From Candidatus Eiseniibacteriota bacterium (GTDB lineage Bacteria; Eisenbacteria; RBG-16-71-46), in NCBI GenBank assembly GCA_963717935.1, contig CAVQXP010000004.1, forward strand, positions 1,184,001 through 1,248,000: 64,000 nucleotides of DNA, read 5' to 3'. The notes beneath the pieces were generated by a model. The model was not told the origin of the DNA and did no database searches. It saw only the letters and a program-made list of their open reading frames with translations. Positions 1 to 64,000 of this stretch are shown here, piece by piece. Position 1 is the first letter of the stretch; every line of letters begins with the position of its first letter. Made by a program: the position numbers and the translations under genes.

Positions 1-1
1 C

Positions 2-685
2 CGGCAGTCGCGCCTCAATTTCAGCCTCGACCAGCGCCTGCAGGCCAAGCTCAAGCGCGGCGGAAACATCACGCGCCTGGACAACCTGCTGTCTTGGAGC
101 ATGGGGGGCTCGTACGACTTCCTCTACCGGGATCACGGGCTCGAGCACCCGCTCTCGAACCTCTCCTCGGGCGTGCTCCTGCAGCCGCCGGGTTACATGA
201 ACGCGAACCTGAGCTGGGTGACCGACGTCTACAATCCGCACCCGGTGCGCTCGCTCGGCTACAACCTGGGCCTGAACCTGGACAGCGGCGGGCTCAGGCG
301 CACCTCGCCCGACCTGCCGGTCGAGCAGCAGCCGGCGGCGGGCTCTGGCGAGAACTGGTCGCTGGGCTTCGCCTACTCCTACTCGGGCGGCTATGCGTGG
401 GACACGGAGTGGTCCAGCACGAAGACCGCGAACCTGGTGAGCCGCTACCAGTTGAGCCCGGCCTGGGCGTTCGAGTACGCCGCCTCCTTCGATCTCACGC
501 GCCACAGCGTGCAGACCCAGCGTTTCGTGCTGTCGCGCGACCTGCATTGCTGGCAGGCGGTCTTCACCCGGCTGTTCGTGGCGGGCGGCGAGGCCGAGTA
601 CTACTTCCGCATCGGCGTGAAGGACCAGAAGGAGATCTACCTGGAGCGCGGCACCCGCGTGGGCAGCCTCGGCGGGATCCAGTAG
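2..685 (+). CDS. lptD: LPS-assembly protein LptD, C-terminal part (5' end outside window)
   Basis: Open frame from window start; aromatic-rich beta-strands; RDLHCW motif typical of LptD_2-type C-termini. Confidence 0.75.
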
Positions 686-758
686 GACTTCCGCGCGCGA
701 TCCCGCAGCCGAGCGGCGCATCCAACCATCAACGGCCGCGCCCTCACCTGTGGGAACC

Positions 759-3121
<2,363 letters not shown>

Positions 3122-3125
<4 letters not shown>

Positions 3126-3283
3126 CGGGTCTCGGCCGCCTGATCGTGACCGTGCTCGGCCTGGGCCTGATCGTGGCCGTGAACCTGTACTTCTTCGCCC
3201 GGCCGCGGGACGGACGCCGGAAGCCGGTGATGCAGCCGGAGCGTGCCGGGGAGACCGGGGCGGGGCCCGCCGACCAGGCTTGA
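3122..3283 (+). CDS. Small single-TM protein (53 aa), coupled to copA
   Basis: ATGA overlap with copA stop; [27 protein letters not shown] hydrophobic segment. Confidence 0.6.
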
Positions 3284-3332
3284 CCGGGCCGGGACAAGAA
3301 CCTCCTCCCCCCGCGCCAGCATCCAAGCAGCC

Positions 3333-3773
3333 ATGCGCCCGCCCGCCTTCCTCCTTCGTCGCGCCCTGACCGCGATCCTGGCGGTCAGCCCGCTCGTCGC
3401 GAGCGCCGACCTCTGCACCGTCGGCGCGCTCACGGGACGCGCGGAGCTGGCGTGCTCGATGGAGCCCGGCGCGCCCGCCTGCCGGGTGGCGCCTGCGCCG
3501 AAATGTTCGCACTGCGCTCCGGCAGCCCCGGCGCGCGAGACCGCGCGTTCGCACGGTCCGACCTGTTGCGACTTGCGCCCGCAGGCCGCGGCCGTGGCCG
3601 GGCAGCCGATGCTCGCCGCGCCGCTGCCGATCGCGCATCCCGCGGTGGTTTCGGCGGTCGTGGCCCCCGGCGTCGTCACGGCGTCAGCGGTCCGTGTTGC
3701 GCCCGACGACGGCCGCGCTCCTCCGGGCGACGTCCCGGCCCCCCTCTCTCCCCGCGCTCCTCCGCTCGCCTAG
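3333..3773 (+). CDS. Cys-rich exported leader protein with C-terminal RAPP motifs (CruR/CutF/DUF2946-like)
   Basis: Signal-like N-terminus, CSHC and CC motifs, GRAPP and SPRAPPLA* at the end, directly upstream of a heavy-metal RND operon. Confidence 0.7.
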   Translation: MRPPAFLLRRALTAILAVSPLVASADLCTVGALTGRAELACSMEPGAPACRVAPAPKCSHCAPAAPARETARSHGPTCCDLRPQAAAVAGQPMLAAPLPIAHPAVVSAVVAPGVVTASAVRVAPDDGRAPPGDVPAPLSPRAPPLA

Positions 3774-3905
3774 TCTCCAGCCGTCCCCCGGGTCTCGACC
3801 TTCATCGGGCCCGGCCCGCGCGCATCCTGCGCTCGGGGTCCCTGCGGCCTTCGCGTGCCCTGCAGAGCGCAGCGCACCGCGGGGCCCGGCGAGAGGAGTG
3901 ACGTC

Positions 3906-5204
3906 ATGAGCCCACGTACGGCGCTGCTCGCCGTGCTGCTCGTCCTGGCCGGCGTCCGGCCGGCGCTGGCGCTCGAGCTCGAGAGCGCGCTGCGCGAGGA
4001 CGGGCGGATCGCGCCGTCTCCGGACGAGCTCGCCGCGCTGGCGCTCCAGCGCGCTCCCTCCCTGGCGGCGCTCGCGGCGCGCGTCCAGGAGGCGCGGGAG
4101 ATGGTGCGGCCGGCCGGGGCGCTTCCCAACCCGATGGTCGAGCTCATGATCCAGGACATCGGCTTCCCCAGGTGGACCGTCGGCGAAGAGGGCATGTCGA
4201 TGATCGGCCCGCAGGTCACCCAGGGCATCCCCTTCCCGGGCAAGCGCGGCGCCCGCCGGCGGGCCGCGCAGGCAGACGTCACCGTGAAGGCGAGCGAGCT
4301 CGAGCTGCTCCGGAGGGAGGTGGCCCTCGACATCCGGAGGCTCTGCGCCCGGCTCTATGCGCTCGACCAGGAACAGCAGGCGCTTTCCTCCGGACACGAG
4401 CTGCTCGAGATGCTGGCGGCCACGGTGCGGGAACGTTACAGCGCCGGCGTGGCGGAGCAGGAAGCCGCGATCAAGGCGCAACTCGCGGTATCGCGGCTGG
4501 ACGAGCGGCTGGACGACCTGGTCGCGGAACGCAGGGCCCTGGTGGCCTCCGTGAACCGGTACCTGGACCAGCCGGGCGACGCACCGCTCGGACGCGTGAC
4601 GACATTGCCCGAGCCAGGCGCGCCGCCCACGCCCTGGGAGGCCGTCGTCATGGAGAACTCCCCCGAGATCGTCCTGCGCCGGGCCGAAGTGCAGGCTGCG
4701 GAGCGCAGACTCCGGGTGGCCCGGCTGGAGCTCAGGCCCGACCTCCTCGTCGGCGCGGGTCTTGGCTTCCGGGGCGGCAAGGACCCGGCCGTCACGCTCC
4801 GGCTGGGCATGGACCTGCCCCTCTGGAGCGCGCAGCGGCAGATGCCCATGTTCCGCGCGGCTGGACAGGACCTCGAGGCGTCACGTCAGGTGCTGCGCGA
4901 CGCCGAAGCCCGGGCGCGGGCCGAGACGGCGCGTCTGGAGGCGGACTGGCGGAGAGCGGCCAGACAGGTGACGCGCTACGCGCAGGCCATCGTGCCCCGG
5001 AGCAGCCTGGCGCTCGATGCGGCGCGCTCCAGCTACCTCGTGGGCCGGGGTGACTTCTCCGCGGTCATCGAGGACTTCAACCTGTGGCTCGAGGCCCGGA
5101 CCGGGCTGGCCCGGCGCGAAGCCGAGCGCTTCACGACGTGGGCCGAGCTGCAGGCCATCATCGGCTCGAGCGGTCCCGGAGACGACGGCAGGAGGGGACG
5201 ATGA
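3906..5204 (+). CDS. TolC/CusC-family outer membrane efflux protein
   Basis: SD AGGAG; signal peptide; LPNP and QxIPFPGK motifs; helical OEP pattern; first gene of the RND operon. Confidence 0.9.
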   Translation: MSPRTALLAVLLVLAGVRPALALELESALREDGRIAPSPDELAALALQRAPSLAALAARVQEAREMVRPAGALPNPMVELMIQDIGFPRWTVGEEGMSMIGPQVTQGIPFPGKRGARRRAAQADVTVKASELELLRREVALDIRRLCARLYALDQEQQALSSGHELLEMLAATVRERYSAGVAEQEAAIKAQLAVSRLDERLDDLVAERRALVASVNRYLDQPGDAPLGRVTTLPEPGAPPTPWEAVVMENSPEIVLRRAEVQAAERRLRVARLELRPDLLVGAGLGFRGGKDPAVTLRLGMDLPLWSAQRQMPMFRAAGQDLEASRQVLRDAEARARAETARLEADWRRAARQVTRYAQAIVPRSSLALDAARSSYLVGRGDFSAVIEDFNLWLEARTGLARREAERFTTWAELQAIIGSSGPGDDGRRGR

Positions 5205-6679
5205 TCCATCTCGAACGAAGGACCCGGCGACGGAGGTTGTCGCTCGTCCCTCTCGCGGTCGGGCTCCTGGCGATCGGGCTCCTGGCGATCGGGACGCTGG
5301 CGGCCGGCTGCGGCAGGAACAGCGGCAGCGGCAAGACCGGCAGCCAGCAGCAGCAGCAGTACCACTGCCCCATGCATCCGACCTACGTGACCGACCGGCC
5401 GGGAGACTGCCCCATCTGCGGGATGAAGCTCGTGCCGATCGGACCGAAGGAGCCGAAGGTCCCTGCCGGGCCGTCCGCCCCGGCGGGCGCTGCGACCGCG
5501 GCCGCCGGGGCGCGCCGGATCCTCCACTACCGGAACCCGATGGACCCGTCGGTCACGTCGCCGGTGCCGATGAAGGACCCGATGGGGATGGACTACGTGC
5601 CGGTCTACTCGGACGAGGTGCCCGCGGGCGCCGGCGTGGAAGGCCATGCCCCGGTGGAAGTGAGTCCCGAGGAGTCGGGACTCGCCGGCCTTCGGACCAC
5701 CGTGGCCCGAAGGGGAACGCTGGCTCGCGCCATCCGCACGGTCGGTGAGGTCAAGGCCGACGAGACGCGGGTCAGCAAGGTGCACTCCAAGATCTCGGGG
5801 TGGGCCGAGCGGCTGTTCGTCAGCTTCACCGGCCAGGCCGTCCGCAAGGGCCAGCCGCTGCTGAGCATCTACTCCCCCGAACTGCTGGCGACCCAGGAGG
5901 AGTTCCTGCGCGCGCGCGAATCGGCGGCGCGGTTCGCGCAGAACGACATGCCCGAGGTGCGGCGTGGCGGCGCGGATCTGCTGGAGGCGGCGCGACGGCG
6001 GCTCCTGCTGTTCGACGTGCCGCAGAGCTTCATCGACACGCTGGAGAGGACGGGACAGCCGCAACGCGCGGTCACGCTCGAGGCCCCCGCCTCGGGCTTC
6101 GTCACCGCGAAGGACGTCTTCGCGGGCGCCCGGATCGAACCCGGTGTCACGCTGTTCACGATCACCGACCTGTCGAAGGTCTGGGTCGAGGGTGAGGTCT
6201 ACGAATACGAGGCCCCGCTCGTCCGGCTCGGACAGAAGGCCCGGGTCACGCTCGCCTACGACCCGTCGAGGGCATACACGGGACGGATCCGTTACATCTA
6301 CCCGTACCTGAACACGGACACCCGCACGCTTCGGGTCCGCTTCGAGTTCGACAACCCCGGCCTGGCCCTGAAGCCCGGCATGTACGTCGACGTCGAGCTC
6401 GACGCGCAGGTGGTCCAGGGCGTCCTGGTCCCCGAGGCGTCCATCCTGGACACCGGCCCCCGGCAGATCGTCTACGTGATGACGGGCGAGGGGCGCTACG
6501 AGCCGCGCGAGGTGACCATCGGGCTCCGGAGCGGCGGCACGGCGCAGGTCCTCTCGGGGGTGAAGGCGGGCGAGGTGGTCGTGGACCGGGCCAACTTCCT
6601 GCTCGATTCGGAGTCCCGCCTCCGGGCCGCCATCGGGCGCTCGGCCGTCGCCGACACCGCCGGAAGTGGCGCGCGATGA
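5201..6679 (+). CDS. cusB: CusB-like RND periplasmic adaptor with heavy-metal-binding domains
   Basis: YHCPMHP..CPICGM and YRNPMDP..DPMGMDYVP domains; LKPGMY; FLLDSES. Confidence 0.9.
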   Translation: MIHLERRTRRRRLSLVPLAVGLLAIGLLAIGTLAAGCGRNSGSGKTGSQQQQQYHCPMHPTYVTDRPGDCPICGMKLVPIGPKEPKVPAGPSAPAGAATAAAGARRILHYRNPMDPSVTSPVPMKDPMGMDYVPVYSDEVPAGAGVEGHAPVEVSPEESGLAGLRTTVARRGTLARAIRTVGEVKADETRVSKVHSKISGWAERLFVSFTGQAVRKGQPLLSIYSPELLATQEEFLRARESAARFAQNDMPEVRRGGADLLEAARRRLLLFDVPQSFIDTLERTGQPQRAVTLEAPASGFVTAKDVFAGARIEPGVTLFTITDLSKVWVEGEVYEYEAPLVRLGQKARVTLAYDPSRAYTGRIRYIYPYLNTDTRTLRVRFEFDNPGLALKPGMYVDVELDAQVVQGVLVPEASILDTGPRQIVYVMTGEGRYEPREVTIGLRSGGTAQVLSGVKAGEVVVDRANFLLDSESRLRAAIGRSAVADTAGSGAR

Positions 6680-9600
6680 TCCAGAAGATCATCGAGTTCT
6701 CGGCCCGGAACCGCCTGCTCGTGCTGCTGGGCGTGGCGGCGCTCTGCGTCTTCGCGTTCTACACCCTGAAGCAGATCCGGCTCGACGCGCTGCCCGATCT
6801 CTCCGACACCCAGGTCATCGTCTACTCGCGCTGGGACAGGTCCCCCGACATCATCGAGGATCAGGTCACCTATCCCGTCGTCACGGCGCTGCTGGGGGCG
6901 CCTCGCGTCAAGGCGGTTCGCGGCTTCTCGGACTTCGGCTACTCCTTCGTCTACGTGATCTTCCAGGATGGCACCGATCTCTACTGGGCGCGCTCCCGGG
7001 TTCTGGAGTACCTGTCCAAGATCCAGGCGCGGCTCCCGGAGGGCGTGCACACCGAACTCGGGCCGGACGCGACGGGGGTGGGCTGGGTCTTCCAGTACGC
7101 CCTGGTCGACCGTTCCGGCAAGCACTCGCTCGACCAGCTCCGCTCGTACCAGGACTGGACGCTCCGCTACGCGCTCCAGATGGTGCCCGGTGTCGCCGAG
7201 GTGGCCTCCATCGGCGGCTACGTCAAGCAGTATCAGATCACCGTGGACCCCGACCGGCTCGCCGCGTTCGGCCTGCCACTCTCCACCGTGGTCGAGGCCA
7301 TCCGGAACTCCAACAGCGAGGTCGGCGGCCGGCTCATCGAGTGGAGCGGCACGGAGTACATGGTGCGGGGCCGCGGCTACTCGAAGAGCGTCGAGGACTT
7401 CGGAAGCATCGTCGTGAAGACCGGCGAGGGTGGCGTGCCGGTGCTCCTGAGGGACGTGGCGCGGGTCGGCCTGGGTCCCGAGATCCGCCGCGGCGTGTCC
7501 GACCTGGATGGGATGGGCGATCACGTCGGCGGCATCGTGGTCATGCGCCACGGTGAGAACGCCCTGAACGTGATCAAGCGGGTCAAGGAGAGGCTCCACG
7601 ATCTCGGGCCGTCGCTTCCCGCAGGGGTGGAGATCGTCACCACCTACGACCGGGCGGACCTCGTCACCCGGGCCATCGGGACGCTGAAGCACGAGCTGTC
7701 GATCGAGATGATCATCGTCTCGCTGGTCATCCTGCTCTTTCTCTGGCACATCCCGTCGGCCATCGTGCCCATCCTGACCATCCCCATCGCGGTGCTCCTG
7801 TCCTTCATCCCGCTCTTCTACTTCGGCGTCTCCGTCAACATCATGTCCCTGGCCGGCATCGCGATCTCGATCGGCGTGCTGGTGGACGGGGCCATCGTCG
7901 AGGTGGAGAACGCCTACAACAAGCTCCATCTCTGGAACGCCGGCGGCCGGAAGGGCGACTTCCACGCCGTCCGGCTCGAGGCGCTCAAGGAGGTGGGGCC
8001 GGCGGTCTTCTTCTCGCTGCTGGTCGTCGCGGTGTCGTTCCTTCCCATCTTCGCCCTGGTGGACCAGGAAGGGCGGCTGTTCAAGCCGCTGGCCTACTCG
8101 AAGAACCTGACCATGGCGCTGGCGGCGTTCCTGGCCATCACCCTCGATCCGGCCATGCGGATGATGTTCACCCGCATGGACCCGTTCGTCTTCAAGCCCC
8201 GATTCCTGGCCCGGCTCGCCAGCCACGCCTTCGTGGGCACCTACCATTCCGAGGAGAAGCACCCCATCAGTCGCGCCATCTCCAGGGTGTACGACCCCGC
8301 CTGCCGCTGGGTCCTGCGGCGCCCCCGGACGACCATCCTGATCGCCGTCGCGATCGTCGCCGTGAGCATCCCCGCCTATTTCAGGCTCGGCTCGGAGTTC
8401 ATGCCCCCGCTCAACGAAGGCACGATCCTCTACATGCCGACGACCCTGCCCGGGATCGCGGTGGCCGAGGCCCAGGCGCTCCTGCAGACCCAGGACCGGG
8501 TCCTCAAGTCGTTCCCCGAGGTGGAACGGGTCTTCGGCAAGGCGGGCCGCGCCGAGACCTCCACCGACCCCGCGCCCTTCTCGATGATGGAGACGACGGT
8601 GATCCTGAAGCCGCCGCAGGAGTGGCGTGGCAAGGAACGCTGGTATTCCTCCTGGGCGCCCGGCTGGCTCAGGGGATTCCTCCGCCCCATCTGGCCCGAC
8701 CGGATCTCGTGGGATGAGCTGGTCGAGGAGATGGACCGGAAGCTGCAGATCCCGGGCGTGACCAACGCCTGGACCATGCCGATCAAGGCCCGCACCGACA
8801 TGCTGACGACCGGGGTCCGCACCCCGATCGGGATCAAGATCTTCGGCTCGGATCTCGGGGAGATCGAGAAGCTGGGTGGCCAGCTCGAGGGCCTGATGCG
8901 GCAGGTGCCCGGCACCCGCAGCGTCTACGCCGAGCGGGTGACCGGCGGCTACTTCCTCGACTTCGAGCCCCGGCGGGACCGGCTCGCCCGCTACGGGCTC
9001 ACCATCGCGGATGTCCAGAGGGTGCTCATGTCGGCCGTGGGCGGCGAGAACGTGACCACCACCATCGAGGGCCGTGAACGCTACCCGGTCAACGTGCGCT
9101 ACCCCCGGGAGCTCCGGGACAACGTGGACCGTCTGCGAAGGGTCCTGGTGAAGACCCCCGCGGGACCGCAGGTGCCGCTGGCCCAGCTCGCCGACATCGA
9201 GCTGGTCAGCGGGCCGGCGATGATCCGGGACGAGAACGGCTTCATGGCGGGCTACGTCTACGTGGACATGACCGGCCGGGACATCGGCGGCTACGTGAAG
9301 GAGGCCAGGAAGCTCGTCCGGGAGAAGCTGACTCTGCCCCCCGGCTATGCGCTGCAGTGGAGCGGCCAGTACGAGAACATGATCCGCGTGAGCCGACGGC
9401 TCAAGGTCGTCGTGCCCATCACGCTGGTGCTGATCTTCGTACTGCTGTTCGCCAACACCCGCTCGGCGTTCAAGACGCTGGTCGTGATGCTGGCCGTGCC
9501 GTTCTCCGCCGTGGGCGCCATCTGGCTCTTCCACTTCCTGGGCTACAACGTGTCCATCGCGGCGTGGGTGGGGATGATCGCGCTCCTGGGCCTGGATGCG

Positions 9601-9930
9601 GAGACGGGCGTGTTCATGCTGCTCTTCCTGGACCTCTCCTACGACGAGTACCGCAGGAAAGGGCTGCTGCGGACCCTGGCCGATCTGGACGAGGCCATCC
9701 TGCACGGGGCGGTCAAGCGGGCGCGACCCAAGATGATGACCGTCTTCGCCGCCTTCATGGGCCTGCTCCCCATCATGTGGTCGACGTCGGCCGGGGCGGA
9801 CGTGATGAAGCGGATCGCCGCGCCCATGATCGGCGGCCTGGTCACGTCGTTCCTGCTCGAGCTGCTGGTCTACCCGGCGATCTACAAGCTCTGGAAGCTG
9901 AGGACGGAACTGAAGGGGCTCACCCCATGA
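6676..9930 (+). CDS. cusA: CusA/CzcA-family heavy-metal efflux RND transporter
   Basis: LDALPDLSDTQV, LGPDATGVGW, EFMPPLNEG..LYMP, RPKMMT, MKRIAAPMIGG. Confidence 0.95.
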   Translation: MIQKIIEFSARNRLLVLLGVAALCVFAFYTLKQIRLDALPDLSDTQVIVYSRWDRSPDIIEDQVTYPVVTALLGAPRVKAVRGFSDFGYSFVYVIFQDGTDLYWARSRVLEYLSKIQARLPEGVHTELGPDATGVGWVFQYALVDRSGKHSLDQLRSYQDWTLRYALQMVPGVAEVASIGGYVKQYQITVDPDRLAAFGLPLSTVVEAIRNSNSEVGGRLIEWSGTEYMVRGRGYSKSVEDFGSIVVKTGEGGVPVLLRDVARVGLGPEIRRGVSDLDGMGDHVGGIVVMRHGENALNVIKRVKERLHDLGPSLPAGVEIVTTYDRADLVTRAIGTLKHELSIEMIIVSLVILLFLWHIPSAIVPILTIPIAVLLSFIPLFYFGVSVNIMSLAGIAISIGVLVDGAIVEVENAYNKLHLWNAGGRKGDFHAVRLEALKEVGPAVFFSLLVVAVSFLPIFALVDQEGRLFKPLAYSKNLTMALAAFLAITLDPAMRMMFTRMDPFVFKPRFLARLASHAFVGTYHSEEKHPISRAISRVYDPACRWVLRRPRTTILIAVAIVAVSIPAYFRLGSEFMPPLNEGTILYMPTTLPGIAVAEAQALLQTQDRVLKSFPEVERVFGKAGRAETSTDPAPFSMMETTVILKPPQEWRGKERWYSSWAPGWLRGFLRPIWPDRISWDELVEEMDRKLQIPGVTNAWTMPIKARTDMLTTGVRTPIGIKIFGSDLGEIEKLGGQLEGLMRQVPGTRSVYAERVTGGYFLDFEPRRDRLARYGLTIADVQRVLMSAVGGENVTTTIEGRERYPVNVRYPRELRDNVDRLRRVLVKTPAGPQVPLAQLADIELVSGPAMIRDENGFMAGYVYVDMTGRDIGGYVKEARKLVREKLTLPPGYALQWSGQYENMIRVSRRLKVVVPITLVLIFVLLFANTRSAFKTLVVMLAVPFSAVGAIWLFHFLGYNVSIAAWVGMIALLGLDAETGVFMLLFLDLSYDEYRRKGLLRTLADLDEAILHGAVKRARPKMMTVFAAFMGLLPIMWSTSAGADVMKRIAAPMIGGLVTSFLLELLVYPAIYKLWKLRTELKGLTP

Positions 9931-9946
9931 TCCGAGGAGGGAAATC

Positions 9947-10291
9947 ATGAAGATGAACACGAGGACCTTGGCGACGGCCGCGTTGCTGATGCTGGCGGTG
10001 GGTTGCTCGAGCGCGGGTGCGGCCCGCGAACAGCGTGTGAAGATCGCGGTGACCGAGAAGGGCTTCGAGCCGGCCTCCGTGACGGTGCAGTCGGGCCGGC
10101 CCGTCACGCTGCTCGTCACGCGCCGGACCGATCACACCTGCGCGACCGGGCTCGTGCTCAAGACGCACGGCATCGACCAGAAGCTGCCACTGGGGAAGAC
10201 GGTGGCCATCCGCTTCACGCCCGAGCGGCCCGGCGAGCTGACCTATGCCTGCCCGATGGACATGTACCACGGGAAGATCGTGGTGCGGTGA
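9947..10291 (+). CDS. Cupredoxin-domain lipoprotein (CupA-like)
   Basis: SD GAGGAGG; lipobox LAVGC; GFEP, C and YACPMDM copper-ligand pattern. Confidence 0.8.
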   Translation: MKMNTRTLATAALLMLAVGCSSAGAAREQRVKIAVTEKGFEPASVTVQSGRPVTLLVTRRTDHTCATGLVLKTHGIDQKLPLGKTVAIRFTPERPGELTYACPMDMYHGKIVVR

Positions 10292-10334
10292 CCCGGTCTG
10301 CCACCCCGGCCGGGCGAGCCGGCCGGAAAACGAG

Positions 10335-10371
10335 CCACCCCGCTCGCCTCACGGTGAGCGGGGTGGATTTT
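10335..10371 (+). terminator. Intrinsic terminator after the copper operon
   Basis: CCACCCCGCTCGCC-tcac-GGTGAGCGGGGTGG followed by ATTTT. Confidence 0.7.
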
Positions 10372-10671
10372 CGGGAGAGGCATCCAAGGTCTCGGGGGCC
10401 GCACCCAAGGGTCCTCAGACACTCTCTCCCAAACCTATGCCTTCCCCCGTGCTTTCCGATGCCGGGATGTCCGGTAGGATTCGGGGGATTCGGGGAGGCC
10501 GGAGGCCGGGCCCGAGGCACGCGGCCCGGCAGGTGATGCAGGCCCGCGCATCCGGCGGGTTCCGAGGTCGAGTCCGCTGGCTCCCGCGCCGCGCCGGGAG
10601 TATCGTCGCGGCAAGTTGCCTGGCCGCCAGCGTGCGCTGGCCCGAGACGGACGCCTCCAAGGAAGGACTTC

Positions 10672-11709
10672 ATGAGCGTTCTGCGCCGCGACCCCACCAC
10701 GAATCGCTGGGTGATCTTCGGAGATCCGCCCCCCCCGGTCCGCACGCCGGGAGATTTCTGCCCCTTCTGCGCGGGACACGAGTCCATGACGCCGCCCGAG
10801 ATCGTCGCCTGGGGCCGGCCCGACGGCCGCCCCGACGTGCCGGGCTGGCAGGTTCGCGTGGTGCCCAACGCGCGCCCGCTCCTGCACATCGAGAGCGCGC
10901 TCGAGCGCCACGCCGACCTGATCTACGACACGACCTCCGGCACCGGCGCGCACGAGATCGTGATCGAGACGCCGGAGCACCATCGCAGCCTTGTCGCGCT
11001 GCCGAAGGCGCAGGTCGCGCTGGTGCTGAAGGCCTGGGCGGAGCGCATCCGCGATCTCAAGAAGGATCCGCGCTTCCGCTCCATCTTCGTCTTCAAGAAC
11101 CAGGGGGCGCGGGCCGGGGCGTGGCTGCCCGACCACGCGCACTCGCAGGTCATGGGTCTGCCCGTGACGCCGAAGGCGCTCAAGGAGATCCTCGACGTCG
11201 CGCGCGCGCACTACCGCGACAAGGAGCGCTGCGTCTTCTGCGACATCCTGCGCGAGGAGCTGGAACACGGCCAGCGCCTGGTGCAGGTCACCGAGCACTT
11301 CGTGGCGCTGGCGCCCTACGCCTCACGCTACCCCTACGAGTACTGGATCCTGCCGCGGGAGCACTCCGCGGATTACGAGACCACCGAGCCCGCTCTGCTC
11401 GACGACCTGGCGGGGGTGCTGCTGACATCGCTGGCGCGGCTCGAGGACATCCTGCCCGAGCCGGCCTACAACCTGTTCCTCTACAGCAGCCCGAACCGCG
11501 ACGCGCGCAAGGCGTACTGGACCACGCTGGCTCAGGACTTCCACTGGCACATCGCGGTGATGCCGCGGCTGGTGCAGATGGCGGGCTTCGAGGTGGGCAG
11601 TGGTCTCTACGCGAACCCGGTGCTGCCCGAGGACGCGGCGCGCATACTGCGCCCCGAGACGCCCAGGGTGGACGACGAGGAGAGCCCGGCCACGCCTCCG
11701 CTGCCCTGA
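10672..11709 (+). CDS. galT: Galactose-1-phosphate uridylyltransferase
   Basis: RRDP..WVI, CPFC, G.HEIVIETP.H, HxHxQ (HAHSQ), FHWH. Confidence 0.9.
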   Translation: MSVLRRDPTTNRWVIFGDPPPPVRTPGDFCPFCAGHESMTPPEIVAWGRPDGRPDVPGWQVRVVPNARPLLHIESALERHADLIYDTTSGTGAHEIVIETPEHHRSLVALPKAQVALVLKAWAERIRDLKKDPRFRSIFVFKNQGARAGAWLPDHAHSQVMGLPVTPKALKEILDVARAHYRDKERCVFCDILREELEHGQRLVQVTEHFVALAPYASRYPYEYWILPREHSADYETTEPALLDDLAGVLLTSLARLEDILPEPAYNLFLYSSPNRDARKAYWTTLAQDFHWHIAVMPRLVQMAGFEVGSGLYANPVLPEDAARILRPETPRVDDEESPATPPLP

Positions 11710-11747
11710 GGACGCTGACTCATCCGCACGGGGGCCCGGCCTGGCTC

Positions 11748-12566
11748 TCAGTCCAGTCCCAGCTCCTCGAGGTCGCCCTCGTCGAGGCCGAGCAGGTGCC
11801 CCACCTCGTGCAGCACGGTGGTGCGCACCTCGCGTGCCAGCTCCTCGCGATTCGTGCAGAACCGCAACAGATTGCGGCGGAAGAGGTAGATCGCCTCGGG
11901 CACGGCAGGCAGGTCGAGATGGCTGCGCTCGAGCAGGCTGCGTCCGACGAAGAGTCCGAGCAGATCGGGCGGCAGGGGCGGGTCCTCGGCCGTGAGGATC
12001 TCGCGCCGCGGCAGCTCGTCCACCAGGACCGGCACCTCGTCGAGCTTCCGGCGGAAGGCCTCGGGCAGCTCCTTCAGACCTTCCGCCACCAGCGCGTGAA
12101 ACTCCTGGTCGGGGATCTCGAGCGGCGGGGTGAAGGCCACCGGGTCGATGGCCCGGGCCTCGGCCGCATGCTTCAGCGCGTGCTGCGGCTGGCCGAGGTA
12201 CTCGTAGATGCGGGCCAGCAGCTCGTGTGCCTCGGCCAGGTCGGGGGTCACGGTCACGGCGCTCAGGGCGTCGTCGCGCGCCTGCTCGAAGCGCACCAGT
12301 TCGAAGCGGGCGACGGCGCGCAGGTAGAAGAACAACGCGGGGTCGGCCGAACGCTCGGCGCCCTCCAGAGTCGCGAGCGCTTGTTCGGGCTCGCCCTCGT
12401 CGAGACAGACGGCGGCCTCCACGATGCGCACGTCGGGATGGCCGGGGCGCGCGCGCAGGAGCGCGTCCACGGCTGCGCGGGCCTGCTCGACCTCGCCCTG
12501 GTCGAGCAGATCCCAGGCCTGGTTGACCTGCTCCCATTCGGTCTCGGACAGCGTGGCGTAGCTCAT
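11748..12566 (-). CDS. TPR-containing Zincin_1-type metallopeptidase
   Basis: N-terminal TPR-like helices; LLGLF.G, IYLFRRN, HEVGH. Confidence 0.8.
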   Translation of the reverse strand: MSYATLSETEWEQVNQAWDLLDQGEVEQARAAVDALLRARPGHPDVRIVEAAVCLDEGEPEQALATLEGAERSADPALFFYLRAVARFELVRFEQARDDALSAVTVTPDLAEAHELLARIYEYLGQPQHALKHAAEARAIDPVAFTPPLEIPDQEFHALVAEGLKELPEAFRRKLDEVPVLVDELPRREILTAEDPPLPPDLLGLFVGRSLLERSHLDLPAVPEAIYLFRRNLLRFCTNREELAREVRTTVLHEVGHLLGLDEGDLEELGLD

Positions 12567-12804
12567 CGCAAGGGGCCTCCGTGCGCGCAATCTAGCGCGC
12601 CCGGGCCGTATACGCTACCCGCGTCGATCGGCGGTCCCCTGGGTGGCCGGGTGGCCGGCGCCGGCGCTGGCGCACCATTCGTGCGGGCCGCGCCGCGCCC
12701 GCGCCCGGCCGTCCGGCTCGCCGCTCGCGTGCCCGCACGTCAACAGGATGTCAATCGGGCTCGCCGCGGTGGCGCATGGCGGCAGCACGACGCGGGCCAC
12801 ATCC

Positions 12805-12834
12805 TTGACGCCTGCGCGCGGCGGACCGTAGACT
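12805..12834 (+). promoter_or_regulatory. Sigma70-type promoter for the selenoprotein gene
   Basis: TTGACG-N18-TAGACT. Confidence 0.5.
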
Positions 12835-12906
12835 CAACATGAGTGATGTCTTCCGCTACGCCGCTGCAATGAATCCCACTTTGCCCGCGCCAGGAGACCC
12901 CGTCGC

Positions 12907-14324
12907 ATGAAGACCCTGCTGCCCCGGATTCTCGCCACCGCGCTGCTCGCGGCCATCACCTGGATGCTGCTGGCCGGCGCCAGCGCGCCCCGGGGGAATC
13001 CCCTCGAACCGGACAAGCTCGTCATCCTGTCCACGAACGACGTGAAGGGCAAGACCGATCCCTGTGGCTGACACACCCCCAAGGGGGGCTCGCCCGGCGG
13101 GCGGGCTTTGCGGACAGCATCAAGGCGGGCTATGGCCAGGTCGTGTGGGTGGACGCGGGCGGTTTCTTCCCCGAGGACGACCTGCACAAGGACGTCTCCT
13201 GGTTCCTGATGGACGCCATGCAGGTGATGGGCCTCGACGCGGTGGGGATGAGCGAGAAGGAACTGCGCTTCGGGCTGAGCTACCTGAAGGCGCAGCAGAA
13301 GCGCACGCAGCTGCCGATGGTGTGCGCCAACCTCTACGAGAAGAAGACCTCGAAGCTGCTGCTGGCGCCCTATGTGCTGAAGCAGGTGGGCACGGTCAAG
13401 GTGGGCATCTTCGGGGTCATGAGCAACGTCGTGGACCTGGGCCCGGCGCGGGACTCGCTGCGGGTCGAGGAGCCCTCGGCCGCGGCCAAGCGCACGGTCG
13501 CGGAGCTGCGCAAGAAGGGCGCGACGGTGGTGGTGCTGCTCTCGCAACTGGGCAAGGTCGAAGGCGAGGATCTGGTGACGGCGGTGGACGGCATCGACGC
13601 GGTGATCCTGGGCCACAGCGTGCCGCTGTTGCAGAAGGGGCGCCTGATCAAGACCACGGTGGCCTGCTACGGCGGGGAGCAGGGCCAGTACATCGGGCGC
13701 ACGCTGCTGACGCTCGATCCCCAGCGGAAGGTGACGAGCGGGGAGAACGAGACCTTCATTCTGGGGCCCGATATCGCGGACAAGAAGGAGATGGCTGCGC
13801 TGGTGAAGGGCTTCAACGACAGCTTCAACGAGAAGCTGCAGAAGCTGCAGAAGGAGAGGGCCGCGAAGGACGCCGAGAGGGCGGCGCAGGGCGTGCCCGA
13901 GCACTACCTGGGAGGCGAGATCTGCGCGCGCTGTCACGCAGCCGAGACGGCGCAGTGGAAGACCACGAAACACGCGCAAGCCTGGGAGACGCTGGTGGCG
14001 GCGAAGCAGGATACCGTCGCCCGCTGCATCGGCTGCCACGTGGTGGGCTTCCAGCAGCCCGGCGGGTTCAAGGACCAGGCGAGCAGCCGCAACCTGGCGG
14101 GCGTGCAGTGCGAGAGCTGCCACGGCATGGGCTCCATGCACGAGGCCTTCAACACCAAGCCGCGCGGGGTCACCGAGCGGGCCTGTCGTGTCTGCCACAC
14201 GAAGGAGATGAGCCCCGGGTTCGACTACGCCCTGTACCAGCCCCACATCAACCACAAGGGCACGGGGACGAAGCAACCGCTGCCCGGCTCGCCCATGAGG
14301 AACCTGTGGCCGACAGGCAAGTAG
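12907..14324 (+). CDS. Probable selenoprotein: exported UshA-like (metallophosphatase-fold) domain with CGU motif fused to a tetraheme cytochrome c; in-frame TGA 13069-13071 and a 1-nt deletion in the G-run 13083-13088
   Basis: SD AGGAG, ATG 12907, signal peptide, LVILSTNDVKGKTDPCG*HTPK; adding one G gives GGLARR..WVDAGG, continuous with ORF 13143-14324; four CxxCH (CARCH, CIGCH, CESCH, CRVCH). Confidence 0.8.
13085..13109 (+). promoter_or_regulatory. Candidate bacterial SECIS hairpin
   Basis: GCTCGCCC-GGC-GGGCGGGC stem-loop (extendable by G-U pairs); G-led apical loop about 25 nt after the UGA. Confidence 0.6.
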
Positions 14325-14340
14325 CGCCGGATCGGATGAA

Positions 14341-14381
14341 CGTCGCGGAGCGGGCCCTGCGGGCCCGCTCCGCGACGCTTT
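14341..14381 (+). terminator. Intrinsic terminator
   Basis: Perfect 17-bp stem CGTCGCGGAGCGGGCCC-tgc-GGGCCCGCTCCGCGACG, then CTTT. Confidence 0.7.
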
Positions 14382-14577
14382 CGGCCCCGCCGCATGGGCC
14401 GGAAGCCCCCGGAACGCAGAACGCAGGTTCGCCGCCGTGCCCTGATGGCCTTGCTTCGGGACTCCGGGGCAAGAGGCTCGACACCGTCCCGCGGACGGGC
14501 TCATCCGCCTGTGGGTGAGTGCCGGAGGTGCCTGGAGTCGTTGACCTGCCCTCGAGTGGATGCTCCAAGGCATTCAG

Positions 14578-14590
14578 TATCAATGAGTTG
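14578..14590. promoter_or_regulatory. IHF-like binding site
   Basis: TATCAATGAGTTG matches WATCAANNNNTTR in an AT-enriched patch. Confidence 0.4.
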
Positions 14591-14623
14591 AATCCGTGGA
14601 GCTGGGTCTGCCGGGGAAGATGG

Positions 14624-14652
14624 TTGACAAGCCCGTAGCCCCGCCCTAGGTT
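14624..14652 (+). promoter_or_regulatory. Sigma70-type promoter
   Basis: TTGACA-N17-TAGGTT. Confidence 0.6.
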
Positions 14653-14869
14653 CTCGGAGAATTCTGTCAGGCGCTCATGCCCCGACATGGAAGTGTTTCG
14701 CGCCTTCCGGACTGATGACACGCGACTTACGCGCAGGGACGCCGCGGATTTCGTCCCGTTCTTTCGACGTGGCAGTTCTTGAAGAAAGCGTTCTTGAGGA
14801 AATGATGGGCCGCTGCCGGACTTCTCATGTTCCGGCGCGGCGAGACCGAGAGGAGGTGAATTGGAAAGG

Positions 14870-15043
14870 ATGCGGAAGAATCTCGCTCTGGCGATGGTCG
14901 CCCTCTTGGCGCTGACCCTCGCGCTCGCCGCGGTCGGTTGTGCTCAGCAGAAGGCCGAGGAAATGACCCCGGCTCCGGTGGCTGACACTACCAGCATGAT
15001 GCAGGACACGACGATGGCGCCCGACACGATGGTCCAGCAGTAA
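14870..15043 (+). CDS. Small lipoprotein (57 aa; alternative TTG start 14861)
   Basis: SD AGGAGGTG at 14851; signal peptide with AVG-C lipobox; Met/Thr/Asp-rich tail. Confidence 0.75.
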   Translation: MRKNLALAMVALLALTLALAAVGCAQQKAEEMTPAPVADTTSMMQDTTMAPDTMVQQ

Positions 15044-15070
15044 CTGTAATCGTCATCTTGGTTGTCCAGT

Positions 15071-15104
15071 AGGAGGGGGGGATAGCAGTATCCTCCCCTC
15101 CTTA
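15071..15104 (+). terminator. Stem-loop after the small lipoprotein gene
   Basis: AGGAGGGGGGGATA-gcag-TATCCTCCCCTCCT 14-bp stem. Confidence 0.55.
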
Positions 15105-15227
15105 GTAGTCTCCGGGGGGAATCCGCATCCTGGGCCCTTTTCCTCACCCGGTCCGCATCCCGGCTGGACGCCTGGTCCCCGGTGTCCGCCAGCTGGTTCG
15201 CGAGCCCCCCGGCCTGGCATCCGCGCC

Positions 15228-15254
15228 GCAACCCGGCCGCGGCCCGCTGCGTAG
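15228..15254 (+). promoter_or_regulatory. Candidate ECF-sigma promoter
   Basis: GCAACC-N16-CGTAG just upstream of the DUF4097 operon. Confidence 0.4.
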
Positions 15255-15281
15255 ACGTGAGCAGACTAGGAGGGTCCGTCC

Positions 15282-16358
15282 GTGAAAGCCCATCGCCTGC
15301 TGCTCGCCGTCGCTGCCCTGGCGCTCCTGCCAGGCTCCCTGTTGGCCGAGGCCCCCACCCTGCGCGAGCAGAGCCAGCAGGTGGTCGAGGCGCGGGGCCT
15401 CACCGGCCTCCGGGTCGAGAACCCCCGTGGCCTGGTCCAGATCATCCCCAGCCGGGACGGGCGCATCCACCTGACCGCGCTCAAGCTCACGGCCAGCCGG
15501 ATGTCCTCGCGGGCCCGGGAATTCGCCCGCGGGACCCGGGTCGAGACCTCGACCGAGTCGGGCCGCTACGTGGTACGCGTTCGCTACCCGCAGCGGCAGA
15601 TGCTCAACGCCAGCCTCTCGCAGATCTTCCGGGGCGAGTTCGACCTGCCCCGCGTCGAGGTGCGGCTGTCCCTCGAGGTGCCGCCGCACCTGTCCGTCGA
15701 GCTCGAGACCGCCAGCGGCGATCTCCAGACCACCGGCCTCGCCGGGCCGCAGTCGCTCCAGACCACCAGCGGCGACATCGAGGTACGCGCCGCCACGGCG
15801 TTCCTCTCGGTCACGACCACGAGCGGGAACGTCATGGCCTCCGGGCTGGGGCGGGCGCGGGTGCGCAGCGTGAGCGGCGATGTCACGCTGGACGCCGCGC
15901 GTGGCCCGCTCGAGATCCGCACGACCAGCGGGGACATCAACTTGAGCGGCGTCACCGACAGCCTGGTCCTGTCCAGCGTGAGCGGGGACATCCAGGTGGA
16001 CCGGGCACCGCGCGGCCTGGACGCCGGCACCACCAGCGGTGGCATCGTCGTGGGCGGCATGGCCGGCGGCCTCGTGCGCCTGCACTCCACCTCGGGCGAC
16101 GTGCGCCTGGGGCTCGACCGTAACCTGCGCCGGGCCGACGTGAGCACGACCTCGGGCAGCATCACGGCGCGGCTGGCCGACGGGCTCGGCTGCAATCTCA
16201 CGCTCAAGAGCACGAACGGCACGCTCGATAGCTCCGTGCCCATGCAGATCCGCACCGTCTCTCGCCATGAGATGTCGGGTGTGGTGTCTGGCGGCGGTCC
16301 CCCCGTGGTCCTGCACAGCCTGTCGGGCGACATCGCCGTGACCGGCAGAGGGAGATGA
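15282..16358 (+). CDS. DUF4097 beta-strand repeat exported protein
   Basis: Signal peptide; repeated (T/S)xSGD(I/V) units. Confidence 0.85.
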   Translation: MKAHRLLLAVAALALLPGSLLAEAPTLREQSQQVVEARGLTGLRVENPRGLVQIIPSRDGRIHLTALKLTASRMSSRAREFARGTRVETSTESGRYVVRVRYPQRQMLNASLSQIFRGEFDLPRVEVRLSLEVPPHLSVELETASGDLQTTGLAGPQSLQTTSGDIEVRAATAFLSVTTTSGNVMASGLGRARVRSVSGDVTLDAARGPLEIRTTSGDINLSGVTDSLVLSSVSGDIQVDRAPRGLDAGTTSGGIVVGGMAGGLVRLHSTSGDVRLGLDRNLRRADVSTTSGSITARLADGLGCNLTLKSTNGTLDSSVPMQIRTVSRHEMSGVVSGGGPPVVLHSLSGDIAVTGRGR

Positions 16359-16360
16359 CC

Positions 16361-17749
16361 ATGCGAAGACTCGGAGTGTTGATCCTGGCTCTGGTCCTGG
16401 CCGTTCCCGTGCTCGGCCTGATCGTCCTCCTGCGCGGCGGGCCGGTCACGATGGCGAAGGCCGCGGTGGCCCTGCTCGAAGCGACGGGCCCCCGTCGGGC
16501 GGTGGCCCAGGTGACGACCCTGCCCTTCAAGTCCCTGCCGCCCGAGAGCGTCTCGGCGCTCGACCGCGAGCGCTCGTCGCGGCGGCGGACCCGCGTGAGC
16601 GTGGAGGTCGCGGAGCCCATCGTGGCGCCCGAGGTCCCGGAGCCACCGGCAGCGCCTGAGCGCGTGACGCGCATCGGCGACATGACGCGCGTGGGCAACG
16701 ACATCCACATCGAGCGCGACGAGGTCGTGCGCGGCGACGTCACCGCCATCAGAGGCGACATCACGGTGGACGGCACGGTGCATGGCGGGGTCGTGTCCTT
16801 CGGCGGCGACGTCTACCTGAACTCCACCGCCCGCGTGGACGGCGACGTCGTTTGCATCGGTGGCGAGTTGCGCGAGGAATCCGGGGCCTACGTGAGCGGG
16901 GAACGCGTGACCGCTCTTGGTGGGGGGAGCGGCGAGCGCATCGCGCGGCGCCTGCGCATCAGCCAGCCGGGCCACGGGCGCAACTGGGGCTGGGGCGGCC
17001 TGAAGCTCTTCGGTGAGCTCCTGCGGTTGCTGATCGCCATCGGCCTCACCGTGCTCGTCGCCTGGCTGTTCCAGGGCCGCATCGCGGTCGGGGCGGAGAC
17101 CCTGAAGCGCCAGCCGGCCCTGTCGCTGGGTGTCGGAGCGCTGGTCCACGCGCTGTTCATCCCCTCGATCGTCGCGCTGGCCCTGGTCATGGCCCTGCTG
17201 TGCATCACCATCGTGGGGATTCCGCTCGCGCTCGCGGCGCTGGTTGGCTACCTTCTGTTCTTCGTGGTCTTCTGGGTCTTCGGTCTCGTGGTCGGGGCCG
17301 CGGTCGTCGGCGAACGGATCGCCGCCAAACGGGGCGTCGCCGCGATGCCGTTGTGGCAGTCGGCCATGCTCGGCGTGCTCGTGGTGGTGGGTGCGGGCTT
17401 CGTGGGCAATGTCCTCGCGGTCATGGGCGTGCCCGGCTTCGGTGGCCTCGGCAGGCTGGTCGTCGCTCTCGCCGCGATCGCGAGCGTCGTCCTGGGCGTG
17501 ATGGGTGGAGGCGCATGGCTCAAGTGGGAATTCACCGAAGGCGTGTTCGGACGGTGGCGGGGGCGCTGGGAGGGCCGCAACGCCGCGCGCGTTCCGCCCG
17601 CTCCCTACGGTCCGCCGCCGGCATCGCCGTACGGTCCTCCTGCGGCTGCGGCTCCGCCCATGCCGCCGCCCGTGGCTCCTGCTTCCCCCGGGACCTACAT
17701 GCCTCCCGGCCCGGAACCGCCGCCGTCCGAGCCCACGCCGGGCGCCTGA
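16361..17749 (+). CDS. Membrane protein with a bactofilin-like (polymer-forming) beta-helix and Pro-rich tail
   Basis: GDV..GG repeats, several TM helices, proline-rich C-terminus. Confidence 0.7.
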   Translation: MRRLGVLILALVLAVPVLGLIVLLRGGPVTMAKAAVALLEATGPRRAVAQVTTLPFKSLPPESVSALDRERSSRRRTRVSVEVAEPIVAPEVPEPPAAPERVTRIGDMTRVGNDIHIERDEVVRGDVTAIRGDITVDGTVHGGVVSFGGDVYLNSTARVDGDVVCIGGELREESGAYVSGERVTALGGGSGERIARRLRISQPGHGRNWGWGGLKLFGELLRLLIAIGLTVLVAWLFQGRIAVGAETLKRQPALSLGVGALVHALFIPSIVALALVMALLCITIVGIPLALAALVGYLLFFVVFWVFGLVVGAAVVGERIAAKRGVAAMPLWQSAMLGVLVVVGAGFVGNVLAVMGVPGFGGLGRLVVALAAIASVVLGVMGGGAWLKWEFTEGVFGRWRGRWEGRNAARVPPAPYGPPPASPYGPPAAAAPPMPPPVAPASPGTYMPPGPEPPPSEPTPGA

Positions 17750-17825
17750 GCCAGGTCCAGCACGCGCGCGTCACCCGGGGGGCCAGCTCCTCCCGGGTGA
17801 CGCGCCGTCATGAGGAGGCTGCGCT

Positions 17826-18353
17826 CTGAGTCCCGCGTCGCTCTGGGTTCTCTGCCTGCTGCTCTTCGTGGACGGGGCCACCTTCTCCTTCGCCACGACG
17901 CCGCTGCTGCTGCAGTACGCGAAGTACCACGAGCCCTGGCTGGTGGCGCTGGCCGGGGGCGTGTCGAGCGGGCTCGGGAGCGCCGTCCAGTTCCTGCTCC
18001 TGCGCTGGGCGCTCGGCGCGCGTCAACCGTGGATGAAGCGCTTCGCTCCCAGCCGCGAGCGGCTCGAGGGCGCGCTCCGGCGCTTCCCGTCGGCTTCCTT
18101 CGCGACCATCGCCCTGGCCCGCGCCACGCCGCTGCCCGACGCGCCCATCAAGCTGGTGGCGGCCGCGGTGGGCTACCCGGTGCCGTTGTACTTCCTGGCG
18201 GTCCTGCTGGGCGCGCTGCCGTACTACTTCGCCATCGCGCTCCTGGGGCGCCTGGTGAAGATCCCCACCTGGATGCTGATCGCGGCCGTCGCGGTGATCG
18301 CGTTCTTCGTGGCCCTGGATCACCTGCGCCGGCGCGTGCGCGGGAACCCGTGA
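17826..18353 (+). CDS. VTT/DedA (SNARE-associated) membrane protein; start uncertain
   Basis: RATPLPDAPIKL..A..GYP motif; frame open back to CTG 17826 behind SD GAGGAGG. Confidence 0.7.
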   Translation: MSPASLWVLCLLLFVDGATFSFATTPLLLQYAKYHEPWLVALAGGVSSGLGSAVQFLLLRWALGARQPWMKRFAPSRERLEGALRRFPSASFATIALARATPLPDAPIKLVAAAVGYPVPLYFLAVLLGALPYYFAIALLGRLVKIPTWMLIAAVAVIAFFVALDHLRRRVRGNP

Positions 18354-20374
18354 AGCGCGTCCGCCGCCCGGCCCGGTCGCCGCGCCGTCCCGTCGCCGCG
18401 GGCGCGGTCGCCGCGGCGGTCGGCGTGGATACCGGCGGCACGTTCACCGACTTCGTCGCCCTGAGCGGCGGGCGGCTGGTCGCGCTCAAGCTGCCCTCGA
18501 CCCCGCGCGCCCCGGAGCGGGCCGTGCTCGAGGGGCTCGCGTGCCTGGGCACGGTCGCCACCACCCGGGTGCGCCACGGCTCGACCGTGGCGACCAACAC
18601 GCTGCTCGAGCGCAAGGGCGCGCGGGTCGCGCTCGCCACCACGGCGGGCTTCGAGGACCTGCTCGAGATCGGCCGCCAGGACCGTCCCGACCTCTACGCG
18701 CTGCGTCCCCGGCGGGTCGAGCCGCTGGTGCCCGCCGCGCGGCGGGTCGGCGTGCGCGAGCGGCTCGGGCCCGGCGGCGCGGTGCTGCGCCCGCTGGCGC
18801 CGGCCGAGGCGAAGCGCGCCGCCCGCGCGCTCGCGCGCGCGCGGCCCGAGGCGGTGGCCGTGGGCTTCCTGCACGCCTACGCCGACCCGCGCCACGAGCG
18901 CCGGCTCGAGCGCGCGCTGGCGCCGCTCGGGCTCCCGGTGACGCTCTCCTCGTCGCTCTGCCCCGAGGTGCGGGAGTACGAGCGGCTCGCCACCGCGGTC
19001 ACGAACGCCTACCTCATGCCGCGCATCGCGGCCTACCTCGGCGGCCTGGCGCGCGGCACGCCGGCCCGTCTCGAGATCGTGCTCTCGCACGGCGGCACCG
19101 CGCCGCCCGCCATCGCCGCGCGCGAGCCCGTGCGCCAGCTGCTCTCGGGCCCGGCCGCCGGGCTGGCCGCCGCCTGGCAGGTGGCGCGTGCCTGCGGCTT
19201 CGAGCGGGCGCTCACGCTGGACGTGGGCGGCACCTCGACCGACTGCGCCTACGTCGCGGGCGTCCTGCCGCGCCGGCGTGCCCGCGAGCTGGCCGGCTTC
19301 CCCTTGTCGTTGCCCGTGCTCGACGTGCACACCGTGGGCGCGGGCGGCGGCTCCATCGCGCGGGTGGACGCGGGCGGGCTGCTCCACGTCGGGCCCGAGA
19401 GCGCCGGCGCCGACCCGGGCCCGGCCTGCTACGGGCACGGCGGGCCCGCCACCGTCACCGATGCGCTGGTCGTGCTCGGGCGCATCCCGGGCGAGCGGCT
19501 CGCGGGCAGCGGCCTGGCCCTCGACCGGGCCGCGGCGGCTCGCTCGCTCGCGGGGCTCGCGCGCGCGCTGGGCCGGCGCGACGCGGTCGAGGCGGCCGAG
19601 GGCGTGCTGGCCGTGGCGGACGCGCGCATGGAGGCGGCGCTGCGCCGGGTCTCGGTGGAACAGGCGCACGACCCGCGGGGCGCGGCGCTGGTCGCCTTCG
19701 GTGGCGCAGGTGGGCTTCACGCCTGTGCGCTGGCCGAGGCGCTGGGCGCGGCTGCCGTGCTCTTCCCGGTGCACGCGGGCGTGCTCTCGGCGCTCGGTGC
19801 CCTGGCCGGCGGCTCGCGCCGGGAACGCAGCCGCTCGGTGCTGGCGGACGCCCGCGAGGCGCCGGCGCTGGAGCGTGCCTGGCGCGCGCTCGAGCGCGGG
19901 GTGCGCTCCGACTTCGCGTCCGCCGAGCGGCGCGGGCTGGCGCTCGAGCGCTGGGCCGAGGTGCGCTACCAGGGCCAGTCGCACGAGGTGCCGCTGGCCG
20001 GCGGGCCGGATCTGGTCGAGCGCTTCCACCGCGAGCACGAGCGGCGCTACGGCTTCAGCGATCCGGCGCGCGCGGTCGAGGTGGTGACGCTGGAGGTGCG
20101 CGGGGCGACGCCCGACGCCTGGGGTCTCGTCGCGCGGCTGCGCGCCGGCGCGGCGCAGGTGGCGGCGCCGCGGCCCGAGTCGGCGCGGGTGCGCACGAAC
20201 GGGCGCTGGCTCGAGGCGCGGGTCTGGCCGCGGCCGGCGCTTCCCCGCGACGCGATCGTGCGCGGCCCCGCCGTCGTCGCCGACGCGGGCGCGACGCTGT
20301 GGGTGGCGCCGGGCTGGAGCGCCCGCGCGCACGCGGGCGGCACGGTGGTGCTCACGCGCGGGGGCGCGCGATGA
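18350..20374 (+). CDS. Hydantoinase/oxoprolinase subunit A
   Basis: GVDTGGTFTD, HGSTVATN, LLSGPAAG, DVGGTSTD, GAGGGS, PGPACYG. Confidence 0.92.
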   Translation: MKRVRRPARSPRRPVAAGAVAAAVGVDTGGTFTDFVALSGGRLVALKLPSTPRAPERAVLEGLACLGTVATTRVRHGSTVATNTLLERKGARVALATTAGFEDLLEIGRQDRPDLYALRPRRVEPLVPAARRVGVRERLGPGGAVLRPLAPAEAKRAARALARARPEAVAVGFLHAYADPRHERRLERALAPLGLPVTLSSSLCPEVREYERLATAVTNAYLMPRIAAYLGGLARGTPARLEIVLSHGGTAPPAIAAREPVRQLLSGPAAGLAAAWQVARACGFERALTLDVGGTSTDCAYVAGVLPRRRARELAGFPLSLPVLDVHTVGAGGGSIARVDAGGLLHVGPESAGADPGPACYGHGGPATVTDALVVLGRIPGERLAGSGLALDRAAAARSLAGLARALGRRDAVEAAEGVLAVADARMEAALRRVSVEQAHDPRGAALVAFGGAGGLHACALAEALGAAAVLFPVHAGVLSALGALAGGSRRERSRSVLADAREAPALERAWRALERGVRSDFASAERRGLALERWAEVRYQGQSHEVPLAGGPDLVERFHREHERRYGFSDPARAVEVVTLEVRGATPDAWGLVARLRAGAAQVAAPRPESARVRTNGRWLEARVWPRPALPRDAIVRGPAVVADAGATLWVAPGWSARAHAGGTVVLTRGGAR

Positions 20375-22134
20375 GCGCGCGGCGCGCGGCGCGCCCGCGG
20401 CGGGGTTTCGACGGCGTGAGCCTGGCGCTCTACCAGGGGCTCTTCGCGGCCTGCGCCGAGGAGATGGGCATCACGCTCATGCGCACCGCGCACTCGCCCA
20501 ACATCAAGGAACGGCTCGACTACTCCTGCGCGGTGTTCGACGCGCGCGGCGCGCTGGTCGCGCAGGCCGCGCACATCCCCGTGCACCTCGGCAGCCTGCC
20601 GCGCGCGGTCGAGGCCGCGCTTGCGCTCGGGCCCTTCCGGCCCGGCGACACCGTGATCCTGAACGACCCCTATGCCGGAGGCACGCACCTGCCCGACGTG
20701 ACGCTGGTGAGCCCCGTCTTCCTCGCGGGCCGCCCCGCCGGCGTGCACGGTCCCGCTCCCGAGTTCTTCGTCGCGAGCCGGGCGCACCACGCCGACATCG
20801 GCGGCGGGGCGCCCGGCTCGATGCCGCTCGCGCGCGAGATCTACGAAGAGGGCCTGCGCATCCCGCCGGTGTTCCTGCAGCGGGGCGGGCGCATCGAGCA
20901 GGGCGTGCTCGACCTGCTGCTCGCCAACGTGCGCACGCCCGGGGAACGCCGCGCCGACCTCGCGGCCCAGCTGGGCGCCCAGGCCACGGGCGCGCGCCGG
21001 CTGGCGGAGTACGCGCGGCGCGGCGCGCCGGCCCGGGCTGCGCGCGGTGACCCCGGGCCTGGGTCGGAGGCCGCGGAGCTGGTGCGTGCGGCGCGCGCGC
21101 TCATGGGCCACGCCGAGCGCGTGGTACGCGCCGAGCTGGCGGGGCTGCCGCGCGGGCGCTGGCGCTTCGAGGACGCGCTCGACGACGACGGGCTGGGTTC
21201 GGGGCCGGTGCGCATCGCCGTGACGCTTTCGCTCGGCGGCGGGAAGGTCCGGCTCGACTTCGGCGGGTCGAGCCCGCAGGTGCCGGGGCCGGTCAACGCG
21301 GTCGAACCCGTGACGCGCGCGGCCTGCGCCTACGCCCTGCGCTGCGTGCTGGGTGGGGATTGGCCGGTGAACGCGGGCGCGTTCCGCCCGCTCGAGGTCG
21401 TCGCCCCCGAGGGCACGATCGTGAACGCCCGCCCGCCCGCCGCGGTCTCGGCCGGGAACGTCGAGACCTCGCAGCGCATCGTGGACGTGGTGCTCGGCGC
21501 CTTCGCCCGGGCGCTCCCCGGACGGATCCCCGCCGCGAGTGCGGGCACCATGAACAACCTGCTGGTGGGTGGACGTGACCCGCGCACGGGCGAGCCTTTC
21601 GCCTACTACGAGACGCTGGGTGGTGGACATGGCGCGGGGCCCGGCTGGGACGGCGCGAGCGCGATGCAGGTCCACATGACCAACACCCGTAACACGCCCA
21701 TCGAATCCCTCGAGCATGCCTACCCGCTGCGCGTGCTCGAGACCCGCGTGCGGCGCGGGGGCCCGGCGCGCAGCACGGGTCGGGGCGGTTCGGGCGCGGG
21801 TCGCGGCGGGAACGGGCGCTTCCGCGGGGGGGACGGGATCGTGCGCAGCCTCGAGCTGCTCGCGGCTGCGCGCGTCACGCTCATCACCGAGCGTCGCGCG
21901 CGCGGGCCCTACGGCCTGGCGGGTGGCGAGCCCGGGGGGCCGGGGGAGAACCGCGTGCGCGTGGGCGCGGGCGCGCGCTCCTCGCGGGCGCTGCCGGCCA
22001 AGGTCCAGGTGGACCTGCCGGCGGGCGCGGTCGTCACGGTCGTCTCGCCGGGGGGCGGGGGATTCGGGACGCCTGCGCGCCGCGCGGGAAGCCCGGCCGG
22101 GCGTGCGCCGGCCCGCATCCGCCGCCGCAGGTAG
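20371..22134 (+). CDS. Hydantoinase B/oxoprolinase family protein
   Basis: SPNIKERLDYSCA, HIPVHLG, NDPY.GGTHLPD, HHADIGG, HMTNTRNTPIE. Confidence 0.92.
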   Translation: MSARRAARPRRGFDGVSLALYQGLFAACAEEMGITLMRTAHSPNIKERLDYSCAVFDARGALVAQAAHIPVHLGSLPRAVEAALALGPFRPGDTVILNDPYAGGTHLPDVTLVSPVFLAGRPAGVHGPAPEFFVASRAHHADIGGGAPGSMPLAREIYEEGLRIPPVFLQRGGRIEQGVLDLLLANVRTPGERRADLAAQLGAQATGARRLAEYARRGAPARAARGDPGPGSEAAELVRAARALMGHAERVVRAELAGLPRGRWRFEDALDDDGLGSGPVRIAVTLSLGGGKVRLDFGGSSPQVPGPVNAVEPVTRAACAYALRCVLGGDWPVNAGAFRPLEVVAPEGTIVNARPPAAVSAGNVETSQRIVDVVLGAFARALPGRIPAASAGTMNNLLVGGRDPRTGEPFAYYETLGGGHGAGPGWDGASAMQVHMTNTRNTPIESLEHAYPLRVLETRVRRGGPARSTGRGGSGAGRGGNGRFRGGDGIVRSLELLAAARVTLITERRARGPYGLAGGEPGGPGENRVRVGAGARSSRALPAKVQVDLPAGAVVTVVSPGGGGFGTPARRAGSPAGRAPARIRRRR

Positions 22135-22146
22135 CAGAGCGGTCCG

Positions 22147-23604
22147 TCAGACTCCGCCCGCCGCGCGCCACAACTGCGCGACGGTGCGCGCGACGACGCG
22201 GCGCGTGAGCGGCGTGGCATCCGCCGCCGAGACGCGGACCGCGGCCTCGGGCAGCGCGTCGAGGAAGGCGTCGTTCTGCAGGCCCACGAGCACCGTCGGG
22301 CGTGCGCGGCAGAGCGCGCGCAGGCGCTCGAACTCCGAGTCCGCCAGCGGCACGCGGCTCGCGATCGCGACGAACTCGACGCCCGGCGTGCCGCCCGCCG
22401 CCGGCTCGCCGAGCAGCAGTCGCATGGGCAGCCCCGCGTTCGCGAGGCAGCCGCGGAAGCCCGGTCCCTCGAGGCCGCCGGGTGCCTCGATGCGCCACGG
22501 TCGCGTGGCCGCCTCGCGCGGCAGCGCGCCGCGGATCACGAGTCCGCGCGTGGCGATGCGCTCCAGCCGCTCCTCCCAGTCCGCCGGCGTGAGGGCCTCG
22601 AGCGGCTTCGCCAGTTCCTCCACCGTGGGCTCGGGGCAGGCGCGCGCGAAGACCTCGAGCCGCTGCGCGGAGGCCTCGAAGTCGACGGGGTCGAGCCGGC
22701 CGCTCTCGAGCGCCTCGGCAAGCCCGGCCCGCAGGGCCGGGATGGAACCGTCGTCGCGCGCGAAGAGCAGCAGGTCGCAGCCCGCCTCGAGCGCGAGCGT
22801 GGCCGCCCCGAGGGGCGTGCGCCCGTCGGCCGCGCCCTTCATCTCGAGCGCGTCCGTGATGCAGATACCCTGGAAGCCGAGCGTGTCGCGCAGCAGGCCG
22901 CTCACGATCGCGCGCGAGAAGGTCGCGGGCCGCTCCGCGTCCAGCGCCGGGTAGAGCACGTGCGCGGTCATCACCGCCGGGGCGCCGAGCCCGGCGCGGA
23001 AAGGCTCGAGGTCGCGGCGCTCGATCGTCGCGCGGTCCGCGTCGCACACCGGCAGCGCCAGGTGCGAGTCGAGCGCCGTCGAGCCGTGCCCGGGGAAGTG
23101 CTTGAGGCAGCAGGCCACGCTGGCGGCCTGGAAGCCGCGCACCGCTTCGGCGACGCCGCGGGCCGCGTCGTCGCCGATGCCGTAGGCGCGCGGACCGATG
23201 ACCGGGTTCGCCGGAAGCGCGTTCACGTCGGCCACCGGCGCGAAGACCCAGTCCACGCCCAGCGCGCGCAGGCGCTGTCCCGTCCAGCGCGCGGCCCACT
23301 CGAGGTCACCGGGCCCCGCCCCGCGCGCGAGCAGCGCTGCGTTGGGCGGCACCACCAGGTGGCCGCGCAGTTGCGAGACGAAGCCGCCCTCCTCGTCCAT
23401 GGCGATGAAGAGGCGCTGCGGCCGCGCCAGCCCGCGCAGGCGCGCGGTCAGCCGCCGAAGGCCCTCGAGATCGGGGAAATCGCGCCGGAAGAGGATGACC
23501 CCGACGGGCGGGGACGTGGCGAAGTCCCGCTCCCAGCCGGGCGTGAGGCCGCTCTCCGGGAGCCCGATCATCATGCGGCGCGCGATCGTCTGACGAGCGT
23601 CCAT
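22147..23604 (-). CDS. nagZ: GH3 beta-N-acetylhexosaminidase
   Basis: DEEGG, KHFPGHG..D.H, TDALEM. Confidence 0.88.
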   Translation of the reverse strand: MDARQTIARRMMIGLPESGLTPGWERDFATSPPVGVILFRRDFPDLEGLRRLTARLRGLARPQRLFIAMDEEGGFVSQLRGHLVVPPNAALLARGAGPGDLEWAARWTGQRLRALGVDWVFAPVADVNALPANPVIGPRAYGIGDDAARGVAEAVRGFQAASVACCLKHFPGHGSTALDSHLALPVCDADRATIERRDLEPFRAGLGAPAVMTAHVLYPALDAERPATFSRAIVSGLLRDTLGFQGICITDALEMKGAADGRTPLGAATLALEAGCDLLLFARDDGSIPALRAGLAEALESGRLDPVDFEASAQRLEVFARACPEPTVEELAKPLEALTPADWEERLERIATRGLVIRGALPREAATRPWRIEAPGGLEGPGFRGCLANAGLPMRLLLGEPAAGGTPGVEFVAIASRVPLADSEFERLRALCRARPTVLVGLQNDAFLDALPEAAVRVSAADATPLTRRVVARTVAQLWRAAGGV

Positions 23605-24119
23605 GGCGCGGAAGGTGGGGGAGCGGCGCACCGCTGTCAATCGGTCCGGGCGTCCGTGTCCGGGCGTCCGCCCGGGGCCTTGCCGCGTCCGTGCGGTCGC
23701 TGGTTCCCGGACACGGCCCGCGCGGGTACGATCGCGCTCGACATGGCCCATCGCCCCGTCGTGCTCCACGTTGCCTGCCTGCGTCCGCCGGGTGCCCTGC
23801 TCGGCGCCGCACGGGATTCACGACTCCTTGACCGCGACCGGCCCGGGCCGTTTCAGGAAGTGGTGTCCCCGGCCTCAGCCCGGACGCTTCATGAACCGCC
23901 GCCTGCGAGCACGATCTGGAGCACGGCTACTGCGTTGCGCGACCGGGGTGCTCCTCGGCGTGTCTCATGACACGCCTGCGGTGCAGCCCGCTCGCGCGTC
24001 TTGTCGCCGTGCCCCATCTCGCGCTCTCGGCTGGTGTTTCATGAAGGGTCCGGGCTAGACTGATCCCAGGTGTACGGATGGTTCCACCGCCCGAAGACGA
24101 CTCTTGAAAGGCATCCTCG

Positions 24120-25775
24120 ATGGCATTGATGCGTGGCAGACGGACCGGCCCCCTCGTGGCGGCCATGGCGCTGGCGCTCCTGCTGGGCTTCGGCCTCGCG
24201 CGGGGCCTGCAGGCGACCGACGACCTGATGACCCAGTTGCACCTGTTCGGCCAGGTGCTGAACGCGGTCCAGCAGAACTACGTCGAGGAGCCCGACAGCG
24301 AGAAGCTCATCCGCGGTGCCATCGACGGCATGCTGAAGACCCTCGACCCGCACTCGGTCTACGTGCCGGCGCAGCGCGCGGAGCGCATGGACGAGGAGTT
24401 CCGCGGCGAGTACTCGGGCATCGGCATCCAGTTCGAGCTGCGCGACAACGCCATCGTCGTGATCTCGCCGCTCGAGGGCACGCCCGCGTTCCGGCTCGGG
24501 CTGCGCGCGGGCGACCGCATCACCGAGGTGAACGGCAAGCCGCTCGCCCACGGCATCACGAACGAGGACGTCTTCAAGCTGCTGCGCGGGCCCGCGGGCA
24601 GCATGGTCGAGGTCACCATCGTGCGCGAGGGCGAACCCGAGCCGATGCGCTTCTCGATCGAGCGGGCCAAGATCCCGATCGAGAGCATCCCCTACGCCTA
24701 CATGATCCGGCCGGGCGTGGGCTACGTGCGCATCATCCGCTTCTCGGCCACGACCGGCGAGGAGCTCGAGAAGGCGCTCGCGACCCTGCACGCCGGGGGC
24801 ATGAAGTCGCTCGTGATCGACCTGCGCTCGAACTCGGGCGGGCTGCTCAACCAGGCGGTGGAGGTCCTCGATCAGATCGTGCCCAGAGGCAAGCTGCTGG
24901 TCTACACGCGCGGCCGCATCCCCACCGCGAACGCCGACTACCGCAGCGCCGACCGGCCCCGCATCGCCACCGACGAGCCGCTCATCGTGCTCATCGACCA
25001 CGGCAGCGCCTCGGCCTCCGAGATCGTGGCGGGTGCGGTGCAGGACCTGGACCGTGGCCTGGTGGCGGGCACCAACTCGTTCGGCAAGGGGTTGGTCCAG
25101 AACCAGATCTCCCTGGGTCCGGGCGGGAGCCAGGGCAAGCTGCTGCTCACCATCTCCAAGTACTACACGCCGAGCGGGCGGCTCATCCAGCGCGACTACG
25201 CGGGCAAGGACCAGCAGGAGTACCGCGAGGAGGCCTTCGAGGGCGACGTGCCGCCGGACTCGGTGCTGGCCAAGCGGCCGCAGTTCAAGACCGTGGCCGG
25301 CCGGAAGATCTACGGCGGCGGCGGCATCTATCCCGACGTGATCCTCAAGGACGGCCCGTACCTGACCCGCCCGCAGATCGACATGATCCAGAAGCGGGCG
25401 TTCTTCCCGTTCGCGGCGCACTACGTGACCGTCGCGCACAAGGACAGCAACTGGACGGAGGGCTCGTTCGGCCCGGGCTTCACGCTGAGCGACGCCGAGT
25501 GGGCGGACCTGCGCGAATCGATGGCCAGGGGCAAGGTGGTCGTCACGGACTCGGTCTGGCAGGCCGACCGGCCCTTCATCCTGCGCCAGCTGCGCGCGGA
25601 TCTCTCCACCTCGGCGAACCTCGGGCAGGCGGCGCGCTACCGGATCCTGGTCGAGGAGGACACGCAGCTGAACGCCGCGCTCGACCTGTTCCCGCAGGCG
25701 GCGAAGCTCATGAGCCTCTCCCTGGGCGAGCCGGTGAAGGCCGTCAAGCCGGCGCGGACGGGTGTGAAGCGCTAG
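24120..25775 (+). CDS. S41 carboxy-terminal processing protease
   Basis: LDPHS, PDZ, DLRSNSGG, SASASEI, FGKGLVQ, YYTPSGR.IQ. Confidence 0.92.
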   Translation: MALMRGRRTGPLVAAMALALLLGFGLARGLQATDDLMTQLHLFGQVLNAVQQNYVEEPDSEKLIRGAIDGMLKTLDPHSVYVPAQRAERMDEEFRGEYSGIGIQFELRDNAIVVISPLEGTPAFRLGLRAGDRITEVNGKPLAHGITNEDVFKLLRGPAGSMVEVTIVREGEPEPMRFSIERAKIPIESIPYAYMIRPGVGYVRIIRFSATTGEELEKALATLHAGGMKSLVIDLRSNSGGLLNQAVEVLDQIVPRGKLLVYTRGRIPTANADYRSADRPRIATDEPLIVLIDHGSASASEIVAGAVQDLDRGLVAGTNSFGKGLVQNQISLGPGGSQGKLLLTISKYYTPSGRLIQRDYAGKDQQEYREEAFEGDVPPDSVLAKRPQFKTVAGRKIYGGGGIYPDVILKDGPYLTRPQIDMIQKRAFFPFAAHYVTVAHKDSNWTEGSFGPGFTLSDAEWADLRESMARGKVVVTDSVWQADRPFILRQLRADLSTSANLGQAARYRILVEEDTQLNAALDLFPQAAKLMSLSLGEPVKAVKPARTGVKR

Positions 25776-25780
25776 CGAGC

Positions 25781-25812
25781 GAAGCCCCGGCCTCCGCGGA
25801 GACCGGGGCTTC
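25781..25812. terminator. Hairpin between convergent genes
   Basis: GAAGCCCCGG..CCGGGGCTTC inverted repeat. Confidence 0.6.
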
Positions 25813-25845
25813 GTGCCGGCCGCGGGAGCGCCCGCGGCGACGGCA

Positions 25846-26685
25846 TCAGTGCCGGGGGGGCTCCAGTTCGCCCGCGGGCACCGAGCCCCGCAGCCGCCGC
25901 ACCTGGACGCGGTCGCCCTCGCCGATGCCCAGGCGCGTGGCGCAATCGCCGCCGACCTGCGCGAACTCGAGCCGTCCGCTCGAGCCCACCACCGCCACCA
26001 CCGCGCCCAGCGGGTGCTCGCCGTAGGCGCGCGCGAGACCGCGGATGGTGTGATCCAGCACGCGCACCTCGAGCTTCGGCTCGGGCACGTCGGGGAAGGC
26101 GCGCGCCAGGTCCTCGGCGTCGATGTTCGTGAGTGCATTGCCGAAGTGGTCCACGAACATGACGCAGCCCTCGATGGTGTCGTTGCGGGTCTGCGGCACG
26201 GCGTGCGGCAGCCGCACGGGGTCGCGCACCTCGGGGCCCAGGCGGTCCGGCGCCACCCCGCCGGCGAGGTGTGCCGCGACCGGCGCGAAGATGTCGCGGG
26301 CGTGGAAGGTGCGCGAGACCGGGTGGCGGAACCAGCGCGCCCCGGTCAGCGCCCAGGCGCGTGCCGCCGGGTCGCGCACCGCCCACTCGAGGATCCCGTT
26401 GTCGGGCCCGACGAACATCTGCCCGCGCGCCGCCACGGCCAGCGCGCGCCGCGCCGTGCCGACGCCGGGGTCCACGACCGCGAGGTGAACGGTGCCCGGC
26501 GGGAAGTCGAACGCAGCGGCCTCGAGCAGGAAGGCGGCGCGGGCGACGTCCCGCGGAGGCACGTCGTGGGTGAGGTCCACGACGTGGGCCTCGGGGCAGA
26601 CCTGGTAGAGGACGCCGTGCACCACGCCCACGAACCAGTCCTTGCGGCCGAAGTCCGAGGTGAAGGTGATGATGGGGCGTGCCAT
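25846..26685 (-). CDS. DUF62 SAM hydroxide adenosyltransferase (chlorinase/fluorinase superfamily)
   Basis: ITFTSDFG, VVDPGVGT.R, GPDNG, TFHARDIFAP, DHFGN. Confidence 0.88.
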   Translation of the reverse strand: MARPIITFTSDFGRKDWFVGVVHGVLYQVCPEAHVVDLTHDVPPRDVARAAFLLEAAAFDFPPGTVHLAVVDPGVGTARRALAVAARGQMFVGPDNGILEWAVRDPAARAWALTGARWFRHPVSRTFHARDIFAPVAAHLAGGVAPDRLGPEVRDPVRLPHAVPQTRNDTIEGCVMFVDHFGNALTNIDAEDLARAFPDVPEPKLEVRVLDHTIRGLARAYGEHPLGAVVAVVGSSGRLEFAQVGGDCATRLGIGEGDRVQVRRLRGSVPAGELEPPRH

Positions 26686-26687
26686 GG

Positions 26688-27740
26688 TCAGCGACCTCCC
26701 GGGGGGTGTGATGCGACCAGCATAGCCGACAGCCGCTCCCAGGCTCCATCCACCGTCAGGCGCTCGAGACAGCGCAGGTCGTCGCAGTGGTCGCGGGCGC
26801 ACGGGCTGCACTCGGCGCGCGCGTAGTGGGCGCGGTGACCGGCCTCGGCCGGATAGGGGAAGAGCGCCACCGGCCGCTGCTTCGAATACAGGCCGAGCGT
26901 GCGCGTGCCGACCGCGACCGACGTGTGCACGGGGCCGGTGTCGCCGCACACGAAGGCGGCGCACAGCGATTGCAGGGCCACGAGGCGCGCGAGCGGCCAG
27001 CCGGCGACGACCCGCGCGCGCCCGCCCAGCGGCGCGGCCACGCGGGCCGCCAGCGAGTCCTCGCCCGGCCCGGCCGTCACGAGCGCCACGCCGTCGGGCC
27101 AGGCCTCGAGAAAGCGCTCGGCCAGCGCGGTGAAGCGCTCGGGGGCCCACCGGCGCGTCGGCCAGCGGGCGCCGGGGTGGAAGCCCACCAGCCGGGCGCC
27201 GCCCGGCACGCCCAGCGCCATCAGCGCCGCGCGTGCCGCCGCGCGTGCCTCGTCGCGCAGGTGCAGCCGTGGCGTCGTCTCGGGCGCCGGCCAGCCCAGC
27301 GCAGCGAGCGAGGCCAGGTGGAAGCCCACGGCCGAGAGCGTGCGGGGCTGGACGTGGTGCGTGTAGAGCGCGGAGCGCCAGCCCTTGCCGGGGTAGCCCA
27401 CGCGCACGCGCGCGCCGCAGAGGAAGGTCCAGAGCGCGGTGCGCGGGTTGCAGAAGAAGTCGAGCGCCACCTCGGGCGCGAAGCGGCGCAGGCGCGCGAT
27501 CAACGCGGCGGTCGCGGCGGCGCCGGGCTTCGGGGGCACGGCGATCAACTCGTCCACCCGCGGGTCGCCCTCGAGCAGTGGCGCGGCGGCACGCTCGACC
27601 ACGTAGGCCACGCGCGCCGCCGGACAGGCCGCGCGCACCGCGTCGAGCGCGGGCAGCGTGAGACAGATGTCCCCGAGGAACCGCGGCCGCACGAGCAGCA
27701 CGCGGCGGACCGGGGCGGGGGCGACGGGAGGAGCGGTCAT
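26688..27740 (-). CDS. GT9 glycosyltransferase (LPS heptosyltransferase-like)
   Basis: LGD..LT.P, HPGA..P.RRW, DTGP.H. Confidence 0.85.
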   Translation of the reverse strand: MTAPPVAPAPVRRVLLVRPRFLGDICLTLPALDAVRAACPAARVAYVVERAAAPLLEGDPRVDELIAVPPKPGAAATAALIARLRRFAPEVALDFFCNPRTALWTFLCGARVRVGYPGKGWRSALYTHHVQPRTLSAVGFHLASLAALGWPAPETTPRLHLRDEARAAARAALMALGVPGGARLVGFHPGARWPTRRWAPERFTALAERFLEAWPDGVALVTAGPGEDSLAARVAAPLGGRARVVAGWPLARLVALQSLCAAFVCGDTGPVHTSVAVGTRTLGLYSKQRPVALFPYPAEAGHRAHYARAECSPCARDHCDDLRCLERLTVDGAWERLSAMLVASHPPGGR

Positions 27741-27951
27741 GGCGTGGGGCACGGCACCGGCACTGTAGCCCATCCCGGCGCCACCCTGCACGCGAGCCGC
27801 TGCGGGGCGCGAGTGTCCGGGAGATGTCCAAGGACCCCGCGGCCGGCACCGATGCCCCCGCGGTTGGAGGCCCCGTGCGGCCCGTGCTACCATTTCGGCT
27901 CCTGTCGCAGTTTCCACCGACCCGAGAAGGAGTGGATCCCGTGAAGCGACG

Positions 27952-28584
27952 ATGATGACGATCCTGTTGTGCGCGAGCCTTGCGGCGGTCGCGGTCTCAC
28001 CGGTGCGCGCCCAGGGCGACGCCAGCGTCCGCGTGGTCGCGAAGAACCCGGACGCGGCCGTCCCGGTGGATTCCCTGGCACTGCTCGAGAAGGCGGTCGC
28101 AAGGGACTCGACCCGGTTCGAGGACCTCTACACGCTGGGCGTCATGTACCTGGACCGGGACAAGGTCGGCGAGGCCATCCAGGTGCTCACCCGGGCGCAC
28201 CTGCTGCGGCCGGATGACCACCGCGTCAGCGTCAACCTGGGCGTGGCCCTCGACGCCAGCGGCAGGGCGGTCCCGGCGCAGGCCTACTACCGCGAGGCGC
28301 TCGCGCAGTTCCCGGACGACTCGGTGGCCTCGTGCCGGCTGGCCAGCTCGCTCTACTCCCAGTCCAGGTACGCCGAGGCCACGACGCTGCTGCAGGAGAT
28401 CATCAAGAAGTCCCCGCGAGCCTACTGCGCCTACTTCACGCTCGGCGTGGCCTTCGCGGACGCGGGCATCTACAAGGATGCCGTCCGGATGTGGCGCAAG
28501 GTCGTGGAGATCGCGCCCAGCTCGCCCGAGGCCATCAGCGCCCGCGAGAGCATCGACGTGCTGGAGAAATTCGTCGGCCAGTAG
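27952..28584 (+). CDS. Exported TPR protein
   Basis: Signal-like N-terminus; TPR consensus helices. Confidence 0.8.
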   Translation: MMTILLCASLAAVAVSPVRAQGDASVRVVAKNPDAAVPVDSLALLEKAVARDSTRFEDLYTLGVMYLDRDKVGEAIQVLTRAHLLRPDDHRVSVNLGVALDASGRAVPAQAYYREALAQFPDDSVASCRLASSLYSQSRYAEATTLLQEIIKKSPRAYCAYFTLGVAFADAGIYKDAVRMWRKVVEIAPSSPEAISARESIDVLEKFVGQ

Positions 28585-28700
28585 GTCCTGGCCCGGGTCG
28601 CGCCGGGGGCCTGCCCGCGGGCGGGCCCCTCGGCATTTGAGCCCGTGCGGCGCCGGCCGCCCGCCTTGCCTGGCCGCTCTTCCGGGGGCACTCTGACGCC

Positions 28701-29852
28701 ATGATCTACTTCGACCACAACGCCTCCACCCCCGTGCGTCCCGAGGTGGTCGAGGCCATGTGCGCGGCGCTCGCCGACGTGTCCGCCAACCCGTCGAGCC
28801 TGCACCGCGAGGGCCAGCGCGCCCGTGCCGCGGTCGAGCGCGCCCGCGAGCAGGTGGCCGCGCTGCTCCATGCCCGCCCCGACGACGTGGTCTTCACGAG
28901 TGGCGGCACCGAGGGCGATCACGCCGGTCTGATCGGCGCCGCCTGGGCCCTCGAGCCGCAGGGCAGGCGCATCGCCTTCCCGGTGATCGAGCACCACGCC
29001 GTGCACGGCGCGGCCGCGGTGCTCGCGAGGTCGGGCTTCGAGGTGACGCACCTGCCGGTGCTCGCGGACGGCTGGGTGCCGCCGGCGGCGGTGGACGCGC
29101 TGCCCGCGGGCACCACGGTCGTCGCCGTGATGCTCGCCAACAACGAGACGGGCGTGCTCCAGCCCGTGGCGGAGATCGCGCGACGCGCCCGCGGACGCGG
29201 CCTGCGCGTCCTGTGCGACGCGGTGCAGGCCGCGGGCAAGATCCCGGTGGACTTCGAGGTCCTGGGCGTGGACTACCTGATCGTCTCGGGGCACAAGCTC
29301 GGCGGACCCAAGGGCGCAGGCGCCCTGATCCTGCGGCCGGGGGCGCCCTTCGAGCCGCTCTTCCGCGGCACCGGCCACGAGCGCGGCCGGCGCGGCGGCA
29401 CCGAGAACGTGCCCGGCATCGTCGGACTGGGACTGGCCGCCGAGCTGGCGGCGCGCGAGCAGCGGACCGGGGCCGTGCGCCTGCTCGCACTGCGCGAGCG
29501 CTTCGAGCGGGGCCTGCTCGCGGCCGTGCCCGACGCCGTGGTGCACGGCGCGCGCGCCCCCCGGTTGCCCAACACCGTGAACGCGTCGTTCCCGGGGGCG
29601 CGCAGTGACCACCTGCTGATGGCGCTGGACGCGCGCGGCATCGAGGTCTCGGCCGGCGCGGCGTGCGCCAGCGGCGCGGTGGAGCCCTCGCCGGTGCTCG
29701 CGGCCATGGGCGTGCCCCGCGAGCTGGCCGTCTGCGCCCTGCGTTTCTCGATGGGGCGCACCACCACGGAAGCGGAGGTGGAGGAGGTCGTCGCCGCGGT
29801 GGGGGAGGCCGTGCGCGCGGTGCGGGCGGTGCCGGGTGGGGGTGGCGCGTGA
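28701..29852 (+). CDS. iscS: Cysteine desulfurase (IscS/NifS type)
   Basis: YFDHNAST, FTSGGTE, NNETG, DAVQ, SGHK, SAGAAC. Confidence 0.92.
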   Translation: MIYFDHNASTPVRPEVVEAMCAALADVSANPSSLHREGQRARAAVERAREQVAALLHARPDDVVFTSGGTEGDHAGLIGAAWALEPQGRRIAFPVIEHHAVHGAAAVLARSGFEVTHLPVLADGWVPPAAVDALPAGTTVVAVMLANNETGVLQPVAEIARRARGRGLRVLCDAVQAAGKIPVDFEVLGVDYLIVSGHKLGGPKGAGALILRPGAPFEPLFRGTGHERGRRGGTENVPGIVGLGLAAELAAREQRTGAVRLLALRERFERGLLAAVPDAVVHGARAPRLPNTVNASFPGARSDHLLMALDARGIEVSAGAACASGAVEPSPVLAAMGVPRELAVCALRFSMGRTTTEAEVEEVVAAVGEAVRAVRAVPGGGGA

Positions 29853-30995
29853 GCGAGCGGCTCCGCGTGCTGGTCGCGATGAGCGGCGGCGTGGATTCGG
29901 GCGTGGCCGCCGCGCTCCTCGGCGGGCAGGGGCACGACGTGACCGGCGTGACGCTCAAGCTCTGGTGCCACGGCCAGGCGCCGGCGGCGCCGCGGGCCTG
30001 CTGCACGCTCGAGGCCATCGAGCAGGCGCGCGGGGTCGCGCGACGGCTGGGGTTCCCTCACTTCGTGGTCGAGGCCGGGGAGGTGTTCCGCGCGCGCGTG
30101 GTGCAGCCGTTCCTCGACGACTATGCCGCGGGGCGAACGCCCTACCCGTGCGCGCTGTGCAACCGGCACCTGAAGTTCGGCGACCTGCTCGCGCGCCTGG
30201 AGTCGCTCGGTGCCGACCGGCTGGCGACCGGCCACTACGCGCGACTCGAGCGGCTCGCCGACGGCACGCACGCGTTGCGGAGGGCGGCCGATCCGGCGAA
30301 GGACCAGTCCTATGCGCTGGCGCTCACCCCCCGCGCCGCATTGCCGCGGCTGCTCTTCCCGCTGGGCTCGCTCACCAAGAGCGAGGTGCGCGAGCACGGC
30401 CGGCAGCTCGGGCTCGCGCTCTGGGACCGGCCCGAGAGCCAGGACCTGTGCTTCGTGCCCGACGGTGACTACGCCGGGTTCATCACGCGGACCCTGGGCG
30501 AGACCTGCGGCACCGCGCCCGGGCCGTTCGAGGACCCCGAGGGCCGCAGGCTCGGCACGCACCGCGGCATCATCCACTACACCGTGGGCCAGCGCCGCGG
30601 GCTGGAACTCGCGGCGGCCGAACCGCTCTACGTGCTCGCGGTGGACGCCGGGCGCAACGCCGTGGTGGTGGGCCCGCGCGCCGCGCTGGAGGCGCCGGGG
30701 CTCGTCACCGGGGCCGTCAACTGGCTCACGAGCGCGCCGCCCGCGGACGGCACGCGCGCGGTGGTCCAGATCCGCTACCAGCACCGGGGCGCGGCGGCGA
30801 CGCTCCATCCGCGCGCGGACGGAGCGTGCGAGGCACGATTCGACCAGCCCCAGGCCGCCGTGACGCCCGGGCAGCTGGCCGTGTTCTACGACGGCGACCG
30901 CGTGCTGGGCGGCGCGGCGATCGAGCGCGCGTGGCAGGGCGACGGCTCCGGTCGCGCCCGGTCGCGTCCCCGCGGAAGCCCCGGCCGCCCGATGA
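29849..30995 (+). CDS. mnmA: tRNA-specific 2-thiouridylase MnmA (end approximate; as given it runs in frame into the next gene)
   Basis: AMSGGVDS, PCALCN, ATGHY, KDQSY, ESQDLCF, TVGQR, TPGQ. Confidence 0.92.
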
Positions 30996-31903
30996 ACGCC
31001 GCCGCGCCGCTTCCCGTCCGCTCGCTGGACTCCTGCGTCGCCTGCGGCAGCGCCACGCTCCATCCGCTGCCGCTGGTCTACGAGTTCCACGGCCGGTTCC
31101 CGCTGGTCGAGTGCGGGGACTGCGGGCTGCGCTTCCTGCGCGTGCAGCCCGCGGGAGAGGGGCTCGCGGCGCTCTACTCGGCCGACTACTTCACGAGCGA
31201 CTTCCGCTGCGGGCGCAGCGCGGTGGCCTACTCCTCCGAGGAGCCGTTCCGCGCCGAGAACGCGAGCCTGCTCGAAGCGTTCGAGCGGCTCGGGCCGCGC
31301 GGCCGGCTGCTCGAGCTGGGCAGCGCCGGCGGCTGGCTGCTCAAGCACGCGCGCGAGCGCGGCTGGCAGGCGCAGGGCGTCGAGCTCTCCGCCGCAGCGG
31401 TGGCGCAGGCGCGCGCGCTCGGCCTCGAGGTGTTCCAGGGCGACCTGCTCACGGCCCCGCTGCCGGCAGACACGTTCGACCTGATCTACATGGGCGATGT
31501 GCTCGAGCACGTGCCCGACTGCCGCGCGGTGCTGGTCGAGGCGGCGCGCCTGCTCAAGACCGGTGGCCATCTCTACCTGCGCGGGCCCATCACCACCCAC
31601 TCGCTCGCGCGCCGCCTGGCGCTGGCGCTCTACGGCGCTGCGGGCCGCGCGATCGTGCTGCGCGAGCCGCCCTATCACCTCTGGGAGTTCACGCCGGGGC
31701 CGCTGGAGCACCTCTTCGCCTCGGCGGGACTCGAGGTGATCACGGCGCGGCAGAGCAAGATCCCGCCCGGCCGGGCGCACGGCGAGAAGTCGGCGCTCCA
31801 GCGGCTGGCGATGGGCGCGGTGGACGCCCTCAACCTGCCGCTCACCCGGCTGCTCAACGTCGCCGGCGACCGCATCGTGATGGTGGGCCGGAAGCAGGCG
31901 TGA
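30992..31903 (+). CDS. Class I SAM-dependent methyltransferase with N-terminal Zn ribbon
   Basis: CVAC..CGDC, LLELGSAGG, DVLEH, HLWEF. Confidence 0.8.
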   Translation: MNAAAPLPVRSLDSCVACGSATLHPLPLVYEFHGRFPLVECGDCGLRFLRVQPAGEGLAALYSADYFTSDFRCGRSAVAYSSEEPFRAENASLLEAFERLGPRGRLLELGSAGGWLLKHARERGWQAQGVELSAAAVAQARALGLEVFQGDLLTAPLPADTFDLIYMGDVLEHVPDCRAVLVEAARLLKTGGHLYLRGPITTHSLARRLALALYGAAGRAIVLREPPYHLWEFTPGPLEHLFASAGLEVITARQSKIPPGRAHGEKSALQRLAMGAVDALNLPLTRLLNVAGDRIVMVGRKQA

Positions 31904-32086
31904 CCTGGGGCCCGCCGGGCCACGGCCGTCGCGGTCCGCGGCCTGCCCGGACGCGGGCGAGATTCCGGTTGACAGCCTCCCCCGGCGGCCCAAGGATTGA
32001 TGCATCCGACCAGTGACCGGGTCGTCCCTCGCGGACGCCGCCGCGGTCCACCCACCGTCCAGCGGCGCCGAACCGACAGGTGAGCC

Positions 32087-34333
32087 ATGAGACACGCGCT
32101 GCGCATCTTCCTCCTCACGCTGGCCCTGATCCTCATCGCCCTGGCGCTCACGCCCAGGGCCACCCCGGCCCAGGTGCCGGATCCCTGTGACCCGAACCGC
32201 GAGATCCCGTACGGGTGGCACCTGCGGCCCGCACAGCCGTGCGACGGCGACACGTCACCCTCGTCTTCACGTCGTGCCGGGACTGCGTGGACCTGCTGGG
32301 CTTCGAATGGTGGACTCCGGTGCGGCGCGGCTCGACTGCGCGTGCCCGACGTCTGCCCGCTGACGCTGGTCTGCACGCCCGACACGGCTCGAGGTGCCGC
32401 TCGGGCGGCTCGGGCTCGGCGTCCACCAGATCGATTACGAGATCCGGGCGGCGTGGTCTACGGCGATCCACGGTCTCTGCACGGTGACGCGGTCCGCGAG
32501 CCCCGGTTTCGCGGTCGGCTGCGCCGGCGCCCGTGCCCGCCGGGCCATTGCCGTTCGTCACCCTCATCCGGATCGGCCCGCCGCCGCCTGCGACGGACCT
32601 GCCCGCCCCGCATCTGCCCCGCGACGCCGATTCGCCTCAGCGTCCGAGGGGATTCGCCGACGACTGCTTCCGTCTCCGGCGAGCTCGAGTTGCTGCCCTT
32701 CGCCGCTCGGGTCCGCGCCCGCGCCGCCCGTCGTGCGCGTCGTGGTGGCTGGAGAACGACTGCATGGGCTGCATGCTCGAGGGGCGCCCCGCGTGGTCGG
32801 CCGAGACGGTGCTCGCAGGACTGCCGCCCGGGACCTACGGCCTGCTCGTAGCAGCTCGACGTGACGGGCATTGCGCCTCGGACAGCGTCGCGTGGCGCTA
32901 CCGCGGTCACTCGCTCCTTCACGGTGCAGGACTCCTGCGACGGTCTCCGCCGCCGACCCTGCCTCATGCGCGGACTGGGATCACACGGGGACCATCGGGG
33001 CGTGCGATGCGATCGCGGGCCCCGGGCGGCCGGCGAAGGTGGGCATGACCATCGCGACCCGGGTACCGCTCGCGGGCCTGCAGGGCAAGCTGTCGCGTCG
33101 ACCCGGCCGGACTGCGCATCGCGCAACTCGAGCCGGTGGGGCAGGCCGAGGGCATGCACATCGCCTGGGTGCCGCGCACCGACGGCGCCGAACTTCGTCA
33201 TGTTCGCCGAGCAGGGCGCGCCCATCGGCGGCCTGCGCTGCGACTCGGCGTGCGCTGCATCCCGGCGCCGGTGCTGGCCGTCGTGCCTGGAGCCGGATGC
33301 GAAGGCGCGGTGCTGCCGCCGGTCACGCACCTGGTGGCGCACTCGCTGCTGGGCTCCGACTCCCTCGGCAACGCCGTGCCCGGCCTGCCAGATCATGACG
33401 CTGGTGGTGGTCGAGGCGCGGATCTGCGCCGGGGCTTCGTGCGACTTCAACCTGGACGGCTGGCTGGACATCCGCGACCTGGTGTCCATGGTTCGCTGCG
33501 TGCTGGGCACCGGGCCCTGCCCCGACACCTCGCTCGCGAGGCTCGACTGCAACCGGGACGGACGCCTCGGCGTGGACGACGTGCTGTGCTGCGCGCGCGT
33601 CATCCTGCGCGACGGCGAGCGCGACACCACGCTCGGCCGGCCCGAGCCGGCCGTGGCCGTGCACTTCGGCGAAGCGGCGTGGGAGGCCGGCGGGCTCCGG
33701 GTGCCGGTTCGCGTGCTGGGCGCCGACCGCCTGGGCGCGGCGCGCCTGGCGCTGACGCTGCCGCTCGACCGCTACGGGGTCACCGGCGTGGAGCTGGCCG
33801 CCGGGAATCCCGACTGGCTCGCCCTGCACGAGATCGTGGACGGGCGGCTGGTGCTGGGGCTCATCGGCCTCGGTCCCGCGGTCACGTCCGAGGAGCCGCA
33901 GGCGCTCGAACTGACGCTGCACCTGGCGCTCAAGCCCGGGCAGGATGCGGGCGGGGAGATCGGCCTTGCCGATCTGCAGGCCTCCGGCCCCGACGGGGTC
34001 ACGCTTGCGATCACGACCTCGCCGGGCCCGGTGTCGCTGCCCCTGCCGGGGTCGCTGATGCTCTCGGCGGCGCGGCCCAACCCGTTCACGCACGAGACGA
34101 GCTTCGCGCTGAACCTCGACCGCGCCACGGACGTGGACCTGTCCGTGCACGATCTGAGCGGACGGCGTGTCGCCACGCTGTTCCGCGGTGCGCTCGGGGC
34201 GGGGCCGCACGAGTTCGCCTGGCGCGGCACGCGCAGTGACGGCTCGAGCGCCGCGAACGGCATCTACTTCCTGCAGGCGCGCCTGGGCGCCGAGCGGTTC
34301 GCCCGCAAGGTGATCTTCCTGCGCGGGAACTGA
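32087..34333 (+). pseudogene. Large secreted Cys-rich protein with dockerin-like and C-terminal FlgD-Ig/T9SS-like domain; 5' part heavily frameshifted (probably sequencing error)
   Basis: Signal peptide at 32087; DFNLDG..DIRD and DCNRDG.L.VDD; PNPF, V.DLSGR.V.TL, W.G, G.YF; coding-like fragments switch frame repeatedly over about 32250-33390. Confidence 0.65.
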
Positions 34334-34390
34334 GCGACCAGCATCCGCGACGCGGGCGGGGCGGCTGCGTGGCCGTCCCGCCCGTCGCGT

Positions 34391-34419
34391 TTGACACCCC
34401 TGGGAGCGCTCCCTAGCCT
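34391..34419 (+). promoter_or_regulatory. Sigma70-type promoter, near-leaderless transcript
   Basis: TTGACA-N17-TAGCCT, 10 nt before ATG 34430, no SD. Confidence 0.55.
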
Positions 34420-34429
34420 CGGCGGGCTC

Positions 34430-35469
<1,040 letters not shown>

Positions 35470-35473
<4 letters not shown>

Positions 35474-36282
35474 GTACCCTCGCCCTCAACCTGCGCGCGA
35501 CCTGGGGGCGGGCCTACGGGCGCCTGGTCGGCGCCTTCCGCGAGCCGACCTGGCTCCTCACCGACGCCATCCTCCCGAACCTCGGCATGCTCGCCTTCGT
35601 CATGCTCTACCGGGCGCTGGGCGCGCCGCGCTCGTTCGAGGCCCTGGCCGTGGTGGGCGGGCTGCTCGCCACCTACTGGATCAACGTGCTGTGGGGGATG
35701 GGGGCGCAGTTCTACTGGGAGAAGCAGAGCGGCCAGTTGCAGCTCTACTTCGTCGCCCCCTGCTCGCGCATGGCCATCCTCTCGGGCATGGCGCTCGGCG
35801 GCTTCCTGCTGACCACGGCGCGCCTGGCGTTCGGGCTGTTCCTCGGCTTCGTCGTGATGGGCGTGCGGGTCGAGCCCTTCAGCCTGCCCGCGCTGCTCGG
35901 CGTGTTCGCGCTCACCATGGTGGCGCTCTACGCGCTGGGCATGGTGATGGCCTCGCTGTTCCTGCTCTGGGGGCGCGAGGCCTACCACCTGAGCAACGCG
36001 CTCTACCAGCCCGTCCAGTTCCTCTCGGGGCTCTACTTCCCGCTCAAGACGCTCGGGCCCCTGGGCATCGTCGCCGCCGGACTGGTGCCGCTCGGGCTCG
36101 GCGTGGACGCGCTGCGGCAGGTGCTGCTCGGCGCGGGTGCCCACGGGCTCATGCCGCTGCGCTTCGAGATCGCCCTGCTGGCCGCGCTCGGCGCGGTCTT
36201 CCTGTGGCTCGCGCGCGTCGCGCTCGCCTACCTCGAGTCGCTCGCCAAGCGCGAGGGCCGCCTGACGCAGAGGTGGCAGTGA
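35470..36282 (+). CDS. ABC-2 permease
   Basis: About six TM helices, EK..G.L, LSGLYFP. Confidence 0.85.
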
Positions 36283-37122
36283 GAGTGCTGGTCGCGCGCC
36301 TGCGCGCCTCGGCCTGGCTCGGGTTGCAGATCGAGTCCAACTGGACCGACCCGTTCCTGTTCACGGCCTACGCCATCACCCACCCGCTCGCCACCGCGCT
36401 GATCCTGGCCGGCATGTACTGGGCGGTGGGCGGCTCGGCCCAGGGCGCCGACACCTTCCGCGGCCTCTACCTGGGCAGCGCGTTCCACAACTACGTCGTC
36501 ATGGTGCTGGTCGGCATGGGCTGGATGATCGTCGAGGAGCGCGAGGAGTTCGAGACCCTCAAGTACGTCTACACCTCGCCCATCGGCATGTTCAACTACC
36601 TGGCCGGCCGCTCGCTGGTGAAGCTGGCGCTCGCGACCCTCAGCACCGTCGCTGACGCTCGCGGTGGGCTGGTTCCTGGTGGGGCTGCGCTGGGACTGGG
36701 CGGCGGTCCACTGGCTGCCGCTCGTCGCAGCACTCGGGCTCGGGGTGTTCGCCACCGTCTCGCTCGGCTTCTTCGTCGCCGGCTTCGCCATGCTCATGCC
36801 GCGCGCGGCGTTCACGCTGAACGACGGTATCGCGGTGGCGCTCTACCTGCTGTGCGGCGTGATCTTCCCCGTGGACCTGCTGCCGCGCGTACTGCAGTGG
36901 ATCGCACTCGCCCTGCCTTTCACCTGGTGGTACGAGGCGCTGCGCCGCTTCCTGCTCGGCCACGGCTCGAGCGCGCTGCTGAACGCGTGGTCCGACGGCG
37001 CGCTGATGCTCTGGCTGTTCGCCACCACGCTGGTCTTCAGCGTCGCCGCGCACCTGGCGTACCTCGCGCTCGAGCGCCGCGCGCGGCAGTTGGGGCGGCT
37101 GGACCAGACGACGCTGTTCTGA
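36279..37122 (+). CDS. ABC-2 permease (frameshift near 36650)
   Basis: EEREEFETL..Y.SP in the first frame, CGVIFP..LLP..LQ..A..LP in the second. Confidence 0.8.
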
Positions 37123-37205
37123 GGCGGGGGCGGTCAGGGGCGTGGAGGCCCGGAGCGGCGCAGACGTGGCCGAGGCCCGTCGGCAAACCGGGGCCGGAGG
37201 CCCGT

Positions 37206-37234
37206 TTGAACCCCCCCGCGTAAGCCGCTATAGT
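37206..37234 (+). promoter_or_regulatory. Sigma70 promoter of the tRNA operon
   Basis: TTGAAC-N17-TATAGT with GC-rich discriminator. Confidence 0.65.
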
Positions 37235-37266
37235 CCCGCGTCCGCGGGCGATTCGGCCTTCCTTGC

Positions 37267-37352
37267 GGAGGGATGGCCGAGTGGTTGAAGGCGGCGGTCT
37301 TGAAAACCGCTGAGCGAAAGCTCCGTGGGTTCGAATCCTACTCCCTCCGCCA
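37267..37352 (+). tRNA. tRNA-Ser (anticodon TGA)
   Basis: GGAGGGA/TCCCTCC acceptor, GCGGT-CT-TGA-AA-ACCGC, long variable arm, TTCGAAT, CCA. Confidence 0.95.
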
Positions 37353-37360
37353 GTACGTTT

Positions 37361-37452
37361 GGAGAGGTGGCCGAGTGGCTGAAGGCAGCCGCCTGCTAAG
37401 CGGTTGACTGGGTAAAACCGGTCCGGAGGTTCGAATCCTCTCCTCTCCGCCA
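37361..37452 (+). tRNA. tRNA-Ser (anticodon GCT)
   Basis: GCCGC-CT-GCT-AA-GCGGT, long variable arm, CCA. Confidence 0.95.
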
Positions 37453-37473
37453 GCACCGGGTCCAGAAGCACGC

Positions 37474-37550
37474 GCGCCCTTAGCTCAATTGGATAGAGCA
37501 TCTGACTACGGATCAGAAGGTTGGGGGTTCAAATCCTCCAGGGCGCGCCA
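37474..37550 (+). tRNA. tRNA-Arg (anticodon ACG)
   Basis: GCGCCCT/AGGGCGC acceptor, TCTGA-CT-ACG-GA-TCAGA, CCA. Confidence 0.95.
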
Positions 37551-37578
37551 TCCCACCTGTGGGCCTGAAGGAGTCGCC

Positions 37579-38302
37579 ATGATCCGTTGCGCCAGCCTCA
37601 CCGCGTTGGTCGCCCTCGCTGTCCTCGCCCCGCTCGCATCGCCCGCCCTCGCCGCGAAGCAGAAGGGCCGCACGCTGGACGTCATCACGACCGTGCCGGA
37701 CTTCGCGTCCTACGGCGTGAAGAGCATCGCCCTGCTGCCCATCGTCACGTTCGACGGGAGCCTGCCGGCCGAACGCACGGTGGCGGACCTGTGGGGCCGG
37801 AACTTCAGGGGCACCAGCTACCGCTGGATCTCGGCCACGACCGCGCGTGAGATGCTCCGGAGCGCGCTCGGCGACTCGACGGTGAAGGCTGGTGCGCGAG
37901 CAGATCCTCGAGAACGTGCGCGTGGACTCCCTGCACGCGCCCCTGCTCTGCGCCAGGCTGCGCACCAGCGCGGCGCTCTGCGTGCGCGTGGACCAGTGGG
38001 AGCAGCAGCCGATCCTGTGGAACCAGTCGGGCCGGCCCACGACCACGGTGCGGCTCAAGGCGGCGCTCGTGGACTCGTCGGGGGCGCTGCTCTGGAGCGC
38101 CTCGGGCAGCGAGACGAGCGAGGGGCCCTACCACGACCCGAACACGAACCCCATCAACGTGCGGAGTTCGTCCAGCCTGGATAACACGCCGGTCACCGGC
38201 CTGGGTGGCCCGCCCGCGTACGACCAGGTGCTCAACCAGCTGCTCCTGCGCTGGGCGCCGCAGTTCCCGCGCCCCGCCGGGGCGGGCGAGCCCGCGAAGT
38301 AG
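37579..38302 (+). CDS. Exported hypothetical protein (frameshift near 37887)
   Basis: SD AAGGAG; signal peptide; KSIALLP..F and LVD..G.LLWS pattern seen in LpoB/CsgG-like folds. Confidence 0.6.
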
Positions 38303-38330
38303 CGCCCGGACCGCGCGCGTCGGCCACCCG

Positions 38331-38828
38331 GTGTTCATCCACAGCGACGACGACGGCATGCGCGCCGCCCTGCGCGACGCGCGGACCGCGGCCGAGGCCG
38401 ACGAGGTGCCGGTGGGCTGCGTCGTGGTGCACGACGGGCTGGTCATCGGGCGCGGCCACAACCAGACCGTGACCCTGCAGGATGCCACCGCGCACGCCGA
38501 GGTCGTCGCCATCGGGGCGGCCTCGACCGCGCTGGGCTCGTGGCGGCTGCTCGACTGCACGATGTACGTCACGCTCGAACCGTGCGCGATGTGCGCGGGC
38601 GCGATCATCCTGGCCCGCGTGCCACGGCTGGTCTACGGCGCGTTCGACCCCAAGGCCGGCGCCTGCGGCTCGGTGCTCGACGTCATCCACGAGCCGCGAC
38701 TCAATCACCGCGTCGAGGTGACACCCGGCGTGCTCGCCGCGGAGTGCGGCGAGCTGCTGCGCGAGTTCTTTGCGAGGAAGCGCCGGAAAGCGGGCGGCGG
38801 CGACGCGGAGAACGGCCGGGCAGACTGA
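38331..38828 (+). CDS. tadA: tRNA adenosine(34) deaminase
   Basis: EVPVG, HAE, TLEPCAMC, D.K.GA, LNH, FF..KR. Confidence 0.92.
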   Translation: MFIHSDDDGMRAALRDARTAAEADEVPVGCVVVHDGLVIGRGHNQTVTLQDATAHAEVVAIGAASTALGSWRLLDCTMYVTLEPCAMCAGAIILARVPRLVYGAFDPKAGACGSVLDVIHEPRLNHRVEVTPGVLAAECGELLREFFARKRRKAGGGDAENGRAD

Positions 38829-39079
38829 GCCGCGCCCGCGCCGCTTGGGGAAGAACCGCCCCCGGGCGGCGTATCCATTCCGGGACGGGAGAAGCGCCCC
38901 GGGCGCGCGATCCACTTGCCGGCAGACACCCGCGCTGGACGGCGGGGCAGTCGAGGCGGGACGAACGACCGGCGCGGAGCCCCGCTCCGCCCGGTCGTCC
39001 TGTCTGATGGAGGGACACGGGACCGGGAACGAGAAGCCGTCATCCAAGGAACCGGGAAACCGGGGACAGGAGGTGGCTC

Positions 39080-39799
39080 ATGACCCGCACCGTCGCGCTG
39101 TCCCAGTTCATGCCCTACGGGGCGCCCGAGTTGCAGGGCGTCGCCCGGCCGCACATGGCGCGGGCGCTGCTCGTCAGCACCGCCCTCGGCACGCTGGCGT
39201 TCGCTGCGGCCGGCCTGGTGCAGATACTTCTGCCCGAGGCGTCCGTCGCCCGTCCGCCGGTCGTGGTCATCATCGGGGCTCCGCCGGCGCCCGCGCCCAT
39301 CGGTGCGGTCGCCCCGCCGCAACCCGTGGCCCCGGCCGCGCCCAGGCGCGCGACCGCCGGCATCGCCCTGCCGGTGCCCGATGATCAGGTGCCGGTGGAG
39401 AGGACCATCGCCGGCGTCGACGAGCTGCGCACCGCATCGCCCGGCACCGGGGCCGGCGACATGCCGATCGTCATCGAACAGCCCGCGCCCGTCGAGACAC
39501 TGCCGGGATTCAAGCAGTACGTCTACGTCGAGGAGATGCCGGCTCCCGTGCGTCGGGTGAGCCCCGAGTACCCGACGATCGCGAAGGAGGCGGGCGTGAG
39601 CGGGCTCGTGGTGGCGCACCTGCTCGTGGGGCGGGACGGACGTGTGCTCGACGTGCGGATCGACGAGGGCCACAGCATCGTGATGCTGAACGAGGCGGCC
39701 GTCCGCGCGGCGCGACAGTGGGTGTTCACGCCCGCGCTCGCGAACAACCAGCCCGTCGCCGTGTGGGTGGCGGTGCCGTTCAACTTCCGGTTGCACTAG
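39080..39799 (+). CDS. TonB-family energy transducer
   Basis: SD AGGAGG; N-terminal TM, Pro-rich linker, P.YP..A...G..G.V TonB C-terminal domain. Confidence 0.85.
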   Translation: MTRTVALSQFMPYGAPELQGVARPHMARALLVSTALGTLAFAAAGLVQILLPEASVARPPVVVIIGAPPAPAPIGAVAPPQPVAPAAPRRATAGIALPVPDDQVPVERTIAGVDELRTASPGTGAGDMPIVIEQPAPVETLPGFKQYVYVEEMPAPVRRVSPEYPTIAKEAGVSGLVVAHLLVGRDGRVLDVRIDEGHSIVMLNEAAVRAARQWVFTPALANNQPVAVWVAVPFNFRLH

Positions 39800-39880
39800 G
39801 GCGGCGGCGCGTCAGCCGGCCGCGAAACGAGACGCCCGCACGGGGCTCCGTGCGGGCGTCGTCACGAGCCGGCAGGAAGC

Positions 39881-40330
39881 TCAGGCCGCCTTCGGGGCTG
39901 CGGCGTTCGCGAGCGCGTCCGCCGCCGGGCCCAGCTTGACCTCGCGCGTGGCGTGCGTCAGCACGTAGATCCGCATGTTGTTGCTCGAGGGGTCTGAGGG
40001 CGTGATGAAGAAGCCGCTGCGGTCCGGCATGTACGTCAGCGTATAGCCGAAGACCAGCTCGCCGTCCTTGAAACGGATCGCGATCTTCTTGCCGCGGCTG
40101 ATGTCGATCGTCGCCCGGCCGAAGCCGCGCTCTTCGTTTCGCTTCGGGTCGCCGGCGAAGTCCTTGACGAAGAACACCGCCTTCAGCTCCTTGCAGAGGA
40201 TGTCCTGCAACTCGGTGGCGCCGACCTGTCGGAGATGAAAGCTGGGCCGGTTGGGGAAGAAGTCCTCGGTCGTGCCCTTCAGCACCCGGCCGTCCGAGTA
40301 CCGCACGACGACCTTGTTCGTTTCGCCCAT
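39881..40330 (-). CDS. Conserved hypothetical protein (DUF6982-like, duplicated beta module)
   Basis: KVVVRY.DG..LKG, LKAVFFV..F.G, F.DGE...G. Confidence 0.65.
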   Translation of the reverse strand: MGETNKVVVRYSDGRVLKGTTEDFFPNRPSFHLRQVGATELQDILCKELKAVFFVKDFAGDPKRNEERGFGRATIDISRGKKIAIRFKDGELVFGYTLTYMPDRSGFFITPSDPSSNNMRIYVLTHATREVKLGPAADALANAAAPKAA

Positions 40331-40461
40331 GACGTTGCCTCCGAAGGGGCGGGTCCGCACCCGGTCCCGCGGGACCGTCGCGCGGGGTATGGCCAATCCC
40401 CCAGCCCACCGTAATCATCGGCAGGCCGGGGTAGGAGCTTGAGGGGGCGGAGGAGGGGCCT

Positions 40462-40505
40462 GAAAAGCCCACGCCCCGCGGGCTGGAAGGCCCGCGGGGC
40501 GTGGG
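40462..40505 (-). terminator. Intrinsic terminator (minus strand)
   Basis: Perfect 16-bp stem CCCACGCCCCGCGGGC/GCCCGCGGGGCGTGGG followed by CTTTT on the minus strand. Confidence 0.7.
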
Positions 40506-40697
40506 TGACTGTCTCGCGGTGGCCGGGCGTCAGAAGCCGAAGTCGAGCCGTGCCGTGGCCAGGTCCTCGGTCGGATCGTCGCTGGCGGGCGTGGCATGCG
40601 AGGCCGGCCCAGCGTCGATGGGCTGGTGCCCAAGACGCGGCGACCACCCCCCGAGGGGAGTGGTCGCCGGTGACCGGGGCCTGTCGGTCGCTGGGAG

Positions 40698-41417
40698 CTA
40701 ACGGTAGATGGCCTTGAGTGAACCCCAGGTGCCGGACTTGGCCGGGGTGGCGCAGTCCGGGACGAGCGAGATGGTGATGGAGTTGAAGTTCCACCAGGCG
40801 CCCAGCGTCCGTGTCGGGTCGCAGGCGGGGTCGAGCATGGCCGGATAGCCGGCCGGCATGACATCGCCGAGGTCCGTGGTGCCCACGCGGCTGCCGTTGC
40901 CGATCGAGAAGGCCATGCAGAGGGTCGGGTAGTTGTCGAAGTGCGCCGCCGCCTGGACGTTCGTGATCGCCGAGACGGGGATCCAGTTGGAGTAGGTGAC
41001 GGTCTCGTACTCGACGTAGCTGTCGAACACGCCCGGATAGTCCGGGTCGCCGTTCGCCCACGGGCCGGTGCCGCTCAGCCAGAAGATCCCGCCGGAGAAG
41101 GGCATCATGTACGTGCGCGTGCCGTAGCCCTGGGCATTGACGGTGCTGTAGAGCAACGTGGCCGGAGCCGTCGCGGTGCCGCAGGTGTACTTCCACACGC
41201 TGCTCAGCGTCGCGCCGTCCCAGGAGCCGCAGTTCTGCGTGGTCGAGGCCAGGAGCGCGCCTCCGCTCGCATCCCAGCCCTCGGTGTAGCGCCCGGCAGG
41301 GATGGTGCCGCCGATGTCCGTGCTCAGGTAATCGCCGGGCAGCGGCGCCGCGGCCAGGGACATCGTCGCCGACAGTGCCAGTGCCGCCAGGATCGCCAGA
41401 GTAGCCAGCTTCTTCAT
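40698..41417 (-). CDS. Secreted protein with C-terminal TWGSLKAIYR motif
   Basis: SD AAGGAGG; Sec signal peptide; Thr/Gly/Cys-rich body. Confidence 0.8.
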   Translation of the reverse strand: MKKLATLAILAALALSATMSLAAAPLPGDYLSTDIGGTIPAGRYTEGWDASGGALLASTTQNCGSWDGATLSSVWKYTCGTATAPATLLYSTVNAQGYGTRTYMMPFSGGIFWLSGTGPWANGDPDYPGVFDSYVEYETVTYSNWIPVSAITNVQAAAHFDNYPTLCMAFSIGNGSRVGTTDLGDVMPAGYPAMLDPACDPTRTLGAWWNFNSITISLVPDCATPAKSGTWGSLKAIYR

Positions 41418-41570
41418 GTTCGTACCTCCTTCACAAGGGAACCGCTGCGTGGACCGAGGAGACAGTCGGCCCGGGCCCGCCTTGCGACCGAGGCGTGCAC
41501 GTGTCTGAAACCAGGAGGGGATTGTGGGGCTTGACGTGCGTTCCCGCCATGCTGCCGGTCAAGTCGGGGC

Positions 41571-41584
41571 TTGACCGGCGTCAA
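41571..41584. promoter_or_regulatory. FNR-type binding site
   Basis: TTGAC-CGGC-GTCAA, a variant of TTGAT-N4-ATCAA. Confidence 0.5.
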
Positions 41585-41585
41585 G

Positions 41586-42302
41586 TCACTCGCGGCTGAG
41601 CTCGCCGGCAACCTTGTGCAACAGGGCACGGTCGCGGATGCGGATGTGGTCGCGCGCGAGCGTGACGATCCCGCGCTGCGCGAAGCCGCGCAGCACACGC
41701 GAGAACGTCTCGGGCGTGGTGCCGATCATCCGCGCCATGTCCTGGCGGCGGAGATGGTGCGACTGGAGGAGCGCTGGCTCGGCCGCATCCCGGTTGTCCT
41801 CGAGCAGGAAGAGCAGCAGGCGCGCCGCGCGCTGGCGGACCGGGCGGTGAAGCAGATCCATCATCAGATCCTCGGCCGTGCGCAGCTCGCGGGCCAGCTT
41901 CGCCAGCAACCCGAGCGCCAGCTCGGGCTCGTCGCGCAGCAGCTCGCGCAGGGTCGCGGCGGGGATGATGCAGACCTTGGAGTCCTCGACCGCCAGGGCG
42001 CTGGCGTGGTAGGGCTCGTTCGCCAGCAGCGGACGGTACCCGAGGAGCTCGCCGGGGCCGAGCATGCGCAGCACCTGTTCCTCTCCGTCGTGCCAGGTGC
42101 GGAAGACCTTGACCCGGCCGGAGTGGACGACGTAGAGGGCGTGGGCCGGCGCTCCGGCATAGAAGATCGTCTGTCCGCGCCGGAAGAGGTGCGTGGCCCG
42201 GTCCTGCTCGAGACGGTTGCGGGCCCGGGCGCTGAGACCGCAGCCGAGCCCGGTGGAGCGCGACTTGCAGACGGCGCAATGGTCGGGAGAGTCCTTTGCC
42301 AT
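41586..42302 (-). CDS. Crp/Fnr family regulator (FNR-like)
   Basis: N-terminal C-x2-C-x8-C plus a central Cys; cNMP fold; HTH with ETFSR. Confidence 0.88.
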   Translation of the reverse strand: MAKDSPDHCAVCKSRSTGLGCGLSARARNRLEQDRATHLFRRGQTIFYAGAPAHALYVVHSGRVKVFRTWHDGEEQVLRMLGPGELLGYRPLLANEPYHASALAVEDSKVCIIPAATLRELLRDEPELALGLLAKLARELRTAEDLMMDLLHRPVRQRAARLLLFLLEDNRDAAEPALLQSHHLRRQDMARMIGTTPETFSRVLRGFAQRGIVTLARDHIRIRDRALLHKVAGELSRE

Positions 42303-42514
42303 CAGGGCTCAATGGTCCCAGATTGAACTGCAGGGGCGCAAGGCGCGGCGGCGTTCCAGGCACCCGCTTCCCGGCGGCACCCCGCTCGTCGCCAGCGTGG
42401 CCCCATTCGTCCCATCGCGAGCACCACTCGTCGCCTCGTGATGGCGGCGCGGGCCAGCGGTCGGGCAGTGTGTCCGGACTCCGGGCACAGCCTTCGCACC
42501 CTGGAAGGAACGTC

Positions 42515-45157
42515 ATGAAAACGACAATCGCCGCCTTGCTGTCCCTCGCGCTGGCCACGGTCGCGATTGCTGCGGGTCCGGGCCAGAGCGTCCTCGAGGT
42601 GCGCGCGGTCCGCGCGACTTCGCCCATCGCGATCGATGGCGTCATCTCCGAGAGCGCCTGGCAGTCGGCGCCGATCATCGCCGACCTCAAGCAGAGCCGG
42701 CCCAACGAGGGCGCCGATGGCAGCCAGCGCACGGAAGTCCGCGTGCTCTACGACGAGCAGGCCCTCTACGTGGCCGCGCGCATGCACGACAGCCACGCCG
42801 ACTCGATCGTCCGGATGCTCTCGCGGCGGGACAACGGCATGCGCTCGGATGCGTTCATGCTGTACATCGACCCGTATCACGACCGCCGGAGCGGCTACTA
42901 CTTCGGGGTCAACGCCGCCGGCACGCTCTTCGATGGGACCCTGTCCAACGACGACAGCCGCAGCGCCTCGTGGGACGGTGTGTGGGATGGCTGCACGAAG
43001 GTGGACCGCGAGGGCTGGACGGCCGAGTTCCGGATCCCGTTCGCACAGTTGCGCTTCGCGCGGGCGGAGGTGCAGCGGTGGGGCATCAACTTCCACCGCT
43101 CGCTCTCTCGCGGGTTCGAAGAGAACATGCTCGCCTACACGCCCACCAACGAGAGCGGGTTCGTCTCGCGCTTCCCGACGCTCGTGGGCCTGGAGAACGT
43201 GAGTCCCGGCCGCGCCATCGAGGTCGTGCCCTACGCCACCTCGAAGGCCGAGTACCTGCAGCACGATCCGCTGGATCCCTTCGACGATGGCTCGCGGCTG
43301 ACGCCCAATCTGGGCGGTGACCTGCGCATGCCGCTGGGCGGCCGGCTCACCCTCAATGCCACGGTCAACCCCGACTTCGGCCAGGTGGAGGTGGACCCGG
43401 CGGTCGTGAACCTGAGCGATGTGGAGACGTTCTTCCCCGAGCGGCGGCCGTTCTTCGTCGAGGGCAGTCCGATCTTCGATGCCGGCCAGCAGGGGGCGAG
43501 CACCTACTGGAGCTTCGACACGCCCCGCCCCACGTTCTTCTACTCGCGCCGCATCGGGAGCGCGCCGCAGGGGAGCCTGCCGGACGACGCGGTGTTCGCC
43601 GACGTCCCGCACGGGACGACCATCCTCGGGGCGACGAAGGTCAGCGGGAAGCTCGGGGAGAGCGTCAACTTCGGCACCCTCCATGCGCTGACGGCGCGGG
43701 AGCGCGCCGATCTGCAGAACGGCGATCTCTCGCGCGTGGACGGTTTCGAGGTCGAGCCGCTCACCTACTACGGCGTGGCCCGGATGCTCAAGGAGTTCCC
43801 GGAGCGCCGCCACGGGCTGGGCGTGATCACCACGCTGGCCGCGCGCAGCTTCGAGGCGCGGCGCCTCGAGGACGAGTTCAACCGTTCCTCCGCGGCGCTC
43901 GCGATGGACGGCTGGCACTTCCTCGACCGCGGCAAGACCTGGGTGCTCTCGGGTTGGGCCGCCGGTACGCACGTGACCGGCACCGCGGCCCGCGTGACGT
44001 CCCTCCAGCGCAGCTCGTGGCACTACTTCCAGCGTCCCGACGCCGGCAGCTACCGGGTGGACTCGGCGGCCACGTCGCTGTCGGGCCTCGGCGCGCGCGT
44101 GTGGCTCAACAAGGAGAAGGGCAACTGGACCAGCAACTCGTCGGTCGGGTTCCTGAGCCCGGGCCTCGAGGTCAACGACATGGGCTACCTGAGCCGGTCC
44201 GACCTGATCGGCGGCCACGCGGGCCTCGGTTATCGCTGGACGAAGCCCACCCGGCACGTCAAGAACCACAACGCCTCGGCCGCCGTGTACGCCAGCCGGA
44301 ACTTCGACGGCGACCTCGTCGCCGCCGGTCTCTGGAGCGAGGCCTTCTGGTGGTGCGCGAACGACTGGGCCGTGTACTTCAGCGCCGCGTACAACCCCGA
44401 GACGGTCAACCCCCGGCGCAGCCGCGGCGGCCCGCTCATGCTGAACAAGCCCGGCTACCAGGCGTCCTACTTCATGGACACGGACGGCGGTCGCACCCGC
44501 TACTACTACCTCAACGTCGCCAGCGCCGCGCAGCCCGAGGAAGGCTCCTGGAACTGGAGCGTCAACCCGGGCATCAACTGGAAGCTCCGGTCGAACGTCT
44601 CGGTGAACCTCGGACCGGGCTTCGAGCGCTCGCGCGACGGCGCCTACTACTTCACGGCGCTGGACGACGCCGCGGCCACCGCGACCTTCGGACGTCGCTA
44701 CCTCTTCGCCGAACTCGAGCAGACGACGCTGTCCGCGAACGTCCGGCTCAACGTCTCGTTCACTCCGACCATGAGCCTGCAGTTCTACGGCCAGCCGCTC
44801 ATCGCGACGGGCGAGTACCGGGGCCTCAAGGAACTGGCGCGGCCGAAGAGCCTGGACTTCATCGGGCCGGGCGCGGGCGCGTGGACCTACGATCCGGCCA
44901 CCCGGCTGTTCGACCCCGACGGCGACGGGCCCGCGGGCGCCTACTCGCGCGACTTCAACTTCAAGTCGCTGCGCGGGAACGCCGTCTTCCGCTGGGAGTA
45001 CCGCCCCGGCTCGACCCTCTACCTGGTCTGGACGCAGGAGCGCACCGACGAAGAGCCGAGCAGCCAGCTCAGCGTCGGACCGTCGTTCCGGCGCCTCGTC
45101 CGCGCGGATGCGGACAACATCTTCCTGGCGAAGGTTACCTACTACCTGAACATGTAG
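42515..45157 (+). CDS. CBM9-like/DUF5916 outer-membrane protein
   Basis: Signal peptide; IDG...E..W, W..EFRIPF..LRF, NPDFGQVE.D, F.E.RPFF.EG; C-terminal KVTYY. Confidence 0.85.
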   Translation: MKTTIAALLSLALATVAIAAGPGQSVLEVRAVRATSPIAIDGVISESAWQSAPIIADLKQSRPNEGADGSQRTEVRVLYDEQALYVAARMHDSHADSIVRMLSRRDNGMRSDAFMLYIDPYHDRRSGYYFGVNAAGTLFDGTLSNDDSRSASWDGVWDGCTKVDREGWTAEFRIPFAQLRFARAEVQRWGINFHRSLSRGFEENMLAYTPTNESGFVSRFPTLVGLENVSPGRAIEVVPYATSKAEYLQHDPLDPFDDGSRLTPNLGGDLRMPLGGRLTLNATVNPDFGQVEVDPAVVNLSDVETFFPERRPFFVEGSPIFDAGQQGASTYWSFDTPRPTFFYSRRIGSAPQGSLPDDAVFADVPHGTTILGATKVSGKLGESVNFGTLHALTARERADLQNGDLSRVDGFEVEPLTYYGVARMLKEFPERRHGLGVITTLAARSFEARRLEDEFNRSSAALAMDGWHFLDRGKTWVLSGWAAGTHVTGTAARVTSLQRSSWHYFQRPDAGSYRVDSAATSLSGLGARVWLNKEKGNWTSNSSVGFLSPGLEVNDMGYLSRSDLIGGHAGLGYRWTKPTRHVKNHNASAAVYASRNFDGDLVAAGLWSEAFWWCANDWAVYFSAAYNPETVNPRRSRGGPLMLNKPGYQASYFMDTDGGRTRYYYLNVASAAQPEEGSWNWSVNPGINWKLRSNVSVNLGPGFERSRDGAYYFTALDDAAATATFGRRYLFAELEQTTLSANVRLNVSFTPTMSLQFYGQPLIATGEYRGLKELARPKSLDFIGPGAGAWTYDPATRLFDPDGDGPAGAYSRDFNFKSLRGNAVFRWEYRPGSTLYLVWTQERTDEEPSSQLSVGPSFRRLVRADADNIFLAKVTYYLNM

Positions 45158-45327
45158 GCGGGGCCCGCGGGCGCGGCGCCCGCGGCTCGCATTGGCGGCG
45201 AGCCAGTGGCCGAGCCGGCCGCTGGCCGTCCCCGGGACGGAAGGCCATGGAGTAGAATGACGCGGCCACCGCGTGCTCCGCAGGGGCGTACATCGGCGAA
45301 TCCCTGGCGTGACGAAAGGAAGGCTGA

Positions 45328-45861
45328 ATGGAAGTGCTCGGGCTGGTCGGCAGTCCCCGAAAGGGCGGGAACACGGACATCCTGGTGGACGCCATCCTGG
45401 ATGGCGCGCGCGGGAAGGGGCACCGCGTCGGGAAGGTCTACCTGCACGACTTCGAGATCGGGCCCTGCATCGACTGCCGCGGCTGCAAGCGGGGCGAGCA
45501 GGTGTGCGTCGTCGAGGACGGCATGCAGGAGATCTACGGCCGGCTGGATGCGGCCGAGGTCATCGTGTTCGGCACGCCGGTCTACTGGTGCGGTCCCTCG
45601 GGGACGATGAAGCAGACGTTCGATCGGCTGCGCCCGTACTATGCGAGCGAGCGGCTCAAGGGCAAGAAGGCGATCCTGGCGGTGCCCGCCGCGTCCGGTC
45701 CCGCCGAGGCAGACCTGCTGGTCCAGATGTTCCGCCGTTCCTTCAGCGCTCTCAAGGTCCGGCTCGTCGGGCAGGTGCTGGGAACGGGCTACGACGAGAA
45801 GGACATCCTCGCCGACGTGCAGGCCATGGAGAAGGCCACCGCGCTGGGCGCTGCGCTGTAG
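45328..45861 (+). CDS. Iron-sulfur flavoprotein / flavodoxin family
   Basis: GSPRK.GNT, C-x2-C-x2-C-x5-C, GTPVY. Confidence 0.88.
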   Translation: MEVLGLVGSPRKGGNTDILVDAILDGARGKGHRVGKVYLHDFEIGPCIDCRGCKRGEQVCVVEDGMQEIYGRLDAAEVIVFGTPVYWCGPSGTMKQTFDRLRPYYASERLKGKKAILAVPAASGPAEADLLVQMFRRSFSALKVRLVGQVLGTGYDEKDILADVQAMEKATALGAAL

Positions 45862-46221
45862 GAACCCGCTTCCCCGCGGCACGTCCGCTCGTGGCCAGCG
45901 CGGGCCTGGCCTGCAGCCGCGCGAAGCAGACCCCGCAGGTGACGGGAGGACCACAGCCCATCCGTCCGCGCGCCCTCTGGGTGGCCGGACCCCGAGCGAG
46001 TATGCTCGGATGACCTGCTTCGCCGGCGGGCTGAAGGAATCGCTACGCGCAAGACGGGGAGCCGGTCACACCTCGGCGATCGACCGTCACCTTGTCTGAC
46101 GTGTCTATGGCTATTGCCTGCGGGACCGGTCGGTATTACCTTTGGGACTGGAGCCCTCAGAAGGCGCACCGGCGCACCGCATCCGGGTGTCCAAGTCCCA
46201 CCGCGCACACCGGGAGGCCAC

Positions 46222-47665
46222 ATGCGCAGACGAATGCTGATGCTCCTCATTGCCGTAGTCGCCGTGTTCGCCACCTCGATGGTGGTGCAGGCTGAGCCAG
46301 TCAGCCCGTACTTCTACGTCGGCCCCGCGGGTGGCTACACCTTCTTCCGCGACTCCCTCGTGCTGAAGGACAACTTCTATGTCGGCGGCAAGCTCGGCTA
46401 CCAGTGGCTGCCCTGGCTCGGCCTCGAGGCCGTCGGCGGCTACACGCCCACCCAGGTGGATGTGCCCGCCGAGTCGGACATCACCTTCTGGCACGCGTCG
46501 GGGAATCTGGTCTTCTCGCCGTGGGGGACCCAGCCCGTGGTGCCTTACGTCTTCGTGGGTGGCGGCTACAGCAGCCTCAAGCTCAAGGATGCCGACGACG
46601 ACATGCACTTCGGCACCGGCGAGTTCGGCGCCGGGGTGCGCTACTGGTTCAACGACATGCTGGGGTTCCAGGTCGAGGGCCGCGGAATCCTGAGCCTCCC
46701 CAAGGAGAGCTGGTGCGGAGGACTACGAGCTGGACGAGATGGTGGCGAGTGCCGGTATCACGCTGGCCTTCGGCGGCAAGCCCCGTGACGCGGACGGCGA
46801 CGGCGTCTCCGACCGCAAGGACAAGTGCCCGGCCACGCCGAAGGGCGCGACGGTGGACGCGAGCGGCTGCCCGATCGACCGTGACGGCGATGGGGTCTTC
46901 GACGGTCTCGACGAATGCGCCAACACGCCGAAGGGCGCGACCGTGGACGCCAGCGGCTGCCCGGCCGACGGCGACGGGGACGGTGTATACAACGGTCTCG
47001 ACCAGTGCGCGGACACGCCGAAGGGCGCGACCGTGGACGCCAGCGGCTGCCCGACTGACAGCGACGGCGACGGCGTGTACGACGGCCTCGACCGGTGTGC
47101 GAACACGATCATCGGCTGCACCGTGGACGCGAACGGTTGCGCCACGGACACCGACGGCGACGGCGTGTGCGACGGCCTCGACCAGTGCCAGGGCACCGCG
47201 GCCGACCTCAAGGTGGACGCCGGCGGCTGCCCGATCGAAGTGGTCGAGCGCGAGACCGAGTTGCTCAACACCGGCATGATCCGGCTGCAGAACATCAACT
47301 TCGAGACCGCCAAGGCGGACCTGTTGCCCGAGTCCTATCCCACGCTCGACGTGGTGGGTCAGGTGCTCTCGAGGTGGCCGGACCTGCGGATCGAGGTGGG
47401 CGGACACTGCGACTCGCGCGGCTCGGCGGCATACAACCAGAAGCTGAGCGAGGCGCGCGCCCAGTCGGTGCTCGACTACCTGATGGGCAAGTTCTCGAAG
47501 CTCGAGCGCGGGCAGTTCGCCGTGAAGGGCTACGGCGAGGGCTCGCCACTCGTGCCGAACTCGAGCGCCCTAAACATGGCGAAGAACCGCCGGGTCGAGT
47601 TCAAGGTCCTCAACAAGGAAGTGCTCACGAAGGAAGTGGAGCGGCGCAAGATGTTGCAGAAGTAG
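46222..47665 (+). CDS. OmpA-family protein: beta-barrel, TSP3 repeats, OmpA C-domain (frameshift near 46715)
   Basis: Signal peptide, barrel strands, INF, GH.D..G...YN.KLS..RA, NRRVE. Confidence 0.88.
46787..47236 (+). repeat. Five tandem 90-bp thrombospondin type-3-like coding repeats
   Basis: DxDGDGVxDxxDxCxxTxxGxxVDxxGCxx five times. Confidence 0.85.
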
Positions 47666-47831
47666 CCGCACTTGAAGGTCGACTCCGCGGGCCGGCGGTT
47701 ACCGTCGGCCCGCGGCGCGTGTCAGCATCCACCCGACGGCCGATCCATCGCGGGCACGGGCTCTGGCACCATGTCTCTGCCCGCTCTCCGGACCGCGGTG
47801 GCCCTGGTGACCGGCTGCGCGTTGGAGTCGC

Positions 47832-47855
47832 AGACCGTAGCCAAGACCGTAGCCA
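47832..47855. repeat. 12-bp tandem duplication AGACCGTAGCCA
   Basis: Direct reading. Confidence 0.8.
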
Positions 47856-47907
47856 ACCGGGGCCGAGCACTTGCGCGAAAGCCCGTAACTCGTGCAATAT
47901 CGGCCCC

Positions 47908-47998
<91 letters not shown>

Positions 47999-48274
47999 CT
48001 TTGTGACGCCGCTCGGCGGCCGTCCGCCTCCCACGCGGCCCAGCCCGCGCTCGCCTCCGCGCCGCGCCGCTCGCCCACGACGCCGATCGCGGCCGCGGTC
48101 TTCCTTGGCGTCCTCCGGTCGCTCTTCCATGGCTCGGACTCGGGCCGTTGCGCACCTCCCCGGGGGCGCTCATGGACGCCCGAGCGGCGTCAAGCACGCG
48201 CCTCCCGCTCGGTTTGCCCGCTGCCGTGGGCCGTGGTAACGGTTCCGCCGCCGGTGAGCCCGGCGCAGAGGTAC

Positions 48275-48365
48275 GGAGAGATGTCCGAGCGGCTGAAGGA
48301 GCACGATTGGAAATCGTGTAGGCGCTAATACCGCCTCGAGGGTTCGAATCCCTCTCTCTCCGCCA
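48275..48365 (+). tRNA. tRNA-Ser (anticodon GGA)
   Basis: CACGA-TT-GGA-AA-TCGTG, long variable arm, CCA. Confidence 0.95.
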
Positions 48366-48396
48366 TCTGTTCACGACCACCACTGAGGAGCCCTCG

Positions 48397-48925
48397 ATGC
48401 GCGCGTTCGTCCCCGAGCTGACGAGACTCCCGAAGCGCAGAGTGCTGACAGTCACCACGGTCGGCAGCCCGAACAAGGCCGCGCAGCGCTGCGTCAACGC
48501 CCTCTTCGGCACGGCCTACGGGACCAAGTTCAACGTGCTATGCCCCGCGGAAGAAGAAGATGGTGATTGGGCGGCTGGCATGCCGCTGGATGAACGCGCT
48601 GAAGGCTCCGCCCTCGAAGTGGGAGGCGCGCTGGGGGCTCGAGGTCTCGAGCTTCGTCACGGGCCGCGACCTGCTGCAGGCGGATCCGAAGACGCGCGTC
48701 AGGGTGGCGGACTGGGACTACGATCTGGTGGCGCAGATCCTCCACAAGGGCTCGTACGCCGACGAGTGGCCGAGCATCGAGAAGCTGCACGCGTTCGTGC
48801 AGGAGAAGGGCTACCGGATCGTGGGGCCGCACGAGGAGGAGTACCTGACGCGGCCGGACGTGAAGGTGCCGATGACGATCATCCGCTACCGGGTGAAGAA
48901 GCGGGCGGCGCGCAAGCGCGCCTGA
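48397..48925 (+). CDS. GyrI-like small-molecule-binding protein (frameshift near 48540)
   Basis: G.PN, LF..AY..KF in frame 1; QILH.GSY..E..SI..L, G.H.EEYL..P, TIIRY.V in frame 2. Confidence 0.75.
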
Positions 48926-48969
48926 GCCGGAGCGACGACCCGGCGGCCCCGGGGGCGGCTCGGCCCGGC

Positions 48970-48997
48970 TTGACCTGCCCGGCACCCCTGATAGAAT
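48970..48997 (+). promoter_or_regulatory. Sigma70 promoter for tRNA-Ala/ffs
   Basis: TTGACC-N16-TAGAAT with extended TGn. Confidence 0.6.
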
Positions 48998-49061
48998 GCC
49001 CGTCGCCCGGTCGCTCGCGCGGCCTCAGGACGAGGCGCGCGGGCCGAACCCTCTGTCCTGT

Positions 49062-49137
49062 GGGGATGTAGCTCAGCTGGGAGAGCACCTCGTTCGCAAC
49101 GAGGGGGTCGGCGGTTCGAATCCGCTCATCTCCACCA
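49062..49137 (+). tRNA. tRNA-Ala (anticodon CGC)
   Basis: G3:U70 pair, CCTCG-TT-CGC-AA-CGAGG, CCA. Confidence 0.95.
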
Positions 49138-49144
49138 TCTTCTT

Positions 49145-49243
49145 GGGCCAGGCCCAGCGCAACCCGAACTTGTGAACCCCGCGAGGACCGGAAGGTAGCA
49201 GCGGTAAGCATGAAACTCGGGAGTGCCGCTGTACCCCTGGCCC
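49145..49243 (+). ncRNA. ffs: Signal recognition particle RNA (small type)
   Basis: GGGCCAGG/CCTGGCCC closing stem; domain IV GAGG.CCGGAAGG.AGCA; canonical position before dnaX. Confidence 0.9.
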
Positions 49244-49350
49244 TTACCCGAAGCCGTCGAGAGACCGCCTAGCCCAGCCCGGAGTGGGGATCCGTGCGGA
49301 GCACGGGTCAGGCGACCTCCCGGCGGCTTATGGGTAGAATGGGGATTGCC

Positions 49351-51226
49351 ATGGCCCATCGCGCTCTTGCCCTGAAGTACCGGTCGCAGACGTTCGCCGA
49401 CGTGATCGGGCAGGAGCACGTCACCGCCGTGCTCACCCGGGCGCTCGAGGGCGGTCGCGTCGCCCACGCCTACCTCTTCACCGGCGTCCGCGGCGTCGGC
49501 AAGACCACCTGCGCCCGCCTGATCGCCAAGGCGCTCAACTGCCAGCAGCGCGGCCTGGACGGCCACAGCGCCGGCGAGCCCTGCAACGAGTGCGTCTCGT
49601 GCCGGGAGATCACGACGGGCGTGGCGCTCGACGTGACCGAGATCGACGGCGCCTCGAACCGCGGCATCGCCGACGTGCAGGCGCTGCGCGAGAACGTCCG
49701 CTTCTCGCCGACCGGCGGCAAGCACCGCGTGGTCATCATCGACGAGATCCACCAGCTCTCGGGCGATGCCTTCGCCGCGCTGCTGAAGACGCTGGAGGAG
49801 CCGCCGCCGCACCTGGTGTTCGTCTTCGCCACGACCGACCCGCAGAAGCTGCCCGAGACGATCCGTTCGCGCACGCAGCGCTTCGACTTCGCGCGCGTGC
49901 CGCTGCGCAAGGTCGCCGACCGGTTGCTCGAGCTGCAGCGACGCGAGGCTGCGGACCCGGAGGGCATCCGCTTCGAGCTGACCGAGAGCGCGGCCCTGCT
50001 GCTGGCGCACAAGAGCGAAGGCTCGATGCGCGACGCGGTGAGCGCGCTCGACCAGGTGGTCTCGGCGGGCGAGACTGGAAGTGAACGACGAACTGGTGCG
50101 GCGGGTGCTGGGGATCGCCGACCGCGAGGCGTTCTTCACCATCGCGGGGGCGGTGCTCGGGCGCGACCCGAAGGCGGCGCTGCGGGCGCTGCACCAGGCG
50201 TTCGAGAAGGGCCTGGATGCGCGCGACCTGGCCGAGGGCCTGAGCGAGCACATCCGCCACATCCTGGTGCTCAAGGTGGACCCCGAGGCCGGCGACCTGG
50301 TGGCGCTGGCGCGCGAGGATCTCGAGCGGCTGAAGCAGCAGGGCGAGTCGTGGAGCGAGAACGACCTGTTGCGGCTGCTCAAGCTCGCGTCGGAGGCGCC
50401 CTGGCCGATGCGCGACAGCCCGCAGCCGCTCATCCACCTGGAGGCGGCGTTGCTGCAGATGGCCACGCTCGAACCGGGCGAGACGCTGGCCGAGATCCTG
50501 GCGAAGCTCGAAGCGCTCGAGCAGCGGCTCGGCGGCGCGCCGGCGGCACCGGGCGGCCGGCCGGCCGGGCCTGCGCGGCCCCCGGCGCCGCTGCCGGGCG
50601 GTGGAGCGCAGCGCTCGAGCGTGACTCCGGCGCCGCCGCGCCGCGCTCCGCCGGCCGCCGCTCCGCCCTGGACGCCGCCCGCGGCCGCTGCGCCCGCCTC
50701 CACGCCAAGGGCCTCGGCGCCTGCGCCGCCCGTGGCCGTGGCCCCCGCTTCGCCGGTGGCCGTGGCTCCCGCTTCGCCCAGGCCCGCCGCGCCGCTCTGG
50801 CCGAGCGTGACGGCCGGCGCGGACGCTCCGGTCGCGACCCTCGACGCCGAAGTCGAGTGCGACGAGGCGGCCGAGCGCTGCTGGCGCGACACGCTCGCCG
50901 GTCTCAACGCGCGCAAGCGCATGCTGGGGGCATTCCTCGAGGAGAGCCACTTCGTGGGGCTCGCGGGCGACGCGCTGGTCGTGGCGATGGACCACGTGCA
51001 CTGCATGGTGGTGAAGGAGAAGGAGAACCTCGCGCTGGTCACGGAAGAGGCGCGACGCGCCTTCGGGCGCTCTCTCGAGCTGCGTTGCGTCCCGCTGGAG
51101 GCCTCGCAGCAGCGGCGCCGGCCGGCGCTCGAGGACGTCGCGCCCATGGTCGAGCGCGCGATCGAGTTCTTCCAGGGCGAGGTGATCGAGCCGAAGAGCC
51201 GCCGCGGCGAAAGGACGGAGGAATGA
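49351..51226 (+). CDS. dnaX: DNA polymerase III gamma/tau (frameshift near 50077)
   Basis: KYR..F..VIGQ, G.RGVGKTT, EIDGAS, DE.H.LS, LLKTLEEPP; second frame holds domain III and the Pro/Ala linker. Confidence 0.92.
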
Positions 51227-51528
51227 AGAGTTTCGGTGACATGGTGAAGCAGGCCCAGAAGCTCCAGAAGCAGATGGACGCGGCCCAGGAACAGCTCGCC
51301 GGGATGCGCTTCGAAGCGAGCGCGGGCGGCGGCCTGGTCAAGGCCGTGGTGGACGGCAAGCAGATGCTCAAGGAGCTCTCGATCGGTCCCGAGGCGCTGA
51401 AGGAAGGCGACGTCACGCTGCTCGAGGACCTGATCCTGACGGCGGTGGGAGAAGCCCAGCGCGCCTCCGAGGCGCACATGCAGGAGACCATGGGCAAGCT
51501 CACCGGCGGCCTCGGGCTGCCCTTCTAG
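51223..51528 (+). CDS. ybaB: YbaB/EbfC nucleoid-associated protein
   Basis: KQAQ..Q, AGGGLV, LEDLI..A; dnaX-ybaB-recR synteny. Confidence 0.92.
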   Translation: MKSFGDMVKQAQKLQKQMDAAQEQLAGMRFEASAGGGLVKAVVDGKQMLKELSIGPEALKEGDVTLLEDLILTAVGEAQRASEAHMQETMGKLTGGLGLPF

Positions 51529-51543
51529 CCCCCGGCCCCCGAC

Positions 51544-52144
51544 ATGTACTCCTCCAGGTTCCTCGAACTGCTCATCGAAGAGTTGGTCAAGCTCCCGAGC
51601 GTGGGCCAGAAGAGCGCCCAGCGGCTGGCGCTGCACCTGATGCGCGTGCCGAAGGAGGAGGCCCTGCGCCTGGCCGAGGCCATCCGCGCGGCGCGCGAGA
51701 AGGTGGGCTTCTGCAGCGTATGCGGCCTCTTCAGTGAAGAGGACCCCTGCCTGATCGACCGCGATCCCGCAGCGCGACCCGCAGCTGGTGTGCGTGGTCG
51801 AGCGGCCGGCCGACGTGCTGGCGTTCGAGCGCACGGGCTCGTTCCGCGGCCGCTACCACGTGCTGGGCGGGGCGCTCTCGCCGCTCGACGGGACCCAGCC
51901 CGAGGACCTGCGCATCCGCGAGCTGCTCGAGCGCCTGCGCACCGAGCCGATCCAGGAGATCATCCTGGCGACCAATCCCAACGTGGCCGGCGAGGCGACG
52001 GCGCTCTACCTGTCCCGCCTGCTCGCGCCGCTCGGCGTGAAGGTCACGCGCATCGCGCGTGGCGTGCCGATGGGCTCCGACCTCGAGTACTCCGACCAGG
52101 TCACTCTGGCCCGGGCGCTCGAGGGCCGGCGCGAGTTCGAATAG
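51544..52144 (+). CDS. recR: Recombination mediator RecR (frameshift near 51768)
   Basis: LP.VG.KSA.R, CVVE...D, YHVLGG.LSP, EIILAT...GEAT, G.P.G..LEY.D. Confidence 0.92.
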
Positions 52145-52178
52145 GCTCCCGCATGCCGCCCCCCGGGCGTACCCGGCC

Positions 52179-53383
52179 ATGAACCTCTACCTGCGCGATG
52201 TCGTCGCCCTGGTGTCTCTGCTCGTGTTCATCGCGCTCAATGGCTTCTTCGTGGCGGCCGAGTTCGCGCTGGTGACGGTGCGCTGGACGCGGGTCGAGGA
52301 GCTGGTGAGCCGTGGCCGGTTCGGAGCGAAAGTCGGTGGCGAAGGCGCTCGAACATCTCGACGACGCCATCGCCGCGACGCAGCTCGGCATCACCTTCGC
52401 GAGCCTCGCCCTGGGCTGGATCGGCGAGCCCGCGCTCGCGCACCTGCTGGCGCCCCTGTTCCACGGGCTGCCGGAGATCTGGGGCCTGGTGCTCAATCAC
52501 GCGCTCGCCGTGTCGCTGGCCTACCTGCTGCTCACCTACCTGCACGTGGTGCTGGGCGAGCTGGCCCCCAAGGCCATCGCCCTGCAGCGCGCCGAGGACG
52601 TGGCCCTGATCGTGACCGGGCCGCTGCTCGTCTTCTCGCGCATCTTCCGTCCGTTCATCCTGTTCATGAACGGCTCGGGGAACTGGGTCGTGCGCCTGCT
52701 CCGGCTGCCGCCGCCGCGTGCCGACCAGGATGTCCACTCGCTCCAGGAGTTGGGCATGCTGGTCGAGGAGACCGCCGAGGCCGGCATGATGGCGACCGAC
52801 CAGGCCGAGTACGTGCGCAACGTCTTCCGCCTGAGCGGCAAGCGGGTGCGCGATGTCATGGTGCCGCGCGAGAAGGTGGTCACGCTCTCGCTGCAGGCCT
52901 CGCCCGAGGAGGTCCTGGCGACCTGCCGCGAGACGGCGCATACGCGCATGCCGGTGTGGGAGGGAGACCCCGACAACATCGTGGGTATCGTCAACACCAA
53001 GAACCTCTTCCACCTGTTCAGCCAGTTCAAACTCGTGTTGTTGGAAGACGCCATGTACCCGCCCATCTTCGCGGACTCGGACCAGTCGGTGGGCAGGCTG
53101 CTCGGCATCTTCCGCCGCGAGCGGCGTCCGATGGCGGTGGTGCGCGACGCGGACGGGCAGATTCCACGGCATCGTCACGCTGGAGGACATCCTCGAGGAG
53201 ATCGTCGGCGAGATCGAGGACGAGCACGACGCGCCGCCGCCGGCAAAGCCCGGCGCGGCCGTTCCCGCGGTGCCCTCGCGCCCGGGCTCGGCGCTCGCCA
53301 CCGGCCCGGTGGCGGTGCCCGGCCGGACCCCACCGCCCGCTCCCGGCGCCACCCCGCCGCCCGGCGGGCCCGCCAAGGGCTGA
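52179..53383 (+). CDS. HlyC/CorC (CNNM+CBS) membrane protein (frameshifts near 52333 and 53160)
   Basis: [16 protein letters not shown]...L.LGW.GEP, GELAPK, CBS pair, [18 protein letters not shown]. Confidence 0.88.
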
Positions 53384-53565
53384 CCCCGGTCCGCGCATCG
53401 CCGAGGCCGGGCCGCCACGGTCAGGCCCCCGGCGGCCGCTCCGCCGACCGCGGAGCCCGCGCAAGTTTGTCTTGTCGCAGCGGTTCGGGTGTGGTACCGC
53501 TCCTCGCGGTTCACACGGACGTGCCCGGAGTCTGAACCGGCCAAACTCATTTGGCGGGGGAAGCC

Positions 53566-54075
53566 ATGCCTCAGTGGACTCTGTTCGAAAACGACTTTCG
53601 CTCCATCGATGGTGTTCTGAACGGGTTGCTCGAACGGACCAACGCGCTTTCAGTGCACCTGGTGGACCGCTCCGGCCAGCTCATCACCTCGGTCGGACGC
53701 ACCGGTGACTTCGATGCCACCGCCTTCGCCAGCCTCGTGGCGGCCGATTTCACGGCCAACGCCGAGCTTTCCCAGTTGATGGGGGAAGAGGGTCTCGCAG
53801 CCGTGGTGAGCGAGGGACGCGAGCGCTCGGTCCACTCGTGCCTGCTGGCCGGGCGGGTCATCATGTGCACCGTCTACGACCGACGCAGCACGCTGGGGCT
53901 GGTACGGTTCCGGGCGAACCGGGCGGCGCAGGACCTGGGCGATATCTTCGAGGGCCTGTTCGAGAAGGTGGGCCTGTTCGAGCCCGGCCTGCAGCCCGAG
54001 CCGCAGATGGAGCCGACGAGCCCCGAGTTCGCGCTGGCCGCGAGCCAGGAAGTCGACGCTCTCTTCGGCGACTGA
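53566..54075 (+). CDS. mglB: Roadblock/LC7 protein MglB
   Basis: LVDRSGQLI, ASL.A..F.A, LGLVR; directly upstream of mglA. Confidence 0.88.
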   Translation: MPQWTLFENDFRSIDGVLNGLLERTNALSVHLVDRSGQLITSVGRTGDFDATAFASLVAADFTANAELSQLMGEEGLAAVVSEGRERSVHSCLLAGRVIMCTVYDRRSTLGLVRFRANRAAQDLGDIFEGLFEKVGLFEPGLQPEPQMEPTSPEFALAASQEVDALFGD

Positions 54076-54117
54076 CCACACCGCGCAACGTCACCTGGGC
54101 GAGACGAGGGGGACCTC

Positions 54118-54790
54118 ATGGCGCTCATCAACCACCGGGCGCGCGAGATCCACTTCAAGGTCGTCTACTTCGGGCCCGGGTTGGGCGGCAAGACCACCAA
54201 CCTGCGCTTCCTGCACGACCGTCTGCCTGCGGAGCGGCGCGGACGGCTCATCTCGATCGCGACCGATCACGAGCGCACGCTGTTCTTCGACTTCCTGCCC
54301 GTGGACCTGGGGCAGGTGAACGGCTTCCTGACGCGCTTCCACCTCTACACGGTGCCCGGACAGGTCTACTACCGGCTCTCGCGCCGCGCCGTGCTGCAGG
54401 GGGCCGACGGGCTGGTCTTCGTGGCCGACTCGCACCCGGCACGCGAGCAGGCGAACGTCGACTCGCTCGCACGACCTCGCCACGCACCTGCGCTCGATGG
54501 CCCTGACCCCGGCGCAGCTCGAGCGCATCCCGCGCGTCTTCCAGTGGAACAAGCGCGACCTGCCCGCGGCGCTGCCGGTCGAGCGTCTGCGTGCGGCGCT
54601 CAACCCGGGCGCCGCGCCCGAGTTCGAGGCGGTGGCTTCCGAGGGCCGTGGCGTCAGCGAGACGCTGCGGACCATCTGCAAGGCCGTGCTCGCCCGGCTG
54701 GGTGGGGAGGGGCGGACGCCGGCGCCCCGGCCCGTGACGGTCGTGCCGGCGTCGCAGCCCGGTGCCGCCGTCCCGGTGCCACAGCCATGA
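54118..54790 (+). CDS. mglA: Small GTPase MglA (frameshift near 54468)
   Basis: [36 protein letters not shown]. Confidence 0.9.
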
Positions 54791-55254
54791 AGGCCCTGGC
54801 CCGCTTCATCGCCACGCTGGGCCCTGTGGGCTCGGCCCCGATCGCCCCGGCGACGGCCGGCAGCGCCGTCGTGGTCCTGGCGGGCTACTTCGTCCCGGTC
54901 CCGGCGCTCTGGGTGGCGCTGCTGCTCATCCTGGCCTGCGCGGCGCTGGCCGTCTGGAGCGCCGGCGAGGCCGAGATGGCCCTGGGTCACGACGCCAAGC
55001 CCATCGTCATCGACGAGGTCGTCGGCCAGAGCCTGGCCCTGCTCTTCGTGCCGCACAGCCCGCTCGCCTTCCTCGCCGCCTTCGTCCTGTTCCGCGGCTT
55101 CGACGTCTGGAAGCCGCTCGGTGCGCGCGAGATCCAGCGGCTCCCGGGTGGCTGGGGCGTGGTCGCTGACGACGTGGTCGCGGGGCTCACGGCCTGCGGG
55201 GCCTTCCACCTCGGTTTCTGGGCTCTGCAGCGCTTCGGCGGGTTCGCGGGCTGA
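54787..55254 (+). CDS. pgpA: Phosphatidylglycerophosphatase A
   Basis: P.T.GS, D...IVIDEV.G, FR.FD..KP, DDVVAG. Confidence 0.9.
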
Positions 55255-55513
55255 ACCAAGCGGTTGCCCCGCGGGAGGTTGGTGCTGGCCTTCGGGAATC
55301 CTCTTGAGTTCCCGGGATTCCCGGCCGATATTCTCCTTGTCTTCGGTCGGTCAGGATGTGCAGCAGACGTTCGATTCCGCCAGGGACACCTGGCGGTTTC
55401 TGTTTGAAGGCGCATCGGTCGAACGAAGTACGGCCATGGTGGCCGGACGTTGCCGCCACGTGATGAGGCGGCAGAGCAAGGGGTCTCCGGATCCCGGTTT
55501 CAAGGAGTCTCAA

Positions 55514-55714
55514 GTGGCTCGTGGCACGGTGAAGTGGTTCAACGAGGCGAAGGGTTTCGGTTTCATCTCTCAGGAAGGTGGCGAGGACGTGTTCGTGCAC
55601 TTCTCGGCCATCCAGGGCGACGGCTTCAAGTCGCTTGCCGAGGGCGAGGCAGTGGAGTTCGACGTCACGCGTGGCCCGAAGGGGCTGCAGGCGTCGAACG
55701 TCCGCAAGGCATAG
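55514..55714 (+). CDS. Cold-shock protein
   Basis: SD AAGGAG, GTG start; GTVKWFN..KGFGFI, VFVHFS, KG.QA.NV. Confidence 0.95.
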
Positions 55715-55891
55715 CCCGGGGAACCACCTCACGCCGCGGGCGGCATCCTCCGGGATGCCGCCCTGAGCGTTTCTGCAGCACCGGCCCTGGCGCCGGACCT
55801 CTGACAGAGAGCCCTCGCGGCCGCCCGGCCTGCAAGCAGGTCGCCCGCCTGGTTGCGCAGGGGCTCGGCGTTGCGGCACAGTCCAGCCGCC

Positions 55892-57409
55892 ATGCAGATC
55901 GAGATCGTCACCATCGGCAACGAAGTGCTCTCGGGCCGTACCGTGGACACGAACTTCGCCTGGCTCGCGCGCGCGCTGGAGCGCGCCAGCGTCCAGGTGG
56001 CCTGGCACACGACCGTGGGCGACACGGCCGAGAGGATCGGCGAGGCGCTCAAGCGCGCGCTCGAGCGCGCCGACGGCGTGGTGATGACCGGGGGCCTGGG
56101 GCCCACGCCGGATGACATCACCCGCCGGGTCATCGCCACGGTGCTCGCCCGTCCGCTCCAGCTCGACGAAGCCGTGCTCGAACACGTCCGCGAGCGGGCG
56201 AAGCGTTCCGGGCGGCGGCTGCCGGCCTCGATCGAGAGCATGGCGCTCCTGCCGCGCGGGGCCGAGGCGTGGCTCAACCCGGTGGGCTCCGCGCCGGGGA
56301 TCCTCGTGCTGCAGGGCGAGAAGCCCTTGATCCTGCTGCCCGGTGTGCCCCACGAGATGGAAGCGCTCGCGACCGAGCGCGTCGTGCCCTATCTGCGCCA
56401 GCGCACCGGTCGCACGGTCGAGACCTTCACGCTGCGCACCTTCGGCGTCTTCGAGAGCCAGCTGCACGAGCTGATCGGGGCGCGGCCGCAGCGCTGGAGC
56501 GGTGCCTCGCTGGCCTACCTGCCGAGCTACTTCGGCGTGGACCTGCGCGTGACCGTGGCCGGCGCGGGCGAGTCCCAGGTGAAGGAGACGACCGCGCAGG
56601 CCTACGCCGAACTCCGGGATCTGGTGGGCGGCCTGGTCTATGCGGAGGGCGAGCGCGCCATGGAGGACGTGGTGGGCGAGGCGCTGGTGGCGCGCGGCTG
56701 GCGCATCGCCACGGCCGAGTCGTGCACCGCGGGGCTGCTCTCCAAGCGTCTCACCGACGTGCCGGGCTCCTCGCGCTACTTCGACCGCGGCTTCGTGACC
56801 TACACCAACGACGCCAAGGTCGAGCTGCTGGGCGTGAGCGAGATCGACCTCGCCGCGCACGGCGCCGTGAGCGCTCCGGTGGCCGAGCAGATGGCGCACG
56901 GCGCGCGGCATCGGGCGGGTGTGGACCTGGGCGTGGCCATCACCGGCGTGGCCGGCCCCGAGGGCGGCAGCGAGGAGAAGCCCGTGGGCACGGTGTTCGT
57001 CGCGCTCTCCTCGAGCGAGGGCGAGACCGTGCGCCGCTTTCAGTTCGCGGGCACGCGCGCCACGATCCGCGAGCGCAGCGTCCAGGTCGCGCTCGACCTG
57101 GCGCGCCGTGCGCTGCTCGGGCTGGCGCTCGACCCCAAGATCGAGGAGAGGCCGGGCCGGTCGAGCCGGCCCACGCCGCGCGGGGCCGGCCGGCCCGCGC
57201 CAGGGTCCGCCGTGCAGCCGGGGTCCGCGGACGCCGGCGCTCCCGCGCCCCGGGCCGCGGGGCGTCCCGCGCCTGCGGACATCGACGCTCCGGCACCGCG
57301 GGCCCCGGGGCGTCCCGCACCCGGAGCGGCCGGAGGTCCGGCGCCGCGCACGGCGCCGCGGCGCAGGGCGCAGCCCCCGGAGCCGGGCGAGGAGAGGAAG
57401 GGCGGCTGA
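55892..57409 (+). CDS. cinA: CinA / NMN deamidase with low-complexity C-terminal tail
   Basis: GNEVLSG...DTN, GGLGPT.DDIT, PGVP.EM, AESCT.G, HGAVS, GVAGP.G. Confidence 0.92.
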   Translation: MQIEIVTIGNEVLSGRTVDTNFAWLARALERASVQVAWHTTVGDTAERIGEALKRALERADGVVMTGGLGPTPDDITRRVIATVLARPLQLDEAVLEHVRERAKRSGRRLPASIESMALLPRGAEAWLNPVGSAPGILVLQGEKPLILLPGVPHEMEALATERVVPYLRQRTGRTVETFTLRTFGVFESQLHELIGARPQRWSGASLAYLPSYFGVDLRVTVAGAGESQVKETTAQAYAELRDLVGGLVYAEGERAMEDVVGEALVARGWRIATAESCTAGLLSKRLTDVPGSSRYFDRGFVTYTNDAKVELLGVSEIDLAAHGAVSAPVAEQMAHGARHRAGVDLGVAITGVAGPEGGSEEKPVGTVFVALSSSEGETVRRFQFAGTRATIRERSVQVALDLARRALLGLALDPKIEERPGRSSRPTPRGAGRPAPGSAVQPGSADAGAPAPRAAGRPAPADIDAPAPRAPGRPAPGAAGGPAPRTAPRRRAQPPEPGEERKGG

Positions 57410-57966
57410 TGCGCCTCTTCCTTGCGGTCTTCCCGCCTGTCGAGGTCCGGCGCGCCGCCTGCGGCTTCATCGAAGCGCTGCGCCGTCCCGGCGACGGTCT
57501 CTCGTGGGTGAAGCCCGAGAACCTGCACTACACGCTGCGCTTCCTCGGCGAGGTGGGGGAGGACGGCGCGCGGCGCGCGGCAGAGGCCGCGACCGAGGCG
57601 GCGGTGAAGTCGCGTGCGTTCGCCTCCGCGCTGGGGGGGATCGGCGCGTTCCCCGATCCGCGGCGCGCGCACGTCCTCTGGGTGGGGATGAGCGAGGGCG
57701 GCGAGGCGCTGGTGGCGCTGGCGCGGGACCTCGACCGCGCGCTGGCGAGGCGCGGTTTCGGCGCGCCCGACAAGCCGTTCTCCCCGCACCTCACGCTGGG
57801 CCGCGTGCGCGAGCCGCGCCGCGACTGGACCGCTGCGCTCGCCGAGCTCCGCCCGGTCGATCTGCCGGCCCGCTTCACGGTGGACCGCATCTGCGTGGTC
57901 GAGAGCCAGTTGAACCCGCGCGGCTCGATCTACACCGTGCGCGCCGAGGCTGCCCTGGCGTGCTGA
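57409..57966 (+). CDS. thpR: RNA 2',3'-cyclic phosphodiesterase (2H family)
   Basis: MRLFLA, HYTL and HLTL motifs. Confidence 0.9.
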   Translation: MRLFLAVFPPVEVRRAACGFIEALRRPGDGLSWVKPENLHYTLRFLGEVGEDGARRAAEAATEAAVKSRAFASALGGIGAFPDPRRAHVLWVGMSEGGEALVALARDLDRALARRGFGAPDKPFSPHLTLGRVREPRRDWTAALAELRPVDLPARFTVDRICVVESQLNPRGSIYTVRAEAALAC

Positions 57967-58028
57967 ACGGGGGCGTGGCTCCCGCAACCCATTGCGCCGC
58001 AGGCGTTCAGGTTCGTTGAAGTCCGTGC

Positions 58029-58057
58029 TTCCCATCTACTGCCCAAATGTGTAGTAT
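58029..58057 (+). promoter_or_regulatory. recA promoter with overlapping palindrome (candidate SOS box 58037-58056)
   Basis: TTCCCA-N17-TAGTAT; TACTGCCC-AAAT-GTGTAGTA. Confidence 0.5.
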
Positions 58058-58165
58058 GCCCCCGCAATCAGACCCGTGACCCCGGGGGGCGAGTCACCTA
58101 TCTTCATGCAGAACGTCCCCGCACCGCCCCTTTGAGAGTAGAGCCCCTGCGAAGGAGACGCAGAC

Positions 58166-59308
<1,143 letters not shown>

Positions 59309-59386
59309 AGCGGTCGAAGAGGCGGCCCGGGTCCGCGCGGGCCGCCTCCTGCCGCGCTCCCGGCTCCCTGGTCCCAGGTTCCCGTC

Positions 59387-60244
59387 TTGGAGGTCGCTCC
59401 CATCCGGCTGCAGACCTGCCCCAACTGCCCTGACGCCTCCGCACGGGAGGTGTTCACCTGCGACGGCGCGCGGATCGTGCGCTGCCTCTCGTGCGGCCTC
59501 GAGCGGGCGGAGCGCTACCCCGATCTCGACCAGGAGGAAACGCGAGTCTACCCGGCAGCCTACTTCGAGCGGGCCGTGGTGGAGGAGGCGCGGCGCACGG
59601 CCATCTACCAGGAGTTGCTGACCGATCTCGAGGCGCGGCTCGGGCGCAGGGGACGGCTGCTGGACGTGGGGGCGGGCGAGGGGCAACTGGTGCGCACGGC
59701 GCTGGCGCGCGGCTGGCAGGCCGAGGGCACCGATGTCTCCTCGGCCGCGGTCGAGTTCATGCGTCAGCGTTACGGCCTGATCGCGCACCGCGGCGAGATC
59801 GAACGGCTCGGGCTCCCGGCGGCTGCCTTCGACGTGGTCGTGATGTCGCACGTGCTCGAGCACGTGCGTGACCCCGGCTCGACGCTCGCGGCGGTGCGCG
59901 AACGGCTCGTGCCGGACGGGCTCCTGCGCGTCGAGGTGCCGAACCTGGCCGGGCTCTCGGCGCGCGCGAAGAACCTACTGAGCCGGCTCGGGCTCAAGCG
60001 GCACCCCTGGAAGCACTATTCCACGGGACACCACTTCTGGTTCTTCACGCCACGCACCCTCGCCCGGACCATCGCGTCCGCGGGCTTCGAGCGCCTGATG
60101 CTGCGGGCGCCGGCCGAGCAGTGGGACGCACGGGGCGGGGGCCTGCAGCTCGTCAACGCGGTCTACCAGCGCTTCCTCTGGGGCGGGCACGCGGTGGCGT
60201 TCGCGCGGCGGCCGGGCGCGGAACGAGGGGGGGCCGCAGGATGA
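59387..60244 (+). CDS. Class I SAM-dependent methyltransferase with N-terminal Zn ribbon
   Basis: CPNC..CLSC, LLDVGAG.G, HVLEH, EVPN, H.WFF. Confidence 0.82.
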
Positions 60245-60290
60245 GCCGTTCCGCCCTGCCTCCCCGGCGCCAGCCCGGGGTCTGCTGAGC

Positions 60291-60803
60291 ATGCGCGCCC
60301 GCCCGCCCGTCCGGCTCCAGGAGGCCGATCGCTCGATCGACGTCGGGGCCTGCCGCGAGGCGGCGCTGCGGCTGCTCGAGCGCCAGCGGCGCACGCGCTC
60401 GGACCTCGAGCGGCGGCTGCGTGACAAGGGCTACGCCGCGGCGACGGTTGGCGAGGTGCTCGACCGGCTCGCCGGCGTGGGGCTGGTGGACGACGTCGAG
60501 TACGCGCGGGCCTTCACGGCCGGGCGCCGGGCGCGCCGCTCGGCGGGTGCGCGCCGGATCGAGCAGGAGCTGCGCGCGCAGGGCGTGAGCGCCGAGGACA
60601 TCGAGACGGCGCGCCTCAGGCTCGACGCGGAGCAGGGTGGGATGGACGAGGTAGCGGCCGCGCGCAAGGTGGTCGCCCAGGCCGAGCGGCGCACCCGCGG
60701 GCTCGAGCCGCGCCTGCGTCGCCAGCGGCTCTATGCGCTGCTCGCCCGGCGCGGTTTCGACGGCGATGTCATCCGCCGCGCGCTGGACCTGCCGGAGGAG
60801 TAG
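60291..60803 (+). CDS. recX: Regulatory protein RecX
   Basis: A.RLL..., L...G.VDD..YA, I..EL...GV, L.RRGF. Confidence 0.88.
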   Translation: MRARPPVRLQEADRSIDVGACREAALRLLERQRRTRSDLERRLRDKGYAAATVGEVLDRLAGVGLVDDVEYARAFTAGRRARRSAGARRIEQELRAQGVSAEDIETARLRLDAEQGGMDEVAAARKVVAQAERRTRGLEPRLRRQRLYALLARRGFDGDVIRRALDLPEE

Positions 60804-60970
60804 CGGGGCCGGAGGAGTGGCAGGGTCGCCGGTCGCCGGAGCCCGGGTTCAGAGACCGGGCGGCCTTCCTGTATAGTCCCGTGTCTCGACGCCCGGAGCC
60901 TGCGGCCGCGTGACCCGGCCGCCATGGCCATGGCTTCAGGGACCTGCGTGTCACCGACTTGGGAGAACGG

Positions 60971-63697
<2,727 letters not shown>

Positions 63698-63728
63698 GGA
63701 CGGTGGACTCCGGGAGAGGGGATTCACG

Positions 63729-64000
63729 ATGAAGGCTCTGGTACTGGCGGGTGGCCGCGGTACGCGGCTCCGCCCCATCACGCACACCGCCGCCAAGCAG
63801 CTCGTGCCGGTGGCCAACAAGCCGGTGCTGTTCTACGGCCTCGAGGCGCTGCGCGATGCCGGCATCCGGAAGGTCGGCATCGTGGTGAGCGATCCGCGCG
63901 AGATGCTCCAGCCCGACTCGCGCACCGGCGAGCGCACCACGATCATGGTGAACAGCCAGGCCGAGATCCGCCACGCGGTGGGCGACGGTTCGGCCTTCGG
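63729..64000 (+). CDS. rmlA: Glucose-1-phosphate thymidylyltransferase (partial)
   Basis: MKALVLAGG.GTRLRP.T...AKQL.PVANKP. Confidence 0.85.
   Translation, partial: MKALVLAGGRGTRLRPITHTAAKQLVPVANKPVLFYGLEALRDAGIRKVGIVVSDPREMLQPDSRTGERTTIMVNSQAEIRHAVGDGSAF

Follow-up and report, generated by a model that had tools for sequence, protein, structure and literature searches.

The question raised by this locus is whether two overlapping reading frames, the first interrupted by an in-frame TGA and the second displaced from it by one base, belong to a single gene for a selenocysteine-containing multiheme protein. The locus lies in a stretch of 64,000 nt, hereafter the window, from Candidatus Eiseniibacteriota bacterium (assembly GCA_963717935.1, contig CAVQXP010000004.1, positions 1,184,001–1,248,000). 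Our analysis indicates that positions 12907–14324 are probably one gene, encoding an exported protein of about 472 aa in or at the edge of the NF041198 family, in which the TGA is decoded as selenocysteine and the missing base is an indel.

Translation from the ATG at 12907 in frame 1 gives MKTLLPRILATALLAAITWMLLAGASAPRGNPLEPDKLVILSTNDVKGKTDPCG, followed by the TGA at 13069–13071 and then HTPKGG. This TGA closes a TGT-GGC-TGA string (13063–13071) and precedes a run of six G at 13083–13088. The second frame, starting at 13086, reads GLARRAGFADSIKAGYGQVVWVDAGGFF... up to the stop at 14322–14324; it contains four CxxCH motifs (13923–13937, 14025–14039, 14109–14123 and 14184–14198) and the listed ORF 13143–14324, which we confirmed (GTG start, 393 aa). 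Once one base is inserted the product is 472 aa long. The sequence elements on which the original prediction was built (AGGAG and ATG, signal peptide, TGT-GGC-TGA, G6 run, ORF and four CxxCH motifs) match the window base for base. The features, all on the forward strand, are as follows.

12892–12896, + strand: Shine-Dalgarno-like AGGAG, read from the sequence, 10 nt 5' of the ATG.
12907–12987, + strand: start codon and predicted Sec-type signal peptide (MKTLLPR, hydrophobic core, ASA), called by eye on the translation.
12988–13068, + strand: first part of the mature protein, in the frame of 12907 and ending ...LVILSTNDVKGKTDPCG; NF041198 positions 6–43, 25.9 bits.
13069–13071, + strand: in-frame TGA, read as selenocysteine in the motif C-G-U from the C/U column of the homologue alignment.
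13083–13089, + strand: frame break; the second Gly codon lacks its third base, which would stand between the G6 run and CTC (MAFFT).
13088–13106, + strand: SECIS-like hairpin with arms 13089–13095 and 13099–13105 and loop GGC at 13096–13098 (folding and alignment).
13086–13790, + strand: remainder of the UshA/5'-nucleotidase-like N-domain with degenerate metal motifs, in the second frame (profile, AF2, Foldseek); 3' limit approximate.
13791–13900, + strand: long linker helix (KEMAALVKGFNDSFNEKLQKLQKERAAKDAERAA...), mapped by homology from AF2 helix 296–328 of the L019 protein; coordinates approximate.
13923–14321, + strand: tetraheme cytochrome c554-like domain and C-terminal tail (PF13435, NF041198 positions 345–519, 1bvb).

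We compared the window with 76 related loci, mostly from Candidatus Eisenbacteria, of which 73 carry sites of the family. A copy with TGA is present in 68 of the 76 loci, and all 68 continue in frame as PCG*HTPKGGLARRA. The N-terminal pattern seen in the signal peptide of the window also stands at the head of the upstream part of the intact relatives. When two full-length homologues with Cys were searched against the window by tblastn, the result was two HSPs, in frames +1 and +3, overlapping at PKGG. In the MAFFT alignment (A2) the sole gap of the window is at column 33, and the window alone is gapped there among 69 aligned sequences, the frame being intact at this place in 68 of 68 TGA-type relatives. 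The original prediction had repaired the break by adding a seventh G to the run. Its joining of K-G-G to L-A-R-R holds, full-length homologues reading PKGGLAR, but the base need not be G: the gapped column is C in 32 relatives, T in 32, A in 3 and G in 1, which makes a missing C, T or A more likely than a missing G.

The cause of the break was approached through the rest of the window. Pfam scans of stop-to-stop ORFs, which replaced a GC3 frame plot that proved too noisy for frameshift detection, identified four further frame-broken genes. In dnaX, recR and a CNNM gene the coding sequence is divided between two frames and the Pfam profile carries on over the junction, and a second ABC-2 permease gene keeps its C-terminal half alone in frame. 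Three of these four breaks cluster within 2.3 kb, some 37 kb from the target gene; all four suggest an inserted base, not a lost one, and none is at a run of 5 or more. One related locus (L010) agrees with the window frames from about 9.4 to 24.4 kb, the target gene excepted. The closest intact relative of the target gene (L019) was set aside as a reference for frame breaks, its locus being apparently frame-broken itself in the OEP/CusB and CusA region. An assembly indel is the likeliest cause at the target gene, given that four more genes of the window, recR and dnaX included, are broken too. dnaX is an essential gene. The four other breaks show a noisy assembly and do not prove an error at this particular indel, and single frameshifts in this assembly should not be read as biology. 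The missing base at 13083–13089 is probably an assembly or sequencing indel, and the organism most likely makes the full-length protein.

A real one-base deletion, making the window copy a recent strain pseudogene or a minority-population variant picked up by the assembler, is unlikely in our view. The sequence as given is frame-broken, and the break adjoins the G6 run, where replication slippage is plausible too. However, all 68 TGA-type relatives keep the frame here, the 412 codons past the break are stop-free and 84–89% identical to those of close relatives, and hairpin, TGA and signal peptide have been preserved without damage. With at least four other genes frame-broken within 64 kb, assembly noise is the simpler explanation.

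We then turn from the indel to the TGA itself. The family sites in the 73 loci number 92, and the codon in the column of interest is TGA in 68, TGC in 20 and TGT in 4. The 24 Cys copies are spread over 22 loci, and 17 loci have a Cys paralog inside the fetched stretch (up to 10 kb on each side). Across 47 full-length proteins, P52, C53, G54 and C55(U) do not vary. In the TGA-type relatives, conservation in frame covers both the signal peptide upstream and the protein downstream. This is the pattern of a selenoprotein gene, an in-frame UGA aligned to Cys with coding conservation on both sides, and the 68/24 division of the column among 92 sites together with that flanking conservation is more than chance would give. 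The homologue alignment that the original prediction called for thus returned TGA or a Cys codon in every copy, in agreement with its assignment of selenocysteine.

Bacterial SECIS elements, as defined in the bSECISearch literature, are stem-loops lying shortly 3' of the UGA with a G in the apical loop. The window has a 7-bp stem that starts 17 nt past the TGA (18 nt in relatives), with a GGC loop beginning 25 nt after the A of the TGA, in line with the G-led loop and spacing of about 25 nt that had been proposed; an additional G-C pair (13088/13106) extends the stem in the window, and the fold is –25.6 kcal/mol. Across the 64 distinct rows of TGA copies in A2, 448 of 448 cells pair (100%), while controls slid along the alignment pair in 15–52% of cells. 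Pair 36:48 holds in every row, as CG in 42 and as GC in 22, a result that 0 of 500 shuffles reach; on the protein tree this compensatory swap requires 3 changes, and well-supported branches force at least 2 of these. Covariation is limited to this one of the seven pairs, with 2–3 events, and four pairs are constant. The element is specific to TGA copies, all 69 TGA-type rows agreeing at third-codon columns 39, 42 and 45, where the 24 Cys copies vary. In those Cys copies 64.3% of cells pair, which is no better than shuffling gives (463 of 500 shuffles score as high). Position, GGC loop, pairing and specificity all agree with a SECIS-like element.

Stability z-scores (–1.8 for the window, with 9 of 200 shuffles as good; –2.1 for L019; –0.30 for another intact relative, L001, with 75 of 200) are unconvincing in sequence of 72% G+C, and the case for the hairpin therefore rests on the comparison between loci. 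Rfam at the gathering score returned tRNAs and SRP RNA and no SECIS family over the whole window, and noise matches over 12900–13300 at E up to 10. In columns 20–33 a further small CCC..GGG hairpin was considered in two registers; it has no covariation, and its 84–89% pairing is accounted for by Pro and Gly codons. An extension of the main stem through column 33 was dropped, columns 33 and 51 being uncorrelated by eye. The comparison between loci indicates that the UGA at 13069–13071 is read as selenocysteine, with decoding that would be aided by the conserved 7-bp hairpin.

That the TGA is a true stop, with the downstream ORF alone (GTG 13143, 393 aa) as the functional gene and the upstream 54-codon ORF separate or noise, is very improbable, even though gene callers annotate the gene in this way. 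The window protein is deposited as a 391-aa form (P0003), 118 of the best 120 database homologues are 312–423 aa long, and NCBI names the short forms 'multiheme c-type cytochrome'. Heme attachment to a c-type cytochrome requires export, yet the short form lacks a signal peptide, and its start (…VDAGGFF) falls within the conserved fold. There are full-length Cys forms of 474 and 477 aa, none of the 24 Cys copies is interrupted at the TGA column, the signal peptide and STxDVKG…PCG motif are in frame with the TGA in 68 loci, and the hairpin specific to TGA copies lies 3' of the codon. The short lengths bear out the expectation that gene callers drop the N-terminus, which is lacking in those 118 homologues. 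The gene is thus under-called nearly everywhere, and what is lost carries both the signal peptide and the selenocysteine site.

A correct sequence rescued by a programmed –1 ribosomal frameshift on G_GGG_GGC within AAG-GGG-GGC, stimulated by the hairpin, is exceedingly improbable: the heptamer (13083–13089) is in phase and of the X_XXY_YYZ type, a stable hairpin comes next, and the slipped product, K-G-G then L-A-R-R, is the conserved protein of the relatives, but the shift is needed by 0 of 68 relatives and so is not conserved, the hairpin is 0–1 nt past the heptamer whereas stimulators usually lie 5–9 nt from the slippery site, no such heptamer occurs at the four other breaks in the window, and two inefficient events, selenocysteine read-through and a frameshift, would compound each other within 20 nt. 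Such dual recoding within 20 nt, with selenocysteine at the UGA, a –1 slip at 13083–13089 and one hairpin serving as both SECIS and stimulator, is exceedingly improbable; if true, its product would be exactly the protein read from one frame in the relatives.

Read as a single gene with selenocysteine at the TGA and an indel after the G6 run, the locus encodes a protein of a catalogued kind. The family, the CxU motif and the heme tail are already curated in NF041198 and have been in print since 2008. Zhang and Gladyshev (2008; PMC2398784) list a selenoprotein family designated 'UshA-like, COG0737, CxU', which is also listed in 2022 and 2026 reviews (PMC9312934, PMC13188914). NF041198.1 (UshA_like_PCGU, 'UshA-like (seleno)protein') matches both pieces of the window, scanned separately, in agreement with the predicted fusion of such a protein to hemes: the N piece scores 25.9 bits at positions 6–43 and the C piece 237.4 bits, extending to position 519 of 519. 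The window motif DPCG-TGA-HTPKGG places P-C-G-(U/C) after the first beta-strand motif, at the same place as in the profile, on a UshA-like N-domain; residues 214–382 of the C piece, with the four CxxCH motifs, align to the multiheme part of the profile (positions 345–519), and both selenocysteine and Cys forms exist. Unlike the 519-position profile, the Eisenbacteria-type proteins are about 470–480 aa long, align to it in two segments separated by a gap at about positions 272–345, and have scores (264–287 bits) that straddle the curated cut-off of 275 bits: 287.2 for L001, 272.5 for L019, and 265.4 and 264.4 for Cys forms. L019 and the window pieces thus end slightly below that cut-off. The window copy differs further in being frame-broken. 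A second family, NF049981 ('UshA-like (seleno)protein family 2'), shares the UshA-like scaffold with selenocysteine but has a 262-position profile and a CxxU motif, and is listed in PMC13188914. Membership of the window protein in NF049981 was ruled out by this different motif and by scores far under its cut-off of 140 (16.2 bits for the window piece, 32.3 for L019).

We modeled the L019 protein with AF2 (mean pLDDT 82.7), confidence being above 90 over the N-domain and moderate over the heme domain, where 10-residue block means are 49–85. Foldseek with this model retrieved the CD73, cobra-venom and Thermus 5'-nucleotidases (E ~1e-23, TM ~0.5, ~310 columns); a PDB profile search gave 2z1a at E 1.1e-23 and cytochrome c554 (1bvb) at 4.7e-19, and the SoxB NCBIfam model matched at 2.1e-15. 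The likeness to 5'-nucleotidase/UshA/CD73 (2z1a, 1ush, 4h2i) and their relative SoxB covers the N-terminal fold and the long linker helix. Metallophosphoesterases are defined by the motifs DxH, GD, GNHE and H...GH. In the alignment to 2z1a, HTNDTHA becomes sttDvkG, DAGD becomes daGg, GNHEF becomes gekel, SHLG becomes sqlg and GGHSH becomes vGrnv, so that window-type proteins have DxK for DxH, GG for GD, GEKE for GNHE, SQLG for SHLG and GRNVP for GGHSH, and in addition a Cys-Gly-Sec insertion. D45 and D83 are retained, and G85 is invariant in the 47 full-length proteins at the place of the bridging Asp. Pfam found cytochrome families only, and no phosphoesterase family, in a full-length relative. 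The window-type protein is probably not a phosphoesterase.

The C-terminal part differs from the nucleotidases. PDB matches to nucleotidases stop by about query position 323, and past the linker helix all Pfam and NCBIfam matches are to cytochrome families, including the tetraheme domain PF13435 (3.3e-16); the C-terminal nucleotide-binding domain is absent and four hemes take its place. Like cytochrome c554 of Nitrosomonas (1bvb; PF13435), this part is a tetraheme c-type domain with four CxxCH motifs. The Nitrosomonas protein is a free electron carrier, whereas the domain here makes up the C-terminal module of a protein that is larger and enzyme-like.

A model can be proposed in which the protein crosses the membrane by means of its Sec-type signal peptide, as heme loading of a c-type cytochrome requires. 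The body would adopt the N-terminal metallophosphoesterase fold of 5'-nucleotidases with the classical metal and catalytic motifs replaced, the invariant Pro-Cys-Gly-Sec would sit in a loop just past the first motif, and the long helix would lead to the four-heme c554-like domain in place of the nucleotide-binding domain. The Cys/Sec pair, as a selenenylsulfide-type redox site, could then exchange electrons with the heme chain. Judging by motifs and fold, a Cys/Sec redox reaction coupled to the hemes is the likeliest chemistry. A metal-stripped 5'-nucleotidase fold with a Cys-Gly-Sec loop and its own four-heme wire makes a clear target for enzymology.

No tRNA-Sec was detected in the 64-kb window or in the 76 loci, and tblastn with E. 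coli SelA, SelB and SelD gave no match in either; Pfam scans showed no sel gene. Since selenocysteine machinery is absent from these stretches, we infer the selenocysteine trait of the genome from the gene itself. The searchable literature contains no mention of selenocysteine in Eisenbacteria. Zincin/TPR, DUF4097 and VTT neighbors of the gene recur in 37–58 loci, a recurrence that resembles general synteny and offers no lead on function. Within Candidatus Eisenbacteria, a phylum documented mainly by metagenome bins, the NF041198-type gene itself is very common.

The gene reads on the + strand as the original prediction described it, from a Shine-Dalgarno-like sequence and ATG 12907 through the TGA, the G6 run and a change of frame to four heme-binding CxxCH motifs:

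12892–12896, + strand, Shine-Dalgarno-like AGGAG ahead of ATG 12907
12907, + strand, start codon ATG, opening the frame that reads MKTLLPRILATALLAAITWMLLAGASAPRGNPLEPDKLVILSTNDVKGKTDPCG
13069–13071, + strand, in-frame TGA after MKTLLPRILATALLAAITWMLLAGASAPRGNPLEPDKLVILSTNDVKGKTDPCG, followed by HTPKGG
13083–13088, + strand, G6 run
13086 to the stop at 14322–14324, + strand, second frame, GLARRAGFADSIKAGYGQVVWVDAGGFF..., with no stop codon in between
13923, 14025, 14109 and 14184, + strand, starts of the four CxxCH motifs in the second frame

With two full-length Cys homologues (P0117 and P0100) as queries, tblastn against the 64-kb window returned two HSPs, in frames +1 and +3, overlapping at PKGG (13077–13089), and found no second family member there. 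A minus-strand ORF of 579 codons (12834–14573) spans the entire gene, and its relatives in 70 loci only mirror the conserved sense strand; we rejected it as a typical high-G+C artefact.

A protein search with the part downstream of the frame break (C piece) returned 891 homologues. Among the best 120 of these, 118 are 312–423 aa long and start downstream of the TGA, bearing out the expectation that gene callers would drop the N-terminus, and the other two are full length (477 and 474 aa), reading PCGCHIPKGGLARIA and PCGCSIPKGGLARQA. A scan of genome contigs gave a sample of 76 loci, 51 of them titled Candidatus Eisenbacteria by their records. A script located 92 family N-terminal sites, distributed over 73 of these loci; the other three (L049, L071 and L075) are truncated by a contig end. 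The codon predicted to encode selenocysteine is TGA at 68 sites, TGC at 20 and TGT at 4; 68 loci hold a TGA copy and five hold Cys copies only. All 68 TGA copies continue in frame (PCG*HTPKGGLARRASF...), all open upstream of the TGA with a start codon and an N-terminus resembling a signal peptide, and their predicted full lengths are mostly 450–496 aa. In 47 aligned full-length proteins D45, G48, P52, C53, G54, C55 (the Sec column), P58, G60, G61 and R64 are invariant. At the sequence level, these comparisons show a conserved in-frame TGA with Cys alternates. tRNA-Sec, SelA, SelB and SelD were not found within the 64-kb window or the 76 loci.

The DNA 3' of the TGA, where a SECIS-like hairpin had been proposed, is unusually conserved in an alignment of the 68 TGA loci and the window (A2, 69 sequences), with columns 37–47 invariant. 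RNAalifold places there a 7-bp stem, columns 34–40 with 44–50, around a GGC loop; in the window this corresponds to:

13089–13095 and 13099–13105, + strand, arms of the SECIS-like hairpin
13096–13098, + strand, hairpin loop
13088/13106, + strand, additional G-C pair

Over the 64 distinct rows used for pairing counts, 448 of 448 cells are paired, and pair 36:48, the only covarying one, is C-G in 42 rows, G-C in 22 and broken in none. None of 500 shuffles reached the observed pairing or covariation, and slid controls paired 15–52% of cells. The 36:48 swap sits in synonymous third bases of Leu and Ala codons and takes three changes on a 66-sequence protein tree; well-supported branches force at least two of these. 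At columns 39, 42 and 45 the third codon base is the same in 69/69 TGA-type rows and varies in the 24 Cys copies, in which the same structure pairs only 64.3% of cells, a value that 463 of 500 shuffles equal or exceed. The proposed element is thus upheld, and the alignments show the predicted hairpin to be specific to TGA copies. Its stability by itself is not special in such G+C-rich sequence (window fold –25.6 kcal/mol, z –1.8; z –0.30 in the related locus L001). No Rfam family matched the hairpin, and a possible small hairpin upstream yielded no covariation.

The window gene belongs, with a borderline score, to a selenoprotein family that earlier work has curated and put in print together with the heme tail. 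NF041198.1 is the NCBIfam equivalog "UshA-like (seleno)protein" (UshA_like_PCGU; 519 positions, cut-off 275 bits). It matches the part in frame with ATG 12907 (N piece) at 25.9 bits over profile positions 6–43 and the C piece at 237.4 bits; since the latter match extends to position 519, the heme region belongs to the curated profile, and the claimed family assignment holds for both parts. Intact relatives score 287.2 (L001), 272.5 (L019, the closest intact relative) and 265.4 and 264.4 (two Cys forms), straddling the cut-off, which places the window's clade on the border of the family. "COG0737, UshA-like, CxU" is tabulated among 51 previously described selenoprotein families (Zhang and Gladyshev, 2008; PMC2398784), and "UshA-like protein, CxU" is entered in the tables of two reviews (PMC9312934 and PMC13188914), the latter, from 2026, giving NF041198 for this entry. 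A full-text literature search matched no paper combining Eisenbacteria and selenocysteine. The original prediction was right in nearly every particular. The interest of the gene is modest and lies in the chemistry of the family, in its systematic mis-annotation and in how common it is in a phylum that has been little studied.

The L019 protein (474 aa, the TGA-encoded U passed as C) was modelled with AlphaFold2 from a 47-row alignment and without hemes; mean pLDDT is 82.7, with values above 90 over most of residues 61–300, 72 in the block with the CGU loop and lower values in the heme domain. By Foldseek against the PDB, its N-terminal domain and long helix 296–328 match human CD73 and the cobra-venom and Thermus 5'-nucleotidases (E ~1e-23, ~310 columns). 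A profile search of PDB sequences gave 2z1a (1.1e-23) and, over positions 334–412, cytochrome c554 (1bvb, 4.7e-19); Pfam on a full-length relative reported cytochrome families only. The N-terminal domain shares the 5'-nucleotidase fold, but HTNDTHA, DAGD, GNHEF, SHLG and GGHSH of 2z1a, which we take to be the superfamily's metal and catalytic motifs, are replaced in the window family by sttDvkG, daGg, gekel, sqlg and vGrnv, respectively, a loss of the phosphoesterase motifs. The PCGU insertion is located in the loop directly after the first motif. Whereas true 5'-nucleotidases carry a nucleotide-binding C-domain, the window family has a four-heme domain in its place. Judging by eye from the signal peptide, the protein would be exported through the Sec pathway; hemes would be attached outside the cytoplasm, Sec insertion would depend on SelB, and a putative Cys-Gly-Sec redox centre may exchange electrons with the heme chain. 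A distant kinship to SoxB gives only a hint of sulfur compounds as substrate.

The frame was predicted to be restored by one G added to the G6 run. One base is indeed missing, the window's single gap (MAFFT) falling at A2 column 33 (second Gly codon, third base); as relatives rarely have G there (C 32, T 32, A 3, G 1; T 27, A 3, C 1 in those sharing the window's C at column 21), the base was probably not G. The window alone among the 69 sequences has a broken frame. Four more genes in the window are broken:

49273–51226, dnaX, break near 50060–50085, split by Pfam domains (AAA+/delta2 and lid in the frame of 49273–51525, domain III in that of 50042–51223)
51529–52144, recR, break near 51757–51790, Pfam profile continuing across it (HhH and zinc finger in the frame of 51529–52179, Toprim and C-terminal parts in that of 51755–52141)
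52041–53535, CNNM/CBS gene, break near 52320–52335, Pfam profile continuing across it (CNNM positions 3–40 in one frame, 39–179 in another)
36290–37122, second ABC-2 permease gene, break near 36650, only the C-terminal half (profile positions 113–208) in the frame of 36622–37119

The N-terminal half of the permease appears to be encoded in the 34977–37223 frame, and ybaB (YbaB) follows in the first dnaX frame (49273–51525). By frame arithmetic these four breaks would fit one base gained or two lost, and none sits at a run of at least 5. The dnaX, recR and CNNM breaks all fall within ~2.3 kb, pointing to a patch where the assembly is poor; the contig holding the window's protein measures 2,138,985 bp. 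The window's frame breaks are most simply explained by one shared cause, a noisy assembly, and an assembly indel most likely explains that of the target gene, although a recent genuine deletion may lie behind it. An old pseudogene is argued against by the 412 codons after the break, which are free of stops and 84–89% identical to close relatives.

The neighbours of the gene are widely syntenic and uninformative on function: a divergent Zincin/TPR gene (11748–12614) recurs in 58 loci, a DUF4097 gene in 37, an unnamed membrane protein gene in 47 and a VTT-domain gene in 40. One or two Cys paralogs lie 1.5–8 kb from the Sec copy in 17 loci (L002, L003, L005, L009, L017, L018, L021, L025–L027, L029, L032, L033, L048, L068, L072 and L073); within the stretch examined, the window and the loci nearest to it, L019 and L010, have the Sec copy only. 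The Cys paralog of L007 loses its frame right after PKGGL (about 11603), and the Sec copy of L025 (9914–12916) reads through to 1001 codons. Eight loci (L014, L024, L042, L043, L046, L052, L057 and L060) carry typical Eisenbacteria-type copies in bins assigned to other phyla or classes, namely Methylomirabilota, Terriglobales, Verrucomicrobiia, Acidiferrales, Saccharimonadaceae, Udaeobacter or Limnocylindria. Their seven TGA-type copies nest among Eisenbacteria in the tree, Cys-only L060 being outside the tree sample; mis-binning and gene transfer are both possible.

Elsewhere in the window, a Cus-like metal efflux cluster (621–10291) comprises an HMA-domain P-type ATPase, an outer-membrane factor, a CusB-like adaptor with a heavy-metal-binding domain, a CusA-like RND pump and a small cupredoxin; the OEP/CusB and CusA genes of L019 (596–7219) appear frame-broken relative to it. 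Just after a NifS/IscS-like cysteine desulfurase gene (28641–29852), MnmA (tRNA 2-thiouridine synthase) and a class-I methyltransferase domain share one 764-codon stop-to-stop ORF (29609–31903), which could be a true fusion or reflect a lost stop. A tRNA-Ala (CGC) and, directly after it, a small SRP RNA (49062–49245) precede dnaX-ybaB-recR, and five more tRNA genes, four for Ser and one for Arg, are found at 37267–37550 and 47908–48365.
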